A DNA stretch of 64,000 nucleotides, from contig CAZNVK010000003.1 in the NCBI GenBank assembly GCA_964576865.1, positions 25,245 through 89,244 of the forward strand. The letters run 5' to 3'. Position numbers and translations under genes: made by a program. The notes under the pieces were generated by a model. That model was given only the letters and a program-made list of their open reading frames with translations, searched no databases and was not told where the DNA came from. Below, in pieces: positions 1 through 64,000 of the stretch. The stretch comes from an uncultured Candidatus Poseidoniales archaeon (GTDB lineage: Archaea; Thermoplasmatota; Poseidoniia; Poseidoniales; Thalassarchaeaceae). Position 1 is the first letter of the stretch; the number at the start of each line of letters is the position of its first letter.

Positions 1-2
1 CC

Positions 3-719
3 CTAGCCGTTCAACTCGGGTATGTCTTCTCACATGCCTCTGCAACGAACTTCCCCTTCGGCGCAACCGGCGGTGATTGGAGTGGAGTGGGTATCGGCAA
101 TCTGGTACTATTATTCCTCTCGATGGTCGTCGTCCATCGGGCTGTCATCGAGACCCGAGACATCCACGTGCAGGAACGCCATGCCCACCCTGATCCTCGC
201 GTGGTTCAGAAAGCATGGCGCGACCATAGTCTGAATGCTTGGAGCATGAGTTTGGGCGCGTGGATGATCTTCCTCAATCTCTCAGCTTGGGCTGGTTCCC
301 ATGCGGTTGCCCTGAGGCCTCCAATCGAGTCTGATATGACTGGATTCATCGTCATGCACGTCTTCTTCGGAATCCTTGCGGTCGGTGTTTGGACCCATGT
401 CCTCTGGTATCCGCAATTCATGTTGGGCGCGGCGGGGGATCGTATCCAATCCGTCCGCGCACGCGAGGTCGCGGGTGAAGCCGTGCCGGTAAGCCGCGAC
501 CGGCGCCAAGGATCATGCCCGATCTGTGGGGTTGAGACAGCCGCCATCCGCCACGAGGATGGTACGCTCGAAGTCCCATGTGGTGAATGCGATGGAGGTG
601 GAGCTCCCGGGACTGCGTGCGCCGATTGCGGGGCAACACTCCCTGCGCGAATCTCCTGCCACGACTGCGGGTCGAGCACGACGGTAATCAGTCACTTCTC
701 GCGATCGGAGGCGTGGTGA
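3..719 (+). CDS. Membrane protein with C-terminal double zinc-ribbon domain (5'-partial)
   Basis: Frame is open from the window edge; several hydrophobic helices, then CPICG/CGECDG/CADCG/CHDCG Cys pairs. Confidence 0.8.
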   Translation, partial: LAVQLGYVFSHASATNFPFGATGGDWSGVGIGNLVLLFLSMVVVHRAVIETRDIHVQERHAHPDPRVVQKAWRDHSLNAWSMSLGAWMIFLNLSAWAGSHAVALRPPIESDMTGFIVMHVFFGILAVGVWTHVLWYPQFMLGAAGDRIQSVRAREVAGEAVPVSRDRRQGSCPICGVETAAIRHEDGTLEVPCGECDGGGAPGTACADCGATLPARISCHDCGSSTTVISHFSRSEAW

Positions 720-769
720 GAGCACCGGAGTTGAACCTCCGAGATCATCTTCAGCGAGGTGCTTGAGTC

Positions 770-2236
770 GTGCTCGACGATGAGGTTCCCGATCCTTTTG
801 ACGACCCTGCCGAAGGGACTGATGTCAGTGCGGACACGTCCAAAGAGACTGATGTCAGTGCGGACACGTCCAAAGGGACTGATTTCGATGCAGACCCGGC
901 GGATGGTGCGAGCGTCAGGGTCGACCCTGCCGACGAATCTGATGAAGCACACTTCGGCGATGCTTTCACTTGGTTGATTGGCATCGTCTCTGGCTTGATC
1001 TCGGTATTGGCAATCCTCGTCCTTTTTCTCTGGCTCTGGGCAGGTGCTAACGACATCATACTCGGGGGCCCTCCACCAACGTTGACAGGTTGGCAGGAAT
1101 CGTATCGCGACCTGACCGGATTCGACGAGGTCACGGGTTTGGATGGTAGCGGGGTACGTGTTTGCATCGTTGACTCGGGGATTGAAATGTCTCATCCCGA
1201 CCTCCAGCATCTTACCCTCGCCGGATGGCTAGATGTGGTGGATGGTCGGGATGCCCCCTACGACGATGAGGGCCACGGCACGGCGATGGCTGGCATCATC
1301 GTCGCACAGGATGGACTTACTGGAATTGCTCCGGGCGTTGAACTTCTGGTAGCGAAGGCGATCGATGGGCAAGGAAGTGGTAGCGATGAGGGAATTGCGG
1401 AGGCGGTTGAATGGTGTGCTGACCAGCAGGCTGACATCATCTCTCTGAGCCTTGGGGGAGAGGGGGGTATCGGCTTCGCGGGAATCACCACCGACCAACT
1501 TGAGCAAGCGGTTCAGGATGCGCTCGACGAGGGTGTTTTCGTGGTTGCGGCGGCGGGGAATGACGGTGAGGATGACGACGGTGATGTCTCCTCTCCCGGC
1601 TCCGTCGAAGATGTGATCTGTGTGGGCGGAACAACCCGTTTGGGCAATGTCTGGAGAGGCAGTTCAGAGGGAGATAACAATGGTCGATTATGGCCACCGA
1701 TGTTGCCCCGCTCGGATCCGGACAAGAAGCCTGAGGTTCTGGCTCCAGGGGCGGAGGTTCCAGTCTTGATGGCCGGCGGGTCTGGAGATGGCTCTTGGTG
1801 GGGCTGGGCCAGTGGAACTTCGGCGGCTACCGCGTGGGTATCGGGTGGATTGGCCCTGATATTGGAGGCCCATCCTGAGATGCAGCGCGAGGGGAGTGCT
1901 GGGGGGCCGAGCGCGATCGAGATGATTAAGGAGGAATTGAGTGAGAACTCGCAAATGGACCATGGTCAAGAAGACCATGATGACCACTTCGGATACGGTA
2001 TCTTCCGTATCGATCTGATGCTCGACGCTCTGGGGAATGCCTCAACCTCGGTTGAAGAAACCACTGCAGGGGCCGACCGATTGGAAATTCAACTTGAATT
2101 TGAGAATCAGGCGGAACGCAGGAAGACTCCGAGGGTTCCGCCTGTGAGTTCGACGAAGGCTGCTGAGTGCTCTGAATCTGCCCTTCGCACGAACTCCATC
2201 CACCGATTGAAGGAAGCTACGACCTGCTGGGCCTGA
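770..2236 (+). CDS. Membrane-anchored S8 (subtilisin-like) serine protease
   Basis: Catalytic motifs VCIVDSG, DDEGHGT, AAAGN, GTSAAT; acidic N-tail then one TM helix; 3' end overlaps the convergent gene by 130 bp. Confidence 0.92.
   Translation: MLDDEVPDPFDDPAEGTDVSADTSKETDVSADTSKGTDFDADPADGASVRVDPADESDEAHFGDAFTWLIGIVSGLISVLAILVLFLWLWAGANDIILGGPPPTLTGWQESYRDLTGFDEVTGLDGSGVRVCIVDSGIEMSHPDLQHLTLAGWLDVVDGRDAPYDDEGHGTAMAGIIVAQDGLTGIAPGVELLVAKAIDGQGSGSDEGIAEAVEWCADQQADIISLSLGGEGGIGFAGITTDQLEQAVQDALDEGVFVVAAAGNDGEDDDGDVSSPGSVEDVICVGGTTRLGNVWRGSSEGDNNGRLWPPMLPRSDPDKKPEVLAPGAEVPVLMAGGSGDGSWWGWASGTSAATAWVSGGLALILEAHPEMQREGSAGGPSAIEMIKEELSENSQMDHGQEDHDDHFGYGIFRIDLMLDALGNASTSVEETTAGADRLEIQLEFENQAERRKTPRVPPVSSTKAAECSESALRTNSIHRLKEATTCWA
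813..895 (+). repeat. 30-bp in-frame tandem repeat (~2.7 copies) in the S8 protease N-terminus
   Basis: aagggactgatgtcagtgcggacacgtcca (813-842), aagagactgatgtcagtgcggacacgtcca (843-872), degenerate third copy; encodes (G/E)TDVSADTSK. Confidence 0.95.
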
Positions 2237-2901
2237 GTCAATTCCTGTCCAGGTTTCGGTTCTCCGACATCACCGGTTGGGACTTGGGGTTCGAGCACCA
2301 TAACTACGCCTCCGGGTGCCAGCAGGTCGAAGGCTCTGGATGCGGCCTCAGCCCTCTCCAATTCGGGCAGGTCGATGATGATCAGATCGATGGGTTGAGG
2401 CAACGGAGCGGCGCGTGCAGCGTCTGGGAGTGCCGTGCCGGCTGCATTCCAAGATGAGGTTTCGGCGGCGACCTCATTCCATGGAATAGTCAGTACTTGA
2501 GCCCATGAGGTCGCGTCGTATCGGCGTAGCAATCTATCGATGATGACGCCGAATTTACCGCCCTTCTCGATGACCCGAAGAGTCTCCGGGCGGTGTGTGC
2601 TCACCGACTCATCCGAGTTCGGATCACCACACCACAGATCCATCATCCAAGCGGTGAGGTGACCGATGCCGCCACCGACGATGACGACATTACGCGCAGG
2701 TAGACGACCGGCGATGTCGCGTATCCGCGCGCGAACCGAACGAGTCAATGGACGCAGATCCATGTGGAGCATCTGCTCACCAATCGCTGCGGCGATCTCA
2801 GGCTCCGAATCTCCGCGCGTTTCATCAGCGCTGACCAGCCTCTCGAACATCTCGCGCTGAGACATTTGAGGCAGACCCAATCCGCCCCCGAGATCGCTCA
2901 T
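2107..2901 (-). CDS. Class I SAM-dependent methyltransferase-like protein
   Basis: VIVGGGIGH motif I, acidic end of beta2 (VIEK), DLIIID, LAPGGV; start reset to ATG 2901. Confidence 0.7.
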   Translation of the reverse strand: MSDLGGGLGLPQMSQREMFERLVSADETRGDSEPEIAAAIGEQMLHMDLRPLTRSVRARIRDIAGRLPARNVVIVGGGIGHLTAWMMDLWCGDPNSDESVSTHRPETLRVIEKGGKFGVIIDRLLRRYDATSWAQVLTIPWNEVAAETSSWNAAGTALPDAARAAPLPQPIDLIIIDLPELERAEAASRAFDLLAPGGVVMVLEPQVPTGDVGEPKPGQELTQAQQVVASFNRWMEFVRRADSEHSAAFVELTGGTLGVFLRSA

Positions 2902-2979
2902 GCAACGGCCTCGGGTGGCCTTCTCTTGAACCATCCCACGCGCGGATGGCTTCAAGAGGAGCAGTCCTGCCGCCGGGTC

Positions 2980-3654
2980 GTGACCGATAGTCAGGACGAG
3001 GAGCAGCCAGTCGATGTCGCCGAGTGCGGCAGCTGTGCTGATTTCACCGAACACGAGGTGCTACGCCGCCACGTAAAGGGTGATGGCGAAGATCTTCTGG
3101 TTCAGTGCCGCGATTGTGGAGGGGTTCAGACACTTCATCTGCGACCGGGAAAGGAGGTAGGCATCACGACCATTCTGTCGGATGGAGCTGAGAGCCTGAC
3201 GGATAAGGTCGAGGCGGATGAGGATGAAGTCATCTCTGTCGGTGAGGTATTCGAACACTCGGAGATTCTCTACCGAATCACCCGCCTTGATGATTCCGAT
3301 TCACGACCAAAGAAATCGATTGTGGCGTCCGAGATCTCAACGATGTGGGCCGTGAGATGCGATAAGGCGATCGTCAAACTTACCATGACCGATGGAGAAG
3401 AGAGTTCTTCCAAGACAATCGAATGCACTCCTGATGAGGTATTCTCCTGTGGCTCGATAATGGAAGTCGACGGTGTGCGATGGCGCATTCGAGCCCTGCA
3501 CACCGGCCGGGGCAGAACCCTGCGTGGTAAGCGCGCGGCGATGGAGATACGGCGAATCTACCTTCATCCACCGAGGGCACGCTACGGGGACGACGATCGA
3601 CGTGACTCTCGTGGACCACGTAGAGATGCCCGATTCGATGACCGCCGCCGCTGA
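2980..3654 (+). CDS. HVO_0476-like archaeal zinc-finger protein
   Basis: CGSC...HEVL...CRDCG N-terminal zinc ribbon followed by two repeated beta domains; probable GTG start at 2980. Confidence 0.75.
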   Translation: MTDSQDEEQPVDVAECGSCADFTEHEVLRRHVKGDGEDLLVQCRDCGGVQTLHLRPGKEVGITTILSDGAESLTDKVEADEDEVISVGEVFEHSEILYRITRLDDSDSRPKKSIVASEISTMWAVRCDKAIVKLTMTDGEESSSKTIECTPDEVFSCGSIMEVDGVRWRIRALHTGRGRTLRGKRAAMEIRRIYLHPPRARYGDDDRRDSRGPRRDARFDDRRR

Positions 3655-3665
3655 TTCTGAGACGT

Positions 3666-4640
3666 TCAGCGCCGATTCGTCCATGGCATGATGATGCTCT
3701 TGGCGATGTGCCAGGCGACGTCTGGGTTCTCCCGCAATCGGCGCATGCTATACTCATACCATCGGCTTCCGTATGGGATGTAGACCCTTGTGAGATGGCC
3801 CTGTGAGGCCAATTTTCGGCGCACGTTGCCTCTGACCCCCAGCAGCATCTGGAATTCATAACCCGGACCTTTTCCCTTCCGCGGCCCCCCTGCTCCGGCT
3901 CTTGGGTCAGCCACGCTTGGCCCCATCCCTCTCTCGCTCAGCGCGGCTAGCGAATGATCGATGATTGGCAGATCGTGGGATGCGATCGCTGTGTACGAAC
4001 CGGCATCGAGCAATTGGTCGATTGCTCGGTTCGTGGCTTTGACAATCTCATGGTAGCTGGTGTGGGCTATCTGCTCGGATTCGAGGTAGATTCCCTTGCA
4101 GATACGCACATCCGAGGCGCCGGCGAGGGCGCCTGCAAGTTTGTCGATGTCTAATTCGGTGCGGAAGAGTCTGGCCTGGAGGACCGTACCGATATTGCTG
4201 AGACCGAGTTCGTGCATCTTGGTGACGAGGTCGATGGTCGGTTGGGTCACTCTGTGGTCTTCCATGTCCAAGCGAACGAAGATGTCGTGCTCGGCCGCCT
4301 TGCGGGTGATTCGTTCGATATTGGCGATGGCGCTCGACTCGTCGATGAGCAATCCGAAGGCCGTCGGTTTGAGAGAGATATTTGCATCGAAATCCTCGGC
4401 GACGATCGCATCGAGGACGCGAGCGTATTCCTCGACGAAGAAGTCGGCTTCTGCCATTGTGGTGATTTCCTCGCCTAGAACATCGATGGTGAAGCAGGCT
4501 CCTTGTGAGCTTAATTCGCGCATCACATCCAGCGCCCCCGCGAGGTCTGGACCGGCGACGTAGCGGTTTGCGACCCAGCGGATGACGAAGCGAGGTGTGA
4601 TGGGCATAGCCATCATGATCAGCCTGCCCATGATGCCCAT
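3666..4640 (-). CDS. Monofunctional proline dehydrogenase
   Basis: RYVAG, DVLGE, ISLKPT, VRLDMED, VRICKGIY, ASHD, YEFQMLLG, YIPYG..WYEYSMRRL.E motifs. Confidence 0.95.
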   Translation of the reverse strand: MGIMGRLIMMAMPITPRFVIRWVANRYVAGPDLAGALDVMRELSSQGACFTIDVLGEEITTMAEADFFVEEYARVLDAIVAEDFDANISLKPTAFGLLIDESSAIANIERITRKAAEHDIFVRLDMEDHRVTQPTIDLVTKMHELGLSNIGTVLQARLFRTELDIDKLAGALAGASDVRICKGIYLESEQIAHTSYHEIVKATNRAIDQLLDAGSYTAIASHDLPIIDHSLAALSERGMGPSVADPRAGAGGPRKGKGPGYEFQMLLGVRGNVRRKLASQGHLTRVYIPYGSRWYEYSMRRLRENPDVAWHIAKSIIMPWTNRR

Positions 4641-4677
4641 GGCGGCCTTCGTGTGGCGGGAGCACTTTCACGATTGC

Positions 4678-5610
4678 TCATGGCAGGAAGTCTCGGCCGC
4701 GACGTACTTCGACGCCCATCTGACCTAGTTCCTCGATGATGGCTGAGCGCTGCCAACCCTTGAACGATTTACGGTCGAGGTGGGCGAAGAAAGTGCCACC
4801 CGGGTAGGCTTCGCGAGTCTTACTTACCGCTTCGGCGAGGCTGTGTTTCCATGGCCCGCTCGGTGGACCTTCGTCACGCTCGTCGAAGATGAGCGCGTAA
4901 TTGGCTAATAGATGGCCGAAGTCGAGGCCACTGCGGATGATTACATCGGTGTGGCGTGGAGCGTAATGACCTCCACCCAATCCAATCATCACTTCGCCCT
5001 CGCCACTCCATTCGCCCAGCGGGCTGCTATCTGCGAGCCCGAGAACACGGTAGATGACGCGGGCCCAACAATCGGCTGCGTCCTCGCGCACCCACTCGGA
5101 TTCCTTCGAGCCGATTTCGAGGTAGAGTGTTGGAGCGGTCAGCACCGGACCATGATGAGTTGTTTCGAGGGTGAGGTCGAATTCGTCGGCCAGTCCGGAG
5201 TTGGTGGCTTCGATTCGTAATTCGCGGAATAGGGTGGCGAATCGCGGGCTTGGGGGGACGGCCAGCCCCTTGCGCCCGCCGGCGAATCCCGGTTCACCGT
5301 GGGGCACTTCGCCTGGCACTCCGATGGCATGCAGGGTGAGAGAAGGGCGGCCGCTCTTAGCTGCGTGGCGAGAGAGAACCAGAACCTCATCGACGGTTTC
5401 GCCGACGGCACCGGAATGAGTCTCATCTATGCCGTCGGCGTGAATATGCAACTCTTCGATTGTGAGCAGATGTACTGGTTGGGCTGAGTGTCGTTGAAGG
5501 ACGCCATGCTCGAATCCCTCCTTCTGCCCCCAACCATCGAGCCGAAGAACCGCCTCCAGCAGATTCACCGATGCGTTATCGGCTCGAGAGGCGAGCAGCA
5601 GGCAGACCAT
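4678..5610 (-). CDS. dtdA: D-aminoacyl-tRNA deacylase (DTD2/GEK1, archaeal type)
   Basis: SRH, LTLH, ETTHHGP, LEIGS, GGGHYAP motifs. Confidence 0.93.
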   Translation of the reverse strand: MVCLLLASRADNASVNLLEAVLRLDGWGQKEGFEHGVLQRHSAQPVHLLTIEELHIHADGIDETHSGAVGETVDEVLVLSRHAAKSGRPSLTLHAIGVPGEVPHGEPGFAGGRKGLAVPPSPRFATLFRELRIEATNSGLADEFDLTLETTHHGPVLTAPTLYLEIGSKESEWVREDAADCWARVIYRVLGLADSSPLGEWSGEGEVMIGLGGGHYAPRHTDVIIRSGLDFGHLLANYALIFDERDEGPPSGPWKHSLAEAVSKTREAYPGGTFFAHLDRKSFKGWQRSAIIEELGQMGVEVRRGRDFLP

Positions 5611-5713
5611 GCCTCACGCTGCTCGCGAGATGACTTCAATTCATCCGAGGCGACGAACTCATCGCTCAGCGAGCTGACCACAGATTCAAACGCGAGCGCA
5701 GAATGCTTGACCC

Positions 5714-6610
5714 GTGAGCCGAATCGTCACCTTCACCCCGACTCGAGTGGACTTGGGTGAGACTCACCACGTCATCGTCGGAACTCTCGGAGAATTGGCT
5801 CGTATCGACGATGACGGCAATGCACTCGGCGATTCAGTCACCCCATTTCCTGCCGCCGTCCCATGCTCGACGCAGATCGATGGCGGCTGGCTGGGAGTCT
5901 GGGTCGAGCCCGAACACCGCTTAGCAAGGATGGCTCGCCTGAATTCAGACTCCGAATGGAAGAACGGCAACCCCCGCGGTGAATTTCGGACCTCCAGAGT
6001 GAGAGATATGCAACCCGCGAATGCGGAGTGGACTCGCTCGATGGATGCAGAGCCTACGGCGGTTTGCCGCACCGAAACCGGATTCTGCTTCGCTGTGCGA
6101 GGACGCGGAATCTATCACCTCGATGCACAAGCGAATGAGATCTGGCGTGCAAAACTCCCCTCGGTTCTCGATGGGCGCCGCCGAGGTCTCGAAACTGCAA
6201 TCTCCATGCAAGCCTCGAAAGACAAACTCAGTGTCTGGTACGACAACGGCTTAGTTGTCGACTTATCGATGTCCGACGGGTCGGAAATCGACCGCCGCAA
6301 CCTGAATGCTTCCGAGCGCATCGAAGCGGTATACCACAGTGATTCGCAACACCTCATCGCGCTCGCCGGCGGCGGCATCTCGATCCAGGATGAGAATGGG
6401 GTTCTCGAATCCCACGCGACACCGGGTCCAGTCTTCGCCGCTCGTCGTATCGGCGAGACTTGGGAATTCACCGGCTGGCGTCACGATGGACGACTCGACG
6501 AGGACGGACTCAGTCTAGCTAAACGACGGGAGATCGGCGTGGGATTCGTCGGCCAGCGAATCCTGACCAATGACGGCACGCTGGCCGCCTTCGGAATCAC
6601 TCGTTCTTGA
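5714..6610 (+). CDS. Hypothetical protein, probable beta-propeller-like fold
   Basis: 298-aa ORF filling the gap; repeated beta-strand/Trp patterns; no family motif recognised. Confidence 0.6.
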
Positions 6611-6761
6611 CTGTGTGGCCGCACTTTCCGCAGGACTTGCGGTCAGCGTGGACACCGAGGAAAACCCCGGGGCCGCAGGTTGGACAGGTCTCAGCGCGGA
6701 CCAGCGTGTCGCCTTCAATTTGGTACTTTGACCACTTTGCGTTCGCGTTCGGATCTGACAT
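6597..6761 (-). CDS. rps27ae: 30S ribosomal protein S27ae (eS31); missing from the ORF track (54 aa)
   Basis: Hand translation [54 protein letters not shown]; start overlaps the rps24e stop. Confidence 0.95.
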
Positions 6762-7063
6762 CACTCATCGCCTCCTTCTGTCTTTGGGCTAAGCTTCTCG
6801 TGCCTCTTGTGCACATACTCTGGCTCGACGGTTGCGGCCTCGGAATCACCGTATATCAGCGCGAGGCCGGTCGTCTGCGGACGGCCGTAACGGGTGTTGA
6901 CATCCTTGACGAATGTAAGCTCCTTCTTCGAACCTGGTTCTGCCTTGGCAGCGGCGGCTACCATCTCAGCGAGTGTAGGTGTGGCTCCGGTCGAGTGCTC
7001 CCAGCGGAAGCGGAGTTCGACTCGGTTCAGCAGTGGATTCTCTTTCCTTTCGATTATCTCCAT
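6761..7063 (-). CDS. rps24e: 30S ribosomal protein S24e
   Basis: [16 protein letters not shown]...ATPT...TRYG...G.A.IY; GGAGG Shine-Dalgarno upstream; canonical operon position. Confidence 0.95.
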
Positions 7064-7076
7064 ACAGATTCCTCCT

Positions 7077-7298
7077 TCAGCGGATATTCACCTTCAGTGC
7101 GTACGACCCTGGCTCGCTGACGTTCAGGCGCTGCGCCACCTCGGATCGGTTTGGGTGCATGATCACAACGTATCCGGACCAGTCGGTGGTGACCGGCGCG
7201 GATGGGCAGTGCATGCACTGGACAGGGTCGTTCTTGCTAGGTGGATCGGGCAGAATGCGGTTGCACTCGCCGCAGGCGAAGGGCTTCTTCACCATCAT
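7077..7298 (-). CDS. spt4: Transcription elongation factor Spt4 (RpoE'')
   Basis: ACGEC...CMHC...DWSGYVVIMHP..SEVA......PGSYALKV. Confidence 0.95.
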   Translation of the reverse strand: MMVKKPFACGECNRILPDPPSKNDPVQCMHCPSAPVTTDWSGYVVIMHPNRSEVAQRLNVSEPGSYALKVNIR

Positions 7299-7846
7299 CA
7301 GTCACCTCGGGTCAGCCAATCGTGGGCACCTAGTCCGGACATCTTGCAGTTCAAACCGATCTTGCTCGAGCGAGGATCGTTCTGGTTGATCGCCTTGGAG
7401 ACGATGCGAGAGCGGACGAAGGAGCCCTCTTCGATGTGCTTGCCGGTCTGGGATCCTTCGATGCGGCGGATTCCCATGTTGACTTGGACAGGCTCGTCGA
7501 GGATCTGCGACTTGTGGAGCAGAGCCTCGATCGGGCCGATGCGGACGAAGGCGCCGTACTCGGAGACTTCGGATACCGCTCCATCGACGACTTCGTTAGC
7601 CTCCATTGTGAAGTGGAGTGCCTTGAAGCGGACGCGCTGGTAGATAGCTCCATCCCCGTGGATGATCTTGCCGCGTCCGACGGTCTCGTGACCGAAGGTG
7701 AGCAGAGTGTAGTTCTCATCCTCATCGAACCGACCCTCGAAAGCGGCGTGTGCCAACTCATCGATGTGGTCCTCGAGCTTTCGATCCTTGCGGATGTACT
7801 CCGCTGGGATGCGGATGGTGTCCTCCATGGTCACGAGACTGTACAT
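7298..7846 (-). CDS. rpoE1: DNA-directed RNA polymerase subunit E' (Rpo7)
   Basis: MY....DTIRIP, GKIIHGDG, S1 domain YGAFVRIGPIEALLHKSQI, KIGL.CK..GLG..W. Confidence 0.95.
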   Translation of the reverse strand: MYSLVTMEDTIRIPAEYIRKDRKLEDHIDELAHAAFEGRFDEDENYTLLTFGHETVGRGKIIHGDGAIYQRVRFKALHFTMEANEVVDGAVSEVSEYGAFVRIGPIEALLHKSQILDEPVQVNMGIRRIEGSQTGKHIEEGSFVRSRIVSKAINQNDPRSSKIGLNCKMSGLGAHDWLTRGD

Positions 7847-7973
7847 TTCATTCTCCTCCAGTCGCCGGACCGCTCCGAGGTCAGTCGGAGGAAAGGCAGG
7901 TCAACCCTCCCGTCCCTCATCGGCTGTGCCTCCAGAGGAGAGGTCCGTGCGACTCGCCGACCTGCGCCCCTCC

Positions 7974-7979
7974 TATAAG
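7974..7979 (-). promoter_or_regulatory. Candidate TATA box (CTTATA) for the rpoE1 operon
   Basis: Most TATA-like hexamer in the GC-rich upstream region; ~130 nt before the ATG; GGAGG SD at 7855-7859. Confidence 0.45.
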
Positions 7980-8149
7980 CGCAACGGATGAGGCTACGCC
8001 TCCCGATTTGCTCTGGATTGCTGTCATTCATTCGCCAAATACGCGCGCTCACACTGGTCGGCGTTGGGTAAAGCCTGCTCAGACCGTAGGTCTGATTGAG
8101 AGTCTGGCCCGAACGTTCAAGTGGCTCGGAAAGCCGAACTTCGCCTCTG

Positions 8150-11100
8150 ATGGGCATGCGGTCGGCTGGTTTTGGGGCCTTTGAGAAGCGAGGGGCGGTT
8201 CTCGCCGTGCTTTCGCTACTCCTGCTATCGATGTCTCCGATGCTCTGGGGAATTGAGGATTCTGGGGATTCCCTCGCTGGTTCCCAGGGTGATTCCGCCT
8301 TCACGGGCGTTGTGGAACCTTGGTCTGACGGCGACCAACCCTGGCCACAGCCCGGACGACATGCTGAGCGCACGTCGAATGGCCCAGCTCACTCTCCTGA
8401 TGGCGGGGCTGGGACAGGTGCGCCTGCCGATGCCACCGAGTTGGCATCGGTGGTCGACCCGGTAGTCAATTGGGTCTACGGGTCGTACGGAATCGGTACT
8501 GATGCGCTCGGCACCCCGGTGGCTGACCTGAGTGCTCAGATCGTCACCGAGGAAGCTGCAGCCGAGCGCTGTGGGGGAGATTCCCTGTTCACTATAATTG
8601 TTCAGACAGTCGGGGTTGGAGGAAGCGACCACAGTGTGATGCGAATCATAGAGGGAGAGGATGCGGATCTTGCGTGGGAGGTGGATTTGGGTGCCACGGA
8701 GGACGTCAAGGCCTCGCCTGTTGTCGTCGATTTGGACGATGATGGCATGCAGGAAGTCCTAGTTGTCTACGATGCGGCTGGAACGATGTACGTGGATGCC
8801 TACTCCCCCCGCCTGCATTGTTCGGTGACCGGATGGTCCGCGGGCGGGTCGAAGAGTGGGGAATTGCTCTGGACCTACAGTGACGATGCTCTCCGCATAA
8901 GCAGCTCGGATGGCCCTTACACCTCCTCTCTATTCGGAGGTCACAAGCCAACGACTCAACCCCTGCTGGCGGATTTGGATCTCGATGGCGATGCTGAACT
9001 TGTTCTAGCCGCCATCGATGAGATCAGCGAGGATCCAGTAATCGTAGCCCTACCGCTTGGTGCTAACGGCGTGCCGACCCCCTTGTGGGAGTCGACCTTG
9101 CAGGATGGTAGCCACCCATCAGATCCAGCATTCGCCCAGGTGGATGATGAGACGGCTTACGTCTTGTTGACTACGACTCAAGCCTCGAGTGGGGCGATGT
9201 GGGTCTGGAAGTTGGATTCGACCAATGGTGACCAGAAGTGGGGTGGTTTGAGTCTCAACAATATCGATGGAAACTCCGATGTGCCACACATTCGCTTGCC
9301 AGGACCTATTGTTGCGAATCTCGATTCCGACGCTTCACCTGAGATGATAATCACCATTCCGACAGACGCCGATGGTTCGACGACAGACGACGGCGCGGAG
9401 TACCGCGGCCTCGAGATTGATGATGGGACTGCGATCTGGTCTTTCGAGGCTGTGAACGGTTACGCCGACGCGCCTCCTCTGGCGGTCGATACGGATGATG
9501 ATGACGTCATCGACCGCGTCTGTTGGATCTCTTGGTATCAGGAGACGACAGCTCGCCATGGCCACGCCGGATGTCACGACGTCTCAGGCAATAATCCACA
9601 ATTGGAGTGGCATCATGACCTCGAGCAGTCGAGTGGTTCTCCGAATGATGAAATCGCTGTTGGACAACCGATCTGGATGGATATCGACGGCAATGGTGCG
9701 CCCGAGATGCTTGTGGCTTACGGGCGCACGCTATGGGCTTGGGATGGCGACTCCGGCACACAAGCCTCGATCAATGACAATTGGAATGACGAGGTCGAGG
9801 TCGACCACAGGACATGGTCATCCCCAGCCCTCGCAGATGTCGACGGTGACGCCACCCTTGACATCATTCTAGGCGACACCGTCGTCTCGACAGCGCTCGC
9901 TGATGTGCGACCGCTGCTCGATGGGCGCGCAATAGAATTCAACCCGAGCGCCCCAGACCCAGGCGAGGAAGTGACAGTCACGGCCTTCTTCGAGAACGCA
10001 GGAACCACCGAAGTCGACCGCGCGGTGGACGCTGTGCTCTACGCGAATGGGGAGGTGATTGCCCGCCACCGCGCAGAATCACTCGAACCGACCGACCCCA
10101 CCGGATCGGCCGGCTTCGAATCATTCTCGGTGGAATGGTCGGGCGCGCTCGGCGAGCACGAGTTCGAACTCGTGCTCGACCCCTACCAGAATGTCACCCA
10201 ATCGAGGTACGATAACGATGGACAAGTCACCACGCTGACCATCGTCCCACCTTACAATGCGACATTCGAGATGCCGACGAATCCAGTGCGAGTCAATCCG
10301 GGAGACTCAACCATTGGTCAACCGACCGTCCGCTCAACCGGCCGACTCGCAGGAGTCTGGAGCCTGAGCGTGGATTCGTCGAACCTACCGACGGGATGGA
10401 CTTGGAGCGATGAAACCCCAGGCGGCATCAGCGGCATCGAGATCGCCACCGACTCAACTTGGACTCCCTCACTCAGAATCCACGCTCCAACCGATGCAGC
10501 CGGCTCCGACGCAGGTCATCTAACACTGACCTTGACCCTCGATGAGGACGCGAATGTCAGCGTGACCGGAGTCCTGCCAGTGGAAGCGAACCGAACCCGA
10601 GGGCTCTCGATCAGAGGCCCATCAGGAACCACCACGAGCACAGGATACGGACTGATCGGCGAATCCGCAAAGGCATGGCTCATCGTCGAGAATCTCGGGA
10701 ATGCCGACGAGAATTCAATCTCCATGTTCTGGGACAGCACCACTTGGGACTCTGCCGAAAACAACCTCGCTCTGCACGACGAGGAAGGAAATGAAATCCC
10801 AGCCCTAGGCCTCGACGCGGGTGAACAGCGTATCATAATCGCACGGTTAGGAGTCCCTTCGGACGCCAACCTCGGTGATTCAGTCTCAACCCCACTGACA
10901 ATGTGTGTTGGCAGCGGGGAGGAGGAGGCCTGTCAAACGGTCCAACTACAATTCACCGCTGCAGGGGTAACCACCGAAACCGACCACCAACGCAGCATGC
11001 CCGAAAATACCCTCGAATGGACGGTCACAGCAGACCTTCCGACCGCCAGCGGCGTTCTCGATTGGAGTATCAATGACGCAGGGATGGGAATTGAAGACTG

Positions 11101-13834
11101 GCAATGGAGCGCCGCGGGCTCACTCTCCATCAACGGGGACGATATCACCATGCAAGGTGTTCCGGGCTCACGCGTAACGGGTACCCTCACACTCGAGTTG
11201 CCGGTTGACGCACCACCCGCCTTCCACGCCTTCGCAGACGCCAGCAGCATAGGAGCCGACCATTCACTTCGCCTCTCGGTCGAAGTCCTGCAGATCCACC
11301 GAGCCTCCCTGACACTAATCTCACCGACAGAATCACCACATCTAGTCGAGGTCGAGGAACCGATCCCAGCAACCGTCCGCCTCTATAACCCAGGAAATGG
11401 CGAAGACACCTATTCGATGTCATACAGCCTTCTGCTCGACGATAACCTAAGCGAAGACCCCGGTGTCCAAGTAACATTCAGCAGTGATACGATAACCCTG
11501 CAAGCAGGAAGCCTTCGCACCCTCCCAGTCGAAGTAATCCTACCCGATACCACACCCGCACGCACCCCCGTCAATATCGAGATCACTATGACCTCGAACG
11601 GCGACCAGAGCGTCACCTCCTCGATCACACTGACCCTCGAAGCCCGCCAAGACCACCGCTGGGAAATCGAACTCACCTACCAAGGCAGCGCGATACAAGA
11701 CAGGACCTTCGCAGTCAACCCCGGCGATTCCTTCATCGTCGACATCATAGCAACCAACGTCGGAAATCTCCACGATGATATCGAAATCGCCGGCACCGGA
11801 ACCCTCCAGCACGAGGGTTCCGACACTGCCTCTAATTGGGTAATCGTCGGCGGTAACGCGAGCTCGGTACCGGTAAACGACACAACCCAGCTACAACTCA
11901 TCATCGAAGTACCGTTAGAAGCATGGAACGGTACCACATTCGCCATCAGTGGAAGCGCGACCGCCTTCGACATCGAGGTAGCCAACTTCGCATTCACCAT
12001 CGAAGCAGCCCATATCTCGGGCTGGACCGCGGTCGCACAAGACGCAGATTTGGAGATCGACCCCGAAGGGTCGACAGTGACACTGACAGTTATTCAGCAG
12101 GGTAATTCTCCGACCCGGCCTTACGCGTCCGTGCACGTCACAGGGGAGAACGGGTGGGATGTCCAAGCACCTGCGGAACTACCGATTCTCGAACCAGGGC
12201 AAACTGCCCAACTCAACCTCGAAATCACGCCACCAGACACCGCAAGACACGGGCGGACCGTCGAACTTCACATAAAACTCAGAGAAGGGGATGGGAGCAG
12301 CGAGGCGACCATCACACTGCCGCTGCGAGTCGCCGTCATCCACGAATTCAGGCTCGAGGGAACTGGGAATTGGATAGTCTCGGATGATGGCGGGTTCCCT
12401 CACGCGGAATTGCGTAACCTCGGAAATGCACCCACGACGATTTCACTCGAAGTTCTGAGCCTGCCTCAGGGTTGGACGGTGAGCGGGCGAACCCAGGTAG
12501 TCATCGGGGTTGACGAGGTTACTGGAGTCCCTCTTGAGGTGATTCCAGCCGAGGATTGGGATGGAACTTCGCGGACTATTCGAATTCTTGCTCAGGACGA
12601 GGCTGGGAATCAAGAGGAGATTTCACTCGATACTCAATACGAGGACCACTCGTGGGCCTCGTCGCCTATCATCGTGGTTGTCGACGGGGATAGTGCCCTG
12701 CTCGACATCCACGGGACGTCGCCTGCTTCCGGTGTTGTGGATGATATGCAATCCAGCCTTGATTGGGATCTGCAAGGAGGCTGGGTCTGGCAGGCGACAT
12801 CGGGCGGAGTCGGCACCCAATTGACAGTGGATTCCGACTCCGTGCTACCTTACACGGCTTATGTCATCGAGCCATCGAGTCGTTATGCGACATGTACCAT
12901 CGATGGCTCGGCGGTTTCAGTGAATGCGCATTGCAGCGTGGGCAATGGCACTGAATCCTTCTCATTCACAATCATGTTGATCGATGATGAAGGATCGATG
13001 CTCGACAGTCATGACGGGGTTCTTGCAGCGAATACCACATCGGGGAGAATCAATCTCAGCGCAGCCGGATGGAATCCAAGTCCCGGAATGCGTGAATTGA
13101 CGATTCGACTGCTGGATTCACGCGGAGTTCTCGTCGCATCGGAGGAGACCTCTTTTGAGATTCGAAGAAGCGATTGGAATGTCGGCTTGGTCGGATTGGA
13201 GATAGAGGGCGAGGGGGCCTCGCAGAAAATCAAGGTCCTGACCAAAAGGGAGTATCACCATCTTCTGAGCGATGCTGATTGCAGCATCAGCGTCGTGGCT
13301 GGAGATCATAGCGCCAGCCATAGCATCGACGTCACCGGAATCTACCCACCCGAGCCGAAATTGGACCGACCGGATGTCGATGATGGAACCGAGATGATCG
13401 TGACCATTCAATGCCAATTCCCTTGGGATGAGGATTCCGACCCGAGTGATGATGAGGCTCGATTGATTCTCTCGGGAGGCTCGATTGGCACCGATGATGG
13501 CTTTGAGTGGGGCACGGCACTAGGCTCTGCCGGACTGATTATCGCGCTCGCGCTGACGCTGACTTGGATTCTGTACAACCAGCGCGAGCGAAAGCGACTC
13601 CTCGAGATGACTGAATCTGTTATCAAGCAGAAGAGCCGACGCAAAGCGACCGGTGAGAGCAAGTCTGACACTATGCTTGAACTACCTCCTCCAGCCGCCC
13701 CAGAAGGAGTTGGCGAAGATCCGGTCGCACCGCAAGATAGCCCTCCGGAACCGGTCGCTCCTGAGCCCGAGGAAGAGGTGGAAGAGCTCGATGAGTTCGA
13801 GAGCAGGTTCAAGCGTCTGACCGGCGGCGAGTGA
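8150..13834 (+). CDS. Giant cell-surface protein: FG-GAP/PQQ-like propeller, CARDB and NEW3/Ig-like domains, C-terminal TM anchor
   Basis: Signal peptide; repeated DLDDDG/DLDLDG/DIDGNG/DVDGD Ca-binding loops; CARDB (ENAGT...LDP.QNV.QSRYDND); repeated N.GN..D Ig motifs; TM helix then acidic Pro-rich tail. Confidence 0.88.
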   Translation: MGMRSAGFGAFEKRGAVLAVLSLLLLSMSPMLWGIEDSGDSLAGSQGDSAFTGVVEPWSDGDQPWPQPGRHAERTSNGPAHSPDGGAGTGAPADATELASVVDPVVNWVYGSYGIGTDALGTPVADLSAQIVTEEAAAERCGGDSLFTIIVQTVGVGGSDHSVMRIIEGEDADLAWEVDLGATEDVKASPVVVDLDDDGMQEVLVVYDAAGTMYVDAYSPRLHCSVTGWSAGGSKSGELLWTYSDDALRISSSDGPYTSSLFGGHKPTTQPLLADLDLDGDAELVLAAIDEISEDPVIVALPLGANGVPTPLWESTLQDGSHPSDPAFAQVDDETAYVLLTTTQASSGAMWVWKLDSTNGDQKWGGLSLNNIDGNSDVPHIRLPGPIVANLDSDASPEMIITIPTDADGSTTDDGAEYRGLEIDDGTAIWSFEAVNGYADAPPLAVDTDDDDVIDRVCWISWYQETTARHGHAGCHDVSGNNPQLEWHHDLEQSSGSPNDEIAVGQPIWMDIDGNGAPEMLVAYGRTLWAWDGDSGTQASINDNWNDEVEVDHRTWSSPALADVDGDATLDIILGDTVVSTALADVRPLLDGRAIEFNPSAPDPGEEVTVTAFFENAGTTEVDRAVDAVLYANGEVIARHRAESLEPTDPTGSAGFESFSVEWSGALGEHEFELVLDPYQNVTQSRYDNDGQVTTLTIVPPYNATFEMPTNPVRVNPGDSTIGQPTVRSTGRLAGVWSLSVDSSNLPTGWTWSDETPGGISGIEIATDSTWTPSLRIHAPTDAAGSDAGHLTLTLTLDEDANVSVTGVLPVEANRTRGLSIRGPSGTTTSTGYGLIGESAKAWLIVENLGNADENSISMFWDSTTWDSAENNLALHDEEGNEIPALGLDAGEQRIIIARLGVPSDANLGDSVSTPLTMCVGSGEEEACQTVQLQFTAAGVTTETDHQRSMPENTLEWTVTADLPTASGVLDWSINDAGMGIEDWQWSAAGSLSINGDDITMQGVPGSRVTGTLTLELPVDAPPAFHAFADASSIGADHSLRLSVEVLQIHRASLTLISPTESPHLVEVEEPIPATVRLYNPGNGEDTYSMSYSLLLDDNLSEDPGVQVTFSSDTITLQAGSLRTLPVEVILPDTTPARTPVNIEITMTSNGDQSVTSSITLTLEARQDHRWEIELTYQGSAIQDRTFAVNPGDSFIVDIIATNVGNLHDDIEIAGTGTLQHEGSDTASNWVIVGGNASSVPVNDTTQLQLIIEVPLEAWNGTTFAISGSATAFDIEVANFAFTIEAAHISGWTAVAQDADLEIDPEGSTVTLTVIQQGNSPTRPYASVHVTGENGWDVQAPAELPILEPGQTAQLNLEITPPDTARHGRTVELHIKLREGDGSSEATITLPLRVAVIHEFRLEGTGNWIVSDDGGFPHAELRNLGNAPTTISLEVLSLPQGWTVSGRTQVVIGVDEVTGVPLEVIPAEDWDGTSRTIRILAQDEAGNQEEISLDTQYEDHSWASSPIIVVVDGDSALLDIHGTSPASGVVDDMQSSLDWDLQGGWVWQATSGGVGTQLTVDSDSVLPYTAYVIEPSSRYATCTIDGSAVSVNAHCSVGNGTESFSFTIMLIDDEGSMLDSHDGVLAANTTSGRINLSAAGWNPSPGMRELTIRLLDSRGVLVASEETSFEIRRSDWNVGLVGLEIEGEGASQKIKVLTKREYHHLLSDADCSISVVAGDHSASHSIDVTGIYPPEPKLDRPDVDDGTEMIVTIQCQFPWDEDSDPSDDEARLILSGGSIGTDDGFEWGTALGSAGLIIALALTLTWILYNQRERKRLLEMTESVIKQKSRRKATGESKSDTMLELPPPAAPEGVGEDPVAPQDSPPEPVAPEPEEEVEELDEFESRFKRLTGGE

Positions 13835-13851
13835 CCGCCGGAGGTGGTCTG

Positions 13852-14475
13852 ATGAGCCGCTACATTCCCCCAAGTCCATTCTATACATTCGAGCCACTGC
13901 GCCACGATCCGTTGGAATTGATTCCACTGATTCAGGCATCGCAGGGAGGGGACCACTCGGAGATCAAGGGAATCGCGGGTGTTCCAGAACCAATTCTCAA
14001 TCTGGTCGATGGTGAGAAGCCGAATCTCGACACTGCGATGATGCTGTTTCTTTGCAGCGTCGCCTGGAAGAAAGACGGTGGGATGCCTGAGCCGCTAGAC
14101 AAAGGTGTGTCCCGTGAGCGGATTGGTCGCTTCCCGATTGAGGGTGGCGATGCCATCACCTACCTATTGGAGCATACCATTGAGAAGGCGGAGGATGGAT
14201 TGCACGATTTGCTGGCGAAATTGGTGCTCGGCTTGGATGAGGAATTCCTTGGAGAGGGTGGATTCTCTGGCGGAGCTGGTGGGCTCGAATTGTGTGGTTG
14301 GCTGGACCCCAAGGAAGTTCGCGGTTTGCGCCGTGCGATTCAACGCGGCAAGTGGGCTGTTGACCCCGAGGAGCCGCTGGATGGAGGGGTCGCTGATGCC
14401 TTTCGCCATCTGACGGTTATACTGCGTGGTGCGGAGAAGCGTGGCTGTGGCCTGTTGATGCGGCGTCACGCTTGA
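13852..14475 (+). CDS. Hypothetical protein, co-transcribed with the surface protein
   Basis: GGAGGTG SD before ATG 13852; protein-like composition; no recognised motif. Confidence 0.7.
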   Translation: MSRYIPPSPFYTFEPLRHDPLELIPLIQASQGGDHSEIKGIAGVPEPILNLVDGEKPNLDTAMMLFLCSVAWKKDGGMPEPLDKGVSRERIGRFPIEGGDAITYLLEHTIEKAEDGLHDLLAKLVLGLDEEFLGEGGFSGGAGGLELCGWLDPKEVRGLRRAIQRGKWAVDPEEPLDGGVADAFRHLTVILRGAEKRGCGLLMRRHA

Positions 14476-14514
14476 ACGGTTAGAGCGTTGGAGCGGCAGA
14501 TTTCGTCGCTTGGC

Positions 14515-15252
14515 TCAGATGAGTCGACGGGCGTGCAAGGCTTCGTAGATTGGGCGGACTTGGTCGAGGACAGATTGGTGCTCGGGGGGTAGTTCACCGA
14601 TTCGTGGTGTATATTCTGCGAAGCCGGTTGAAGCCCAGACCGCGTCGTACCAGTGTTCGGCCCAGATTCCATCGCAATCTTTGGGGCCGGGAGCCCAGCT
14701 GAGCATGGATTCGTCGAAGGGAATGCCGAGGTGTATGCAGACCTTGGTCAGCATACCCTTCGGGTCGAGCAGGATGTCTCGTGAATCGACGATGAGAATT
14801 TCTTGTCCCATCTCCTCGACCGTGGCGACCAGACGTGCTTGTTGAGGTAAGCCGGTCGCCCAGGCATCGACCGCGTCGGTCTTCTTGGCGAGTGAAAGTA
14901 AGACCTCACGCGGGTCTCGGATTAGGAAGCAATTGTCGAAGCCATGCAGCCAATCGAGGCCGATGCCTTCGATCATGTGGTGACACATGTGTTTCTGATA
15001 CCATACGGGCGAGCCATCCGGTACATCGCCTGATAGATGCCCGGCTACGGCTCGCCAATCGGTCTCGCCCTCGGCGATGACCGCCTCGGCGACGGGATGT
15101 TCGATTTCTGTCGCCGCCAAATAATGCGCATAAAACGGCTCATCGCTGGCAAAGCAATCCGGCCGACTATCGAATGAATACATCATAGCAGTCGAAATGT
15201 TTCGCGGACCGGACCACATGGCGATTCGCTTGACAGGGCCGCCGGCCGCCAT
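14515..15252 (-). CDS. Sulfotransferase-like P-loop protein (aminotransferase-IV-associated type)
   Basis: RIAMWSGPRNISTA, DEPFY, YQKHM.HH, FLIRDP..VL.S, ML.W..G motifs. Confidence 0.85.
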   Translation of the reverse strand: MAAGGPVKRIAMWSGPRNISTAMMYSFDSRPDCFASDEPFYAHYLAATEIEHPVAEAVIAEGETDWRAVAGHLSGDVPDGSPVWYQKHMCHHMIEGIGLDWLHGFDNCFLIRDPREVLLSLAKKTDAVDAWATGLPQQARLVATVEEMGQEILIVDSRDILLDPKGMLTKVCIHLGIPFDESMLSWAPGPKDCDGIWAEHWYDAVWASTGFAEYTPRIGELPPEHQSVLDQVRPIYEALHARRLI

Positions 15253-15253
15253 C

Positions 15254-16162
15254 TCAAGCACCTGCTTCACGCCGGACCAAATCGATGTAGAGATTCTGTA
15301 AGCGCTCGGCCATCGGGCCTCGCGCGCCCCCGCTCATCAGCTCACCATCGTACTCGACGACCGGTGTCAAACCTGCAAAAGTCCCAGTCACAAAAGCCTC
15401 GTCTGCCGTGCGTACGTGCTCTGTGGTGAAGTCGCGCTCGAAGGAAGGGATTCCGTTCGTTTCGCATAAATCGAGGATTTTTCGACGGGTGATTCCGTCG
15501 AGGCAGTATTCACCCGTCGAGGTCCAAACCTCACCATTTCTGACGATGAAGAAATGTGTCGAATTGCAGGTGGCGACATTTCCGTTGGGGTCCAGCATGA
15601 GGCCTTCATCGCCACCCTTGCGGCCAGCGTCGAGGCAGCCTGCGATGCAATTGTGCTTGGACAGGCTGTTGATTCGCGGGTCTTGAGCGTTCTGCGGTCC
15701 GCGAATAATGTCGACGGTGACTAATCTGATGCCGTCGATGGCGCGCTGAGGATTGGCCTTCTTGTGCTCGGGGATGATGACGATGGTCGGCGGACCTGCG
15801 ACAACCCAAGGTGCTTGGTAAGGCGTAGGCTTGAGCCCGCGCGTGACGATCAGCCGAATGTGGACTTGGTCGTGCATCTCATTGGCCTCGACGACTTCAC
15901 CGATTCTCGCGAGCATCGCCTCGCGCGAAATCGGAATCTCCATGCCGATGACCTCCGCGCCGTGCCAAAGCCGTTCGAGATGGTCATCTATGAAGACGAG
16001 AACGCCCTCGTGAAGCCGGAAAGCCTCCCAGACCCCATCGCCCAGCAAAAAGCCGGCGTCCATCACCGAGACCTTGGCCTCGGGACGCCGAACCAACTCG
16101 CCGTCTATCGAAATCAACACATTGGCGTTGCGAGGATCATCGACATACTCGTGAGTACCCAC
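15254..16162 (-). CDS. PLP-dependent aminotransferase class IV (BCAT/DAAT-like)
   Basis: GFLLGDGVWE, HLERL, LDGITR, ADEAFVTGTFAG motifs. Confidence 0.92.
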   Translation of the reverse strand: MGTHEYVDDPRNANVLISIDGELVRRPEAKVSVMDAGFLLGDGVWEAFRLHEGVLVFIDDHLERLWHGAEVIGMEIPISREAMLARIGEVVEANEMHDQVHIRLIVTRGLKPTPYQAPWVVAGPPTIVIIPEHKKANPQRAIDGIRLVTVDIIRGPQNAQDPRINSLSKHNCIAGCLDAGRKGGDEGLMLDPNGNVATCNSTHFFIVRNGEVWTSTGEYCLDGITRRKILDLCETNGIPSFERDFTTEHVRTADEAFVTGTFAGLTPVVEYDGELMSGGARGPMAERLQNLYIDLVRREAGA

Positions 16163-16188
16163 GACCGACCCTCGAGGCTAACCACACT

Positions 16189-17100
16189 TCAGAATGACTG
16201 ACCGGTCAGCCGCTCGTACATATCGGCGTATAGAGTCGCAGTCTGGTCGATAATCTCCTGCGGGAGAGCAGGAATCGGCGGCTCCTCAGTACCGTTCTGG
16301 CGAGCCTCGTACAACTCGGTGTGATGACCGGTTCCGAGATAGTGCCCGCGAACGAATTCCTTCGACAACTGGACAATCTCGCCATTTGCGTACGACTCAG
16401 CATCCCACCAGCGGTCCTCATCGAGAGTACCGAATGAGTCCACCAAGACAGGCTTGCGTCCAACGCCGAGCGCGAATTCCTTCTTGCCATCGACGTGAAT
16501 CAAGCCGCGGGCAGCAGCCTCGCGCTCAATGATCTCATCAACCTCAACAGCAATCCTGCAAATCGCATCAAACTCCTCACCGGTCAAATTCGAAATCTCA
16601 AGAGCCTCTTCGCGGTCGAGCAATCGGTCGAACTTCTCGAACTTCGTCGAGACCTCAACATAAGGCGCGGGCAACTTGACACCCTCTTCTAGCACAGTGC
16701 CCGGCTCGAACCCGAACTCCTCCGCCCCAGCATCACCACGCTTGTACCGGCGCCATCCGCTACCAGCCAGATAGTGCCGACAAATGACCTCGAGGGGAAC
16801 GAATACATTCTCGCGATCCCTCGCGATCGCGCCCGGCTCGCGCACAACATCGAATCTCCTCGCACGAACGCGATCGGGCGCGTTCATCTCGATTACATGC
16901 GTATCACAGATGCCCGCTTCCTCAACCAGCTTGAACCAGTGGCAGGAGGTGCGGTTTAACGACTCACCTTTGCGGGGGATGAGGCTAGGGATGATTTGGT
17001 CGAAAACACTGATCTGGTCAGTATACCGAAATTCGATGACATCGGGGTCCTCCGTGCTCCAAACCTGCTTCACCTTGCCATGGTAGATCATCTCGCCCAT
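16189..17100 (-). CDS. purC: SAICAR synthase
   Basis: GKVKQV, DQISVFD, KGESLN, PLEVICRHYLAGS, DGKKEF, DEDRWW, SKEFVR; start reset to ATG 17100. Confidence 0.95.
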   Translation of the reverse strand: MGEMIYHGKVKQVWSTEDPDVIEFRYTDQISVFDQIIPSLIPRKGESLNRTSCHWFKLVEEAGICDTHVIEMNAPDRVRARRFDVVREPGAIARDRENVFVPLEVICRHYLAGSGWRRYKRGDAGAEEFGFEPGTVLEEGVKLPAPYVEVSTKFEKFDRLLDREEALEISNLTGEEFDAICRIAVEVDEIIEREAAARGLIHVDGKKEFALGVGRKPVLVDSFGTLDEDRWWDAESYANGEIVQLSKEFVRGHYLGTGHHTELYEARQNGTEEPPIPALPQEIIDQTATLYADMYERLTGQSF

Positions 17101-17257
17101 ATCGCGGGTGCCTGCGCGAGTCGCCGATGAACATTGCTGATGGAAATCCTCGGTTTCGCAGTGAGTTTTCGACCCCTGTGGGTGGAACTGATGCAAGAGG
17201 GGTCGGGACTATATTCTGCATGCTTTTCGCTCGCGCGTGAAGGCTGCGCAACCCGGT

Positions 17258-19291
17258 ATGGAGAGGATATTCTCCTGGTCTGCTCTCGATGAGAGATCGC
17301 GGGTTGCGTTGATTGTGATGTTCGTCTTGGCGGTCTCGATCGCACCGACGGTCGGTCAGAGCGTCGAGACCGGTTGGGTCAGCGTTGAGAGCGGTACGGA
17401 GGCCGATCTCAACGCTGCTGAGGTACACGGAGATTCTGTTTGGGCATTCGGTGATGGAGGAGTCACTCTGGTCAGTGAAGATGGAGGGTTGACTTGGGCG
17501 AGCCATGGAACGCTCGGTGTATCCGACCTCATCGCAGCCGATTCCTATGCTGACTCGATGGCCGTCCTAGCGAGTGATGGGAGCGTTCATCTCAAGGTCG
17601 GAATCGAGGGGGAATGGCAGGCATTGGATTCGGGCGCTTCAGGCATGCGAAGCCTGGCTGTAACCGGTAGTGAATCACTCATACTCGTGGGCGATGCCGG
17701 AATCATTCTTGAGTATGATTCCGGAACTTGGGACGATAGAACCAGTTCCTTCATCGAAGACCTCAACGATGTCTCTTTCTACGATGAAAACGATGGATTC
17801 GCAGTTGGAGATTCTGGTACGATTCTCGCCACGACAGACGGAGGGGCGACTTGGGATTATCGTGAAGCGCCAGCTGAGGCTCAAGACGCTGCGCTTGTTT
17901 CTATGGAGTTCTTCAATCCCTACAGGATGTTCGCAATAAGCGATTCAGGTCAGATTCTATACTCCACATCTTCAGGAGGACATGAATGGAACCTCAGAGA
18001 AATCGAATCCGAGGGATACAGCACGACACTGGGAATCGAACTCAGCTCCATCGACGTTGTTTCCGCATCGAAAATCCTCTTCGCCGGTCCAGACGGATTC
18101 CTCGGACTTAGTACCGACCAAGGTCTCAACGTCGAGGAAAACTTGCTTCCTGAGGGAGTTAGCGGTTCATTCAACGACCACGCAATGATCGACCATTTGA
18201 GAGGAGTGGTCGTCGGTGATGGTGGAGTAATTCTCTACACGACATCCTCCGGTGAGAATGAGTTAGTCGGATTCGAAATTCCGGATTACAATAACTTCGG
18301 AGAATTCGTCGAGTATGCCGATGAGATGCTGCTCGGTGGATTCATTGCCACCGTCAAAATCGTCCTCTTCGGTATCCTCTTCGGATTCGTCATCGGAGTT
18401 CTCTTGGCGATGATGAAAACTGCGCCGACCTCATTCAAGAATATCTTCGAGCGCGCACCACTACAGGCGGTGAAAGGAATCGGCGGGAGCCTAATTCTCC
18501 TCGGAGCATGGTTGAGTTATAGTGGTGCGAGCCGATTTGGCGAACTCGGACTCTCGGGTTTGCAGTACATCTTCACTCCAGTTGGAGACCCGCGGGGTTT
18601 CGCGATGTTCGCCCTAGGTTTGGGTCTCTTCGCCCTAGGTGTGCAATTCATCAGAGCGGATGTCAAACTCAGCGGTCCTCTGTTCAAAGTCCGACCGCTG
18701 AACACCCTTGCAACGGTTTACACCGATTTCTTCCGTAATACTCCGCTAATCGTCCAATTCATGTTCATTCACTTCGGATTGAGCCTGGGCATGAGGATCC
18801 AGCAATTGTTGGAGGGCACCTTCGGCGATACTGGCACCGATGGCTTGGATTACTTCATCTACGGAGAGAGGACCTTCCTGAGCGCGATTTTTGCTCTCGG
18901 ACTTAACTCGGGCGCCTATCAGTGCGAGACAATCCGAGGTGCCATCTCAGCGATTCCCAGCGGACAGATGGAAGCTGGACGAAGCATCGGTCTGACGTAT
19001 CTGGGAACCATGCAATTGGTTATCATGCCTCAAGCGATTCGAATCTGTATTCCACCGATCGGCAATGAGATGGTCAATCTCGTCCTCAACTCGTCACTGG
19101 CGATGGTCATCGGCTATTCTGAGTTATCTCGTCAGGGTCGATTGATGATTGCAACGACCTTCCAGATATTCTACGCTTGGGGATTGGTGATGATCTCGTA
19201 TTTCGTCGTGACTTGGACATTGGCTCTGCTCTTGCGGCGTTTGGAAGATTGGTCTCGCATCCCTGGACTGGGAATATCGGGGGGTGCATGA
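17258..19291 (+). CDS. Polar amino-acid ABC permease fused to an N-terminal YCF48-like (Asp-box) beta-propeller
   Basis: Signal/TM helix; repeats A(V/F)GD.G.IL and SEDGGLTW/TTDGGATW; C-terminal HisM/GlnP motifs FRNTPLIVQ, AYQCETIRG, GQMEAGRSIG, PQA..I.IPP..NE. Confidence 0.9.
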   Translation: MERIFSWSALDERSRVALIVMFVLAVSIAPTVGQSVETGWVSVESGTEADLNAAEVHGDSVWAFGDGGVTLVSEDGGLTWASHGTLGVSDLIAADSYADSMAVLASDGSVHLKVGIEGEWQALDSGASGMRSLAVTGSESLILVGDAGIILEYDSGTWDDRTSSFIEDLNDVSFYDENDGFAVGDSGTILATTDGGATWDYREAPAEAQDAALVSMEFFNPYRMFAISDSGQILYSTSSGGHEWNLREIESEGYSTTLGIELSSIDVVSASKILFAGPDGFLGLSTDQGLNVEENLLPEGVSGSFNDHAMIDHLRGVVVGDGGVILYTTSSGENELVGFEIPDYNNFGEFVEYADEMLLGGFIATVKIVLFGILFGFVIGVLLAMMKTAPTSFKNIFERAPLQAVKGIGGSLILLGAWLSYSGASRFGELGLSGLQYIFTPVGDPRGFAMFALGLGLFALGVQFIRADVKLSGPLFKVRPLNTLATVYTDFFRNTPLIVQFMFIHFGLSLGMRIQQLLEGTFGDTGTDGLDYFIYGERTFLSAIFALGLNSGAYQCETIRGAISAIPSGQMEAGRSIGLTYLGTMQLVIMPQAIRICIPPIGNEMVNLVLNSSLAMVIGYSELSRQGRLMIATTFQIFYAWGLVMISYFVVTWTLALLLRRLEDWSRIPGLGISGGA

Positions 19292-20035
19292 ATGTCACAA
19301 CCGGTTCTTTCGATTACCGAATTGCACAAGATCTACCCCGGTGGGGTCCACGCGGTTCGTGGAGTTTCCTTTGAGGTGAATGAGGGGGAGTCGGTTGCGA
19401 TTATCGGCTCGTCAGGTTCAGGAAAATCGACCGTGCTTCGCTGCATTAATCGGCTGATCGAGCCGACAGAAGGGGTGATTTCTCTTCGCGGAGAGCAGAT
19501 CAACACCCCGAGCGCGAATGTGAATGAGGTTCGAAGTCGGATTGGTATGGTCTTCCAATCCTTCGAATTATTCGCGCATCTGAAGGTGCTTGACAATGTG
19601 ACTCTCGGTTTGCGCCACGTGCGAGGGATGAGTAGGGCGGTGGCTGAGGAGGTTGCTCTCGAAGTGCTTGAGCGGGTCGATATGCTGGATCGCGTGCACG
19701 CCTATCCGGGGAATTTGTCGGGTGGGCAGAAGCAGCGCGTGGCGATCGCGAGGGCGCTGGCGATGAAGCCTGAGGTGATTCTGTTCGATGAGCCGACAAG
19801 CGCCCTCGACCCCGAATTGATCGGTTCTGTGTTGCAGACGATTCGTGGTTTGGCCGACGAGGGGATGACGATGGTCATCGTTACTCACGAGATCAATTTC
19901 GCGCGGGATGTGGCTGATCGAATCGTCTACATGGACAAGGGTCAGGTTGCCGAGGAGGGGCCTTCGGACATCATCAACAATCCGAAGAGCGAGCGATTGA
20001 CGAAGTTCCTCTCCTCGATGAATGAAGAGCACTGA
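19292..20035 (+). CDS. Polar amino-acid ABC transporter ATP-binding protein (GlnQ-like)
   Basis: GSSGSGKST, MVFQSF.LF, LSGGQKQR, FDEPTSALDPE, VTHE. Confidence 0.96.
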   Translation: MSQPVLSITELHKIYPGGVHAVRGVSFEVNEGESVAIIGSSGSGKSTVLRCINRLIEPTEGVISLRGEQINTPSANVNEVRSRIGMVFQSFELFAHLKVLDNVTLGLRHVRGMSRAVAEEVALEVLERVDMLDRVHAYPGNLSGGQKQRVAIARALAMKPEVILFDEPTSALDPELIGSVLQTIRGLADEGMTMVIVTHEINFARDVADRIVYMDKGQVAEEGPSDIINNPKSERLTKFLSSMNEEH

Positions 20036-20084
20036 GGCTCTCACTGAGGCTCTTCTTCACGTGAAATTCGGTCGGATTCGCCGA

Positions 20085-21560
<1,476 letters not shown>

Positions 21561-21587
21561 TCATTCCTCCGAAATTCACGCTCGTTG

Positions 21588-22904
21588 TCAATCGAATAGA
21601 TGATTCTCGACGAGCCGTGCTACATTCTTCTGGTGACCCGGGAGAGTCATGACATAGACCGCCGCTTGGCTGACCTGCCTCTTGCGCAAGGCTTCTGCTA
21701 TGGGAGTGTGGTCTCGGAACCAGCGGGTTCTGCCGTCGTCGCCGACGATGCGGATGTCGACTGCGGCCATGCGCGGTTCGGAAAGGAGGAGTTTGACGCT
21801 TGGTACATCGACGGCGACGTAGCCCGGTGGTAACCCCGCTCGGTGCGCTAGGTCGTCCTCGACCTGGCGGCGCTTTTCGGAATCGGTGGCGATTTCGACG
21901 AGCCGCTGGATTTGGTCGGGTGTCAATTCCTCTTGGCGCCGGCTCGACGCAACTTTGAGCATTTGGCGATATTTGAGCCGGCGCATCATATCGCGAGCGT
22001 AATCGCCGGCTTCGTAGAGGGCTTGCCAGATCTCGGCATCCACGCGGCGCTGCATGTCCGTAGGCTCTGGCAATTGGTCGGCACTTCGCTCGACAGCGCG
22101 GCTGAGCATGACCTCAGTGACGCGAGTGACACGATGGAAGTAGACCGCGCTGTACATCAGGCCGCGCGCCATCAACATGCCTTCGAGCGCGGCCAGACCA
22201 CCCTCCTCAACCGCTACATCGCCGCCATGGCGACGCAGGCAGCTGATCAGCCGGCGATGATCGACGATTCCATGCTTGACACCAGTGAAATGGGAATCGC
22301 GCAGAAGATAGTCCAACTGATCGCAATCGACCGGACCGTGAACCAGATTCCCCAGCGTCCGGTCATCAGAAACCAAATCCTCCTTCCCATCCGTCCACGA
22401 AAGCAGAGTCCGCTCAGTTCCGCGAGCGTCCGGCCCGCGAATCAGAGCGGCGACATCCTCTGGCTCGATCTCATGCGCCTCGAGGATGTCTGGAATTCGT
22501 CGTCGCTCGGGCACAGACGATTCCTCACCCTCGCGCAATACATCGTAATCCCCGAGGATTATCCCCTCGGTAATCGACATGTGGTCCAGCCCACCCCGCT
22601 CGTGTAGAATGTGCTCAAGTGTGTGCGAGTAAGGACCGTGCCCAACGTCATGTAGCATTCCAGCGACCTGAACCAGAGTCTTCTCCGACTCATCCAGTCC
22701 AATCGTGTCCGCCATCATTCCACCGACATGCGAGACCCCCAGAGAATGTTCGAAACGGGTGTGGTGGGCGCCGGGGAAGACGAGGTGAGCCAGACCCAGT
22801 TGCTTGATGTGACTGAGTTTGTTCATCTCAGGCGTATCGAGCAATTCTGCGCGAACCGCCTCGAGCTGGAATTGCCCATGAATAGCGTCGTTGATGACCT
22901 TCAT
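21588..22904 (-). CDS. HD-domain phosphohydrolase (SAMHD1/dNTPase-like)
   Basis: DAIHG, QLG, HTRFEHSLG, LHDVGHGPYSH, DCDQLDYLLRDS, MYSAVYFH. Confidence 0.93.
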   Translation of the reverse strand: MKVINDAIHGQFQLEAVRAELLDTPEMNKLSHIKQLGLAHLVFPGAHHTRFEHSLGVSHVGGMMADTIGLDESEKTLVQVAGMLHDVGHGPYSHTLEHILHERGGLDHMSITEGIILGDYDVLREGEESSVPERRRIPDILEAHEIEPEDVAALIRGPDARGTERTLLSWTDGKEDLVSDDRTLGNLVHGPVDCDQLDYLLRDSHFTGVKHGIVDHRRLISCLRRHGGDVAVEEGGLAALEGMLMARGLMYSAVYFHRVTRVTEVMLSRAVERSADQLPEPTDMQRRVDAEIWQALYEAGDYARDMMRRLKYRQMLKVASSRRQEELTPDQIQRLVEIATDSEKRRQVEDDLAHRAGLPPGYVAVDVPSVKLLLSEPRMAAVDIRIVGDDGRTRWFRDHTPIAEALRKRQVSQAAVYVMTLPGHQKNVARLVENHLFD

Positions 22905-23090
22905 GTCCGACCCTGCGCGATTCCGACTCGCTCATCCGCCTTCAACTGAACTACGCGGCGCAGGGTCGAGCGAATCTGAGAATTCGAGAATAAATTAGGA
23001 ATTTCTTGCCAGCAAATAATTCAATTGTCTTTCATTTGCAATACACTTATTACCCCCCCGCCTACTTGCGAACTCAGGAGGAAAGCCGGA

Positions 23091-23456
23091 ATGTCAGGTC
23101 ACAGCCCGATGGTATCGCTCAGGATACCCGAAGACCACTTGCTCGAACTTGAGCGCAGGGTCGGGTTCGATGGGATGCGAAACAGGTCCGATGTGATCCG
23201 AGAAGCCGTCAGGCGTTACTTGGCAACACCAGCAATTTCCTCCGGTACCCGTGTCGAGGTCGACCTCGGACCGGATCTGAGCGCTCGCCTGGAGGACTTC
23301 TGTCGCATCCATGGCGAGCTGCCAGATGTTGTTCTGAGGTACGCGGCGCGCGAGCACATCGCGCGCGCATCGGCTGACGACGCTACGGTCGATGCGGCGC
23401 TGCGCAAGCGGCTCGACGAGCTGCGAGCTCGCTTCGACGAATCGGCCGGACAATGA
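23091..23456 (+). CDS. Ribbon-helix-helix (CopG/NikR-type) DNA-binding protein with two RHH-like units
   Basis: MVSLRIPE..L.EL......NRSDVIREAVRRYL, second unit VEVDL...LEDFC...DVVLRYAAREH; AGGAGG SD upstream. Confidence 0.85.
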   Translation: MSGHSPMVSLRIPEDHLLELERRVGFDGMRNRSDVIREAVRRYLATPAISSGTRVEVDLGPDLSARLEDFCRIHGELPDVVLRYAAREHIARASADDATVDAALRKRLDELRARFDESAGQ

Positions 23457-23832
23457 GGTGAGAGACTTTGGGTGAGAATGGGATGCACTCTAACTCCGCG
23501 GGGGGGCGACCACGTCGCCCCTCCGCACCACACCACTCCAGGGCGGTATTGACCGTTGGATTCAGCGGGCTGCGACGCCGAGCGCGACTCTCGAACGCCG
23601 TCGGCTACAACTCAATTGAGGCACCTCGCCACAAGCGACCCGACCTCTCGGCGCGCGGTCGTCATCACGATCTCGAGAAGCGAGAGAATTGAGATTCATC
23701 ACACACACCGTCCCGCCCATCTCGGGCGGGACAACCCAATCGGACTCAGACTTGAGTCAAATGCAGGACACGAGCAAATCTGACTGACTGTGCAGGCTGA
23801 ACCTTGATGGGTGAGAAGCCGAATCAGGCGTC

Positions 23833-26745
23833 ATGGCGGTTGGCATCTCCGACCTCGCACGCTTCGAGAGGCTCACTCCGTTTCGCGTGCGTGACGTACT
23901 CCTCGTCGCAAGTCCATTCGACCATTATCTGCTTGAGGAATCAGGTCACCTCGCCGAGATCATGCGTCAAGAATACAAGGATCTCAACCTCTCCCAAGCC
24001 CCTCGAATGATTCACAGTCCACAGGCAAAAGATGCCCTGGAATTACTCCGAAGCCGTAGTTTCGACCTTGTCATCACCATGGCCAGGGTTGGTGCAATGG
24101 ATGCGTACGCCTTCGGCCGGGAAGCGAAACGCATCAAACCTGAGCTTCCCGTCGTCATGCTCAGTCACAATACACGAGAACTCGCGACCCTGCATGCTGG
24201 GGATGGCATCGACCGCATCTTCGTCTGGACCGGCGACAGTCGAATTCTCCTCTCAATCTGCAAGCTCATCGAAGACGAGCACAACGTCGCCAATGATGTC
24301 GAGAATGCGGATGTTCAGGTCATTCTGCTCGTCGAAGATAGTCGGCGATTCTACTCGGCCTACCTACCACTGCTCTACACCCAACTCGTCAATCAGACCA
24401 TGCGGCTGATGGGCGAGGGAGGAAATCTGCACGAGAGATTGCTTCGCCTGCGCGCACGAGCCAAGATTCTACTCGCTAGCGACTATCAGACCGCGCAGGA
24501 ATTATTCGACAAATATCATCACAATATCATCGGGGTCTTCACCGATGGAAAATTCCCCGACCCGATCGATGGAAGGGATACTGCAGGCCTCAAATTGGCG
24601 AGTTACGCGCGGGCGCGTCACTCGAATCTACCGATTCTATTCCAATCGAAAAACGCTGAACTGAAGGATGACGCGGAGGCACTTGGTGTGCGTTTCCTGC
24701 ACAAAGAGGACTCACAATTGTACGCGCGGATAGCTGAATTCATGCTTGAGGAAATGAGCTTCGGTGACTTCGTTTTCAAGCTGCCCGACGGAAGTGAAGT
24801 TGCACGGGCTTCGACGTTGCGCGAGTTGGCTGAGAGGCTGAAGGAGGCGCCCATTGAATCGGTCGAATATCACGCCCAACGCAACCATTTCTCACACTGG
24901 CTACGCACTCGCACAGAGTTCACACTGGCTGCTTCGCTACGTCCTATGACGCTAGCTGATTTCGAGACAACCGAGGAGATTCGCCGATTCATTCTCGTGA
25001 CGATAGAGGCGCATATTGCACAGATTCACAGCAGGACGATTCGAGACCACGACGCTGAGAGCTTGGAAATTGGATTCCATCGGATTGGACGAGGTAGTCT
25101 TGGTGGCAAAGGTCGTGGTCTCGCCTTTTTCTTCACTCGGATGCCTGATTTGGGACTCGAGGACAGATTTCCCGAGGTCGAATTCATCGTTCCTAGATCC
25201 GTCGTGCTTTCGACCGATGTTTTTGAGGAGTTTGTCGAGGCGAATGGATTGGCGAGGTTCGCTCACGAGGAACACGATGACTCCGAGGTTGATGCAGCAT
25301 TCTTGGCTGGGGAATTGGGAGGTTCGATTCGCGATGAGTTGACCGCGATGGTTTCGCAACTGAGGCGGCCGTTGGCGATTCGCTCGTCTAGCTTGCTCGA
25401 GGATGCGAGTCACCAGCCTTTTGCCGGTGTTTATGCTACTCATATGCTTGCTAATGACCACGGAGAGGTCGCGGTTCGGTTGGCTAGGTTGGAGGAGGCT
25501 ATCAAACTGGTTTACGCTTCGACCTATCATAAGAGCGCCAAGGCCTATGTTTCTGCTACGCCATCCAATATCGAGGATGAGCGGATGGCGGTTGTGATTC
25601 AGGAATTGGTTGGGCGCGAGGTGAATGGTCGCTATTATCCGCATATCTCTGGGGCGGCGCGGTCTCGTAATCACTACCCTGTGGCGCCGCTGCGGGCTGA
25701 GGATGGAATCGCCGCTGTGTGCATCGGTTTGGGGCGGCAGGTGGCTTCGGGCGAGAAGTGTTTGAGGTTCAGCCCGGGGCAGCCGAAGCGGATTCATCAA
25801 TTCCACAGCACCGCTTCGATGCTCGATACTTCCCAGACCAGTTTCTGGGCGATACCGATGGGTGAATCAGAGAATCCTGTTTCGCCGGATGAAGCCGAGA
25901 ATCTGGTAAATCTGGGTTTGTGGGAGGCAGAGACGGATGGGAGACTGGGTTTGGTCGGCTCGACCTACGTCACGGCCGACGATAGAGTGGTGGATTCGGT
26001 GAAGGTGGGTGGAGGGCCGCGAGTTGTGACATTCGCTCCTGTCCTCAAGCACAATCGCGTCCGGTTGGCAGGTATCCTCCATCATGTGTTGACGCGATGT
26101 GAAGCCTACCTGAATTCACCGATCGAGATTGAATTCGCCTTCATCACAGATGATGAGACGGGGCAGCAGATCTTCGCACTGCTTCAGGTGCGACCGATGC
26201 TCGAAGAGTCGGTCGACATCGATATCGACATGAGCGAGGTCGACCGCAGCCGAGCGATTTGCATGTCGAGCCGTTCGCTCGGCAATGGTGTTGTAGATGA
26301 TATCCAAGATGTGGTCTACATCCACCCCGAACGCCTCGACCGCATGCGGACGAGCAATCTCACCGACCACATCGAAGCGATCGATGCTCAACTCAGGGCC
26401 GAGGGGAGGCCGTACCTGCTGATTGGCCCCGGAAGATGGGGCTCGTCCGACTCTTCTCTTGGAATACCAGTTTCATGGGACCAGATCAGAGGGGCGAAGG
26501 CGATCGTGGAAGTGCCGATGTCAGATATTCATGTAGAACCCAGTCAGGGGACTCATTTCTTCCAGAATATAGTCACCTTCCACATTGGTTATCTGACCAT
26601 AACTGCCGATGATATGCTAGATTTCGATTGGTTGGATAGGATTGAGCCGGAGGCCGAAATCGGGCCGCTTCGCCACATCGGCCTCGAGAAGCCGCTGAAA
26701 GTCGTCCTCGATAGTCGCGACTCCGAAGCTATCATCCTACGATAA
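23833..26745 (+). CDS. Receiver-domain / PEP-synthase nucleotide-binding (PPDK_N) hybrid with divergent His-swivel C-terminus
   Basis: Two REC-like domains (second: ILLVED...VFTD...FQS...HK), DUF5752-like segment, GGKG/IRSS..ED/FAG/LLQVRP ATP-grasp motifs, C-terminal AKAIVE...SQGTHFF. Confidence 0.88.
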   Translation: MAVGISDLARFERLTPFRVRDVLLVASPFDHYLLEESGHLAEIMRQEYKDLNLSQAPRMIHSPQAKDALELLRSRSFDLVITMARVGAMDAYAFGREAKRIKPELPVVMLSHNTRELATLHAGDGIDRIFVWTGDSRILLSICKLIEDEHNVANDVENADVQVILLVEDSRRFYSAYLPLLYTQLVNQTMRLMGEGGNLHERLLRLRARAKILLASDYQTAQELFDKYHHNIIGVFTDGKFPDPIDGRDTAGLKLASYARARHSNLPILFQSKNAELKDDAEALGVRFLHKEDSQLYARIAEFMLEEMSFGDFVFKLPDGSEVARASTLRELAERLKEAPIESVEYHAQRNHFSHWLRTRTEFTLAASLRPMTLADFETTEEIRRFILVTIEAHIAQIHSRTIRDHDAESLEIGFHRIGRGSLGGKGRGLAFFFTRMPDLGLEDRFPEVEFIVPRSVVLSTDVFEEFVEANGLARFAHEEHDDSEVDAAFLAGELGGSIRDELTAMVSQLRRPLAIRSSSLLEDASHQPFAGVYATHMLANDHGEVAVRLARLEEAIKLVYASTYHKSAKAYVSATPSNIEDERMAVVIQELVGREVNGRYYPHISGAARSRNHYPVAPLRAEDGIAAVCIGLGRQVASGEKCLRFSPGQPKRIHQFHSTASMLDTSQTSFWAIPMGESENPVSPDEAENLVNLGLWEAETDGRLGLVGSTYVTADDRVVDSVKVGGGPRVVTFAPVLKHNRVRLAGILHHVLTRCEAYLNSPIEIEFAFITDDETGQQIFALLQVRPMLEESVDIDIDMSEVDRSRAICMSSRSLGNGVVDDIQDVVYIHPERLDRMRTSNLTDHIEAIDAQLRAEGRPYLLIGPGRWGSSDSSLGIPVSWDQIRGAKAIVEVPMSDIHVEPSQGTHFFQNIVTFHIGYLTITADDMLDFDWLDRIEPEAEIGPLRHIGLEKPLKVVLDSRDSEAIILR

Positions 26746-26838
26746 GCACCGAGTGGTGTCGGGTGGGGTTGACTAATTCTACCTCGGACTGGCAGGAGGG
26801 CCAATCTTCTTGGGCGGTCTAGCGGCAGGAGGGAATCC

Positions 26839-28854
26839 ATGAGCGACGTGACTGTCGAATCTCCGCTGAGATACTTCGCTCACGACGAGGTTCGCGACTC
26901 CCAAGTGGAGATGGTCGAGGATGGTCTCACCGCCCTGATGTCTGAGGGATTCCTGATGGCTTCAGCGCCGACTGGAATCGGTAAAACCGCGGCGGCGCTG
27001 GCGAGTGCGGTAGCCGCACAGAGGGCTTCTGCCGGCAATCTTCGGATTCTCTTCCTCACGGGGCGGCAATCCCAACATAGGATCGTTGTTGACACAGTCA
27101 AACGGATCAATCAGAGGATGAACGGTGGAGAACCTCTGTTGAGATTGGTTGACCTCATCGGCCGAGAGGGAATGTGCGAGAACGTCGACCGAATGAGTGG
27201 GCGCTGCGATTGCGAGGAGCAACTCGATGGATCGATGCGGGATGAGTTGCGCGCAGATGTCCGCTCACAGATGTGGCGCTCGCCCATGCATGTGGATGAC
27301 TTGATCCGAACCTGCCGTCGCACGCATCTTTGTCCATGGGCGATGGCACGCGAGGCAGCGAAGAGCACGGACATCCTCGTTTGTGACTACAATCACGTCT
27401 TCGTCGAAGGGGTGCGCGAGGCTTCCCTTCCGGCGATGGGAATCGAATTGGAGGATACCATCCTAATCATCGACGAAGCCCACAATCTACCGGATAGAAT
27501 CCGCAATGGCATGGAGCGTCGCATCATCTCCAAATCATTCCGGAATGCGAAAGCCGAGGTTCAGGAACACATCGGAAACGCTAGGAAGCGTGCTGCAGAG
27601 AAGGGGGAGGAACCCGACCTCGATGAAATGGAATGGGCGGAGAGGTCGCTCAAAAAACTACAAACAGAGATGCCGAGGTGGTTCTCGGCGCGAGAGAAGG
27701 AACTCTCGCGCTCGAAGGAAGATGATATGCGGGTGGAGACTACAGAATTACTCTCCGAGATGGACGCGATCATCTCAGAATCCCTCGACGAAGCACCGAG
27801 TGGAAAGTATGCCAATTTGAAACGTCTCGTGGCTCAATTGTACTCTGTGCGAGTCGACCTCGACGAGGAGGACGAGGACGAGAAGGAGACGAGCAGTGAG
27901 AGGTTAGGAGCCTTCATCTCGACCTGCGGACAGTACGAGATTTCTCCCGCACTCGTTCTCGTATTCGACAAATTGACCGATGACGACCCGCGCGTTCGCT
28001 CATTTCTATTGGATCCAGGAGTTGTCTCAGGAGCCCTCTTCCAAGCCTCGCGCGGGTCTCTGTTGATGTCTGGAACACTATTCCCGCCGGAGATGTACCG
28101 AGACCTGCTCCGTCTGCCCCAGGAACGTGGAGTCATTGCAAAGGAGTACGATTCACCCTTCCTAGGAGAACGCAGGCCAGTTCTCATCGCACAGAATACG
28201 ACTTCGCGCTACACCGAACGGGGCGAGACCAATACCAACAATATACGAGACCACATTATCCAAGTGGTCCGAAACACCCCTGGCCACGTAGCCTTATTCG
28301 CCCAGAGTTATGCCATGCTGGACACTGTACTGGACGATTATCGATGGATTCCTTGGGGGGTTCGAGTCGAGAAAGAACGCCCTCGCATGTCTAAGCGTCA
28401 AGTCGGAGATTTGGTCGAGAATCTGTATCGGAAGCGCCGCACCGGAGACCGAGTTCTGCTGTGCGGCGTGCTATCGGGCAAGCTCGCTGAAGGCGTCGAT
28501 TATCCAGAGAATATCCTCGACGCCGTCGTCTGCATCGGCTTGCCCGTACCCCCTCCCAGCGCTCGCCAGAAAGCCCTGACTGAATACTGCGAAGACCGCT
28601 TCGGCGCTCACGCTGCTCGTCGCTACTCAAGCCACCAACCAGCCGTCAATAGCGTGTTGCAGGCGATCGGGCGACCCATTCGCAAAGCCGAGGACAGAGC
28701 ATTGGTCGTCATCTTGGAGAAGAGGGTCAGAGAGAGACCGTACAAGTTCTGTCTTCCTTCAAGCCTACAGGTGATGAAATCTCAAGATTCCAAGCGCACA
28801 GCCCGGGTTGCTCAGCGGTTCTTTGAGAGGTTTCCCGACCCTGCGATCGAGTGA
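26839..28854 (+). CDS. xpd: XPD/Rad3-family ATP-dependent DNA helicase
   Basis: APTGIGKT, Fe-S Cys region, DYNHVF, DEAHN, MSGTL, AEGVDY, QAIGR.IR. Confidence 0.92.
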   Translation: MSDVTVESPLRYFAHDEVRDSQVEMVEDGLTALMSEGFLMASAPTGIGKTAAALASAVAAQRASAGNLRILFLTGRQSQHRIVVDTVKRINQRMNGGEPLLRLVDLIGREGMCENVDRMSGRCDCEEQLDGSMRDELRADVRSQMWRSPMHVDDLIRTCRRTHLCPWAMAREAAKSTDILVCDYNHVFVEGVREASLPAMGIELEDTILIIDEAHNLPDRIRNGMERRIISKSFRNAKAEVQEHIGNARKRAAEKGEEPDLDEMEWAERSLKKLQTEMPRWFSAREKELSRSKEDDMRVETTELLSEMDAIISESLDEAPSGKYANLKRLVAQLYSVRVDLDEEDEDEKETSSERLGAFISTCGQYEISPALVLVFDKLTDDDPRVRSFLLDPGVVSGALFQASRGSLLMSGTLFPPEMYRDLLRLPQERGVIAKEYDSPFLGERRPVLIAQNTTSRYTERGETNTNNIRDHIIQVVRNTPGHVALFAQSYAMLDTVLDDYRWIPWGVRVEKERPRMSKRQVGDLVENLYRKRRTGDRVLLCGVLSGKLAEGVDYPENILDAVVCIGLPVPPPSARQKALTEYCEDRFGAHAARRYSSHQPAVNSVLQAIGRPIRKAEDRALVVILEKRVRERPYKFCLPSSLQVMKSQDSKRTARVAQRFFERFPDPAIE

Positions 28855-28905
28855 GGAAGAGTCGTTGCATTCATGCGAGACGGATGTCTGCGAGGGGTGA
28901 GCGAG

Positions 28906-29364
28906 ATGTGGCAGGACATCGTGATTGAGGGTGCTGGAATCATTGGGGGCGCTGAATCTGAGGCTGAAATGGGCCTAGATTTGACCGCCGAGTCGATGCA
29001 CGGGAGATTTCTAGCTGAGATGGAACATCTCGACGCTGTTCGACTCTCTCACGAGAGAGTCGTGGCCGAGGCTTCAGGAGGCGTCAATGCCTCTCTTGCC
29101 TCGGCACGGGGTTTTGATTCGCCGAGCCTGGCTTTCGATCAATTGGATGGCTCGGCGGTTGAAACCGGATTCGACCTCGATCTGAACATCGACGCACTGA
29201 CCGACCTATCGGTAAGCACCATCGTTTCAGATGAGAATCGAAAGGTACGGATCATCGCTCCCGAAAGGTTCGGCGGCTTGATTCACACACTGTCATTGCC
29301 GCCTTCACTCGATGTCGAATCCGCGACATTGAATGATGGAAGGCTGAGCCTGAGATTCCGTTGA
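28906..29364 (+). CDS. Hypothetical protein with C-terminal Hsp20/alpha-crystallin-like signature
   Basis: LSLPPSLDVESATLNDGRLSLRF resembles the LP..V...A...NGVL motif; GGGGTGA SD before ATG 28906. Confidence 0.55.
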   Translation: MWQDIVIEGAGIIGGAESEAEMGLDLTAESMHGRFLAEMEHLDAVRLSHERVVAEASGGVNASLASARGFDSPSLAFDQLDGSAVETGFDLDLNIDALTDLSVSTIVSDENRKVRIIAPERFGGLIHTLSLPPSLDVESATLNDGRLSLRFR

Positions 29365-29391
29365 ATCGCTTGTCAGCGAACCTGTAAAGGA

Positions 29392-32300
29392 TCACGCCGC
29401 TGCTTCGGTCAATTCGTAAGCATCACGCTCGGGGACTTCCTGCAGATCATCGATTTCCTGCAAGACCATCGAGAGAGCGTGCTGCGCGTTCTGTCGGTGT
29501 CCATCACCGAGTCGGTGCGAGGAATATCTCGCTTCTTCGAAGATTCGATCCAAGGCGACGAGAGCCTGTTCGCTGATCGGTAGAGCCTTGCGAATCGCCA
29601 TCTCGAATTCACGCACCGTCTCGAAGTCACGGCGAAGGAATCCGTGTCGCATCAAGATGTTACATAGGCTCTCGTAACAATTGAAGATGGCTTCACGGAT
29701 TTCATCTCCCGCCGCCAGCAATTCAGCTGTGTAACTGAAGATACCCGCCATCTCATCGAGCGCTGCCTGACGGCGGCGGCGCAGCGAAATCGCCAATCCT
29801 GCAGCCGTCCCCAGAATCAGCAGAATTCCAATCAGGGCGACGATCTGCCAGAATGTGAAAGGAGGAGCCGGATCCTCGTAGGTCATCTGTATTCCTCCGT
29901 GTTCGTTGGCAAGCCAGAATCTGTCTGCTGGAGCGATCAACTGAGAATCGGTCTGGAAAATAAGGGTGAGATCACCCCAGCGTGATTTGTCGTGGAATGG
30001 AGGCTGATTCTCGATTTCGAAGCGGTAATCCATCACTCCATCTGAGTCGGTCAATTTGACATTCTGGAAGTGAATCATGGTGGTGTTCACCAATCTGGCA
30101 ACGATTGAGATTCCTTCAACCGGCAATCCGGTATCTTGGGCTGTAATCGTCACATTACCCTTGATGACGCGTTGGTTCTCCTTGATATGGTGGGTATCAG
30201 GGTTGAACGTGAAGGTGACAGGAACTCGAATGTTTACGATGTGTTCAATCGAGGCTGAATTGAGATAGCGGTCCGCATCTGAAAGTGCTGTTAATTGCAA
30301 AGAGAGATCTCCTGCAGGCATCGTTGAACGTGCTGGCGACCTGAGATCGAAATGTCCTGTGGATTCGTCCCAAGTCACGGTCGAACGCTCCGCAACGCCA
30401 TCCCAGAGCAGAACGACTTCCATCTCTTCAATGACATCTCCTTCGCCTCCGACTTCGACGATTCTTCCGACCAACTCGATGTCGTAGGCGTCATTCGAGC
30501 GGATGATGATATCTGTCTGCCAGAGCAGTTCGATCACCACATCCGCTCGCGCAAAGACGGTCATGTTGTATTCGACGGGGAGATAGAATGTCTGTCCCTC
30601 AAAGGTGAATCTGATGTCGTGACCGCCCCGGGCGATAAGATAACCAATGGCGTGGTCAAATTTGAAATTGCCATCATAGCCAGTGGTGGTTCTGTGAATC
30701 TCCTCACCATTCAGTGTGACGATGATCTCACGCCCGACCAAACCAGGGGCGCCGGCAGAGTCTGCGTCGAATAGGCGCCCAGTGAAATTCCACTTCTCAC
30801 CTCGCGTCACCGAGACATCATCCACTTGCAGGTTCATACCCGTGTGGTAGGCAATGGTCAGGTTTGCATCGACGCTTCCTGGTCGGTGATATCCTTGGGC
30901 AGGAGCCGAGATGGTCAAAGTGTGGAATCCAACATCGAGGAAGTCCGAGATGACCCAATTGTATGACCAATCACCATTCTCGTCTGTGGAGGTTATTCCA
31001 ATCAACGTTCCATCGATGAATATCTCGATCGAGTGATTGGCCAGCCAGCCATCGGGCAGGTTATCGCGCACGGTCCCTGTCAGGCGCAGAGTATCTCCTA
31101 CCGCGTGGGCTGCAGGTGGGTCCACGTGCACGATGGCTGGTCCGAAGACGGTGAAGACGGTGGTGGAGTTCGACGCGAGGATGAATTCCTCGCCTGCGAA
31201 GGTGATCTTCACCAGGCGAGGACCGAGCGGCATGTCTGGAGGAATCGGGACGTAGATGCTGAATGTCCCATTGCTGGCAACTGTGAGGCCAGTAAGGAAT
31301 TGATCATTCATTGTCACTCTGAGATATCGATTGCCGAGAGCTCGACCTGCACCATCGGTCAGCATTCCCTCGATGAGTAGTAATTCGTTGCGGTCGACCT
31401 CTCCAGGAGGTGTAGTGAGCACGACTTGAGAAGTCTGGGTGACGTTGAACATCTCAGTCGTGCTCGATGGCAGATAATATTCAGGATTCAGGGAGTCTCC
31501 TTGACCCATTGGGTCTACCCAGGTGAATCCGCCGAGGAATCTAGCGGTGACCAGATGGGCTCCGTAATCCGTGTCGAGAGGCAGATTGTAGGTGACCGAC
31601 CACGCGCCGCTGGATGCGTTGGAGCGAGTGGTGTAAGCGCTGCCGACATCGACTCCGTCAATCCATATGTGGATGATTCCGCCTGATAGCAATCCGCCGT
31701 TCGTCAGCGCTTGCCCATGTTCATCGAGAAGGGTTCCACTGAATGTGATGCTCTCACCGGCGATCATCGAACCGCTCATCTCAGTAATTTCAAGAATTGA
31801 CGGAGCGAGAACGATGACTCTCGTCCAGGTTGAGTCGCCGTTGAGTCCTGTAGTGCCGTTGATGCCAGCGAATTCGGCGGTGATCAACATCGGTCCTTGT
31901 TCTCGGGTGGAGTCGACGGGGATGACCAAGGTCGCGCGCCCGTCGACATCTGTCGGAATCGTCTGAATGACATTACCATCGACTAGGATGTCAACCTCCT
32001 CGTTTCCAACCAATTGGCCGGCATTATCGATGAGAGAGATGTTGATGCTCACATCGTTGCCTCTCACGACCCTCCGATCGGGGTCTAGATCCGCCGGGTC
32101 GACAATGGTAATCAGTGAATATCCACGGCTATCGAATGAACCGGTGCCGCTGCTCGAACTGTAGTAATTCACCGATGGGGTGTAGGTAGCGGTTATGCTG
32201 TGGGTGCCTCTTGGGAAGGAGAGCCCGAGGGTAATCACAGCATTCCAGGTTCCATTCGGATTGACCGCTCCACCTGAGATTTGGAAGCCGCTGTCGTCAC

Positions 32301-35300
32301 CATCGATCTCGAAGGTTAGGAATGCTGCTAGAGCGGCCCCGGATCGGTCCATGATGCCAGTTCCATTACTCGAGAGTAAGGTGCCGCTCACATTGAATGA
32401 TTCTCCAGCGACAGGATTGTCAGTCACTTCTGAGACATTGAGCACGGTCGGTGAACGAACCGTGATCTGGTTCATCACCGTCATCGTGGAATGGAGCGTC
32501 GAGGAGCCGTTGAACATCAGGGTGACACCGATTTGCCCCAGTGGGTGGTCATGAGGGACATCGAAAGTGAAATTCGCCAGACCCTCGTTATTTGTGACCA
32601 CTTCAGGCATCCAGGTATTGTGGAATTTCGCTGCGACAGTCATTCCTGACAGACGAAGGTCATTATCCGTGTATTCGGTCAATCTCGCACCGAAAGTGAC
32701 TGAGGAGCCTCGGTCAACAATCGTCTGGATAATCGGAGTTCGATCCATGAAGCGAGTCACACCGCGAACCAGAATAGAGGCATTTCCAGTCCCGGTCAGG
32801 TAGAATGGGCTGGTACCTTCGAGTACACTGACAACGACGGTCTTTGTACCGCTGGAAATTCCATCCCCTCTCGGATCGGTCGGGACCGAGACGGTGAACG
32901 AACCGTTGTTAGTGGTGGTGAAGCTCGATACCAACTTCTCGCTGGTATCGTTGAGGAAGAAGACCTCGATGGCCATCGGCCCGTCGACGCTGCGATTATT
33001 GTCGAATCCGTCGAGCACCCTGCCGCTGATGGTGAATGCCTGTCCCGCTGTGACCTCAGGAGGAATCGAATCGATGGCGATTGCACTATCGACCTGGACG
33101 GTCAGATTGGCGAATGACTCGTTCCCAATCCAGCGCCCGGCATTTGCAACGGTCAAATTGTCGCTCAGATCATCGGGCGCGTGCACGCGCAGGTCGTAGA
33201 ATCCAGGTATGGTGTTGGCCAGAAGTGTCGGATTGAACCGAGCGACTCCATCGACATCGGTGGTAGTCGTATCGATGATGGTCTGATTCGCTCCACCCCA
33301 ATCGAAGTAGAGGTCGACACTCGCGTCTGGTACCACCGATCCATCCGCGAGGTCGGTCACCGTCGCATTGAGAATCAGCGTGGTTCCGGCGACGACGATG
33401 AGTGAGGCAGGAGCCGCTTCAACCACAAATTCACTCTGCACACCAATCGCGACGCGCACAGGGTCACCTACCGTGAAGTAAGGGCCGGGGGCGGGTGCGG
33501 TGGTGGCGAAGTCGAGGAGAACTCGCATCATGTAGACGCCAGAAGGAATGTCACTTGGAATCGTGAAGGAATAATTGTACTCACCTGTCGTCTCGTTGAT
33601 CCAACCATCCGCCAAGCGGTGAATTATCGGTGGGGCCGGACTTCCATCTGGACCAGGTGGTAGATCTGAGGGTTCTTCCAACTGAATCAGAATCGAAGAG
33701 TTATTTCCTGTGATTGCGGTTAGATGAACAACATCCTGAGCGACGCCTGCGACCCAATTCGTCATGCCTCTTGGGGTCCATTCCGAACCGAGGTTGACCG
33801 TCACATTTGCTCGACCTTGAATGCGAATCACGTCACTGGTAGCGGCAGCAGCCAACCAGGTCGATCCGGAGTAATTCATCTCCCAAGCGTAATCGCCCGC
33901 GAGCATGTTCCACTCAGGCGTCCAAGTCACCGTGTACCGGCCGGATGAGGGGTCGGTTGTATTCCACACCTGAGTGCCATTGAAATCGACGGTGTAATCA
34001 CCAGGGAAGTCTGCAACAGAAGTTCCAGTATGGTCAGATAATTGCACATCGACCGCTGCTACGTGTCCTCGGGTCGTAGGATTCAGAGTATAGCTGAATT
34101 CGACGTAAGACCGGATTCCGTAAATTGAGGGGAAGGTCTCCTCATCAGCTGCGAATAATCCATCAGCCGAATAGGTGAATTTGACTTCGACTTCACCAGC
34201 CGGGATATCTACTACAGATTCGTTGAAATCCCAAGTTAGAGCGAATTGTCCTGGCGAGGAGGTCCAATTACTCGCGTTCAGAGCCCAAGTCTCCAACGTC
34301 GTGTATGGGCCATTGGTCCCTGTCCGACGCATGGCGAATGTCAATGTCCCATTGAGCGCATCTGGTGAGGGACCACGGCTGACCGCTGTTCCATTGATGA
34401 AGATGAGTTGATTGATGTCGAGGATGCTGGAATTGGCATCGATTCCCTCAAGAGAGACTGTTAGATTCGGAGAAGGAGTGATGTTGAAATTGACCGACAT
34501 CGTACTCGGCCGCAAGTGATACTCAGGATTCGTCAGATTGTTCAGATCATTCTGATGCCATCCTAGGAATGCTACACTGGCATTTATCAGACCCAGAGGC
34601 TCGCTCTCTGAAATTGGCACATTGAATTCGTAATAACCGCTCGATCCCACATCTGCGATCAGATTCACCGGGCCATCTTCCACCGTCGTGTAATTGAGAA
34701 GAACCTGAAGTGTATCGAGTTGGGCTGGATCGGTCTGCGGTTGATTAGCCCAAGCCAAGGTGCCGGTTACTGTTGTATTCACCCCAGCGCCGAGCATCGG
34801 TTCGTTGGTTGGCGCTGGGCTGGAAATCGAAATGTCGACATCGTCGGTGACATTGATCGTCCAAGGGAATGAGATTCCCTGAACGCCCACGTAGCCCTGT
34901 CTATGCGTCAGCACCACCAGGGAACCATAACCGGGTTGAATCATCTCAGATGGAGAACCATCGAAATTGAAGAATCCGGTCTCATTGGTGGTCGCGCTGC
35001 CTATGAGATGATTTGCAGTTGCAGCGCTTCCGGGAACGTTCGCTGTATCATTCGATGGAACTAGATACAAATCGAGAGTGATTCCCTCAATCGCACTTGA
35101 ATTGCTGGCGAATTGCAGTGTTCCGTTGAGAGTGATATTGCCGGAGGAGTAGTCTCTCTCCAATGAATCGGGAGACCAAGTCTCGTTGACGACCTCGACC
35201 ACAGACATCTCCGGGCAGGCTTGGAATGGAATCCATCCGAGGTCGAGTTCTCCTTGGTTGGCATTGGTTTGCAGATGAACCTCGACCCACCAAGTGAAGT

Positions 35301-38300
35301 CATGCCCGTAGACTTGGAATCCATTGTCTACCCAGGTTCCTCCTGAGAACCCTGTCACCTTGCGCGTAGGTAATTCAAGTGAACGAAGCAGGGCAGCAAA
35401 GACAGTTGCATATTCATCACAATCTCCCTCGAATGCCTCCTCTAAAATCCAAACACTGGTGTCTGAAAGGTAATTGGTTTCAGCGGAGTCACTTCGATTC
35501 GAGCCAGCATGATTGCGTAAGAAAGTCGTCGTATTATTGCCACTGATCAGGAATTGCTGCAACGCGACCACTTGATCCCATGCAGATGACCAGCCGGATT
35601 CATTGACCACCGCCCAAGCGATTCTCGAGATGTTGTCGGCAGACTCGATCTTGCCTATATCCTTCGCATACGAACTATTCTGGAAGGCCGTGGTATTCTC
35701 GCGAATCGCGTCGGTCAGTGTCACCTGAGTAGCGGTTACATACAGAGTGTCGACAATCGAACCATCGATCAGTACATCTCGAGTGTAATTGGAGAAATTC
35801 AATCCAGCATCAACGTCAATCCAATCCGTGTAATTCACAGCATTGTAAGGAGCGATAAGTTCGTCGCCCGGATAGAGAATCCCATTGTTTCGGAATGAGA
35901 TCTCCCATCCGTAGAGTGCTGAATCATCCCAGAAGTCTTGATGGGCGACTCCTTGGAGGGTTGACCAGCTCGGGAACATTGGTGTGTATCCTACCAAGCT
36001 GGTGTTGACACCCCAAGAGACTCCTGTGTAGTAATCGTAGGTGTGCCAGCGCCAGTAATGAGTCTGGTTGAAGTCGATTCCAGTCGAAGTGTTCTCAGCG
36101 AAGAAGTAGAGCATATTCGGTTGAATGTCGTCGCTTGGATCCCACGGATCCATCGTAGCATCCGCACAGTCATTGTCCCAGAAGGCTGGAGGGCATTCAT
36201 CTCCATCCGGTATGCCACCACCATCGGTATCCGGATCTCTCCAATCTGTACCAATCTCCTGTTCGATGGTATCCGGGATGCCGTCTCCATCGGTATCGAG
36301 TGGGTTCATGTCGTCGCTTGGATTGTTCTGTGGATTGGTTCCATCGAGATATTCCTGATAATCGGTCACTCCACCGTTATCCGTATCGGTATTATTCCAC
36401 AGAGTGGTGTAATTGTCGAGGGACATATTCCCTCCCTCAATACCGTACATCAATGGGCAACCGGTATTGTTCTCAAACCAATTATTCAAGCCGTCCCCAT
36501 CGAAGTCAGCAAGATTATTGCACGGATTCATAGGATCTGTGCCGTTGATCACCTCATCGAGATCGTTGACACTATCGCCATCAGAATCGGTCATGTTCGG
36601 CATCGAGATGAACCCCCACGACCCGAGAGTCTCTTCCCAGTCTGCTAGTCCATCTCCATCGCTATCTCTGTAATCATCATCACAATGAGGTTCGTTTAGG
36701 GAGCCTAGAGACTCGTCCCAGCACCAAGAACCATTCACCACCACGACGAACATCGCATCAGAAGGCATCGTTATCGAGACCGAACGCAGAGAATTGCCGT
36801 TGATGGTTGAGTATTGGAATGGCGTGCGATTTCCGTTTGCGGATTCGAACCAAGCCATCGGCTCGCCATTCTGTCTCCAATCGACGGGGGTTGGGTCGAG
36901 TTTCGAAGTATTGTTCACAGTCAGCGTATTGTCTGCAGGAACCCAGGCGACGATGTCGAGATACAATTCGTATGTATTCGTACACGGATCGGTGCCGTGA
37001 GCTGGAGTCAACTCGGCACCGTCATCGATTCCGCCCCCGTCGGTGTCTGAGTTATTCCATTGGGTACAGGTAGCATTCTCCTCCCAATTCTGTATCCCAT
37101 CCCCGTCGAAATCGCCGGCATCCTCGATCCTCGTCGGATCCGTCTCATTCAGGTCGACGACGCCATTGAAGTTGGTATCCTCCTCGCCGTCGTCGAATTG
37201 ATCTCCATCGGTATTGTTGTTTCTCGGGTCGGAGGCTTGTGGCGGATTCCCGTACGAACCGTTGACCTCGACACCGTCAGAGATGCCATCCCCATCGGTA
37301 TCGACGGCGGTGGGATCGGTCAAAAGCACCAGAGCTTCGTAGGAGTCGTTGAGGCCATCACCGTCTGTGTCGTTGTTATTCGGATCGGTGTAGGTGACTC
37401 CATCAACCTCAGCTGTGAATATCTGGCACCCTCCAGGACCCAGATTCTGTACTGGATTGCATGGAGATTCCGTGCTCGTACGATTATCTGGCCCTGGACG
37501 CCAATATTGCCGCGGCGGTTGTACCGAGCCATTTCTCGTGCTCCACGCAGGATTCACGTATTCGTATAGATTGACCAAACCGTCATTGTCGGGATCGCCC
37601 GATGCTCCGTCATCATTCGCATTGGAGGTCGGGTCCAGATTGTTGGCGACCTCCCAGCCATCGGGCATCCCGTCGCCATCGGTATCCCAACCATCGGGAT
37701 CCTCATCGGTCATATTGTCGCCATCATCATCATCGGTAGCGCAATCGGCGTCACCATCGAAGTCGCCATCCCAACTATCGACCATTCCATCGTGGTCATC
37801 ATCAAATGTGTTGAAGCAGATATTTCCAACAGGATCCTCGTCAGCACCATCTGAGTTCAGACCCTGGATGAGTTGCATTGCGCTCTCTTCATCCCAATCA
37901 CTGACTGGAACGGTTCCGTTCCACCAGACTCCGTTATCCAATTCATTCGGGGTAGATGCAGAATCCCAATTGCTCGGAATAGAGTATTGGTATTCATTGA
38001 GGTTAGTCAGAGAATCACCGTCGGGATCTCCCGTCGAGCCGTTCTCGCCAGTAGCGGATAGAGGATCGAGTCCGTATTGCCATTCCCAACCATCAGGTAG
38101 CCCGTCATTATCGGAATCCCAATCTTGGGGTTGTGTACCGATGTAGTACTCCAATCCGTACACCAGGCCGTCGCCGTCGGTATCTGTCGACCCCATCGCC
38201 TCCCAAGACGCGAATTCGATGGCAGAGTACGATGTGAGAAGCATCAAGAGGCTGAACAGAATTGCAGAACGCTCCTTGCGGCGAGCGATTCCAGCCTGTT

Positions 38301-38331
38301 TACTGCTCGAGTCCACGTACAAGATGCACAC
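29392..38331 (-). CDS. Giant (2979 aa) surface protein: TSP3-like Ca-binding repeats, transglutaminase-like domain, Ig-like stalk, TM, DUF4129-like tail
   Basis: Signal peptide; many DTDGDG..DG.E repeats; YWRW.TYD..TG..W and EGDCDEYA...LR...P.R.VTGF; TM then ETVREF...FEEARYS. Confidence 0.9.
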   Translation of the reverse strand: MCILYVDSSSKQAGIARRKERSAILFSLLMLLTSYSAIEFASWEAMGSTDTDGDGLVYGLEYYIGTQPQDWDSDNDGLPDGWEWQYGLDPLSATGENGSTGDPDGDSLTNLNEYQYSIPSNWDSASTPNELDNGVWWNGTVPVSDWDEESAMQLIQGLNSDGADEDPVGNICFNTFDDDHDGMVDSWDGDFDGDADCATDDDDGDNMTDEDPDGWDTDGDGMPDGWEVANNLDPTSNANDDGASGDPDNDGLVNLYEYVNPAWSTRNGSVQPPRQYWRPGPDNRTSTESPCNPVQNLGPGGCQIFTAEVDGVTYTDPNNNDTDGDGLNDSYEALVLLTDPTAVDTDGDGISDGVEVNGSYGNPPQASDPRNNNTDGDQFDDGEEDTNFNGVVDLNETDPTRIEDAGDFDGDGIQNWEENATCTQWNNSDTDGGGIDDGAELTPAHGTDPCTNTYELYLDIVAWVPADNTLTVNNTSKLDPTPVDWRQNGEPMAWFESANGNRTPFQYSTINGNSLRSVSITMPSDAMFVVVVNGSWCWDESLGSLNEPHCDDDYRDSDGDGLADWEETLGSWGFISMPNMTDSDGDSVNDLDEVINGTDPMNPCNNLADFDGDGLNNWFENNTGCPLMYGIEGGNMSLDNYTTLWNNTDTDNGGVTDYQEYLDGTNPQNNPSDDMNPLDTDGDGIPDTIEQEIGTDWRDPDTDGGGIPDGDECPPAFWDNDCADATMDPWDPSDDIQPNMLYFFAENTSTGIDFNQTHYWRWHTYDYYTGVSWGVNTSLVGYTPMFPSWSTLQGVAHQDFWDDSALYGWEISFRNNGILYPGDELIAPYNAVNYTDWIDVDAGLNFSNYTRDVLIDGSIVDTLYVTATQVTLTDAIRENTTAFQNSSYAKDIGKIESADNISRIAWAVVNESGWSSAWDQVVALQQFLISGNNTTTFLRNHAGSNRSDSAETNYLSDTSVWILEEAFEGDCDEYATVFAALLRSLELPTRKVTGFSGGTWVDNGFQVYGHDFTWWVEVHLQTNANQGELDLGWIPFQACPEMSVVEVVNETWSPDSLERDYSSGNITLNGTLQFASNSSAIEGITLDLYLVPSNDTANVPGSAATANHLIGSATTNETGFFNFDGSPSEMIQPGYGSLVVLTHRQGYVGVQGISFPWTINVTDDVDISISSPAPTNEPMLGAGVNTTVTGTLAWANQPQTDPAQLDTLQVLLNYTTVEDGPVNLIADVGSSGYYEFNVPISESEPLGLINASVAFLGWHQNDLNNLTNPEYHLRPSTMSVNFNITPSPNLTVSLEGIDANSSILDINQLIFINGTAVSRGPSPDALNGTLTFAMRRTGTNGPYTTLETWALNASNWTSSPGQFALTWDFNESVVDIPAGEVEVKFTYSADGLFAADEETFPSIYGIRSYVEFSYTLNPTTRGHVAAVDVQLSDHTGTSVADFPGDYTVDFNGTQVWNTTDPSSGRYTVTWTPEWNMLAGDYAWEMNYSGSTWLAAAATSDVIRIQGRANVTVNLGSEWTPRGMTNWVAGVAQDVVHLTAITGNNSSILIQLEEPSDLPPGPDGSPAPPIIHRLADGWINETTGEYNYSFTIPSDIPSGVYMMRVLLDFATTAPAPGPYFTVGDPVRVAIGVQSEFVVEAAPASLIVVAGTTLILNATVTDLADGSVVPDASVDLYFDWGGANQTIIDTTTTDVDGVARFNPTLLANTIPGFYDLRVHAPDDLSDNLTVANAGRWIGNESFANLTVQVDSAIAIDSIPPEVTAGQAFTISGRVLDGFDNNRSVDGPMAIEVFFLNDTSEKLVSSFTTTNNGSFTVSVPTDPRGDGISSGTKTVVVSVLEGTSPFYLTGTGNASILVRGVTRFMDRTPIIQTIVDRGSSVTFGARLTEYTDNDLRLSGMTVAAKFHNTWMPEVVTNNEGLANFTFDVPHDHPLGQIGVTLMFNGSSTLHSTMTVMNQITVRSPTVLNVSEVTDNPVAGESFNVSGTLLSSNGTGIMDRSGAALAAFLTFEIDGDDSGFQISGGAVNPNGTWNAVITLGLSFPRGTHSITATYTPSVNYYSSSSGTGSFDSRGYSLITIVDPADLDPDRRVVRGNDVSINISLIDNAGQLVGNEEVDILVDGNVIQTIPTDVDGRATLVIPVDSTREQGPMLITAEFAGINGTTGLNGDSTWTRVIVLAPSILEITEMSGSMIAGESITFSGTLLDEHGQALTNGGLLSGGIIHIWIDGVDVGSAYTTRSNASSGAWSVTYNLPLDTDYGAHLVTARFLGGFTWVDPMGQGDSLNPEYYLPSSTTEMFNVTQTSQVVLTTPPGEVDRNELLLIEGMLTDGAGRALGNRYLRVTMNDQFLTGLTVASNGTFSIYVPIPPDMPLGPRLVKITFAGEEFILASNSTTVFTVFGPAIVHVDPPAAHAVGDTLRLTGTVRDNLPDGWLANHSIEIFIDGTLIGITSTDENGDWSYNWVISDFLDVGFHTLTISAPAQGYHRPGSVDANLTIAYHTGMNLQVDDVSVTRGEKWNFTGRLFDADSAGAPGLVGREIIVTLNGEEIHRTTTGYDGNFKFDHAIGYLIARGGHDIRFTFEGQTFYLPVEYNMTVFARADVVIELLWQTDIIIRSNDAYDIELVGRIVEVGGEGDVIEEMEVVLLWDGVAERSTVTWDESTGHFDLRSPARSTMPAGDLSLQLTALSDADRYLNSASIEHIVNIRVPVTFTFNPDTHHIKENQRVIKGNVTITAQDTGLPVEGISIVARLVNTTMIHFQNVKLTDSDGVMDYRFEIENQPPFHDKSRWGDLTLIFQTDSQLIAPADRFWLANEHGGIQMTYEDPAPPFTFWQIVALIGILLILGTAAGLAISLRRRRQAALDEMAGIFSYTAELLAAGDEIREAIFNCYESLCNILMRHGFLRRDFETVREFEMAIRKALPISEQALVALDRIFEEARYSSHRLGDGHRQNAQHALSMVLQEIDDLQEVPERDAYELTEAAA

Positions 38332-38417
38332 CCTCTACCGCCTACGGCGGTTCATACGGGTCTTAAGCGGAATGGAGCGTCGTTCGGACGATATCCAGTG
38401 ATGTTCTCGTAGACACT

Positions 38418-41360
38418 TCAGACAAGTTCGATGTCGTCGTCATCGTAAATCATCTCGTCCGGCTCTTCTTCCTCGGTCACCGGTTCGGGTAGATCCTCAT
38501 CTTCGTCTTCGTCCTCATCATGCTTGCCCTCACCGTTCATCGCTTCCAACAATGCCAAATGGGCTGCCCATTTCCTGCGGTTCATCCTGCTCTGGATTCC
38601 TCCGAATACGAGCAGGATGGCTACAACTATCACGATGAGAGTAGATGCTCTCGGGTTGGTGATTTCGTTCAGTAATCTATCGAAAATCCCATCGATGCCA
38701 ACAACCATCGTCACCTTCTCCTCGGCGGTGAATTCGTCTGGCCAACTCTGCTCGGTATGATGAGGTTCGGCTGTCACGGTGACGATGACTTGGTCTCCGT
38801 TATTGGCCGAGGATGGAACGGAGACCTCCAGGATGAAGGTGACCTCCTCGAAGGCGTCGAGTTCTATTAGTCGCGAACCAGTAGGTCCGCCGATATCGAC
38901 GTTCCATCCTGAGGCGCTGCTCGCCTCAGCGTCGAGGAGGACGATCATCGGGCTATTGCCTTTGTTTCGTACCTTCAACTGGAAGTCGTAGACCTCGCCA
39001 GGTGCTAACTTCCGATTCGAGGTCACCTGTACGATTTCCAAATCGGGTTCATCTGCATCGACCTCGAAAATCATCGGCAGATCGAAGTATCGAGGGTCAG
39101 AATCAGCAGTCTCCTCAAGAATTCGCAGATAGACCGTGTGATTTCCGACAACTACCTGATTGGTCAGTGTGACGACGACGAATATCTCAGTGAAATCACC
39201 GGGACCGAGTGAGACCATCGGCACAGCAGAACCATTCTCGTCGAGGACTCTGTATGTCCATTGACCGTAAGCCTGGTTTCGATCGGTATTTTCAGGCAGG
39301 CTTGCTGGATTGATGATCTGCCATTGCGTCGCCGACTCCCCAGAAGTCATGCTATTGGTTATGCGTGCGCGAAGGTTGACCTCGGGTTCGCTCTGTGAAG
39401 AGCAGAGAGAGACTTGGATGTGGCCGAGAGGCGTTCCGTCACAATCCTGCGAGACCTCCGCTCGGATTCCGAATGTTCGTTGAACAGTGAATTCCACTGT
39501 GGTCCTCAATGATGCATTTCCAGTGCTGATGACTTCGAGTTCGATCATTCCGATGTCCGGGTCCTCTCGGTCGGTTGATGGCTTCACGTTGAACCGGAGC
39601 ACCTGTGTTGAATGGCGCTCGAGTGGTGGGATATGGAAGGTGCCATCACCGTCATCCTCGAGGATCCTCTCGCCAGTATCATTATCGTAAATCTGAATGA
39701 TTGTCTTTGAGCGCTTGAGTACGTCAACGCGGAAGGTATCGGTGTCGAATCCCGTGTTGAATATCTCCAGCAAGAAGGTCGTGAATTGGTTATCCTCGAC
39801 ATATCGAGGTATGGTTGGGTCGATGTCCCCTGGGCGGGTGGAATTAGCGATTGGGACATCGTGGTCCTCGTTCCAGACCGAGACATCCGGTGGTTGGTAC
39901 ACCTCCAGCTTCTCTAGGTCGAGGGAGAGCAGGTCTTGGTGGACGACTGTCTGCACTCCCTCGATGGTTGCCTCCGCTACCGCCCTAATTTCGATTCGAT
40001 CAGGGGTGCCGGTGAGGTCATCAGGGGCGGTGATGGTAAGAATCGGATTGAGAATGTCTCCGCCCGAGTTGAGTGTATATCCACCGGGCGAATCGAACTC
40101 GACAAGCCAAGCGCTTCCGAGGTTCGTCAGCAGTTCGAGTTCGACGGTCATCGACTTTGTGGAGTCACCACGATGAACGAGTTGCAGAGGAACTGGAGTC
40201 GTCTCGCTGGGAGCGACGTATTCGACGGTTCTATCCTCGCGATGATTAATCGCAACTCCCCACTGCTTCATCTCGACTGCTTCATGCTCGACGAGGAAGG
40301 CATTTCCTTGCACGTCGGTGATTTCGAGTTCTACCGTGTATTCTCCGGAGGGCAATCCACTCGGATAGGTCCAAGTGTAAGTTCCGAATATCCCCTGGCT
40401 GGTATCGCGGATGCCATCGTCATCAGATGATACCTCATGATCGATTCGATAATTCCCGTCTGGATCCCGCATCAGAAGCCTGACCGAGTCCATGTCATCG
40501 CGGCCGAAAGCACTCTTGACATCGAAGGAGAATTGCATCGTTCGGTCCGCGAGGACATCATTTGGATACCACTCGAGTTCGACACCGTCAGCCAGTTCAG
40601 CGCCGTCTCGCTGAAGTAGAACCTCGCTGTCAGCAATCGCATTGGTCTCGACCTCCATCTGAGAATAACGGTTATTCTCACCGTCTATCTCATTCCATGC
40701 AACCTCTGCCTCGCAACTGCTTCCAAAAGGTCCTCCGCCGCCTTCACAACCGGTCATTTCTGCCGAAATCTCGACCGTCAACTCCCTTCCGTCGAGGATA
40801 GCGAAACTCTCCTCGTCATCGTCGAGTATGACTTCGAAGAGTTCGTGGTCATAATTGCAAGAATTCGTGATTCCGGGATTACAGGCATCGGTCTGCCACT
40901 CCTCCGAACCGACTGTGTTGCCGTTCGCTTTCACGACGATGTCCCACGTCACTTGTGAATTGCTCGGCCCTTGGGCTCGCAGGAAGAGTTGCACAGGAAT
41001 GTAGAATTGGCCGGAGGAAGAGCCATGCTTGGGGCGGCCGTTGACCATGAGGGAACTCATCAGGTCGCCGGTGCTGAATTCGATTGTCGAGTCGAGGGCG
41101 CTTGCCGAGGATTGACCCCCCGACTCGGGCACTTGGGTAGTGATGTGTCCATCGCCTCCAGACGAGGAATTGGCTTCGGCGAAATAGAGTGTGTAGAGTT
41201 TGAGATCGACATCGCCCGAGGCATAGGACCGAGACTGTGCGGGTAGTCCGTCCGAGTAGCTGACGACAGAGGCGAATGGAACGGTCAACATCAGGACCGC
41301 GAGAAACAGCGCGATTCGGGCGATTCCGTCCATGCGAAATGCCTTGCTGCTCGCAATCAT
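38418..41360 (-). CDS. Large membrane-anchored Ig-like-domain surface protein
   Basis: N-terminal signal, N.G..D beta-sandwich repeats, C-terminal TM helix and poly-acidic tail. Confidence 0.82.
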   Translation of the reverse strand: MIASSKAFRMDGIARIALFLAVLMLTVPFASVVSYSDGLPAQSRSYASGDVDLKLYTLYFAEANSSSGGDGHITTQVPESGGQSSASALDSTIEFSTGDLMSSLMVNGRPKHGSSSGQFYIPVQLFLRAQGPSNSQVTWDIVVKANGNTVGSEEWQTDACNPGITNSCNYDHELFEVILDDDEESFAILDGRELTVEISAEMTGCEGGGGPFGSSCEAEVAWNEIDGENNRYSQMEVETNAIADSEVLLQRDGAELADGVELEWYPNDVLADRTMQFSFDVKSAFGRDDMDSVRLLMRDPDGNYRIDHEVSSDDDGIRDTSQGIFGTYTWTYPSGLPSGEYTVELEITDVQGNAFLVEHEAVEMKQWGVAINHREDRTVEYVAPSETTPVPLQLVHRGDSTKSMTVELELLTNLGSAWLVEFDSPGGYTLNSGGDILNPILTITAPDDLTGTPDRIEIRAVAEATIEGVQTVVHQDLLSLDLEKLEVYQPPDVSVWNEDHDVPIANSTRPGDIDPTIPRYVEDNQFTTFLLEIFNTGFDTDTFRVDVLKRSKTIIQIYDNDTGERILEDDGDGTFHIPPLERHSTQVLRFNVKPSTDREDPDIGMIELEVISTGNASLRTTVEFTVQRTFGIRAEVSQDCDGTPLGHIQVSLCSSQSEPEVNLRARITNSMTSGESATQWQIINPASLPENTDRNQAYGQWTYRVLDENGSAVPMVSLGPGDFTEIFVVVTLTNQVVVGNHTVYLRILEETADSDPRYFDLPMIFEVDADEPDLEIVQVTSNRKLAPGEVYDFQLKVRNKGNSPMIVLLDAEASSASGWNVDIGGPTGSRLIELDAFEEVTFILEVSVPSSANNGDQVIVTVTAEPHHTEQSWPDEFTAEEKVTMVVGIDGIFDRLLNEITNPRASTLIVIVVAILLVFGGIQSRMNRRKWAAHLALLEAMNGEGKHDEDEDEDEDLPEPVTEEEEPDEMIYDDDDIELV

Positions 41361-41492
41361 CGCCCTTCGGCTCTCAGCGGGGTGTTAAAGCGTTCGTGAG
41401 GTCCGAGCCGCTGATGAGTCGTTTTCGAACGCCCCCAAAAGGGGGCGTGGGCGGCCGCTCGGTTCAAGTCGGATGAGTCTGTCAGGGGGCTT

Positions 41493-41578
41493 GCAGGGGT
41501 TCCCGAGTCGGTCAAAGGGGCCGGACTTAAGCTCCGGTGCTTAGCGCTTCGCAGGTTCGAATCCTGCCCCCTGCACCA
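41493..41578 (+). tRNA. tRNA-Leu(TAA) with encoded CCA
   Basis: Acceptor GCAGGGG/CCCCTGC, anticodon arm CCGGA-CTTAAGC-TCCGG, long variable arm, T arm GCAGG-TTCGAAT-CCTGC, ACCA end. Confidence 0.96.
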
Positions 41579-41594
41579 TCAATCCAATTCAAGC

Positions 41595-41706
41595 GGTGCA
41601 GGGGGTGGATTCGAACCCTAGTCGAATCTGAGATTCGACGGCGGGTCGGCGCTGGACCGCCTTAGGCGAGAAGCGCCGGTTTTCAGGCTCCTGCCCCCTG
41701 CACCAT
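41595..41706. repeat. tRNA-derived repeat unit: inverted copy (41595-41617) and direct 18-bp copy (41689-41706) of the tRNA-Leu 3' end
   Basis: ggtgcagggggtggattcgaacc is the near-exact reverse complement of the T-arm/acceptor; tcctgccccctgcaccat matches 41562-41579 exactly. Confidence 0.88.
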
Positions 41707-41724
41707 TCCTCCTTGAATCTGAGC

Positions 41725-41773
41725 TGTCGCGCTCCCTATAGCGCGGCTGCGCTCATCCAGAGCCGCAAGCGGC
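41725..41773 (+). repeat. Dispersed two-hairpin repeat, copy A
   Basis: tgtcgcgctc-cctat-agcgcggctgcgctcat-ccag-agccgc-aa-gcggc; matches copy B at 63339-63387 (minus strand). Confidence 0.75.
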
Positions 41774-41920
41774 TGATTGAAATCGACCTCGCTTGGACGG
41801 AAAATCAGATTCTGCGGAGCGCATTTCGTTCGATTAATTCTCAAACCTTTTCGGGGGGGATTCGAACCATTCCATCGATTCAATACCTGTCAAGACTGTG
41901 GCAGTTAATGTGACCCATCT

Positions 41921-42349
41921 CTAACTCAGTCCGCGCGGAATTGTTAGACACTTGAGTCGAGTCATCGAACAACCGAGTTGCCCATCACCATCGAGCACAT
42001 CCAATTTGGTGATGATGACGCTCGCACCTTCGACGGCGGCAGGGATCAGTATTCGGTCGAGCAAACGGTTCGCGAGCGTCTCGAGCAAAGCTGCCCTTTC
42101 CAATTCCAAAGTTTGGTCGAGCGCACCGAGCAGATACTCGTAATTCAGCACCTCATCTATCTCATCCTCGCTCGGCTCCGACGCGCCAGCGAGCATCACA
42201 TAAACATCGAATTGAAGCCGCTGCGGCGCCCCAATTTCGTGCGCATGAACGCCGATATCGACCTCGCGCACGACGTTTTCGAGGAAGAGCGTGGTCACCC
42301 CTTGAGCCTGCGACATGAGTTGCATCAGAGCTTCGGAATGGCCGCTCAC
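41921..42349 (-). CDS. folB: Dihydroneopterin aldolase (bacterial FolB type)
   Basis: IGVH.HE...Q.L..DV, LNYE, LLETLA, ITKL; start overlaps the SDR stop. Confidence 0.85.
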   Translation of the reverse strand: MSGHSEALMQLMSQAQGVTTLFLENVVREVDIGVHAHEIGAPQRLQFDVYVMLAGASEPSEDEIDEVLNYEYLLGALDQTLELERAALLETLANRLLDRILIPAAVEGASVIITKLDVLDGDGQLGCSMTRLKCLTIPRGLS

Positions 42350-43113
42350 AACCCACCCTCCGTCTCGAATAGCACATCACGACTTCGGGCCAGAAACCTC
42401 TCTCCTGAATCGACGAACAAAACCTGGCCGGTCACCGCCCGCGCGCCTATCAGATATCCAACCGCCTCAGCGATATCGGTCGGTGCCGGCCCGAAGCCGA
42501 GAGGACTCTCCTGTTGAGCCCGCTCGAATCCTTCTGCAGTCTGGTCTGGACTTGGAAGGGTGTGTCCAGGTGCGACCGCGTTGATTCGGACAGTGGGTGC
42601 GAGTCCACGAGCGAGAGCATCGGTCAGGCCGAGCAGAGCGTAGCGCGAGGCCGTATACGAGAGGTGGTCCGGGCTCGGGTCAGCGATCTTCTGGTCGAGG
42701 ATATTCACAACCGATCCGACCACATCCTTCGGCAATTGTTCGAGTAGCGCGCGCGTGAGCAACATCGGTGCGCGCGCGTTGACATCCATGTGGTCACCCC
42801 ACGACTCGGAATCGACACTCTCGATATCGTCGAATTCGAAGCGAGAGGCATTGTTCACGAGATGAGAAATAGGTCCGATTTCGGCAGCCGCTCGTCCCAC
42901 GAGATTGGCCACCTCATCAGGATTGGCCAAGTCTGCTTTGACTGCACAGGCCTCGACTCCCATTCCACGGATACGCTCGGCCAGAGCCTCGGCGGCATCG
43001 GCCGACGAATTGTGGTGAACTGCCACCGAGTGTCCTTTTTCTGCTAGGTGAAGGCAAATTGCAGCACCTATTCTCCTTGCGCCTCCGGTCACGAGCGCTG
43101 CACTGCGAGCCAT
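42346..43113 (-). CDS. SDR oxidoreductase, FolM/pteridine-reductase-like
   Basis: TGGARRIG, VNNASRF, NILDQ, YTASR, NAVAPG, VTGQVLFVDSG; start reset to ATG 43113. Confidence 0.85.
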   Translation of the reverse strand: MARSAALVTGGARRIGAAICLHLAEKGHSVAVHHNSSADAAEALAERIRGMGVEACAVKADLANPDEVANLVGRAAAEIGPISHLVNNASRFEFDDIESVDSESWGDHMDVNARAPMLLTRALLEQLPKDVVGSVVNILDQKIADPSPDHLSYTASRYALLGLTDALARGLAPTVRINAVAPGHTLPSPDQTAEGFERAQQESPLGFGPAPTDIAEAVGYLIGARAVTGQVLFVDSGERFLARSRDVLFETEGGL

Positions 43114-43286
43114 TCGCTCTCCGGAGGCTCGTCTCGTATTTTGCACCTCGTCCCAAACGACCTCAACTGCGAAGGCGAGGCGAACGATTAACGCCGGATG
43201 TCCACTCCTCGCCTTCGATGGGTGTGCGGCTGCCGCAGGCTGATGCTGGCGAAGTGTCAGCCGGAGGCTGTGGCGGGGCGGCTCGT

Positions 43287-44387
43287 ATGTCGGCTGAGGA
43301 GCGCCGCAAGTCTGAGCGGAAGCGACTTCCCCCATGGTTCAGAACCACACTACCAACAGGATCCGCTCAGACGAATTTCAACGAGATGAAATCCAACGTG
43401 CACGAGCATGGATTACACACAGTTTGCGAAGAAGCTCGTTGCCCGAATATCCACGATTGTTGGGGCCGCGGAACTGCCACTTTCATGATCGCAGGCGAAG
43501 TCTGTACCCGTGGCTGCCGCTTCTGCGCTGTCGGCACTCAGAAGACTCCGCCAGCCCTCAATCCCAACGAGCCTGCCGAACTGGCAGAAGCGGTCGATCG
43601 CATGGGCGTCAGCCATGCGGTCATCACCGTCGTCAACCGCGATGACCTACCCGACGGGGGAGCAAATCACTACCGAAAGTGCCTCGAGGCCGTGCACGAG
43701 CGCCGCCCAGATGTCGGCCTCGAGTTGCTCTGCTCAGATCTCGATGGAAACCTCGATGCACTCGCTCACCTACTGGCAGACCTACCCCTACGTGTTTTCG
43801 CCCACAATGTCGAGTGCGTCCCCCGCCTCGACTCAGTAGTCCGCGACCCTCGCGCATCCTTCGAGCAATCCCTCGAGATCCTGCGAGAAGCCAAGCGCCT
43901 CCGCCCCGACCTCGCCATCAAATCCAGCATCATGGTCGGCGTCGGCGAAACCGACGAAGAGGTCGTCGAGGCAATGCGACTCCTGCGCGAGGCAGGAGTC
44001 GAACTTATCACCCTCGGCCAGTACCTCCAACCGAGTTGGAAGCATCTGGCCATCGATAGATTCCCAGAACCAGCGACCTTCGCAGCATGGGACCAAGCCG
44101 CTCGCGAGATGGGTTACAAAGCCGTAGCGAGCGGCCCACTAGTCCGCTCCTCCTACCGAGCAGGACTCCTCTGGGAGGAAGCGATGGGCGGCGAGCCGGT
44201 AGTTACCAGAGATTCGACAGGATCGGCGATCAGTCACCTGAATCCAAGCAAGGATCTGCTCACAAAACACCCCGCGAATTTGTCCGACGAAACAGCGAAT
44301 TCAGCAACCGAATCCGCCACAATAACCAGCCATCCAGCAATCACAATCAACGGAGCTCGGCAATCCCCCGAGCATCAAACAATATGA
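43287..44387 (+). CDS. lipA: Lipoyl synthase
   Basis: CEEARCPNIHDC, CTRGCRFC, HNVE, GQYLQP, VRSSY; start reset to ATG 43287. Confidence 0.96.
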   Translation: MSAEERRKSERKRLPPWFRTTLPTGSAQTNFNEMKSNVHEHGLHTVCEEARCPNIHDCWGRGTATFMIAGEVCTRGCRFCAVGTQKTPPALNPNEPAELAEAVDRMGVSHAVITVVNRDDLPDGGANHYRKCLEAVHERRPDVGLELLCSDLDGNLDALAHLLADLPLRVFAHNVECVPRLDSVVRDPRASFEQSLEILREAKRLRPDLAIKSSIMVGVGETDEEVVEAMRLLREAGVELITLGQYLQPSWKHLAIDRFPEPATFAAWDQAAREMGYKAVASGPLVRSSYRAGLLWEEAMGGEPVVTRDSTGSAISHLNPSKDLLTKHPANLSDETANSATESATITSHPAITINGARQSPEHQTI

Positions 44388-44409
44388 ACGAGGAACGGGT
44401 GTTAGGTAT

Positions 44410-45654
44410 ATGGCGGCGAAAAAGAAGCGAGTCACACTAACCGTTCCCTCCGCCCCATTCCGACCGGGCGACAAGGCCAGTTTCGCCCCGTTCGCCAACG
44501 AGCCAGGCGACCTGAGCCGCCCAGACCCAGCAACCTGCACGGCCGCAGAAACCACCGATCACGCCTACGGGTTAGTCCGCGTCCTCGACTTCGACGGCAA
44601 GGCCAGCGGCCCATGGAACCCAGAACTCAGCCCAGACGCTCTGCGCCAAGGCCTCGAACACATGGTCAGAATGCGAATTTTCGACGATCGCATGATGAAG
44701 ATGCAGCGCACGGGCAAGCTCTCATTCTACATGCGCTCCTTCGGAGAAGAGGCGGTCGCCATCGCCCAAACGATGGCGCTCGAAACCCAAGACTGGATTT
44801 TCCCATCCTACCGACAACCGGGTGCGCAGTTCGTCCGCGGGCGTGATATGGTGAGCATGATCAACCACTGTATCGGCAATGTCGAGGACAATGTCAAGGG
44901 CCGCCAAATGCCAGTTCACTACACCTACAAAGAAGGCCGATTCATCTCAATTTCAAGCCCCGTCGGCACTCAATTCAGCCAGGCTGTCGGCGTCGCAATG
45001 GCTTCGCAGTACAAGGGTTTGGATGAGTGTTGCATCACTTGGATCGGCGATGGATCGAGTTCCGAAGGAGACTACCATTACGCGCTGAATTTCGCCTCCG
45101 TGTTCAAGCCGCCGGTGATTCTCAACATCGTCAACAACCAATGGGCAATCTCCACTCACGCCAACATCGCGAGTGGAAGTCCAACCTTCGCTGCGCGTGG
45201 GCTGGCCTACAACGTCCCAAGCATCAGGGTGGATGGGAACGATTTCCTCGCGCTCTTCGCGGTCACAAAGTGGGCGCGCGAGCGCGCTTCTGCCGGCGTA
45301 GGTCCGACTCACATCGAGGTTCTGACCTATCGCGCCGGTGCTCACTCGTCGAGTGATGATCCGAGCCGCTACCGGCCCGGCGATGAGCACGAATGTTGGC
45401 CGGGCGGCGACCCAATCGATCGCCTCGTCCAGCATCTAGTCGCTATCGGCGAGTGGTCCGAAGAGCAACAGAAGGAGATGGAAGAGCGAATCGATTCCGA
45501 GGTCATGGCCGCCTACAAGGAAGCGGTTACCTACGGAGATTTGGCTAACGGCCCCTATCCGTCTGCTGACACAATTTTCACCGAGGTCTACGAGACTCCT
45601 CCATGGCATTTGATGGAGCAGTGGGACGAAATGAAGCGCTGGAGGAGTGATTGA
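44410..45654 (+). CDS. bkdA1: Branched-chain 2-oxoacid dehydrogenase E1 alpha
   Basis: QRTGKLSFY, GRQMPVHY, GDG...NN TPP motif, YRAGAHSSSDDPSRYR. Confidence 0.93.
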   Translation: MAAKKKRVTLTVPSAPFRPGDKASFAPFANEPGDLSRPDPATCTAAETTDHAYGLVRVLDFDGKASGPWNPELSPDALRQGLEHMVRMRIFDDRMMKMQRTGKLSFYMRSFGEEAVAIAQTMALETQDWIFPSYRQPGAQFVRGRDMVSMINHCIGNVEDNVKGRQMPVHYTYKEGRFISISSPVGTQFSQAVGVAMASQYKGLDECCITWIGDGSSSEGDYHYALNFASVFKPPVILNIVNNQWAISTHANIASGSPTFAARGLAYNVPSIRVDGNDFLALFAVTKWARERASAGVGPTHIEVLTYRAGAHSSSDDPSRYRPGDEHECWPGGDPIDRLVQHLVAIGEWSEEQQKEMEERIDSEVMAAYKEAVTYGDLANGPYPSADTIFTEVYETPPWHLMEQWDEMKRWRSD

Positions 45655-45655
45655 A

Positions 45656-46666
45656 ATGGCTGAAATGAATATCGTTCAAGCGGTCAATTCCGCGCTCGAC
45701 AATATGCTCGAGCGTGACGAGAATGTCCTCTTCTTTGGTGAGGACGCTGGATATTTCGGCGGTGTCTTCCGAACATCCGACGGATTGCAAGAAAAGCACG
45801 GAAGCCACCGCGTCTTCGATACGCCGCTGGCCGAGGGCGGAATCGCGGCGATCGCTTTCGGAATGGGAATCAACGGGCTGCGCCCGGTCGCCGAAATCCA
45901 ATTCGCCGACTACATCTTCCCAGCCTACGATCAGATCGTCAATGAAATCGCCAAGGTCCGCCACCGCTCCGGCGGCGAGTTCTGGTGCCCACTCACAATC
46001 CGAACGCCCGCCGGCGGAGGAATCCGCGGCGGCCACCATCACTCGCAGAGCCCGGAGTCCCAATTCACCCACACCTCCGGGCTCAAAGTGGTCTACTCAT
46101 CTACCCCATACAACTCGAAGGGGCTGCTCATCGCAGCCATCGAATGCAATGACCCAGTCATCGTATTCGAGCCAAAGCGCTGCTACCGCGGCCCATTCTA
46201 CGGGGACCATCACAATGTTCCAACTTGGAAGGACCACCCCGAGGCCGAGGTCCCCGAATCGCATTACACAGTGCCGATCGGTGAGGCGCGTCTGGCCATG
46301 GAGGGCGACGATTGCACGGTTATCGCCTGGGGCGCTATGGTGCACGTCGCCGAGGCCGCGATCAAGGAATCCGGCGTCAGCTGCGACTTGATCGACCTGC
46401 AATCGCTGGTCCCGTGGGACCGAGATGCAGTGGTAAATTCAATCGAAAAAACAGGGCGTTGTGTCATCGTCCACGAAGCACCCAAGACCAGTGGATTTGG
46501 AGCGGAGATGGCGGCCAGTGTTCAGGAGCGTTGCTTCTACCATCTGGAAGCGCCAATCGAGAGAGTCACGGGATGGGACACCCCATTCCCACACACAACC
46601 GAGTGGGATTACATGCCTAGCCCCGCTCGAATCGCGGATGCGATCAAGAAAACCATGGAGGCCTGA
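45656..46666 (+). CDS. bkdA2: Branched-chain 2-oxoacid dehydrogenase E1 beta
   Basis: FGED..FGGVFR, DTPLAE, EIQFADY, HSQSPE. Confidence 0.93.
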   Translation: MAEMNIVQAVNSALDNMLERDENVLFFGEDAGYFGGVFRTSDGLQEKHGSHRVFDTPLAEGGIAAIAFGMGINGLRPVAEIQFADYIFPAYDQIVNEIAKVRHRSGGEFWCPLTIRTPAGGGIRGGHHHSQSPESQFTHTSGLKVVYSSTPYNSKGLLIAAIECNDPVIVFEPKRCYRGPFYGDHHNVPTWKDHPEAEVPESHYTVPIGEARLAMEGDDCTVIAWGAMVHVAEAAIKESGVSCDLIDLQSLVPWDRDAVVNSIEKTGRCVIVHEAPKTSGFGAEMAASVQERCFYHLEAPIERVTGWDTPFPHTTEWDYMPSPARIADAIKKTMEA

Positions 46667-46668
46667 AA

Positions 46669-48012
46669 ATGTCGAATAATGTGTTCAAATTGCCAGATAT
46701 TGGAGAGGGAGTCGTCGAGGGCGAAGTCGTGCAGTGGCACGTTTCCGTCGGCGATACAGTCGCTGAGGACGATGCCCTCGTCGATGTGATGACCGATAAG
46801 GCGACGGTGACGATTCCTTCGCCGTACGATGGTGAAATTGCTGTCTTGCACGGCGATGTCGGCGATATGGTCGCCGTCGGCGCCGCCTTGGTTGAATTCG
46901 GTGGAGGCGGCGGCGCACCAGCGGCTTCTCCTGCTGAAGACAAGGCCGCTGAACCTGAAGCCAAGTCTGAGCCGGAGCCCGCTCCCGCTGCTCCGGCTGC
47001 GGCACCGGCTGCTCCAGTTGCACCAACTCCTGCGCCGGCAGCACCTGCTGTTGTCGCACCCCCGCCGGTGCCAGTGATTTCTGCTCCACCAGCGGTTCCC
47101 GCAGTCTCAACACCGGTGTCGAGCACCGGTGGGGCTGGAGGCAAGGCGCTTGCAAGCCCAGCTGTTCGACGCCGCGCGCGCGAGGCTGGAGTCGATTTGA
47201 GCGCGGTTCGCGGAAGCGGCCCGGCCGGACGCATCCGCCACGCGGACTTGGACGCGTTCATCGCCGCCGGCGGAATGGTCCAGGGCGCTGCTCCAGTAGC
47301 ATATTCGACGCGCCGCACCGATATCGAGGAAATCAAGGTCGTCGGTCTGCGGAGGAAGATTGCGGAAGCGATGACCATTTCGAAGCGGCACATTCCGCAC
47401 TTTTCGTACTTCGAGGAGATCGATGTGACCGAGTTGGAGGAATTGCGTCAGATGCTCAATGCTACGCGCTCGCCCGAGCAGCCAAAACTGACCTATCTGC
47501 CGTTCATCATGCTCGCCTTGTCGAAGTTGATGCCTTCGCACCCGGAATGCAACGGACACTACGATGAGGCTAACGGCTTGGTTCGCCGATACGGCGCCGT
47601 TAACCTTGGAATCGCTACACAGACCGACCGTGGACTCTTCGTCCCGGTCGTCAAACACGCTGAAGCGATGGATGTCTGGCAGGCCGCGGCAGAGATGCAG
47701 CGAGTCTCGGGCGCGGCCAGAAATGGAACCGCTACGCTGGATGACCTAACCGGTTCCACCTTCACCATCACGAGCCTTGGCCGTGATGGTGGACTCGGCG
47801 CTACGCCGATTATCAATCACCCAGAGATGGCAATCCTCGGAGTCCACAAGGCTCGCGAGATGCCGGTCGTGCGCAAGGGCGAAGTCGTCGTGCGCCGAAT
47901 CATGAATGTCTCAAGTTCATTCGACCACCGAATCGTCGACGGAGCCGATGGAGCGGCTCTAGTGCAGGCTCTCAAGCGCATGCTCGAGCACCCTGCTATG
48001 ATCTTCATGTGA
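46669..48012 (+). CDS. bkdB: Dihydrolipoamide acyltransferase E2
   Basis: Lipoyl domain (MTDKA), Ala/Pro linker, E3-binding ASPAVRR...GSGP.GRI, DHRIVDG. Confidence 0.95.
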   Translation: MSNNVFKLPDIGEGVVEGEVVQWHVSVGDTVAEDDALVDVMTDKATVTIPSPYDGEIAVLHGDVGDMVAVGAALVEFGGGGGAPAASPAEDKAAEPEAKSEPEPAPAAPAAAPAAPVAPTPAPAAPAVVAPPPVPVISAPPAVPAVSTPVSSTGGAGGKALASPAVRRRAREAGVDLSAVRGSGPAGRIRHADLDAFIAAGGMVQGAAPVAYSTRRTDIEEIKVVGLRRKIAEAMTISKRHIPHFSYFEEIDVTELEELRQMLNATRSPEQPKLTYLPFIMLALSKLMPSHPECNGHYDEANGLVRRYGAVNLGIATQTDRGLFVPVVKHAEAMDVWQAAAEMQRVSGAARNGTATLDDLTGSTFTITSLGRDGGLGATPIINHPEMAILGVHKAREMPVVRKGEVVVRRIMNVSSSFDHRIVDGADGAALVQALKRMLEHPAMIFM

Positions 48013-48022
48013 GGTGAAAAAG

Positions 48023-49459
48023 ATGGGAGATACTCGCAAGTGTAAGGTGCTCGTCGTAGGAGCAGGACCAGGCGGCTATGTCGCTGCGATTCGAGCAGCC
48101 CAATTGGGGCTTGACACAGTGATTGTCGAGGGAGACAAAGCGGGAGGCACTTGCCTGATTCGCGGATGTATTCCGAGCAAGGCGATTATTCACGCTGCCG
48201 AGCGCTTTGAGGCGTTGCAGCAACACGCAAGCGAAGGCGGCCACATGGGAATTTCTGTGAGCGGAGAGGCTGCCGTTAACATGGCCGTACTCGTCGATTG
48301 GAAGGATGCGATTGTCGAGCGCCTGAACAAGGGAGTCGAGGCACTGCTCAAGGGAGCGGGGGCTGAACTCATCAAGGGCTGGGCGACCTTTACCGGCCCG
48401 AAGAGTTGTACGGTTGAGACGGCTGATGGGCCGGTTGCAATCGAGGCGGAGAACGTCATCATCGCTACCGGCTCGAGTCATATCGACCTGCCATTCATGC
48501 CCTGCGATGAGGAATTCATCCTTTCATCTACCGGCGCGCTCGACCTCGACAAGTTGCCGAAGACGGCAGCGATCGTCGGAGGCGGCTACATCGGTCTTGA
48601 ACTCGGTTGTGCCTTGGCCAAACTCGGCACCGAAGTCACCGTTGTCGAGGGAATGGATTCGATTCTCGGAATCATGGATAAGGAGATTCGGCGACCTCTC
48701 GAAATCTGGCTCAAGAAGCACAAGGTCGCCGTCCACACCAAGGCCCTCGCCCGCGGAGCGGAAGTCAAGGGCAAGGGCGCCAGCCGCAAGGTTCACCTGA
48801 CCTTCGAAAAGGATGGTGAGGAACAGACTCTCAAGGTCGATAAGGTACTCGTAACCGTTGGACGTCGCCCCAATACAAAGGGCTGGGGACTCGAGAATAT
48901 GGGTGTACGAATGGATACCGGCGGTCGCTTCGTCAGAATCGACCGCCAGTGCCGAACCAATGTGCCCGGCGTCTATGCAATCGGCGATGTCGCCGGCGAG
49001 CCGATGCTTGCCCACAAGGCATCGGCGCAGGGCGAGATGGTCGCGGAGATTCTGGCCGGCGAGAACCGCGAATTCGACAAGGTCGCAATCCCAGCAATCG
49101 TCTTCACCGAGCCGGAAATCGTCTCGGTTGGCCTCTCGCCAGACGAAGCGAAGGAGCGCGGCGAGGATATCATGATCGGCAAATTCCCACTCGCCGCAAA
49201 CGGACGCGCGCTAACCCTCGAAGCTGAGAAGACGGCCGGATTCATTCGCGTCACAGCGCGCGAGTCCGACCACGTAATCCTAGGAATCCAAGCCGTGGGC
49301 AGCCACGTCGCTGAACTCCACGGCGAATTCGTACTCGCCCTCGAAATGGGCGCACTGCTCGAGGACATTGCAGATACAGTCCACGCTCATCCAACGATGA
49401 CCGAGGCCTTCCACGAGGGTGTCCTCAAGACCCTCGGGCATGCGATCCACGCAGCGTGA
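48023..49459 (+). CDS. lpdA: Dihydrolipoyl dehydrogenase E3
   Basis: GAGPGG, GGTCLIRGCIPSK, GGGYIG, HAHPTMTE; GAGGTGA SD upstream. Confidence 0.96.
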   Translation: MGDTRKCKVLVVGAGPGGYVAAIRAAQLGLDTVIVEGDKAGGTCLIRGCIPSKAIIHAAERFEALQQHASEGGHMGISVSGEAAVNMAVLVDWKDAIVERLNKGVEALLKGAGAELIKGWATFTGPKSCTVETADGPVAIEAENVIIATGSSHIDLPFMPCDEEFILSSTGALDLDKLPKTAAIVGGGYIGLELGCALAKLGTEVTVVEGMDSILGIMDKEIRRPLEIWLKKHKVAVHTKALARGAEVKGKGASRKVHLTFEKDGEEQTLKVDKVLVTVGRRPNTKGWGLENMGVRMDTGGRFVRIDRQCRTNVPGVYAIGDVAGEPMLAHKASAQGEMVAEILAGENREFDKVAIPAIVFTEPEIVSVGLSPDEAKERGEDIMIGKFPLAANGRALTLEAEKTAGFIRVTARESDHVILGIQAVGSHVAELHGEFVLALEMGALLEDIADTVHAHPTMTEAFHEGVLKTLGHAIHAA

Positions 49460-49469
49460 GGTGAAACAA

Positions 49470-50156
49470 ATGCGCCCGCTGCGAATCCTGCGAGCAGGAA
49501 TCGAGCCGCATGCAGCCCTCGATGAGGCGATGCGCCACATGCAACAACAGCGCATCGAGGACGAGATTCCCGACACGCTGATTCTCGTCCAACATCCTGA
49601 GGTGGTTACGCTCGGCCCCAAAGCCGAGCGCGACGGAGCCTTGAACGACCCAGCTTTGGCGGATTATGCCACGCGTGTGGTTGACCGAGGCGGGGGCATG
49701 ACCTACCACGGAAACGGGCAATTGGTCGGCTATCCAATCATCAAATGGGAGCAGGATGAGCAATCTGTTCGCAGCATCATCAACCGCATCGAAGACTGGG
49801 TTATGGCAGCGCTCAGAGACTGCGGAATCGAAGGATATCGCGACGAGCGAATGATGGGAGTTTGGCTCGAAGACCGCAAAATCTGCTCGATCGGACTCGC
49901 CTTCAAACACTGGGTTAGCCGACACGGACTCGCCCTCAATTACAACACCGATGAGGGTCGCATCGAGGCCCTGACCTGTTGCGGTCTCGATGCGGGAATG
50001 ACGACTTCTCTCGCGGCCCTCGGCCACACGCACGACCTCGAGGGCCGACTCCTCGATCGGGCGCGCTTGGAAGAGGCTCTGCTGGTTCATGCCGAAGAAT
50101 TTCTCGGGCGCGTGCCAATGAATCCAGCAGAGTGGGCTCCGGGGTTGGTTGCCTGA
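49470..50156 (+). CDS. lipB: Lipoyl(octanoyl) transferase
   Basis: QHPEVVTLG, DRGGGMTYHG.GQLVGYP, KICSIG, HGLALN, CCGL; GAGGTGA SD upstream. Confidence 0.93.
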   Translation: MRPLRILRAGIEPHAALDEAMRHMQQQRIEDEIPDTLILVQHPEVVTLGPKAERDGALNDPALADYATRVVDRGGGMTYHGNGQLVGYPIIKWEQDEQSVRSIINRIEDWVMAALRDCGIEGYRDERMMGVWLEDRKICSIGLAFKHWVSRHGLALNYNTDEGRIEALTCCGLDAGMTTSLAALGHTHDLEGRLLDRARLEEALLVHAEEFLGRVPMNPAEWAPGLVA

Positions 50157-51349
50157 GACCGGCGCATTCCGAACTCCGCTCCGAACTCGCCCACCATTGG
50201 TCACTCGACCCCGATGTGACCTTCCTCAACCACGGCTCATTCGGTGCTACACCGACCGCGGTTTTAGCCGAGCAGTCGCGCATTCGAGCGCAGATGGAAG
50301 CAGATCCTGTGCGCTTTTTCGAGCGCGACGCGGTCCAGATGATGGCGGGAGCCGTCGGCGCCATCTCGGATTTGATGAATGCAGACCGAGATGGCATGAC
50401 ATTCTGCCATAATGCCACCGGCGGAATCAACACCGTTCTGCGAAGCCTAGAACTCAACGCCGGTGACGAACTCATCGTCCCCGACCACTCCTACCAAGCC
50501 TGTTGGAATGCCGTCGAATACGTCGCCCGGCGAGCAAAGGCGAAGGTGGTCGTCGTCGAACTCCCCTTCCGATGTGAATCAGAGGAAGAAATCATCGAAC
50601 CACTGCTCGCGGCGATCACGCCGCGAACCGTACTGGCGATGATCGATACGGTGACCAGCCCGACCGGAATGAGGATGCCATTCGAGAGGTTGGTCGCTGA
50701 ATTCCAATCGCGCGGCGTTGACGTCCTACTCGATGCCGCGCACGGACCCGGCTTGGTCCCGCTCGATCTGGCCAAACTCGATCCTGCTTGGATCACCGGA
50801 AATTGCCACAAGTGGCTGTGCAGTCCGAAGGGGACGGCATTCCTTAACATTCGCGAGGACAAGCGCGAATCGACCAAGCCGCTCACAATCAGTCATGGTT
50901 ACACAGCCGAACTTCCAGCGAAAGAGAAGTTCCGATTCGAGTTTGATTGGCAAGGAACTAGCGACCCTTCAGCAATCTTCTCAGTACCCAAATCGATCGA
51001 GACCCTCGAATCGATGATGCCAGGAGGCTTCGAAGCCATCATGCACCGTAACAACACACTGGCACGGGCGGGCCGAGACATCTTGTGTGAGTGCCTGGAA
51101 ACCGAAGCACCGCACCCCGATTCGATGGTTACAGCGATGGCCACAATCGACCTCCCCGGAACTTATGACGGACCACCAGACTTCCGCGGTGACGCACTGC
51201 ACAATAGCCTGCTCGACGATTGGGGAATCCAAGTCCCAGTCTTCCCATGGCCGCACCACGAAATGCGCTACTTCCGCATCTCAAGTTACCTCTACAACGA
51301 CCTCGCTGAGTACGAGTATCTCGCCCATGCGATGCGCGAATCGCTTTGA
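50132..51349 (+). CDS. PLP-dependent class V enzyme (isopenicillin-N epimerase / Egt2-like C-S lyase family); start uncertain
   Basis: FLNHGSFGA.P, NAT.G, VTSPTG, DAAH, NCHKWLCSPKG, WQGTSD, RIS..YN. Confidence 0.88.
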   Translation: MGSGVGCLRPAHSELRSELAHHWSLDPDVTFLNHGSFGATPTAVLAEQSRIRAQMEADPVRFFERDAVQMMAGAVGAISDLMNADRDGMTFCHNATGGINTVLRSLELNAGDELIVPDHSYQACWNAVEYVARRAKAKVVVVELPFRCESEEEIIEPLLAAITPRTVLAMIDTVTSPTGMRMPFERLVAEFQSRGVDVLLDAAHGPGLVPLDLAKLDPAWITGNCHKWLCSPKGTAFLNIREDKRESTKPLTISHGYTAELPAKEKFRFEFDWQGTSDPSAIFSVPKSIETLESMMPGGFEAIMHRNNTLARAGRDILCECLETEAPHPDSMVTAMATIDLPGTYDGPPDFRGDALHNSLLDDWGIQVPVFPWPHHEMRYFRISSYLYNDLAEYEYLAHAMRESL

Positions 51350-51384
51350 GGCACATTGAAGCAGACTAGCCCTGAGGATAATGC

Positions 51385-51963
51385 ATGCCCGAAGCGGTCG
51401 TTGCCATCACCGGTGCTTCGGGCGCACGTTATGGAGTTCGATTGCTCGAGTCGCTTTGTAAGGCCGGATGGAACACTCATCTAATCGTCACCCGCGAGGG
51501 GGCAATCAATCTCGACCTCGAGTGTGGAATCACCCCCTCCGAACTCGCTTCAAACCCCCTCATCACCCTCGAGGATAACGATAACCTCGCGGCTCGGTCC
51601 GCCTCTGGCTCCGCTCGCTTTGATGCATACATCGTCTGTCCGGCGAGCGGGACTACAATCGGTAAGATCGCTGCGGGGATTTCGGACAATCTGGCGACCC
51701 GCAGCGCTCTCGTGGCGATGAAAGAGCGCCGGAAGCTCATCCTCGTCCCGCGCGAATCACCCTACGCCACCCCACACCTGCGTGCGATGGCAAACCTGTC
51801 TGAATGGGGCGTGGTGATTTTGCCGGCTAGCCCTGGATTCTACATTAAGCCGGAGTCGATCGAAGATTTGGTTGATTTTGTCGTCGCCCGAATCCTCGAC
51901 CAGTTGAATATCGACCACGACCTCGGGCGACGCTGGACCGGCGAGGAAATCGGCTCTCAGTGA
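51385..51963 (+). CDS. ubiX: Flavin prenyltransferase
   Basis: ITGASG, ASGS, KERR.LILVPRESP, PASPGFY. Confidence 0.94.
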   Translation: MPEAVVAITGASGARYGVRLLESLCKAGWNTHLIVTREGAINLDLECGITPSELASNPLITLEDNDNLAARSASGSARFDAYIVCPASGTTIGKIAAGISDNLATRSALVAMKERRKLILVPRESPYATPHLRAMANLSEWGVVILPASPGFYIKPESIEDLVDFVVARILDQLNIDHDLGRRWTGEEIGSQ

Positions 51964-52032
51964 ATCGAATCCTCGCCGGCACTCAAACCGGTTGGGTTCA
52001 ATAGGGATTCTTTAGCCCAGCGATTCCGAGGG

Positions 52033-53763
52033 ATGCGGATGTCGGAATGGAAATCGCTGACGGTCGCCCAATTGAAGGAAGAACTCGCGAACCGAGGATT
52101 ACCTACGAGCGGGCGCAAGGCAGAACTCGTCGCCCGTCTTGAAGAAGCATCGGCTGAAGCCGAGGTCGAGGCAGCGGTTTTCGACGCAGAATTAGTCGAC
52201 GAGGCAGCCGGATTCGACCCACAACAACTCATCGCGCGCGCTAAGGAATTGCCAGTTCCAGTCCTCGCGGTAATCGGCATCATGCTCGTAGGAACCATGG
52301 GCGGAGCAGTCCTCTACGGAGACGATTTCGTCGATTGGATTCAAGGAACGCCCGATTACGAACTCATCGAGTTCGACCCTGCATCAGCCCGCGGCTTCGC
52401 CCAGAGCCTCGTGGACCTTGGACACCCAGAATGGGAAGGCCGAATGTCGGGCACAGTCGAGGAACACAATACAGCCGAATTCATCAAATCAAATTTCACC
52501 ACAATGGGAATACCATCAACAATCGAGGACTTCGATGTTCCGATGTTCGTCATCGACGAGGAGCCTGAACTCGGAATCTGTCACGCAGGCGATGTCGGCG
52601 AGACATTCCCCGCCTTCGCCTGCGGAACAACCGACGTCAACGCACAGTTCACCGAATTCGAGCACCGTTCCGACTTCGTTCTGCAAGGATACTCTGGCTC
52701 ATCTTTCATCCGCTACGTCGACGATATCGAAGTCGTTGACCTCGGCACGGGCAACGAAAGTGCTGACTGGGCCAGCGCGGCCAGCGCGGTCGCACTAATC
52801 CACATGACCGACCAGACCGAATCGAACACGCCGCTCTTCAAGCGAGCCTCCGAGAACGATGTCTCAGGCCTAATCCTCATCAACGAGCGCCAGAATTGCA
52901 ACGAACTGGTCAGCGGCGACTGCGTGCCTTACTTCAAGTCGGTCGGAATCTCAGAAATCGACAACATTCCGACCGAATTAGGATTCATCATGGTCAGCAA
53001 ATCGGTCGGCCAGACAATCATCGACGAAGTCATCAACGGTGGCGGCCGCCTCCAATTCCTCACCTACGTCGAAAACGCGGGCGAAGCCACCGTCAAAGTA
53101 CCCTGCGGAATCATCCAAGGACAGTCTGACCAACTGATCATCATCGGGGCCCATCACGACACCGTCTACATGGGACAAGGCGCGGTCGACGATACTTCCG
53201 GGACGGCGACCGTGCTCGAGATGGCTCGACAATTCGGACTCATCGAGAGCCAGCTCGGCATCCCAAAACACACCATCTATTTCTGCACCTGGGGAGGCGA
53301 AGAGGAGGGGCTCTTTGGATCGACAGAATGGGTCGATAAGCATCGAAACAACCTCTACGATAACCTTCGACTCTACATCAATCTCGACATGAACCACGTC
53401 GACGCAGAGCGCAACACGGGAGTCACCCTATTCGGCAACCACAAGTCCGACGTCGAGCATATTCAAGGCATCACGGCCAAGTTCAAGCAAGAGCACCCAG
53501 ATCTCGCTGACCGCTACAACATCAACGTTCGACACCTCGCAAATACCGACATGCCCTACAATTCCGACCACGCGCCCTTCGTCTACAACATCGATGAGGA
53601 TGACTCGGACGGTACGAAATATGGTCGAGCCGTAGTTTGCTACGGCTCGGGTTCAACCGAGTATCACACCTATCTCGACGATATGAGCCGATTCAATGAG
53701 GAGAGCCTCGCTGTTTCGGGAATCATCTACGGATCCTTAGTGTACCACCTAGCCTACGCCTAG
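52033..53763 (+). CDS. SAP domain - TM - PA/M28 metallo-aminopeptidase fusion
   Basis: SAP LTVAQLKEEL..RGL..SGRKAELVARL; TM helix; M28 ligands HHDT, GAVDD.SG, EEEGL, NLDM, SDH, YHT. Confidence 0.9.
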   Translation: MRMSEWKSLTVAQLKEELANRGLPTSGRKAELVARLEEASAEAEVEAAVFDAELVDEAAGFDPQQLIARAKELPVPVLAVIGIMLVGTMGGAVLYGDDFVDWIQGTPDYELIEFDPASARGFAQSLVDLGHPEWEGRMSGTVEEHNTAEFIKSNFTTMGIPSTIEDFDVPMFVIDEEPELGICHAGDVGETFPAFACGTTDVNAQFTEFEHRSDFVLQGYSGSSFIRYVDDIEVVDLGTGNESADWASAASAVALIHMTDQTESNTPLFKRASENDVSGLILINERQNCNELVSGDCVPYFKSVGISEIDNIPTELGFIMVSKSVGQTIIDEVINGGGRLQFLTYVENAGEATVKVPCGIIQGQSDQLIIIGAHHDTVYMGQGAVDDTSGTATVLEMARQFGLIESQLGIPKHTIYFCTWGGEEEGLFGSTEWVDKHRNNLYDNLRLYINLDMNHVDAERNTGVTLFGNHKSDVEHIQGITAKFKQEHPDLADRYNINVRHLANTDMPYNSDHAPFVYNIDEDDSDGTKYGRAVVCYGSGSTEYHTYLDDMSRFNEESLAVSGIIYGSLVYHLAYA

Positions 53764-53972
53764 GCCTGATTGAATTAACCTCAATTTCAGTTTCCTCACA
53801 CGGAGAACACTGAGAACACGGCCACCACCCTCCGAGAACACTGCCCGCCCACCACCGAGCGCATATCCGCGTGACTAACTGCTGACTACCGTTCGGTCCC
53901 CCGGAACTGAGAACGAGGTGGAATAGCCGAGCTCGCTCGGCGCTTCGAGGCTGTATCGCCGCTGTGCGGCGT

Positions 53973-54431
53973 TCAAGATTCAAGGTGATTCAAGACAGCT
54001 TCGTAATCTGGCTCGGTTCCCGGGCTCTCGGCGACCCAAGCATAGCTGATTTTTCCGTCAGCCTCGATTACGAAAACAGAGCGCTGCGCCGCTGTGTAAT
54101 CAGGCATAACAAAGGGGATGCCGACACCATAGGCATCGGTTGCGATGCGGTTGGTATCGGAGAGAAGTGGGAAACCGATTTCGTTGGCGTCGGCGAATGC
54201 TGCATTTGCGAAGATGCCGTCAACGGAGACACCGAGAACCTCTGCTTCGGCAGCTTCGAGGCGGTTCATCGAATCGGTAAAGGTGCACATCTCTTTTGTG
54301 CAAACGCCCGTGAAGGCGGCTGGATAGAATAGGAGGACGACTCGGTTGCCGAGTGAATCAGAGAGTCGAACCATCGTCTTGTCAAAAGCCATCAATTCGA
54401 AGTCGGGGGCGTAATCACCTACTGAGACCAT
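53973..54431 (-). CDS. Peroxiredoxin (AhpE/BCP-like)
   Basis: VGDYAPDF, FYPAAFTGVCTKEMC, FPLLSD, RSVFVI. Confidence 0.92.
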   Translation of the reverse strand: MVSVGDYAPDFELMAFDKTMVRLSDSLGNRVVLLFYPAAFTGVCTKEMCTFTDSMNRLEAAEAEVLGVSVDGIFANAAFADANEIGFPLLSDTNRIATDAYGVGIPFVMPDYTAAQRSVFVIEADGKISYAWVAESPGTEPDYEAVLNHLES

Positions 54432-54504
54432 GGGTGGGCGAGGGAATCCCCGTCTTCAACTTCGCGTGGGCTGAATTCCCGACGCTACTGCACAGGGTTA
54501 GGGC

Positions 54505-56238
54505 TCACATGCGCTGCGGCGCTTCGATTCCGAGCAGGTTAAGTCCGGTTTCGAGGGTTCGTGCGGTGAGGTCGCAAAGTGCCAGTCGACTTTCTCTAGT
54601 CATGCCTTCGGAAGTGAGAACTGGACAGGATTCGTAGAATGATGCGAAGGCCTGCGCGATTGCGTGGAGTTGGGTTGCGAGTTTGTGAGGTGAACTGATT
54701 GCGCAGGCTGAGTCGAGCGCTTCTGGGAAGGCGAGCAGGGCTCTGGCGAGGCTCTGTTCGCGCTCGTGTTCGAGCGAGATGTTTGCATCGCGGATTGATT
54801 CTCGCTCGATTCCAGCCTTGGAGAAGATGCTGCAGATGCGAGCGTGGGCGTATTGTAAGTAGGGAGCAGTATTGCCTTCGAAGGAGAGCATCTTCTCCCA
54901 GTCGAATGTGTAATTGTTAGTCCGATCGGTCGAGAGGTCGGCATACTTGACCGAACCGATTCCGAGCATGTGTGCGACCTCGGCTCGCTCGTCTGCTGGG
55001 AGATCTGGGTTCTTCTCGGCGATGATTGCATCAGCCCTCTCGACCGCTTCCACGAGCAGGTCCTTGAGGAGTACCGCACCACCGGTCCTACTCGCCAATT
55101 TCTTGCCGTCTGTGCCCAAGACGAGGCCGAATGGAACATGGATTGCATTCACGGCCTCGTCCATGAAGCCAGCACTTCGCGCAACAGCGAATACCATCGC
55201 GAAGTGTTGAGCCTGTTCGGCGCCGACCACATAGAGGAAATCTCGGCTGCCGACATTGTGTATTCTATCCAAAATGCATGCGAGGTCGCTGGTCGCGTAA
55301 TTGTAGCCGCCATCGGCCTTCTGAATGATGAGAGGTAGCGGCTCGCCCTCACGATTCGTCCAGCCCTCGGGATAGACGACCTTTGCGCCCTCGCTCTCCT
55401 CGAGCAGCCGTGCCTCAGCCAACTTCTCGACGACTCCGGGAAGGGCTGCCTCGTACTTCGATTCGCCAGCCAAATCTTCGTCGGTCAGCAGAACTCCCAT
55501 CATCTGGTAGACATCGTTGAAATGAATCAAGGAGCGGTCGACAAGCATCTGCCAATGAGCGATGGTTTCGGGTTCGTTAGCCTGCATGCGCACAACCCGC
55601 TTGCGCGAACGGTCGGCGAAGGCAGCATCGGAATCGAACTTGGCTCGAGCATCGGAGTAGAAATTACCCAAGTGAATCTGCTCAGCTGGAGTATCGACAC
55701 CAATATCGATCAGATGCTCAATCAGCATCCCGAATGGAGTCCCCCAATCTCCGACATGATTCTCAGCAACGACCCGATGTCCTTTGTGAGTCAGCATGCG
55801 GTTCAGGGCATCACCGATCACCGTCGAGCGAAGATGACCGACGTGCATGTGCTTTGCAACATTCGGCGATGAGTAATCTATGACGATTACTCGTGAATCC
55901 TCCGTCTCGACGCGCAGCCGCTCATCGCCCAGCGCGTCCTGCATCCGCATTGCCAGCCATTCTGGATCTGCGGTGAAATTCAGAAAACCATTCACAGAAC
56001 TTACCGAGCACAGCCCAGCCGTGCTCGATCCCAGCGACGCCAGCACATCATCAGAAATCGCCGCTGGCGCCTTCCGCAGCTCTCGTGCCAGCGAATGACA
56101 CGGCATTGCGACATCAGCAAAGGCCGAATCTGTCGAATCGGCCAGCAGCCCCAACCAGTCAGCCTCAGCCACATCGAGGTCACTCATCGCAAGTGTCAGG
56201 TGCGAGCGAAGTGCTGTAACCAGATCGCGCATTTCCAT
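54505..56238 (-). CDS. argS: Arginine--tRNA ligase
   Basis: DYSSPNVAK, HVGHLRS, GDWG, Y.TSDLA, KLASR, GNTAPYLQYAHAR. Confidence 0.96.
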   Translation of the reverse strand: MEMRDLVTALRSHLTLAMSDLDVAEADWLGLLADSTDSAFADVAMPCHSLARELRKAPAAISDDVLASLGSSTAGLCSVSSVNGFLNFTADPEWLAMRMQDALGDERLRVETEDSRVIVIDYSSPNVAKHMHVGHLRSTVIGDALNRMLTHKGHRVVAENHVGDWGTPFGMLIEHLIDIGVDTPAEQIHLGNFYSDARAKFDSDAAFADRSRKRVVRMQANEPETIAHWQMLVDRSLIHFNDVYQMMGVLLTDEDLAGESKYEAALPGVVEKLAEARLLEESEGAKVVYPEGWTNREGEPLPLIIQKADGGYNYATSDLACILDRIHNVGSRDFLYVVGAEQAQHFAMVFAVARSAGFMDEAVNAIHVPFGLVLGTDGKKLASRTGGAVLLKDLLVEAVERADAIIAEKNPDLPADERAEVAHMLGIGSVKYADLSTDRTNNYTFDWEKMLSFEGNTAPYLQYAHARICSIFSKAGIERESIRDANISLEHEREQSLARALLAFPEALDSACAISSPHKLATQLHAIAQAFASFYESCPVLTSEGMTRESRLALCDLTARTLETGLNLLGIEAPQRM

Positions 56239-56242
56239 CACC

Positions 56243-57490
56243 TCAAGTTAGAGAATACCTCAGCAGTGCGGCGATTCCGCCAAAAGAAGTCATCAGGGTA
56301 GCGCCCTCTTCGGTATCGAGAGAAATGAGGCTCACCTTCGAAGAGGTGTGTCCAGCGAGAAGCGTCAACTCATCGATCATATCCATTGTCCGGTCGGGGT
56401 CTTCACGCACATCTTCCGAGCCGCACTTGGGACAATCCGGCACATCCGAGCGGCTCGTCTGAGTCGATTCCCACTGATGTGAACACGACTTGCAATCCCA
56501 ACCGACACGGCGCTTGCGCAGTCCCTCCGACAATAGCAGAGTATCGACAGCCCCCTGCTCGAGAGCCGACCGAATCATCATCTCACCATAGGTCGCCTTC
56601 GGGTGCGCTTGCATAACCTCGCGCAGGAATCTGTCGACCAGAGCGCGCTCCGCGTCGAGTTCGATCTGATCCATCAGAGTGCCAGCCCTCTGGACCAATT
56701 CTCGCAAACCACTTTCGTTGGAATAACCGACGTCGAAGTGGGGCTCACGGACCAATTTCTTAATCTCGTGATGGAAGTAGTCATTCTTCGCAACGAAGTC
56801 CTTGGTGTGGCCAGGTCCGCCGATGATGATTCCTTGTAGGTCCTCGAGCATGGGCAGCCAGTAATTGCAAGCATGCTCGGTCGCTCGCTTGAAGAAATTG
56901 TGCGCAGCCTCCTCGATAAGTCGCTCGAATCGCTGCGCCGATTGACCACCTTGCCGATGCTTACCCATGATATTGCTCTGGAGTTCCTCTTGGCAGTGAA
57001 TTCGCTTGCCGCTGGCGATTCCATAAGCTGCTTCACCACGGTCGATGACAAAGAGTCCGTAGGCTGTTTTGTCGATCAGCATGTCCTCAAGTTGGGTGAG
57101 TTCGAAGGTCGAATCGCAGCGGTAACGGAAGGAGGTGAATGCTTCTGGTGCGTCGTCGATGACTACCGTAACCAACCTGGTCTTGTTATTGCCCACGATA
57201 ACGTGTCCAACGAAAATGGCTAGGCCAGTCTCACCTGCGTTCTTGTAGCGATTGAGAACTGCTATTCCCGACTCGATGGCATCGGCTACGTGCTTTCGAG
57301 TCGACTTCGACTTGATATTGGCAGCTTGGGCTGCCTCCTGACCGAGTTGGCCGCGGACATCGCTTATCAGTCGGTCTGGTGGGATGATTACTGTGACCAA
57401 CTCGGTGCCCATGCCGCGCATACCCTGAAGCTCCTCGAGGGTCTTCTTGGTGCGCAGCCTTCGCTGTTGCATCTCCAAGTCATCAGCCAT
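56243..57490 (-). CDS. prf1: Archaeal peptide chain release factor aRF1
   Basis: GTELVT, NIKS, YRCD, GGQSAQRFER, C-terminal Zn finger. Confidence 0.97.
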   Translation of the reverse strand: MADDLEMQQRRLRTKKTLEELQGMRGMGTELVTVIIPPDRLISDVRGQLGQEAAQAANIKSKSTRKHVADAIESGIAVLNRYKNAGETGLAIFVGHVIVGNNKTRLVTVVIDDAPEAFTSFRYRCDSTFELTQLEDMLIDKTAYGLFVIDRGEAAYGIASGKRIHCQEELQSNIMGKHRQGGQSAQRFERLIEEAAHNFFKRATEHACNYWLPMLEDLQGIIIGGPGHTKDFVAKNDYFHHEIKKLVREPHFDVGYSNESGLRELVQRAGTLMDQIELDAERALVDRFLREVMQAHPKATYGEMMIRSALEQGAVDTLLLSEGLRKRRVGWDCKSCSHQWESTQTSRSDVPDCPKCGSEDVREDPDRTMDMIDELTLLAGHTSSKVSLISLDTEEGATLMTSFGGIAALLRYSLT

Positions 57491-57590
57491 GGCAAAGCCT
57501 CCGTGTTCAAGGCCGCGGTGAGCGGCATTTCAACCCTCTCGCGCGTATCTTGCGAAGGCATTGAAAGGGGCACTCATCCCCGAATGCACG

Positions 57591-58301
57591 ATGGCGACCA
57601 TCGTTCTGGCGCTCGGAGGCAGTCTGCTTCGGCCCGAGGTCGAAGAGCGACACGCTTGGTTAGAGGAGCTGGTCGGCATCGTGCGCGACCGTGTAAATGT
57701 CGACGATCGGATCGGGATTGTGGTCGGTGGCGGCGCGCCCGCGCGGGAGGGGATCGAGTTGGCGCGGCCGATCGTCGATAGCGAGGATAGGCTCGATCGG
57801 ATCGGCATCGCTGCGACTCGCCTGAACGCGACAATGGTCCGCGAGGCGCTTGCCGATGCCGGCGTCTCGGTCGCCGGCACCATCCCTCACTCGGTGAACG
57901 AGGCATCGATGCTATTCGACGAGAGACCGGTCGTGGTCATGGGTGGAACCACTCCGGGACACACGACCGACGCGGTCGCAATCCGCCTGGCCATCGCCAG
58001 CGGTGCCGACCGCTGCATCATCGGAACAAATGTCGATCGGGTCTACGATTCAGACCCGCGAACAGACCCGAATGCCCGCGCTCATGATTCCCTTACCCAC
58101 GAGGAATTGCAAGATATCGTCGGCCCAGCCGAACATAAGCGCGCTGGCCCATCCGGCGTCGTCGACCCAATGGGAGTAGCCGACGCCGCCCAAGCGAGGA
58201 TGACCCTATGCATCCTCGACGGACGCGACCCCGCGCTCATCCGATCCGCAATCGAAGGCGAGCCTTTCGAGGGCACCGTGGTCGAGTCCGAAGAAGAATG
58301 A
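57591..58301 (+). CDS. pyrH: UMP kinase (archaeal type)
   Basis: LGGS, VVGGG..AR, D.IGI.ATRLNA, GGTTPGHTTDAVA, YDSDP. Confidence 0.93.
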   Translation: MATIVLALGGSLLRPEVEERHAWLEELVGIVRDRVNVDDRIGIVVGGGAPAREGIELARPIVDSEDRLDRIGIAATRLNATMVREALADAGVSVAGTIPHSVNEASMLFDERPVVVMGGTTPGHTTDAVAIRLAIASGADRCIIGTNVDRVYDSDPRTDPNARAHDSLTHEELQDIVGPAEHKRAGPSGVVDPMGVADAAQARMTLCILDGRDPALIRSAIEGEPFEGTVVESEEE

Positions 58302-58322
58302 ACTAATCGAGAGGAATTTTGC

Positions 58323-58622
58323 ATGAGCCGCAAGGACCGCATCGCAAAGGCCGCAACCAGAACAGCGGCTCAAGCCAGAGATACGGCCGCGCGCGAGCGC
58401 GGCCGAAACAAACGCTCCACCTCCGCATCTGGAGTCAGCCCCCACAGACACTGCACGGTCTGCTGGGCACCCATCCCGCTCAAGGCAGACCCGCCGGTCT
58501 GTTCTGACGAGGAGTGTGAGGCTACGCACGAGAAGCGAGAAGGTTCGCGCAAGCGTTTGACGATCATGCTCTACCTATTCCCAGCCATCGCGATTCTATG
58601 GGTACTTCTCTCATTGATTTGA
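58323..58622 (+). CDS. DUF2116-like Zn-ribbon membrane protein
   Basis: PHRHCTVC.APIP....CS.EC followed by a C-terminal TM helix; pyrH-adjacent. Confidence 0.8.
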   Translation: MSRKDRIAKAATRTAAQARDTAARERGRNKRSTSASGVSPHRHCTVCWAPIPLKADPPVCSDEECEATHEKREGSRKRLTIMLYLFPAIAILWVLLSLI

Positions 58623-58670
58623 CGGCGAAGCAGCGTCAGGTTCAACACTCAGCGTCCCGGAGCAATCGGC

Positions 58671-59255
58671 ATGAAGATGGTCCGTGTCCTCGGCGTTCTG
58701 CCCGGATTCGTTGGATTCATTTGTCTGATTTTACTCACCACGAGTCTTGTTGGAATCGAACTCGATTCGACTCGCGTCGACGCGACAACCGTCCCTTGTC
58801 TCGATGATGATGCGGGCGGCTGTCCGGTCGGAATGACCGGTTCTGATTTCCACGTCCCCTGGGGATTCAGTTTGCTCGATGTTCAGGTGAATATCGAATG
58901 GAGCGAGCCGGGTAAGGCTTGGATCGGCGTTGTTGATGCAAAATACGCCGATGTCTGTCCGCCTGATTCCAATGGTCTGACGACTTGCGAGGCGGACGAC
59001 TTCGAATTCGTGGCTGGCGGGCCAGACCACGATGATGAGTTCACTTTCTCGCTCGAGCCGGGCGATTACCGCTTCACCAGCGCGGGTCGAGACGGCTCTA
59101 ACCTGGATGATCAATTGGTCACCATCAGCACGACGATTCACATTTCCTTCGTCGGAGAAGTTCTCTTGGGACTCGTCGGGATTCTTCTGATGATTGGCGC
59201 GATTGAGATGATCTATCCTATCAAACTCTTCTGGAAGAAATTCGTAGAAGCTTGA
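58671..59255 (+). CDS. Hypothetical membrane protein (two TM helices flanking an acidic, Cys-containing domain)
   Basis: N- and C-terminal hydrophobic helices. Confidence 0.7.
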   Translation: MKMVRVLGVLPGFVGFICLILLTTSLVGIELDSTRVDATTVPCLDDDAGGCPVGMTGSDFHVPWGFSLLDVQVNIEWSEPGKAWIGVVDAKYADVCPPDSNGLTTCEADDFEFVAGGPDHDDEFTFSLEPGDYRFTSAGRDGSNLDDQLVTISTTIHISFVGEVLLGLVGILLMIGAIEMIYPIKLFWKKFVEA

Positions 59256-59393
59256 AGCCTGTTCGTTAGACTCCCACAACGAACACCGAGCCCACAACGA
59301 GCGAAATTTCATGGCGAACGATGCGAGCGTTGTGGGGGGAAATTCAACAGCGGGAGTCGGCGTTTTTTTGAACCGAAGCACGGTGGAGAGAGC

Positions 59394-59513
59394 ATGGCAG
59401 TAACCGAGTGTCGATCTTGCGGTGCTGAGATTCGCGGTGAGGGACTTCCACCCTCCTTCGGCGGTTACAATGTATTCTGCGTCACCTGCGGAGCACAATT
59501 CCGAGTCGACTGA
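59394..59513 (+). CDS. Small zinc-ribbon protein (39 aa); missing from the ORF track
   Basis: MAVTECRSCGAEIRGEGLPPSFGGYNVFCVTCGAQFRVD; two CxxCG motifs; T-rich TATA-like box at 59363-59372. Confidence 0.7.
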   Translation: MAVTECRSCGAEIRGEGLPPSFGGYNVFCVTCGAQFRVD

Positions 59514-59533
59514 ATAGCGCGAAAACGCCTCAC

Positions 59534-60664
59534 TCAGCGCTTATCCGCACGCTTTCTCTTCGGCTTGGGTGCGTAGCGCATCGCTGCTTCCCTGCGGGCT
59601 TCAATCTCTTCTGGCGAGCCGATTGGCTCGATCTCCTCCACCTCGCGATGCCAAGTCTCTGGTAGAGCGAGGGGGTCGGTTACCTCGTCGGCCTTGATCG
59701 ACTCGATGAGCAGGCTGCGTAACTCTTCGATACCTTCGCCCGAATGCGAACTGATTCGGAAGGCATCGCTGTCCTCGAGAGGTTCGTAGAGGTCAGACTT
59801 TGAGTGAACGACGAGCAGTGGGCGCTCGGCCAATAGGTCTCGGACTTCACCGAATAGATGCTCTTGGTCGGCGAGGCTCATCCCACTGTTCCCAGAGGGG
59901 TCGATGAGAAAGAGAACGAGGTCGCCGACATTCTCGAGGGCAGCGATGGCCTGCATCTCTATCTGATTACGGTCAGCCATCGGCCGGTCGAGAAGACCGG
60001 GCGTGTCGACCAACTGGTAGGTGCGTCTGCGGTGCTCAAAGTGCCCTACGTGCAGGCGCTTGGTGGTGAATGGGTAAGCGGCTACCTCAGGTTCGCCGCT
60101 GGATAACTCAGTGATGAGGGCAGATTTGCCTACGTTGGGGGCTCCGGCGACCACGATGCAGGGTTCGGCAGCGTCAATTGAGGGCAATTGGCGGAGGATA
60201 AGTCGTGCCTCACCCAACCAGAGGATGTTCTCACCGATTTGCTCGATGATACTCGACATTCGGCCGTAGGCGTGACGGCGCTCGGCGTGAAATGGCTCGA
60301 TAGCACGAAATTTCATCATCCGCGATTGAGATTCTCCGGCAATCTTGCGGACCCTTTCTGCAGCCCATTGAATCGCGCCGAGATTCTTGCGGAATTCATC
60401 GGCGCCGACCGCCGCATCCACCAATGCCTGGTCGAATGGCGATTGAGCGTTCAGACTCGGCCATTGGTCGACCCACTTCAGGAGAGTATCAGCGATGGTG
60501 TCTGAGGCAGTCTGAATCATCCGATTCATCTGCTTGCGTACCCGATGATACTTGTCTGGGTCCTCGACGAGGTCGGATTGCTTGCTGGCTCGTCGGAAGG
60601 CTTTGTCCAGAACCTCTTGCGGATACAGGACCGTCGGGATTCTTCGCCACTCAACCGAAGCCAT
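59534..60664 (-). CDS. NOG1-family GTPase
   Basis: RIPTV...LDKAFRRA, GAPNVGKS, YPFTT, DTPGLLDR, SKSD. Confidence 0.94.
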   Translation of the reverse strand: MASVEWRRIPTVLYPQEVLDKAFRRASKQSDLVEDPDKYHRVRKQMNRMIQTASDTIADTLLKWVDQWPSLNAQSPFDQALVDAAVGADEFRKNLGAIQWAAERVRKIAGESQSRMMKFRAIEPFHAERRHAYGRMSSIIEQIGENILWLGEARLILRQLPSIDAAEPCIVVAGAPNVGKSALITELSSGEPEVAAYPFTTKRLHVGHFEHRRRTYQLVDTPGLLDRPMADRNQIEMQAIAALENVGDLVLFLIDPSGNSGMSLADQEHLFGEVRDLLAERPLLVVHSKSDLYEPLEDSDAFRISSHSGEGIEELRSLLIESIKADEVTDPLALPETWHREVEEIEPIGSPEEIEARREAAMRYAPKPKRKRADKR

Positions 60665-60743
60665 GACCTCGCCTCCGTTCAAGCGGCCGCGCCCATCCTT
60701 CTTCAATCAGCGTGCTTTTCTATGACGCCGTCCACGCCACCCC

Positions 60744-61199
60744 ATGACCGGCGAACGCCGCGGTAAGCGAATCGCTGACCTACCCGACTGGGCAAGGCAA
60801 ATTGCAGAGAATTATGGGGTGAAAGAACTCGAGGGTACAGGCGATGTTTTCTTCGGTCCGCTGATTGACCGTCGCAGCGGATTACGCAAGGACGACCTCA
60901 TCGAATTGCTGATCGATGCCCGCGCACTACGAGCCGATGACGACCCTTGGGTGCGCGGCATGTTGCTCGCCACTTCACGCAACGCGGTAGAGATGCTCGA
61001 CGCGGACGGACAGTACCGCTCCATCGCCCGCGACGTCATAGTCGAGGTTCGATTGGTCACCCACCTTCGTAAGCCCTACATCGAGGACGACGAACTCTTG
61101 ACCTTTGAGAAGGAGGACATGCGGCGGCGCTCGAATGTACACGAGCAAGCCGAGCGCCAAGCCGATGGCGGCTCTGATGATAGCCACCTATGGGGCTGA
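60744..61199 (+). CDS. Hypothetical protein, possible Sm-like beta-barrel
   Basis: IELLI...VRGMLL...VEML...SIARDVIVEV pattern; first gene of a 4-gene run. Confidence 0.65.
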   Translation: MTGERRGKRIADLPDWARQIAENYGVKELEGTGDVFFGPLIDRRSGLRKDDLIELLIDARALRADDDPWVRGMLLATSRNAVEMLDADGQYRSIARDVIVEVRLVTHLRKPYIEDDELLTFEKEDMRRRSNVHEQAERQADGGSDDSHLWG

Positions 61200-61202
61200 A
61201 CG

Positions 61203-61529
61203 ATGTCAGACCTTGCGAGCCGTGAGTGCATTCCCTGCAAGGGGGATGTACCACCGATGAGTGCGCAGGAGGCAGAGGCAATGCGAGGCCAAGTGCACGG
61301 GGATTGGGATGTGGTGAACGGCCACCATCTGCAGCGTGTCTGGGCCTTTCGAGATTTCCAATCAGCCCTAAATTTCGTCAATGCGGCCGGAGCGATTTGC
61401 GAGGAACAGGGTCACCACGCGGACTTCGAATTCGGCTGGGGCCTAGTCAAGGCACTAATCTGGACTCACAAGATTGACGGGCTGACCGAATCTGACTTCA
61501 TTCTGGCTGCCAAATTCGACGCAATCTGA
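61203..61529 (+). CDS. phhB: Pterin-4-alpha-carbinolamine dehydratase
   Basis: F.DFQSALNFVN, EEQGHH, WTHKIDGLTESDFILAAK. Confidence 0.93.
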   Translation: MSDLASRECIPCKGDVPPMSAQEAEAMRGQVHGDWDVVNGHHLQRVWAFRDFQSALNFVNAAGAICEEQGHHADFEFGWGLVKALIWTHKIDGLTESDFILAAKFDAI

Positions 61530-61538
61530 GGTGAAAAG

Positions 61539-61853
61539 ATGCCTGAGGATTTCCGTCTGCACGCATTCGTCTGCACAAATCAGCGCGACCCGAGCAAACC
61601 GCGAGAATGCTGTGCTGCGAAGAATTCACTCGATGTGATGACGCGGTTGAAGCGGGCTGCTCGCGCAGCGGGAATCAAGGATGTTCGAGTAAACAAGGCA
61701 GGTTGTCTGGACCGCTGTGAACAAGGCATCAGTTGTGTGGTTTACCCGGATGGAATCTGGTACACCATTCCTGACGACGATGTAGCGATAGCACGCATCG
61801 TCGAACACTTCACCGGCGGTGAGCCCGCGAGTGAATATTTGATGGGTGATTGA
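61539..61853 (+). CDS. Thioredoxin-like [2Fe-2S] ferredoxin
   Basis: HAFVCTNQR...CC, RVNKAGCLDRC..G...VVYPDGIWY; GAGGTGA SD upstream. Confidence 0.92.
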   Translation: MPEDFRLHAFVCTNQRDPSKPRECCAAKNSLDVMTRLKRAARAAGIKDVRVNKAGCLDRCEQGISCVVYPDGIWYTIPDDDVAIARIVEHFTGGEPASEYLMGD

Positions 61854-62870
61854 TTGGAACGAGTCGTATACACGAAGGCCGGAGGACTCCACACTATCGA
61901 GTTTGCAGCCTGTGAAAACCGTGCTCCGAAAGCGGGTGAAGTGCAGGTACGAGTGCATCGGGCTGGAATCAACTTCGCTGACCTGATGATGCGACAGGGG
62001 CTCTACGGCTCGGCCCCCGATTTTCCTTTCACCCCCGGTTACGAGGCAAGCGGAGTAATCTCGTCCGTAGGTGAAGGAGTCGAAGGGTTAGAAATTGGTC
62101 AGCGTGTTCTGGCGATGCCAGGGTTCGGCGGTTATGCTCAATCGGTTACACTCGAGGCTAGCAGAGCCATTCCCATCCCCGATTCGATGTCATTCGATGC
62201 CGCCGCCAGCCTAGGTGTGACCTACGGGACCGCCTACCATATGCTGGTTCATCTAGGTGGTCTTCGGGCTGGCCACGGCGTTCTGATCCATCACGCGGCT
62301 GGTGGTGTGGGAACAGCGGCAGCCCAAATCTGTCAAGCATTGGGAGCGACCAATTTGATTGGAACCGCGAGCGCGGCCAAGAAGGAATTCGTCGAAGCGC
62401 AGGGAATGCGCTTTGTCGACCGGGACTCTGAGGATTTCGTCGCGGTCTGCAAATCATTGACCGATGGAAAGGGCGTTCACCAAGCCATCGACCCCGTTGG
62501 CGGGTCGCACCTATTGCGCTCGTACAAGGCATTACGAAATGGCGGCAAACTCCATTGTTTCGGAGCATCTTCAGCCATCCCGGGCTCGAAGCGTTCGATG
62601 TTCGCCGCCCTCAAAATGTGGCGCAGCACACCGAAATTTGATCCATTGAAGATGATGAACTCGAATAAAGCCGTCTTCGGCGTCCACATGGGCCGTCTCG
62701 AAGACGAGAGCCTATTCGCTGAACACATGCAGGCGCTCGCCCAGATGCTCGTCGCCAACCAGATTAATCCAATCATCGACAGCGTCTGGCCATTCCGACA
62801 AGTCGCAGATGCGCAAAAGCACATGCACGACCGAAAAAATCGAGGTAAAATCCTACTCAATTTTGAGTGA
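61854..62870 (+). CDS. Zn-independent MDR / VAT-1-like NADPH quinone oxidoreductase
   Basis: AGINFADLM.RQGLY, PGYE, AAGGVG, RKNRGKI. Confidence 0.9.
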   Translation: MERVVYTKAGGLHTIEFAACENRAPKAGEVQVRVHRAGINFADLMMRQGLYGSAPDFPFTPGYEASGVISSVGEGVEGLEIGQRVLAMPGFGGYAQSVTLEASRAIPIPDSMSFDAAASLGVTYGTAYHMLVHLGGLRAGHGVLIHHAAGGVGTAAAQICQALGATNLIGTASAAKKEFVEAQGMRFVDRDSEDFVAVCKSLTDGKGVHQAIDPVGGSHLLRSYKALRNGGKLHCFGASSAIPGSKRSMFAALKMWRSTPKFDPLKMMNSNKAVFGVHMGRLEDESLFAEHMQALAQMLVANQINPIIDSVWPFRQVADAQKHMHDRKNRGKILLNFE

Positions 62871-62871
62871 A

Positions 62872-63204
62872 TCACATATCGACGCCGGCACCAGCCAGCG
62901 CCATAATCTCGCCATTGACGACCAACGTAACATCGTCTGGGATTGTGATTCCTCCAGCTCCCCATGAGGCGATAATCGGAACGGCCAATTGCTTGTACCC
63001 TTCACTTTCTATTACCGCGTTCATCGTCTCCATATCCGGCCAAAGGCTGACCGCGACAATCGTATCCGCATCTACGGCAAGGGCACCACGGATGCACCCA
63101 TTCTCCAGTGCGTAGTCGAGGAAGTTATCCTTCCAAGCCTGCGCCATTTCTGCTGTTACTTCATTTCCTCCAGTGCTGACGCACCAGTACCTTGCGATAG
63201 GCAT
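62872..63204 (-). CDS. Hypothetical protein (possible dimeric alpha-beta barrel)
   Basis: 110-aa ORF with VAVSLWPDME pattern. Confidence 0.6.
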   Translation of the reverse strand: MPIARYWCVSTGGNEVTAEMAQAWKDNFLDYALENGCIRGALAVDADTIVAVSLWPDMETMNAVIESEGYKQLAVPIIASWGAGGITIPDDVTLVVNGEIMALAGAGVDM

Positions 63205-63338
63205 GATTTCTCATGAGCAATAGGAGGTATCAATCTTCTCTAAGCGGCTGAAATCAAGAAGCGTTGAAATCAACCTGAATCCGCGTTTTTTACCCGCCGA
63301 GGATTTGACTAGCAATCAGCGCGAGAAAAATTTGCGTC

Positions 63339-63387
63339 GCCGCGAAGCGGCTGGAATGAGCGCAGTCGCGCTCTCGAGAGCGCGACA
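63339..63387 (-). repeat. Dispersed two-hairpin repeat, copy B (includes 22-bp perfect palindrome 63365-63386)
   Basis: Minus strand reads tgtcgcgctc-tcgag-agcgcgactgcgctcat-tcc-agccgc-ttc-gcggc. Confidence 0.75.
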
Positions 63388-63394
63388 CATCAAA

Positions 63395-63805
63395 TCAGAG
63401 GCGTACTGGCCGTGTCGCACCACAGGCCTGGCACTTGAGCAAGGTAGTGCGGTCTTCCTTGATGAAGCGAGTATCGGGTGCGCGGCACTGCTCACAGAGA
63501 ATGTAGGTCTTGACGTAGCCGACGATCTTCTCCTTGATTCGCTTTGGAGGAATTCGCCCCTTGAACATCACACGAACCTGCTCGCGTGTGCCAGAGGTTC
63601 CCAATTCGTTGATGAGGTACTGGTAGACGTGATTAGCGTCGCGGTCCATCGAATCGACGATTGCCGCGAAGTTGCGGATAATGGTCTGCGAACCCTCGAC
63701 GAGAATCTCCGGTTGAGGCATGGTCCAGCGGTTGCGCTCGCTGATATCCTTCGGGATGCGCTCGCGTGCTCGGTCGAGCAGAGCATCGTATTCGAAGTCA
63801 GCCAT
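63395..63805 (-). CDS. eif2b: Translation initiation factor 2 subunit beta (aIF-2beta)
   Basis: YDALLDRA, EG.QTIIRNF, ELGT, YILCEQCRAPDT, CQACGA. Confidence 0.96.
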   Translation of the reverse strand: MADFEYDALLDRARERIPKDISERNRWTMPQPEILVEGSQTIIRNFAAIVDSMDRDANHVYQYLINELGTSGTREQVRVMFKGRIPPKRIKEKIVGYVKTYILCEQCRAPDTRFIKEDRTTLLKCQACGATRPVRL

Positions 63806-63919
63806 CGGGTCGGGCGAGCCGCGCCCCCTTTTTCACCCCACCGGGCGACTATGCCCCTCGAATCACTCGCCCAACCCTCTCGCGCCAACCGTCAAAGACC
63901 AGTTCGCCTACCCGTGAAC

Positions 63920-64000
63920 ATGGACGAGGTCATCGAGGTCAAGGTGGCGCGAGTCCACGAAGACGCTCAACTTCCAACCCGCGGCAGCGCCCACGCTGCC
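63920..64000 (+). CDS. dut: dUTP diphosphatase, 5' fragment (runs off the window)
   Basis: MDEVIEVKVARVHEDAQLPTRGSAHAA matches the trimeric dUTPase N-terminus leading into motif 1 (AGxDL). Confidence 0.75.
   Translation, partial: MDEVIEVKVARVHEDAQLPTRGSAHAA

Follow-up and report, generated by a model that had tools for sequence, protein, structure and literature searches.

A Ycf48-like propeller fused to an amino-acid ABC permease in a marine group IIb archaeon: a possible docking module for a separate binding protein

In archaea and in Gram-positive bacteria, which have no closed periplasm, the closeness of binding proteins to their importers is usually put down to lipid anchors, helix anchors or covalent fusion. 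GlnPQ of Lactococcus lactis has a single gene each for permease and ATPase; in it a signal sequence, an extracytoplasmic SBP_bac_3 domain and a short linker precede TM1 of a HisM/GlnP-type permease, and the receptor is held close to the translocator. HisQMP2, ArtQN and GlnHPQ depend instead on free or lipid-anchored family-3 binding proteins. No natural type I importer is known to work without a binding protein.

The operon described here resembles GlnPQ in its single permease and single ATPase genes, in the layout of the permease protein and, as proposed below, in holding a receptor close to the translocator. It differs in that the fused domain is a Ycf48-like beta-propeller rather than SBP_bac_3, which places it outside the SBD-fused importers; in that its receptor would be separate and circularly permuted, with any tethering non-covalent; and in two extra helices between TM1 and TM2. 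With HisQMP2, ArtQN and GlnHPQ it shares the permease family, the EAA loop, a GlnQ/HisP-like ATPase and, judging from ancestral gene neighbourhoods, a probable dependence on a family-3 binding protein. Unlike them it has a 300-aa propeller, the helix pair and circularly permuted receptors, and the probable receptor in this genome forms part of a three-domain protein whose other two domains are LivK-type.

Ycf48/HCF136 is a free-standing, lumenal protein of oxygenic phototrophs, whereas the present propeller is fused to an ABC permease in a non-photosynthetic Poseidoniales archaeon. Both have seven blades and an outer membrane-face location. Ycf48 binds exposed loops and an extended, unfolded tail of a membrane protein, according to PMC10403576; the predicted partner of the archaeal propeller is a binding protein. 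A literature search of limited coverage found no paper linking a Ycf48-type propeller, an ABC permease and archaea, no relevant paper on PSII_BNR, and no beta-propeller/substrate-binding-domain fused ABC importer.

The window, meaning the whole 64,000-nucleotide stretch analysed, lies on contig C3 of its genome. The fusion is encoded in one plus-strand frame running from a GTG at 17237 or an ATG at 17258 to 19291, giving 684 or 677 aa; the database copy has 677 aa, in agreement with the ATG. Residue numbers below count from the GTG, i.e. the 684-aa longest frame. The features, with the evidence for each, are as follows.

17258..19291, plus strand: fusion gene for a signal helix, a Ycf48-like propeller and a PAAT-type permease (ORF, Pfam, NCBIfam, database copy)
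17300..17356, plus strand: hydrophobic N-terminal signal or anchor helix, residues 22-40 (AF2 helix 19-34; hydropathy segment 20-44)
17360..18271, plus strand: seven-bladed Ycf48-like beta-propeller, residues 42-345 (Pfam PSII_BNR, AF2, Foldseek, Asp-boxes)
17912..18247, plus strand: loops of blades 5-7, residues 226-337, with the predicted contact to the binding domain on contig C10 (predicted interface, conservation)
18296..18421, plus strand: linker helix and permease TM1, residues 354-395 (AF2 helix 354-395; short-form alignment)
18434..18652, plus strand: lineage-specific insertion, residues 400-472, which adds a pair of membrane helices between TM1 and the canonical TM2 (alignment, AF2, split NCBIfam matches)
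18680..19252, plus strand: core BPD_transp_1 permease domain, residues 482-672 (Pfam, NCBIfam)
18971..19030, plus strand: EAA loop, the ATPase coupling site, residues 579-598 (sequence; invariant columns)
19292..20035, plus strand: GlnQ-like ABC ATPase, 247 aa, its start codon abutting the permease stop (ORF, Pfam, NCBIfam)

An earlier note, made from the letters alone, had read one protein combining a signal helix, a propeller and a HisM/GlnP-type permease, and this was confirmed by the reading frame, Pfam, AF2 and Foldseek. Pfam gave PSII_BNR at 56.9 bits (cut-off 27) over residues 163-252, a match spanning only profile positions 7-95 of 303, and BPD_transp_1 at 57.3 bits (cut-off 26.4) over residues 482-672. 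AF2 placed seven blades at residues 42-344 with pLDDT of about 85-92. Among the Foldseek matches listed against the PDB, Ycf48 filled ranks 1-11 throughout, with target TM of about 0.75; the top match, 5oj5_A, had E 3.4e-14, target TM 0.75 and 304 columns. The likeness is one of fold, as the propeller is only 17-19% identical to Ycf48 chains and scores 60.9 bits against a cut-off of 326 with the Ycf48 equivalog NF010237. BNR (13.7 vs 27) and Sortilin-Vps10 (18.6 vs 33) both fell below their Pfam cut-offs, which does not place the protein among the sialidases or the Sortilin-Vps10 family, and no PF00497 (SBP_bac_3) match was found within the fusion protein at E up to 0.1. PF25852, a precomputed tag on many relatives, was not reproduced by Pfam scans at E up to 10. 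The noted Asp-boxes SEDGGLTW (residue 80) and TTDGGATW (residue 199) are present and are the only perfect ones in the protein. The propeller is acidic over its whole length and, against the note's figure of 320, measures about 300 aa. R209 and R230 are conserved in the aligned relatives and might correspond to the conserved Arg patch with which Ycf48 binds D1. With a pTM of 0.48, the AF2 model does not fix how the propeller lies above the permease, or whether a propeller-bound receptor could reach the docking site.

Of the 151 Poseidoniales genomes sampled, 48 carried the fusion; these belong to one family, and in six genera the counts were 11/11, 10/10, 7/7, 9/9, 7/8 and 3/3. Both Pfam tags stood on 117 of the best 120 database relatives. 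Among 8 genomes of a family in a sister order, 3 have short forms, and others carry Heimdallarchaeota, Kariarchaeaceae and Hodarchaeales source names. A metagenome scan by permease-core patterns recovered full-length fusions at only 8 of 80 loci. The notion that the fusion is a frameshift or assembly artefact, which the note had named as a refutation, or that the gene is decaying, has next to no probability: it is ruled out by stop-free, full-length frames in all 48 genomes, one of them a single contig, by the paired domains of the relatives and by motif columns invariant across 56 sequences. Marine group IIb and related planktonic archaea have the transporter family in abundance. Amino-acid receptor genes rank among those that these organisms transcribe most (PMC9723583). 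Propellers of this type also recur, in many copies, in giant proteins of 1000-6600 aa, which form the commonest class among the 150 matches listed for the whole protein.

The permease part matched TIGR01726 (HEQRo_perm_3TM) at 54.5 bits against 42.2, in two stretches with the insertion between them. Residues of about 400-480 are absent from the short relatives in the alignment, while the insertion is longer in relatives of 770-874 aa, and AF2 built extra helices at 409-437 and 441-472. The two additional helices that had been noticed are thus real, on the evidence of the split matches, the gap in the short relatives and the model. The EAA loop (EAGRSIGLTYLGTMQLVIMP, residues 579-598) is intact, as claimed; an alignment of 56 relatives shows no variation at E579, A580, R582, S583, G585 or P598. 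The GlnP, TcyL and HisM models gave 123-125 bits against about 300; being below the equivalog cut-offs, they cannot name the substrate.

The permease ends with TGA at 19289-19291 and the ATPase begins with ATG at 19292, leaving a gap of zero bases, as had been seen. The ATPase matched ABC_tran at 8.7e-38 (Pfam) and the GlnQ model at 285 bits, under the equivalog cut-off of 379. In this marine group IIb archaeon the operon would supply the membrane and ATPase part of a type I polar-amino-acid ABC importer, with one gene for each component and so presumably two copies of each per transporter. It converges on gdhA (20085-21542, minus strand), also as described. This neighbour is conserved within the Poseidoniales family but missing at a sister-order locus (L102), and it therefore says little about the substrate.

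The note had inferred that the propeller stands instead of a solute-binding domain. It was right that neither the operon nor the window holds a family-3 binding-protein gene; a profile search of the genome found SBP_bac_3 only on contigs C9 and C10. Such genes are, however, present beside relatives. A divergent family-3 binding-protein gene lies directly upstream at all six short-form loci examined, three recognised by Pfam (E 1e-21 to 8e-25) and three by a custom HMM (E 2e-62 to 2.5e-103). Within Poseidoniales, 13 of the 48 fusion-bearing genomes also carry a binding-protein gene directly upstream; this count comes from whole-genome searches and is wider than that from a first custom HMM, which found an adjacent binding protein at only 4 of 78 loci. 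At one locus (L095) the adjacent gene occupies 2068-3054. Propeller and binding protein therefore coexist, and the "instead of" reading is not supported.

When the tree is rooted with the short forms, the window's clade of 20 rows, all without the gene, nests inside clades whose basal rows carry it, and the fewest changes in its presence number five. On this tree the window's clade has lost the adjacent gene secondarily, and the gene occurs in none of 12 genomes of the window's genus (the window's own and 11 others). The ancestral receptor would have been a membrane-anchored protein of about 320 aa, divergently encoded upstream, whose gene has gone in this genus.

It could be argued that in the window's genus the propeller took over substrate capture and the importer runs without a binding protein. 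The absence of the gene from the operon, the window and all 12 genomes favours this, as does the state of the binding proteins that persist elsewhere: those of the adjacent type in the 13 genomes (A2-type) look degenerate, lacking, for example, the Arg of the T-x-x-R motif. The propeller is, however, older than the gene loss, coexisting with the gene at the six short-form loci and in the 13 genomes; the propellers of the genus show no special change in the alignment; and 11 of the 12 genomes have an unassigned, homologous binding domain. We regard takeover by the propeller as improbable.

That domain is the N-terminal SBP_bac_3 part of a 1028-aa, lipoprotein-like, three-domain protein on contig C10, in which two LivK-type (Peripla_BP_6) domains accompany it. 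The genome search for an orphan SBP_bac_3 domain that the note had proposed thus yielded one homologous candidate. The C10 domain is 38-43% identical to the binding proteins beside short-form fusions and, like them, is circularly permuted. When one of those adjacent proteins (L046) was compared with the window's genome by tblastn, it found the C10 domain only (27.6% over 221 aa, E 2e-9), all else being at chance level, and it showed no resemblance to the C9 binding protein. Among solved structures the C10 domain stands closest to the GlnPQ binding domains (6h30, E 6e-29). Its nearest solved relatives have glutamine, arginine and similar amino acids as ligands.

The genome contains two PAAT permease systems, the second being an AapJQMP-like operon on C9. 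This operon belongs to the same permease superfamily, and its permeases are also enlarged (723 and 536 aa), but it encodes a non-permuted binding protein of its own, its two permeases differ from each other, and it lacks a propeller. A weak TIGR01726 match on contig C20 was considered as a third PAAT system and rejected, being a Dpp/Opp-type peptide permease. The genome has two SBP_bac_3 receptors; a single-contig genome of the same genus gave equal counts of systems and receptors. With two systems, two receptors and one receptor in the Aap-like operon, the C10 domain is the sole receptor left; as the genome is 84.6% complete, another binding protein could be absent from the assembly. We infer that the C10 domain is the receptor in the window's genome.

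The C10-type domain was detected in 46 of the 48 fusion-bearing genomes but in only 1 of 36 fusion-free genomes having the double Peripla_BP_6 receptor, a co-occurrence that is largely at clade level, related genomes not being independent. The exceptions are one genome with the domain and no fusion (G117) and two with the fusion in which no domain was detected (G073 and G137, 87% and 82% complete). The earlier note had conceded that a cognate binding protein that always co-occurs would count against its interpretation; this is largely the case.

A complex of the propeller (residues 40-352) with the C10 domain (residues 30-300) was predicted with scores of 0.73, 0.72 and 0.55 (median 0.72), while the best of three controls scored 0.00. 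Of 157 solved complexes 116 reach the score mark, against 2 of 215 mismatched pairs; these figures apply here only roughly because of the custom alignments used. The prediction covers one pair, set against controls other than the Aap-like and A2-type adjacent binding proteins. At least 84% of the contacts were common to the runs, and the partner pLDDT was at least 90. The propeller would grip an extended GAVVLTDD segment and the adjoining helix end of the receptor. Receptor residues V219-D224 are the same in all six binding proteins beside short-form fusions, and their conservation among 20 C10-type domains is 60-100%. The propeller contributes an invariant R230, with D294 95% and K279 84% kept, and conservation of the interface only slightly exceeds that of the remaining propeller (0.59 vs 0.51, permutation p about 0.03). 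This predicted contact supports binding of the C10 domain by the propeller. The A2-type proteins are without the VVLTDD segment; if they serve the transporter in their genomes, they would bind differently or not at all.

The propeller might alternatively bind something else, such as peptides, proteins, glycans or an envelope component, while the receptor docks unaided on the permease; it might then gather substrates or a peptidase around the importer, or fix the importer to the envelope. Propellers of the Ycf48 and Asp-box types bind proteins and peptides in general (PMC10403576), the same type recurs in the giant proteins of 1000-6600 aa among the 150 matches listed, and the propeller interface is only modestly conserved, all of which fit such a role. 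Against it, the neighbourhoods offer no candidate ligand or partner, the predicted receptor contact is specific and repeatable (0.72 vs 0.00), and the receptor segment that it involves is conserved between orders to a striking degree. We consider a different ligand rather unlikely.

A binding-protein-dependent PAAT importer whose propeller docks its receptor, and does not replace it, is the best explanation, to which we give an even chance. The propeller, ahead of TM1 and on the outer face, would serve as a docking or tethering module for the binding protein, and the GAVVLTDD segment that it is predicted to grip is the linker made by circular permutation in the transporter's family-3 receptors. 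Of the roles that the earlier note had offered, docking of a distant binding protein is the one that gains support, from the homologous C10 domain and the controlled complex prediction; its interpretation as a whole is partly supported.

More tentatively, the propeller could be a domain dedicated to receptor docking, the first known among type I ABC importers, and would non-covalently capture a conserved linker peptide that owes its existence to permutation. A three-domain receptor hub, its LivK-type domains serving another transporter family, might then supply two ABC importers that are unrelated, in an archaeon without a closed periplasm. We think this full picture possible but doubtful. The analysis corrects an attractive but wrong reading of a binding-protein-free type I importer, gives a testable contact between named residues and brings to notice a group of family-3 binding proteins with circular permutation. 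If true, a receptor-docking propeller would be a third way of keeping a receptor at its importer, beside anchors and covalent fusion.

The gene and its partner ATPase are consecutive on the forward strand:

17237/17258-19291, + strand: fusion gene, a single uninterrupted frame of 684/677 aa
19292-20035, + strand: GlnQ/HisP-like ATPase gene (Pfam and NCBIfam), directly abutting the stop codon of the permease with no gap

In the fusion protein (numbered from the 684-aa frame) Pfam identified PSII_BNR at residues 163-252 (56.9 bits, cut-off 27) and BPD_transp_1 at residues 482-672 (57.3 bits, cut-off 26.4). The polar-amino-acid permease signature TIGR01726 was above its NCBIfam cut-off; the GlnP, TcyL and HisM models were far under their equivalog cut-offs, each being split into two stretches. 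An AF2 model built from 56 relatives (mean pLDDT 77, pTM 0.48) has residues 42-344 as a confident seven-bladed propeller, followed by a membrane domain of helices, their relative orientation being uncertain. Every PDB row among the Foldseek ranks 1-11 listed was a Ycf48 chain (best E 3.4e-14, target TM 0.75). The EAA loop of the permease is intact with its key residues invariant, two helices missing from short relatives are inserted at residues ~400-472, and a linker of ~10-25 residues holds the propeller of each permease chain just outside TM1. gdhA converges on the operon. The earlier note's description of the locus (propeller, permease, intact EAA loop, extra helices, gapless ATPase and gdhA) proved correct.

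Sulfotransferase, class IV aminotransferase and SAICAR synthetase genes lie divergently from the fusion gene at 14515-17196 (- strand). Also in the window are very long ORFs at 8096-13834 (+; 1912 aa), 29392-38331 (-; 2979 aa) and 38418-41360 (-; 980 aa), the first with Ig-like, FG-GAP and NPCBM-associated domains. A 970-aa protein (23833-26745, +) has a PPDK_N ATP-binding domain, DUF5752 and a sub-threshold receiver-domain match. In most of 16 relative loci compared, ORFs similar in size to the 1912-aa and 970-aa ones were found upstream and downstream of the fusion, respectively.

The possibility that the fusion is an artefact was ruled out: both Pfam domains were present in 117 of its 120 best database relatives, gene order was conserved in the 16 loci laid out, and 48 of 151 sampled Poseidoniales genomes encode it, all within the window's family. 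With the window left out, it was found in 47/74 genomes of this family versus 0/74 of the other large family, and within six genera it is near-universal. Named genome records gave 78 loci encoding it, all Poseidoniales or marine group II by title. Short forms, 560-634 aa long, share both domains but not the insertion; their source names are Heimdallarchaeota, Kariarchaeaceae, Hodarchaeales and Poseidoniia, and full-length examples occur in 3/8 genomes of one family belonging to a sister order within the class. The propeller-permease feature is real and conserved. The TM1-TM2 insertion (window 18434-18652; relatives L039-L083), absent from short forms, is ~70 aa in the window's genus and reaches ~250 aa, with further hydrophobic segments, in fusion forms of 863-874 aa.

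A genome search bore out the absence of a solute-binding protein (SBP) from the operon and the window, SBP_bac_3 being confined to contigs C9 and C10 of the genome, with none on the window's contig. The earlier note's proposal that the propeller stands instead of a binding protein was not supported. In locus L046 the gene directly upstream of the fusion, and divergent from it, encodes an SBP_bac_3 protein of 331 aa that has a signal sequence and ends in a membrane helix near its C-terminus. When whole genomes were searched with Pfam and an alignment of this protein type (A2), 13 of the 48 genomes with the fusion were found to have it, in each case exclusively beside the fusion gene. At each of the three sister-order loci this position is taken by a homologous ~320-aa gene (Pfam E 1e-21 to 8e-25; against A2, hhalign probability 99.4), and an adjacent binding-protein gene is present in 3/3 short-form metagenome loci. 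In relatives having such a gene, it separates purC from the fusion gene.

A quick maximum-likelihood tree was built from 95 rows, 91 of them different, with the six short forms as its root. Rows with the adjacent gene were basal in each main subclade, the window's 20-row clade was wholly without it, and the fewest changes were 5. The ancestral unit was therefore binding protein, propeller-permease and ATPase, and the propeller cannot have arisen to stand in for the binding protein.

The window's genome, at 84.6% completeness such that further genes may fall outside the assembly, contains two PAAT permease systems (the fusion and, on C9, an Aap-like operon that includes a dedicated binding protein of 405 aa) and two SBP_bac_3 receptors. 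A weak third PAAT match was a peptide permease. The C9 operon (L009:4522-10362, +) encodes permeases of 723 and 536 aa, with no Pfam family for ~300 N-terminal residues of both or ~200 internal residues of the longer. The second receptor is on C10:

L010:855-7788, - strand: region of a 1028-aa lipoprotein-like receptor (N-terminal SBP_bac_3 and two Peripla_BP_6 domains), beside a 1243-aa BPD_transp_2 (LivHM-like) permease fusion

One single-contig genome of the same genus had identical counts of systems and receptors. The C10 SBP_bac_3 domain is 38-43% identical to short-form-adjacent binding proteins but only 18-24% to A2 proteins; among solved structures it is closest to the binding domains of GlnPQ and to ancestral Gln/Arg binders. 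The A2-type proteins (L046, L073, L032, L089, L096, L097, L101) are fast-evolving and have lost the T-x-x-R motif's Arg, a residue that binds the ligand carboxylate and that C10 and sister-order proteins retain.

Of the 48 genomes with the fusion, 46 have a C10-type domain. The double Peripla_BP_6 receptor is present in 82/151 genomes, 36 of them without the fusion, and just one of these 36 (G117) has an SBP_bac_3 domain on it; fusion-free relatives have the form without the first domain. As related genomes are non-independent, this co-occurrence is a consistent pattern and not statistical proof. Some C10-type receptors (L194:113-1120, L195:133-1143, L201:259-1287) have a Cys-containing insert of ~30 aa right after a lipobox-like AGCLGG.

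Alignment and split matches to solved structures and NCBIfam models showed the C10 domain to be circularly permuted, as are the adjacent binding proteins, but at a different point:

L010:6874-7788, - strand: permuted C10 domain
L102:5754-6722, - strand: permuted binding protein
L046:6817-7812, - strand: permuted binding protein
L105:2825-3808, - strand: permuted binding protein

Family-3 binding proteins of this transporter family have three different permutation points relative to the canonical order.

Docking of a distant SBP by the propeller, an alternative also listed in the earlier note, gained support from the C10 domain and a controlled complex prediction. One pair was modelled, propeller residues 40-352 (alignment A1) with C10 domain residues 30-300 (alignment A4), and the verdict was 'supports binding' (scores 0.73, 0.72 and 0.55, median 0.72; best of three controls 0.00), a mark reached by 116/157 solved complexes versus 2/215 mismatched pairs, counts that are approximate here since the alignments were self-built. 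The runs had at least 84% of contacts in common, with partner pLDDT of at least 90. Since no comparable solved complex is known to us, the model is unlikely to have passed by reproducing a memorised structure. The contact remains a prediction.

In the predicted complex the receptor contributes SGEYD, where its last canonical helix ends, and GAVVLTDDR, the segment that became a linker through the permutation. Residues V219-D224 are identical in 6/6 binding proteins encoded next to short forms and largely preserved in 20 C10-type domains; A2 proteins do not keep them. The propeller contributes loops of blades 5-7, the A-B and C-D loops by our reading of the AF2 strands, with invariant R230 and D294 (95%) among the contacts; its contact set is only slightly more conserved than the rest (0.59 vs 0.51, permutation p ~0.03). 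Ycf48 itself binds lumenal loops and an unfolded tail of D1 (PMC10403576), and gripping a partner's extended segment at the membrane surface would fit this known use of the fold.

Family membership and gene neighbourhoods suggest that the importer, a permease homodimer with two ATPases, takes up a polar amino acid brought by a family-3 receptor, which in the window's genus may be the N-terminal domain of the three-domain protein on C10. The propeller is predicted to bind the receptor's permutation linker, holding it at the transporter. In GlnPQ the binding domains are fused; the propeller tether would be the non-covalent counterpart. No prior description of a propeller-permease importer was found in a limited literature search and the available part of one marine group II paper, which there names only aapJ and livK receptors (PMC9723583). 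The fusion gives rise to a docking hypothesis that is specific and testable.
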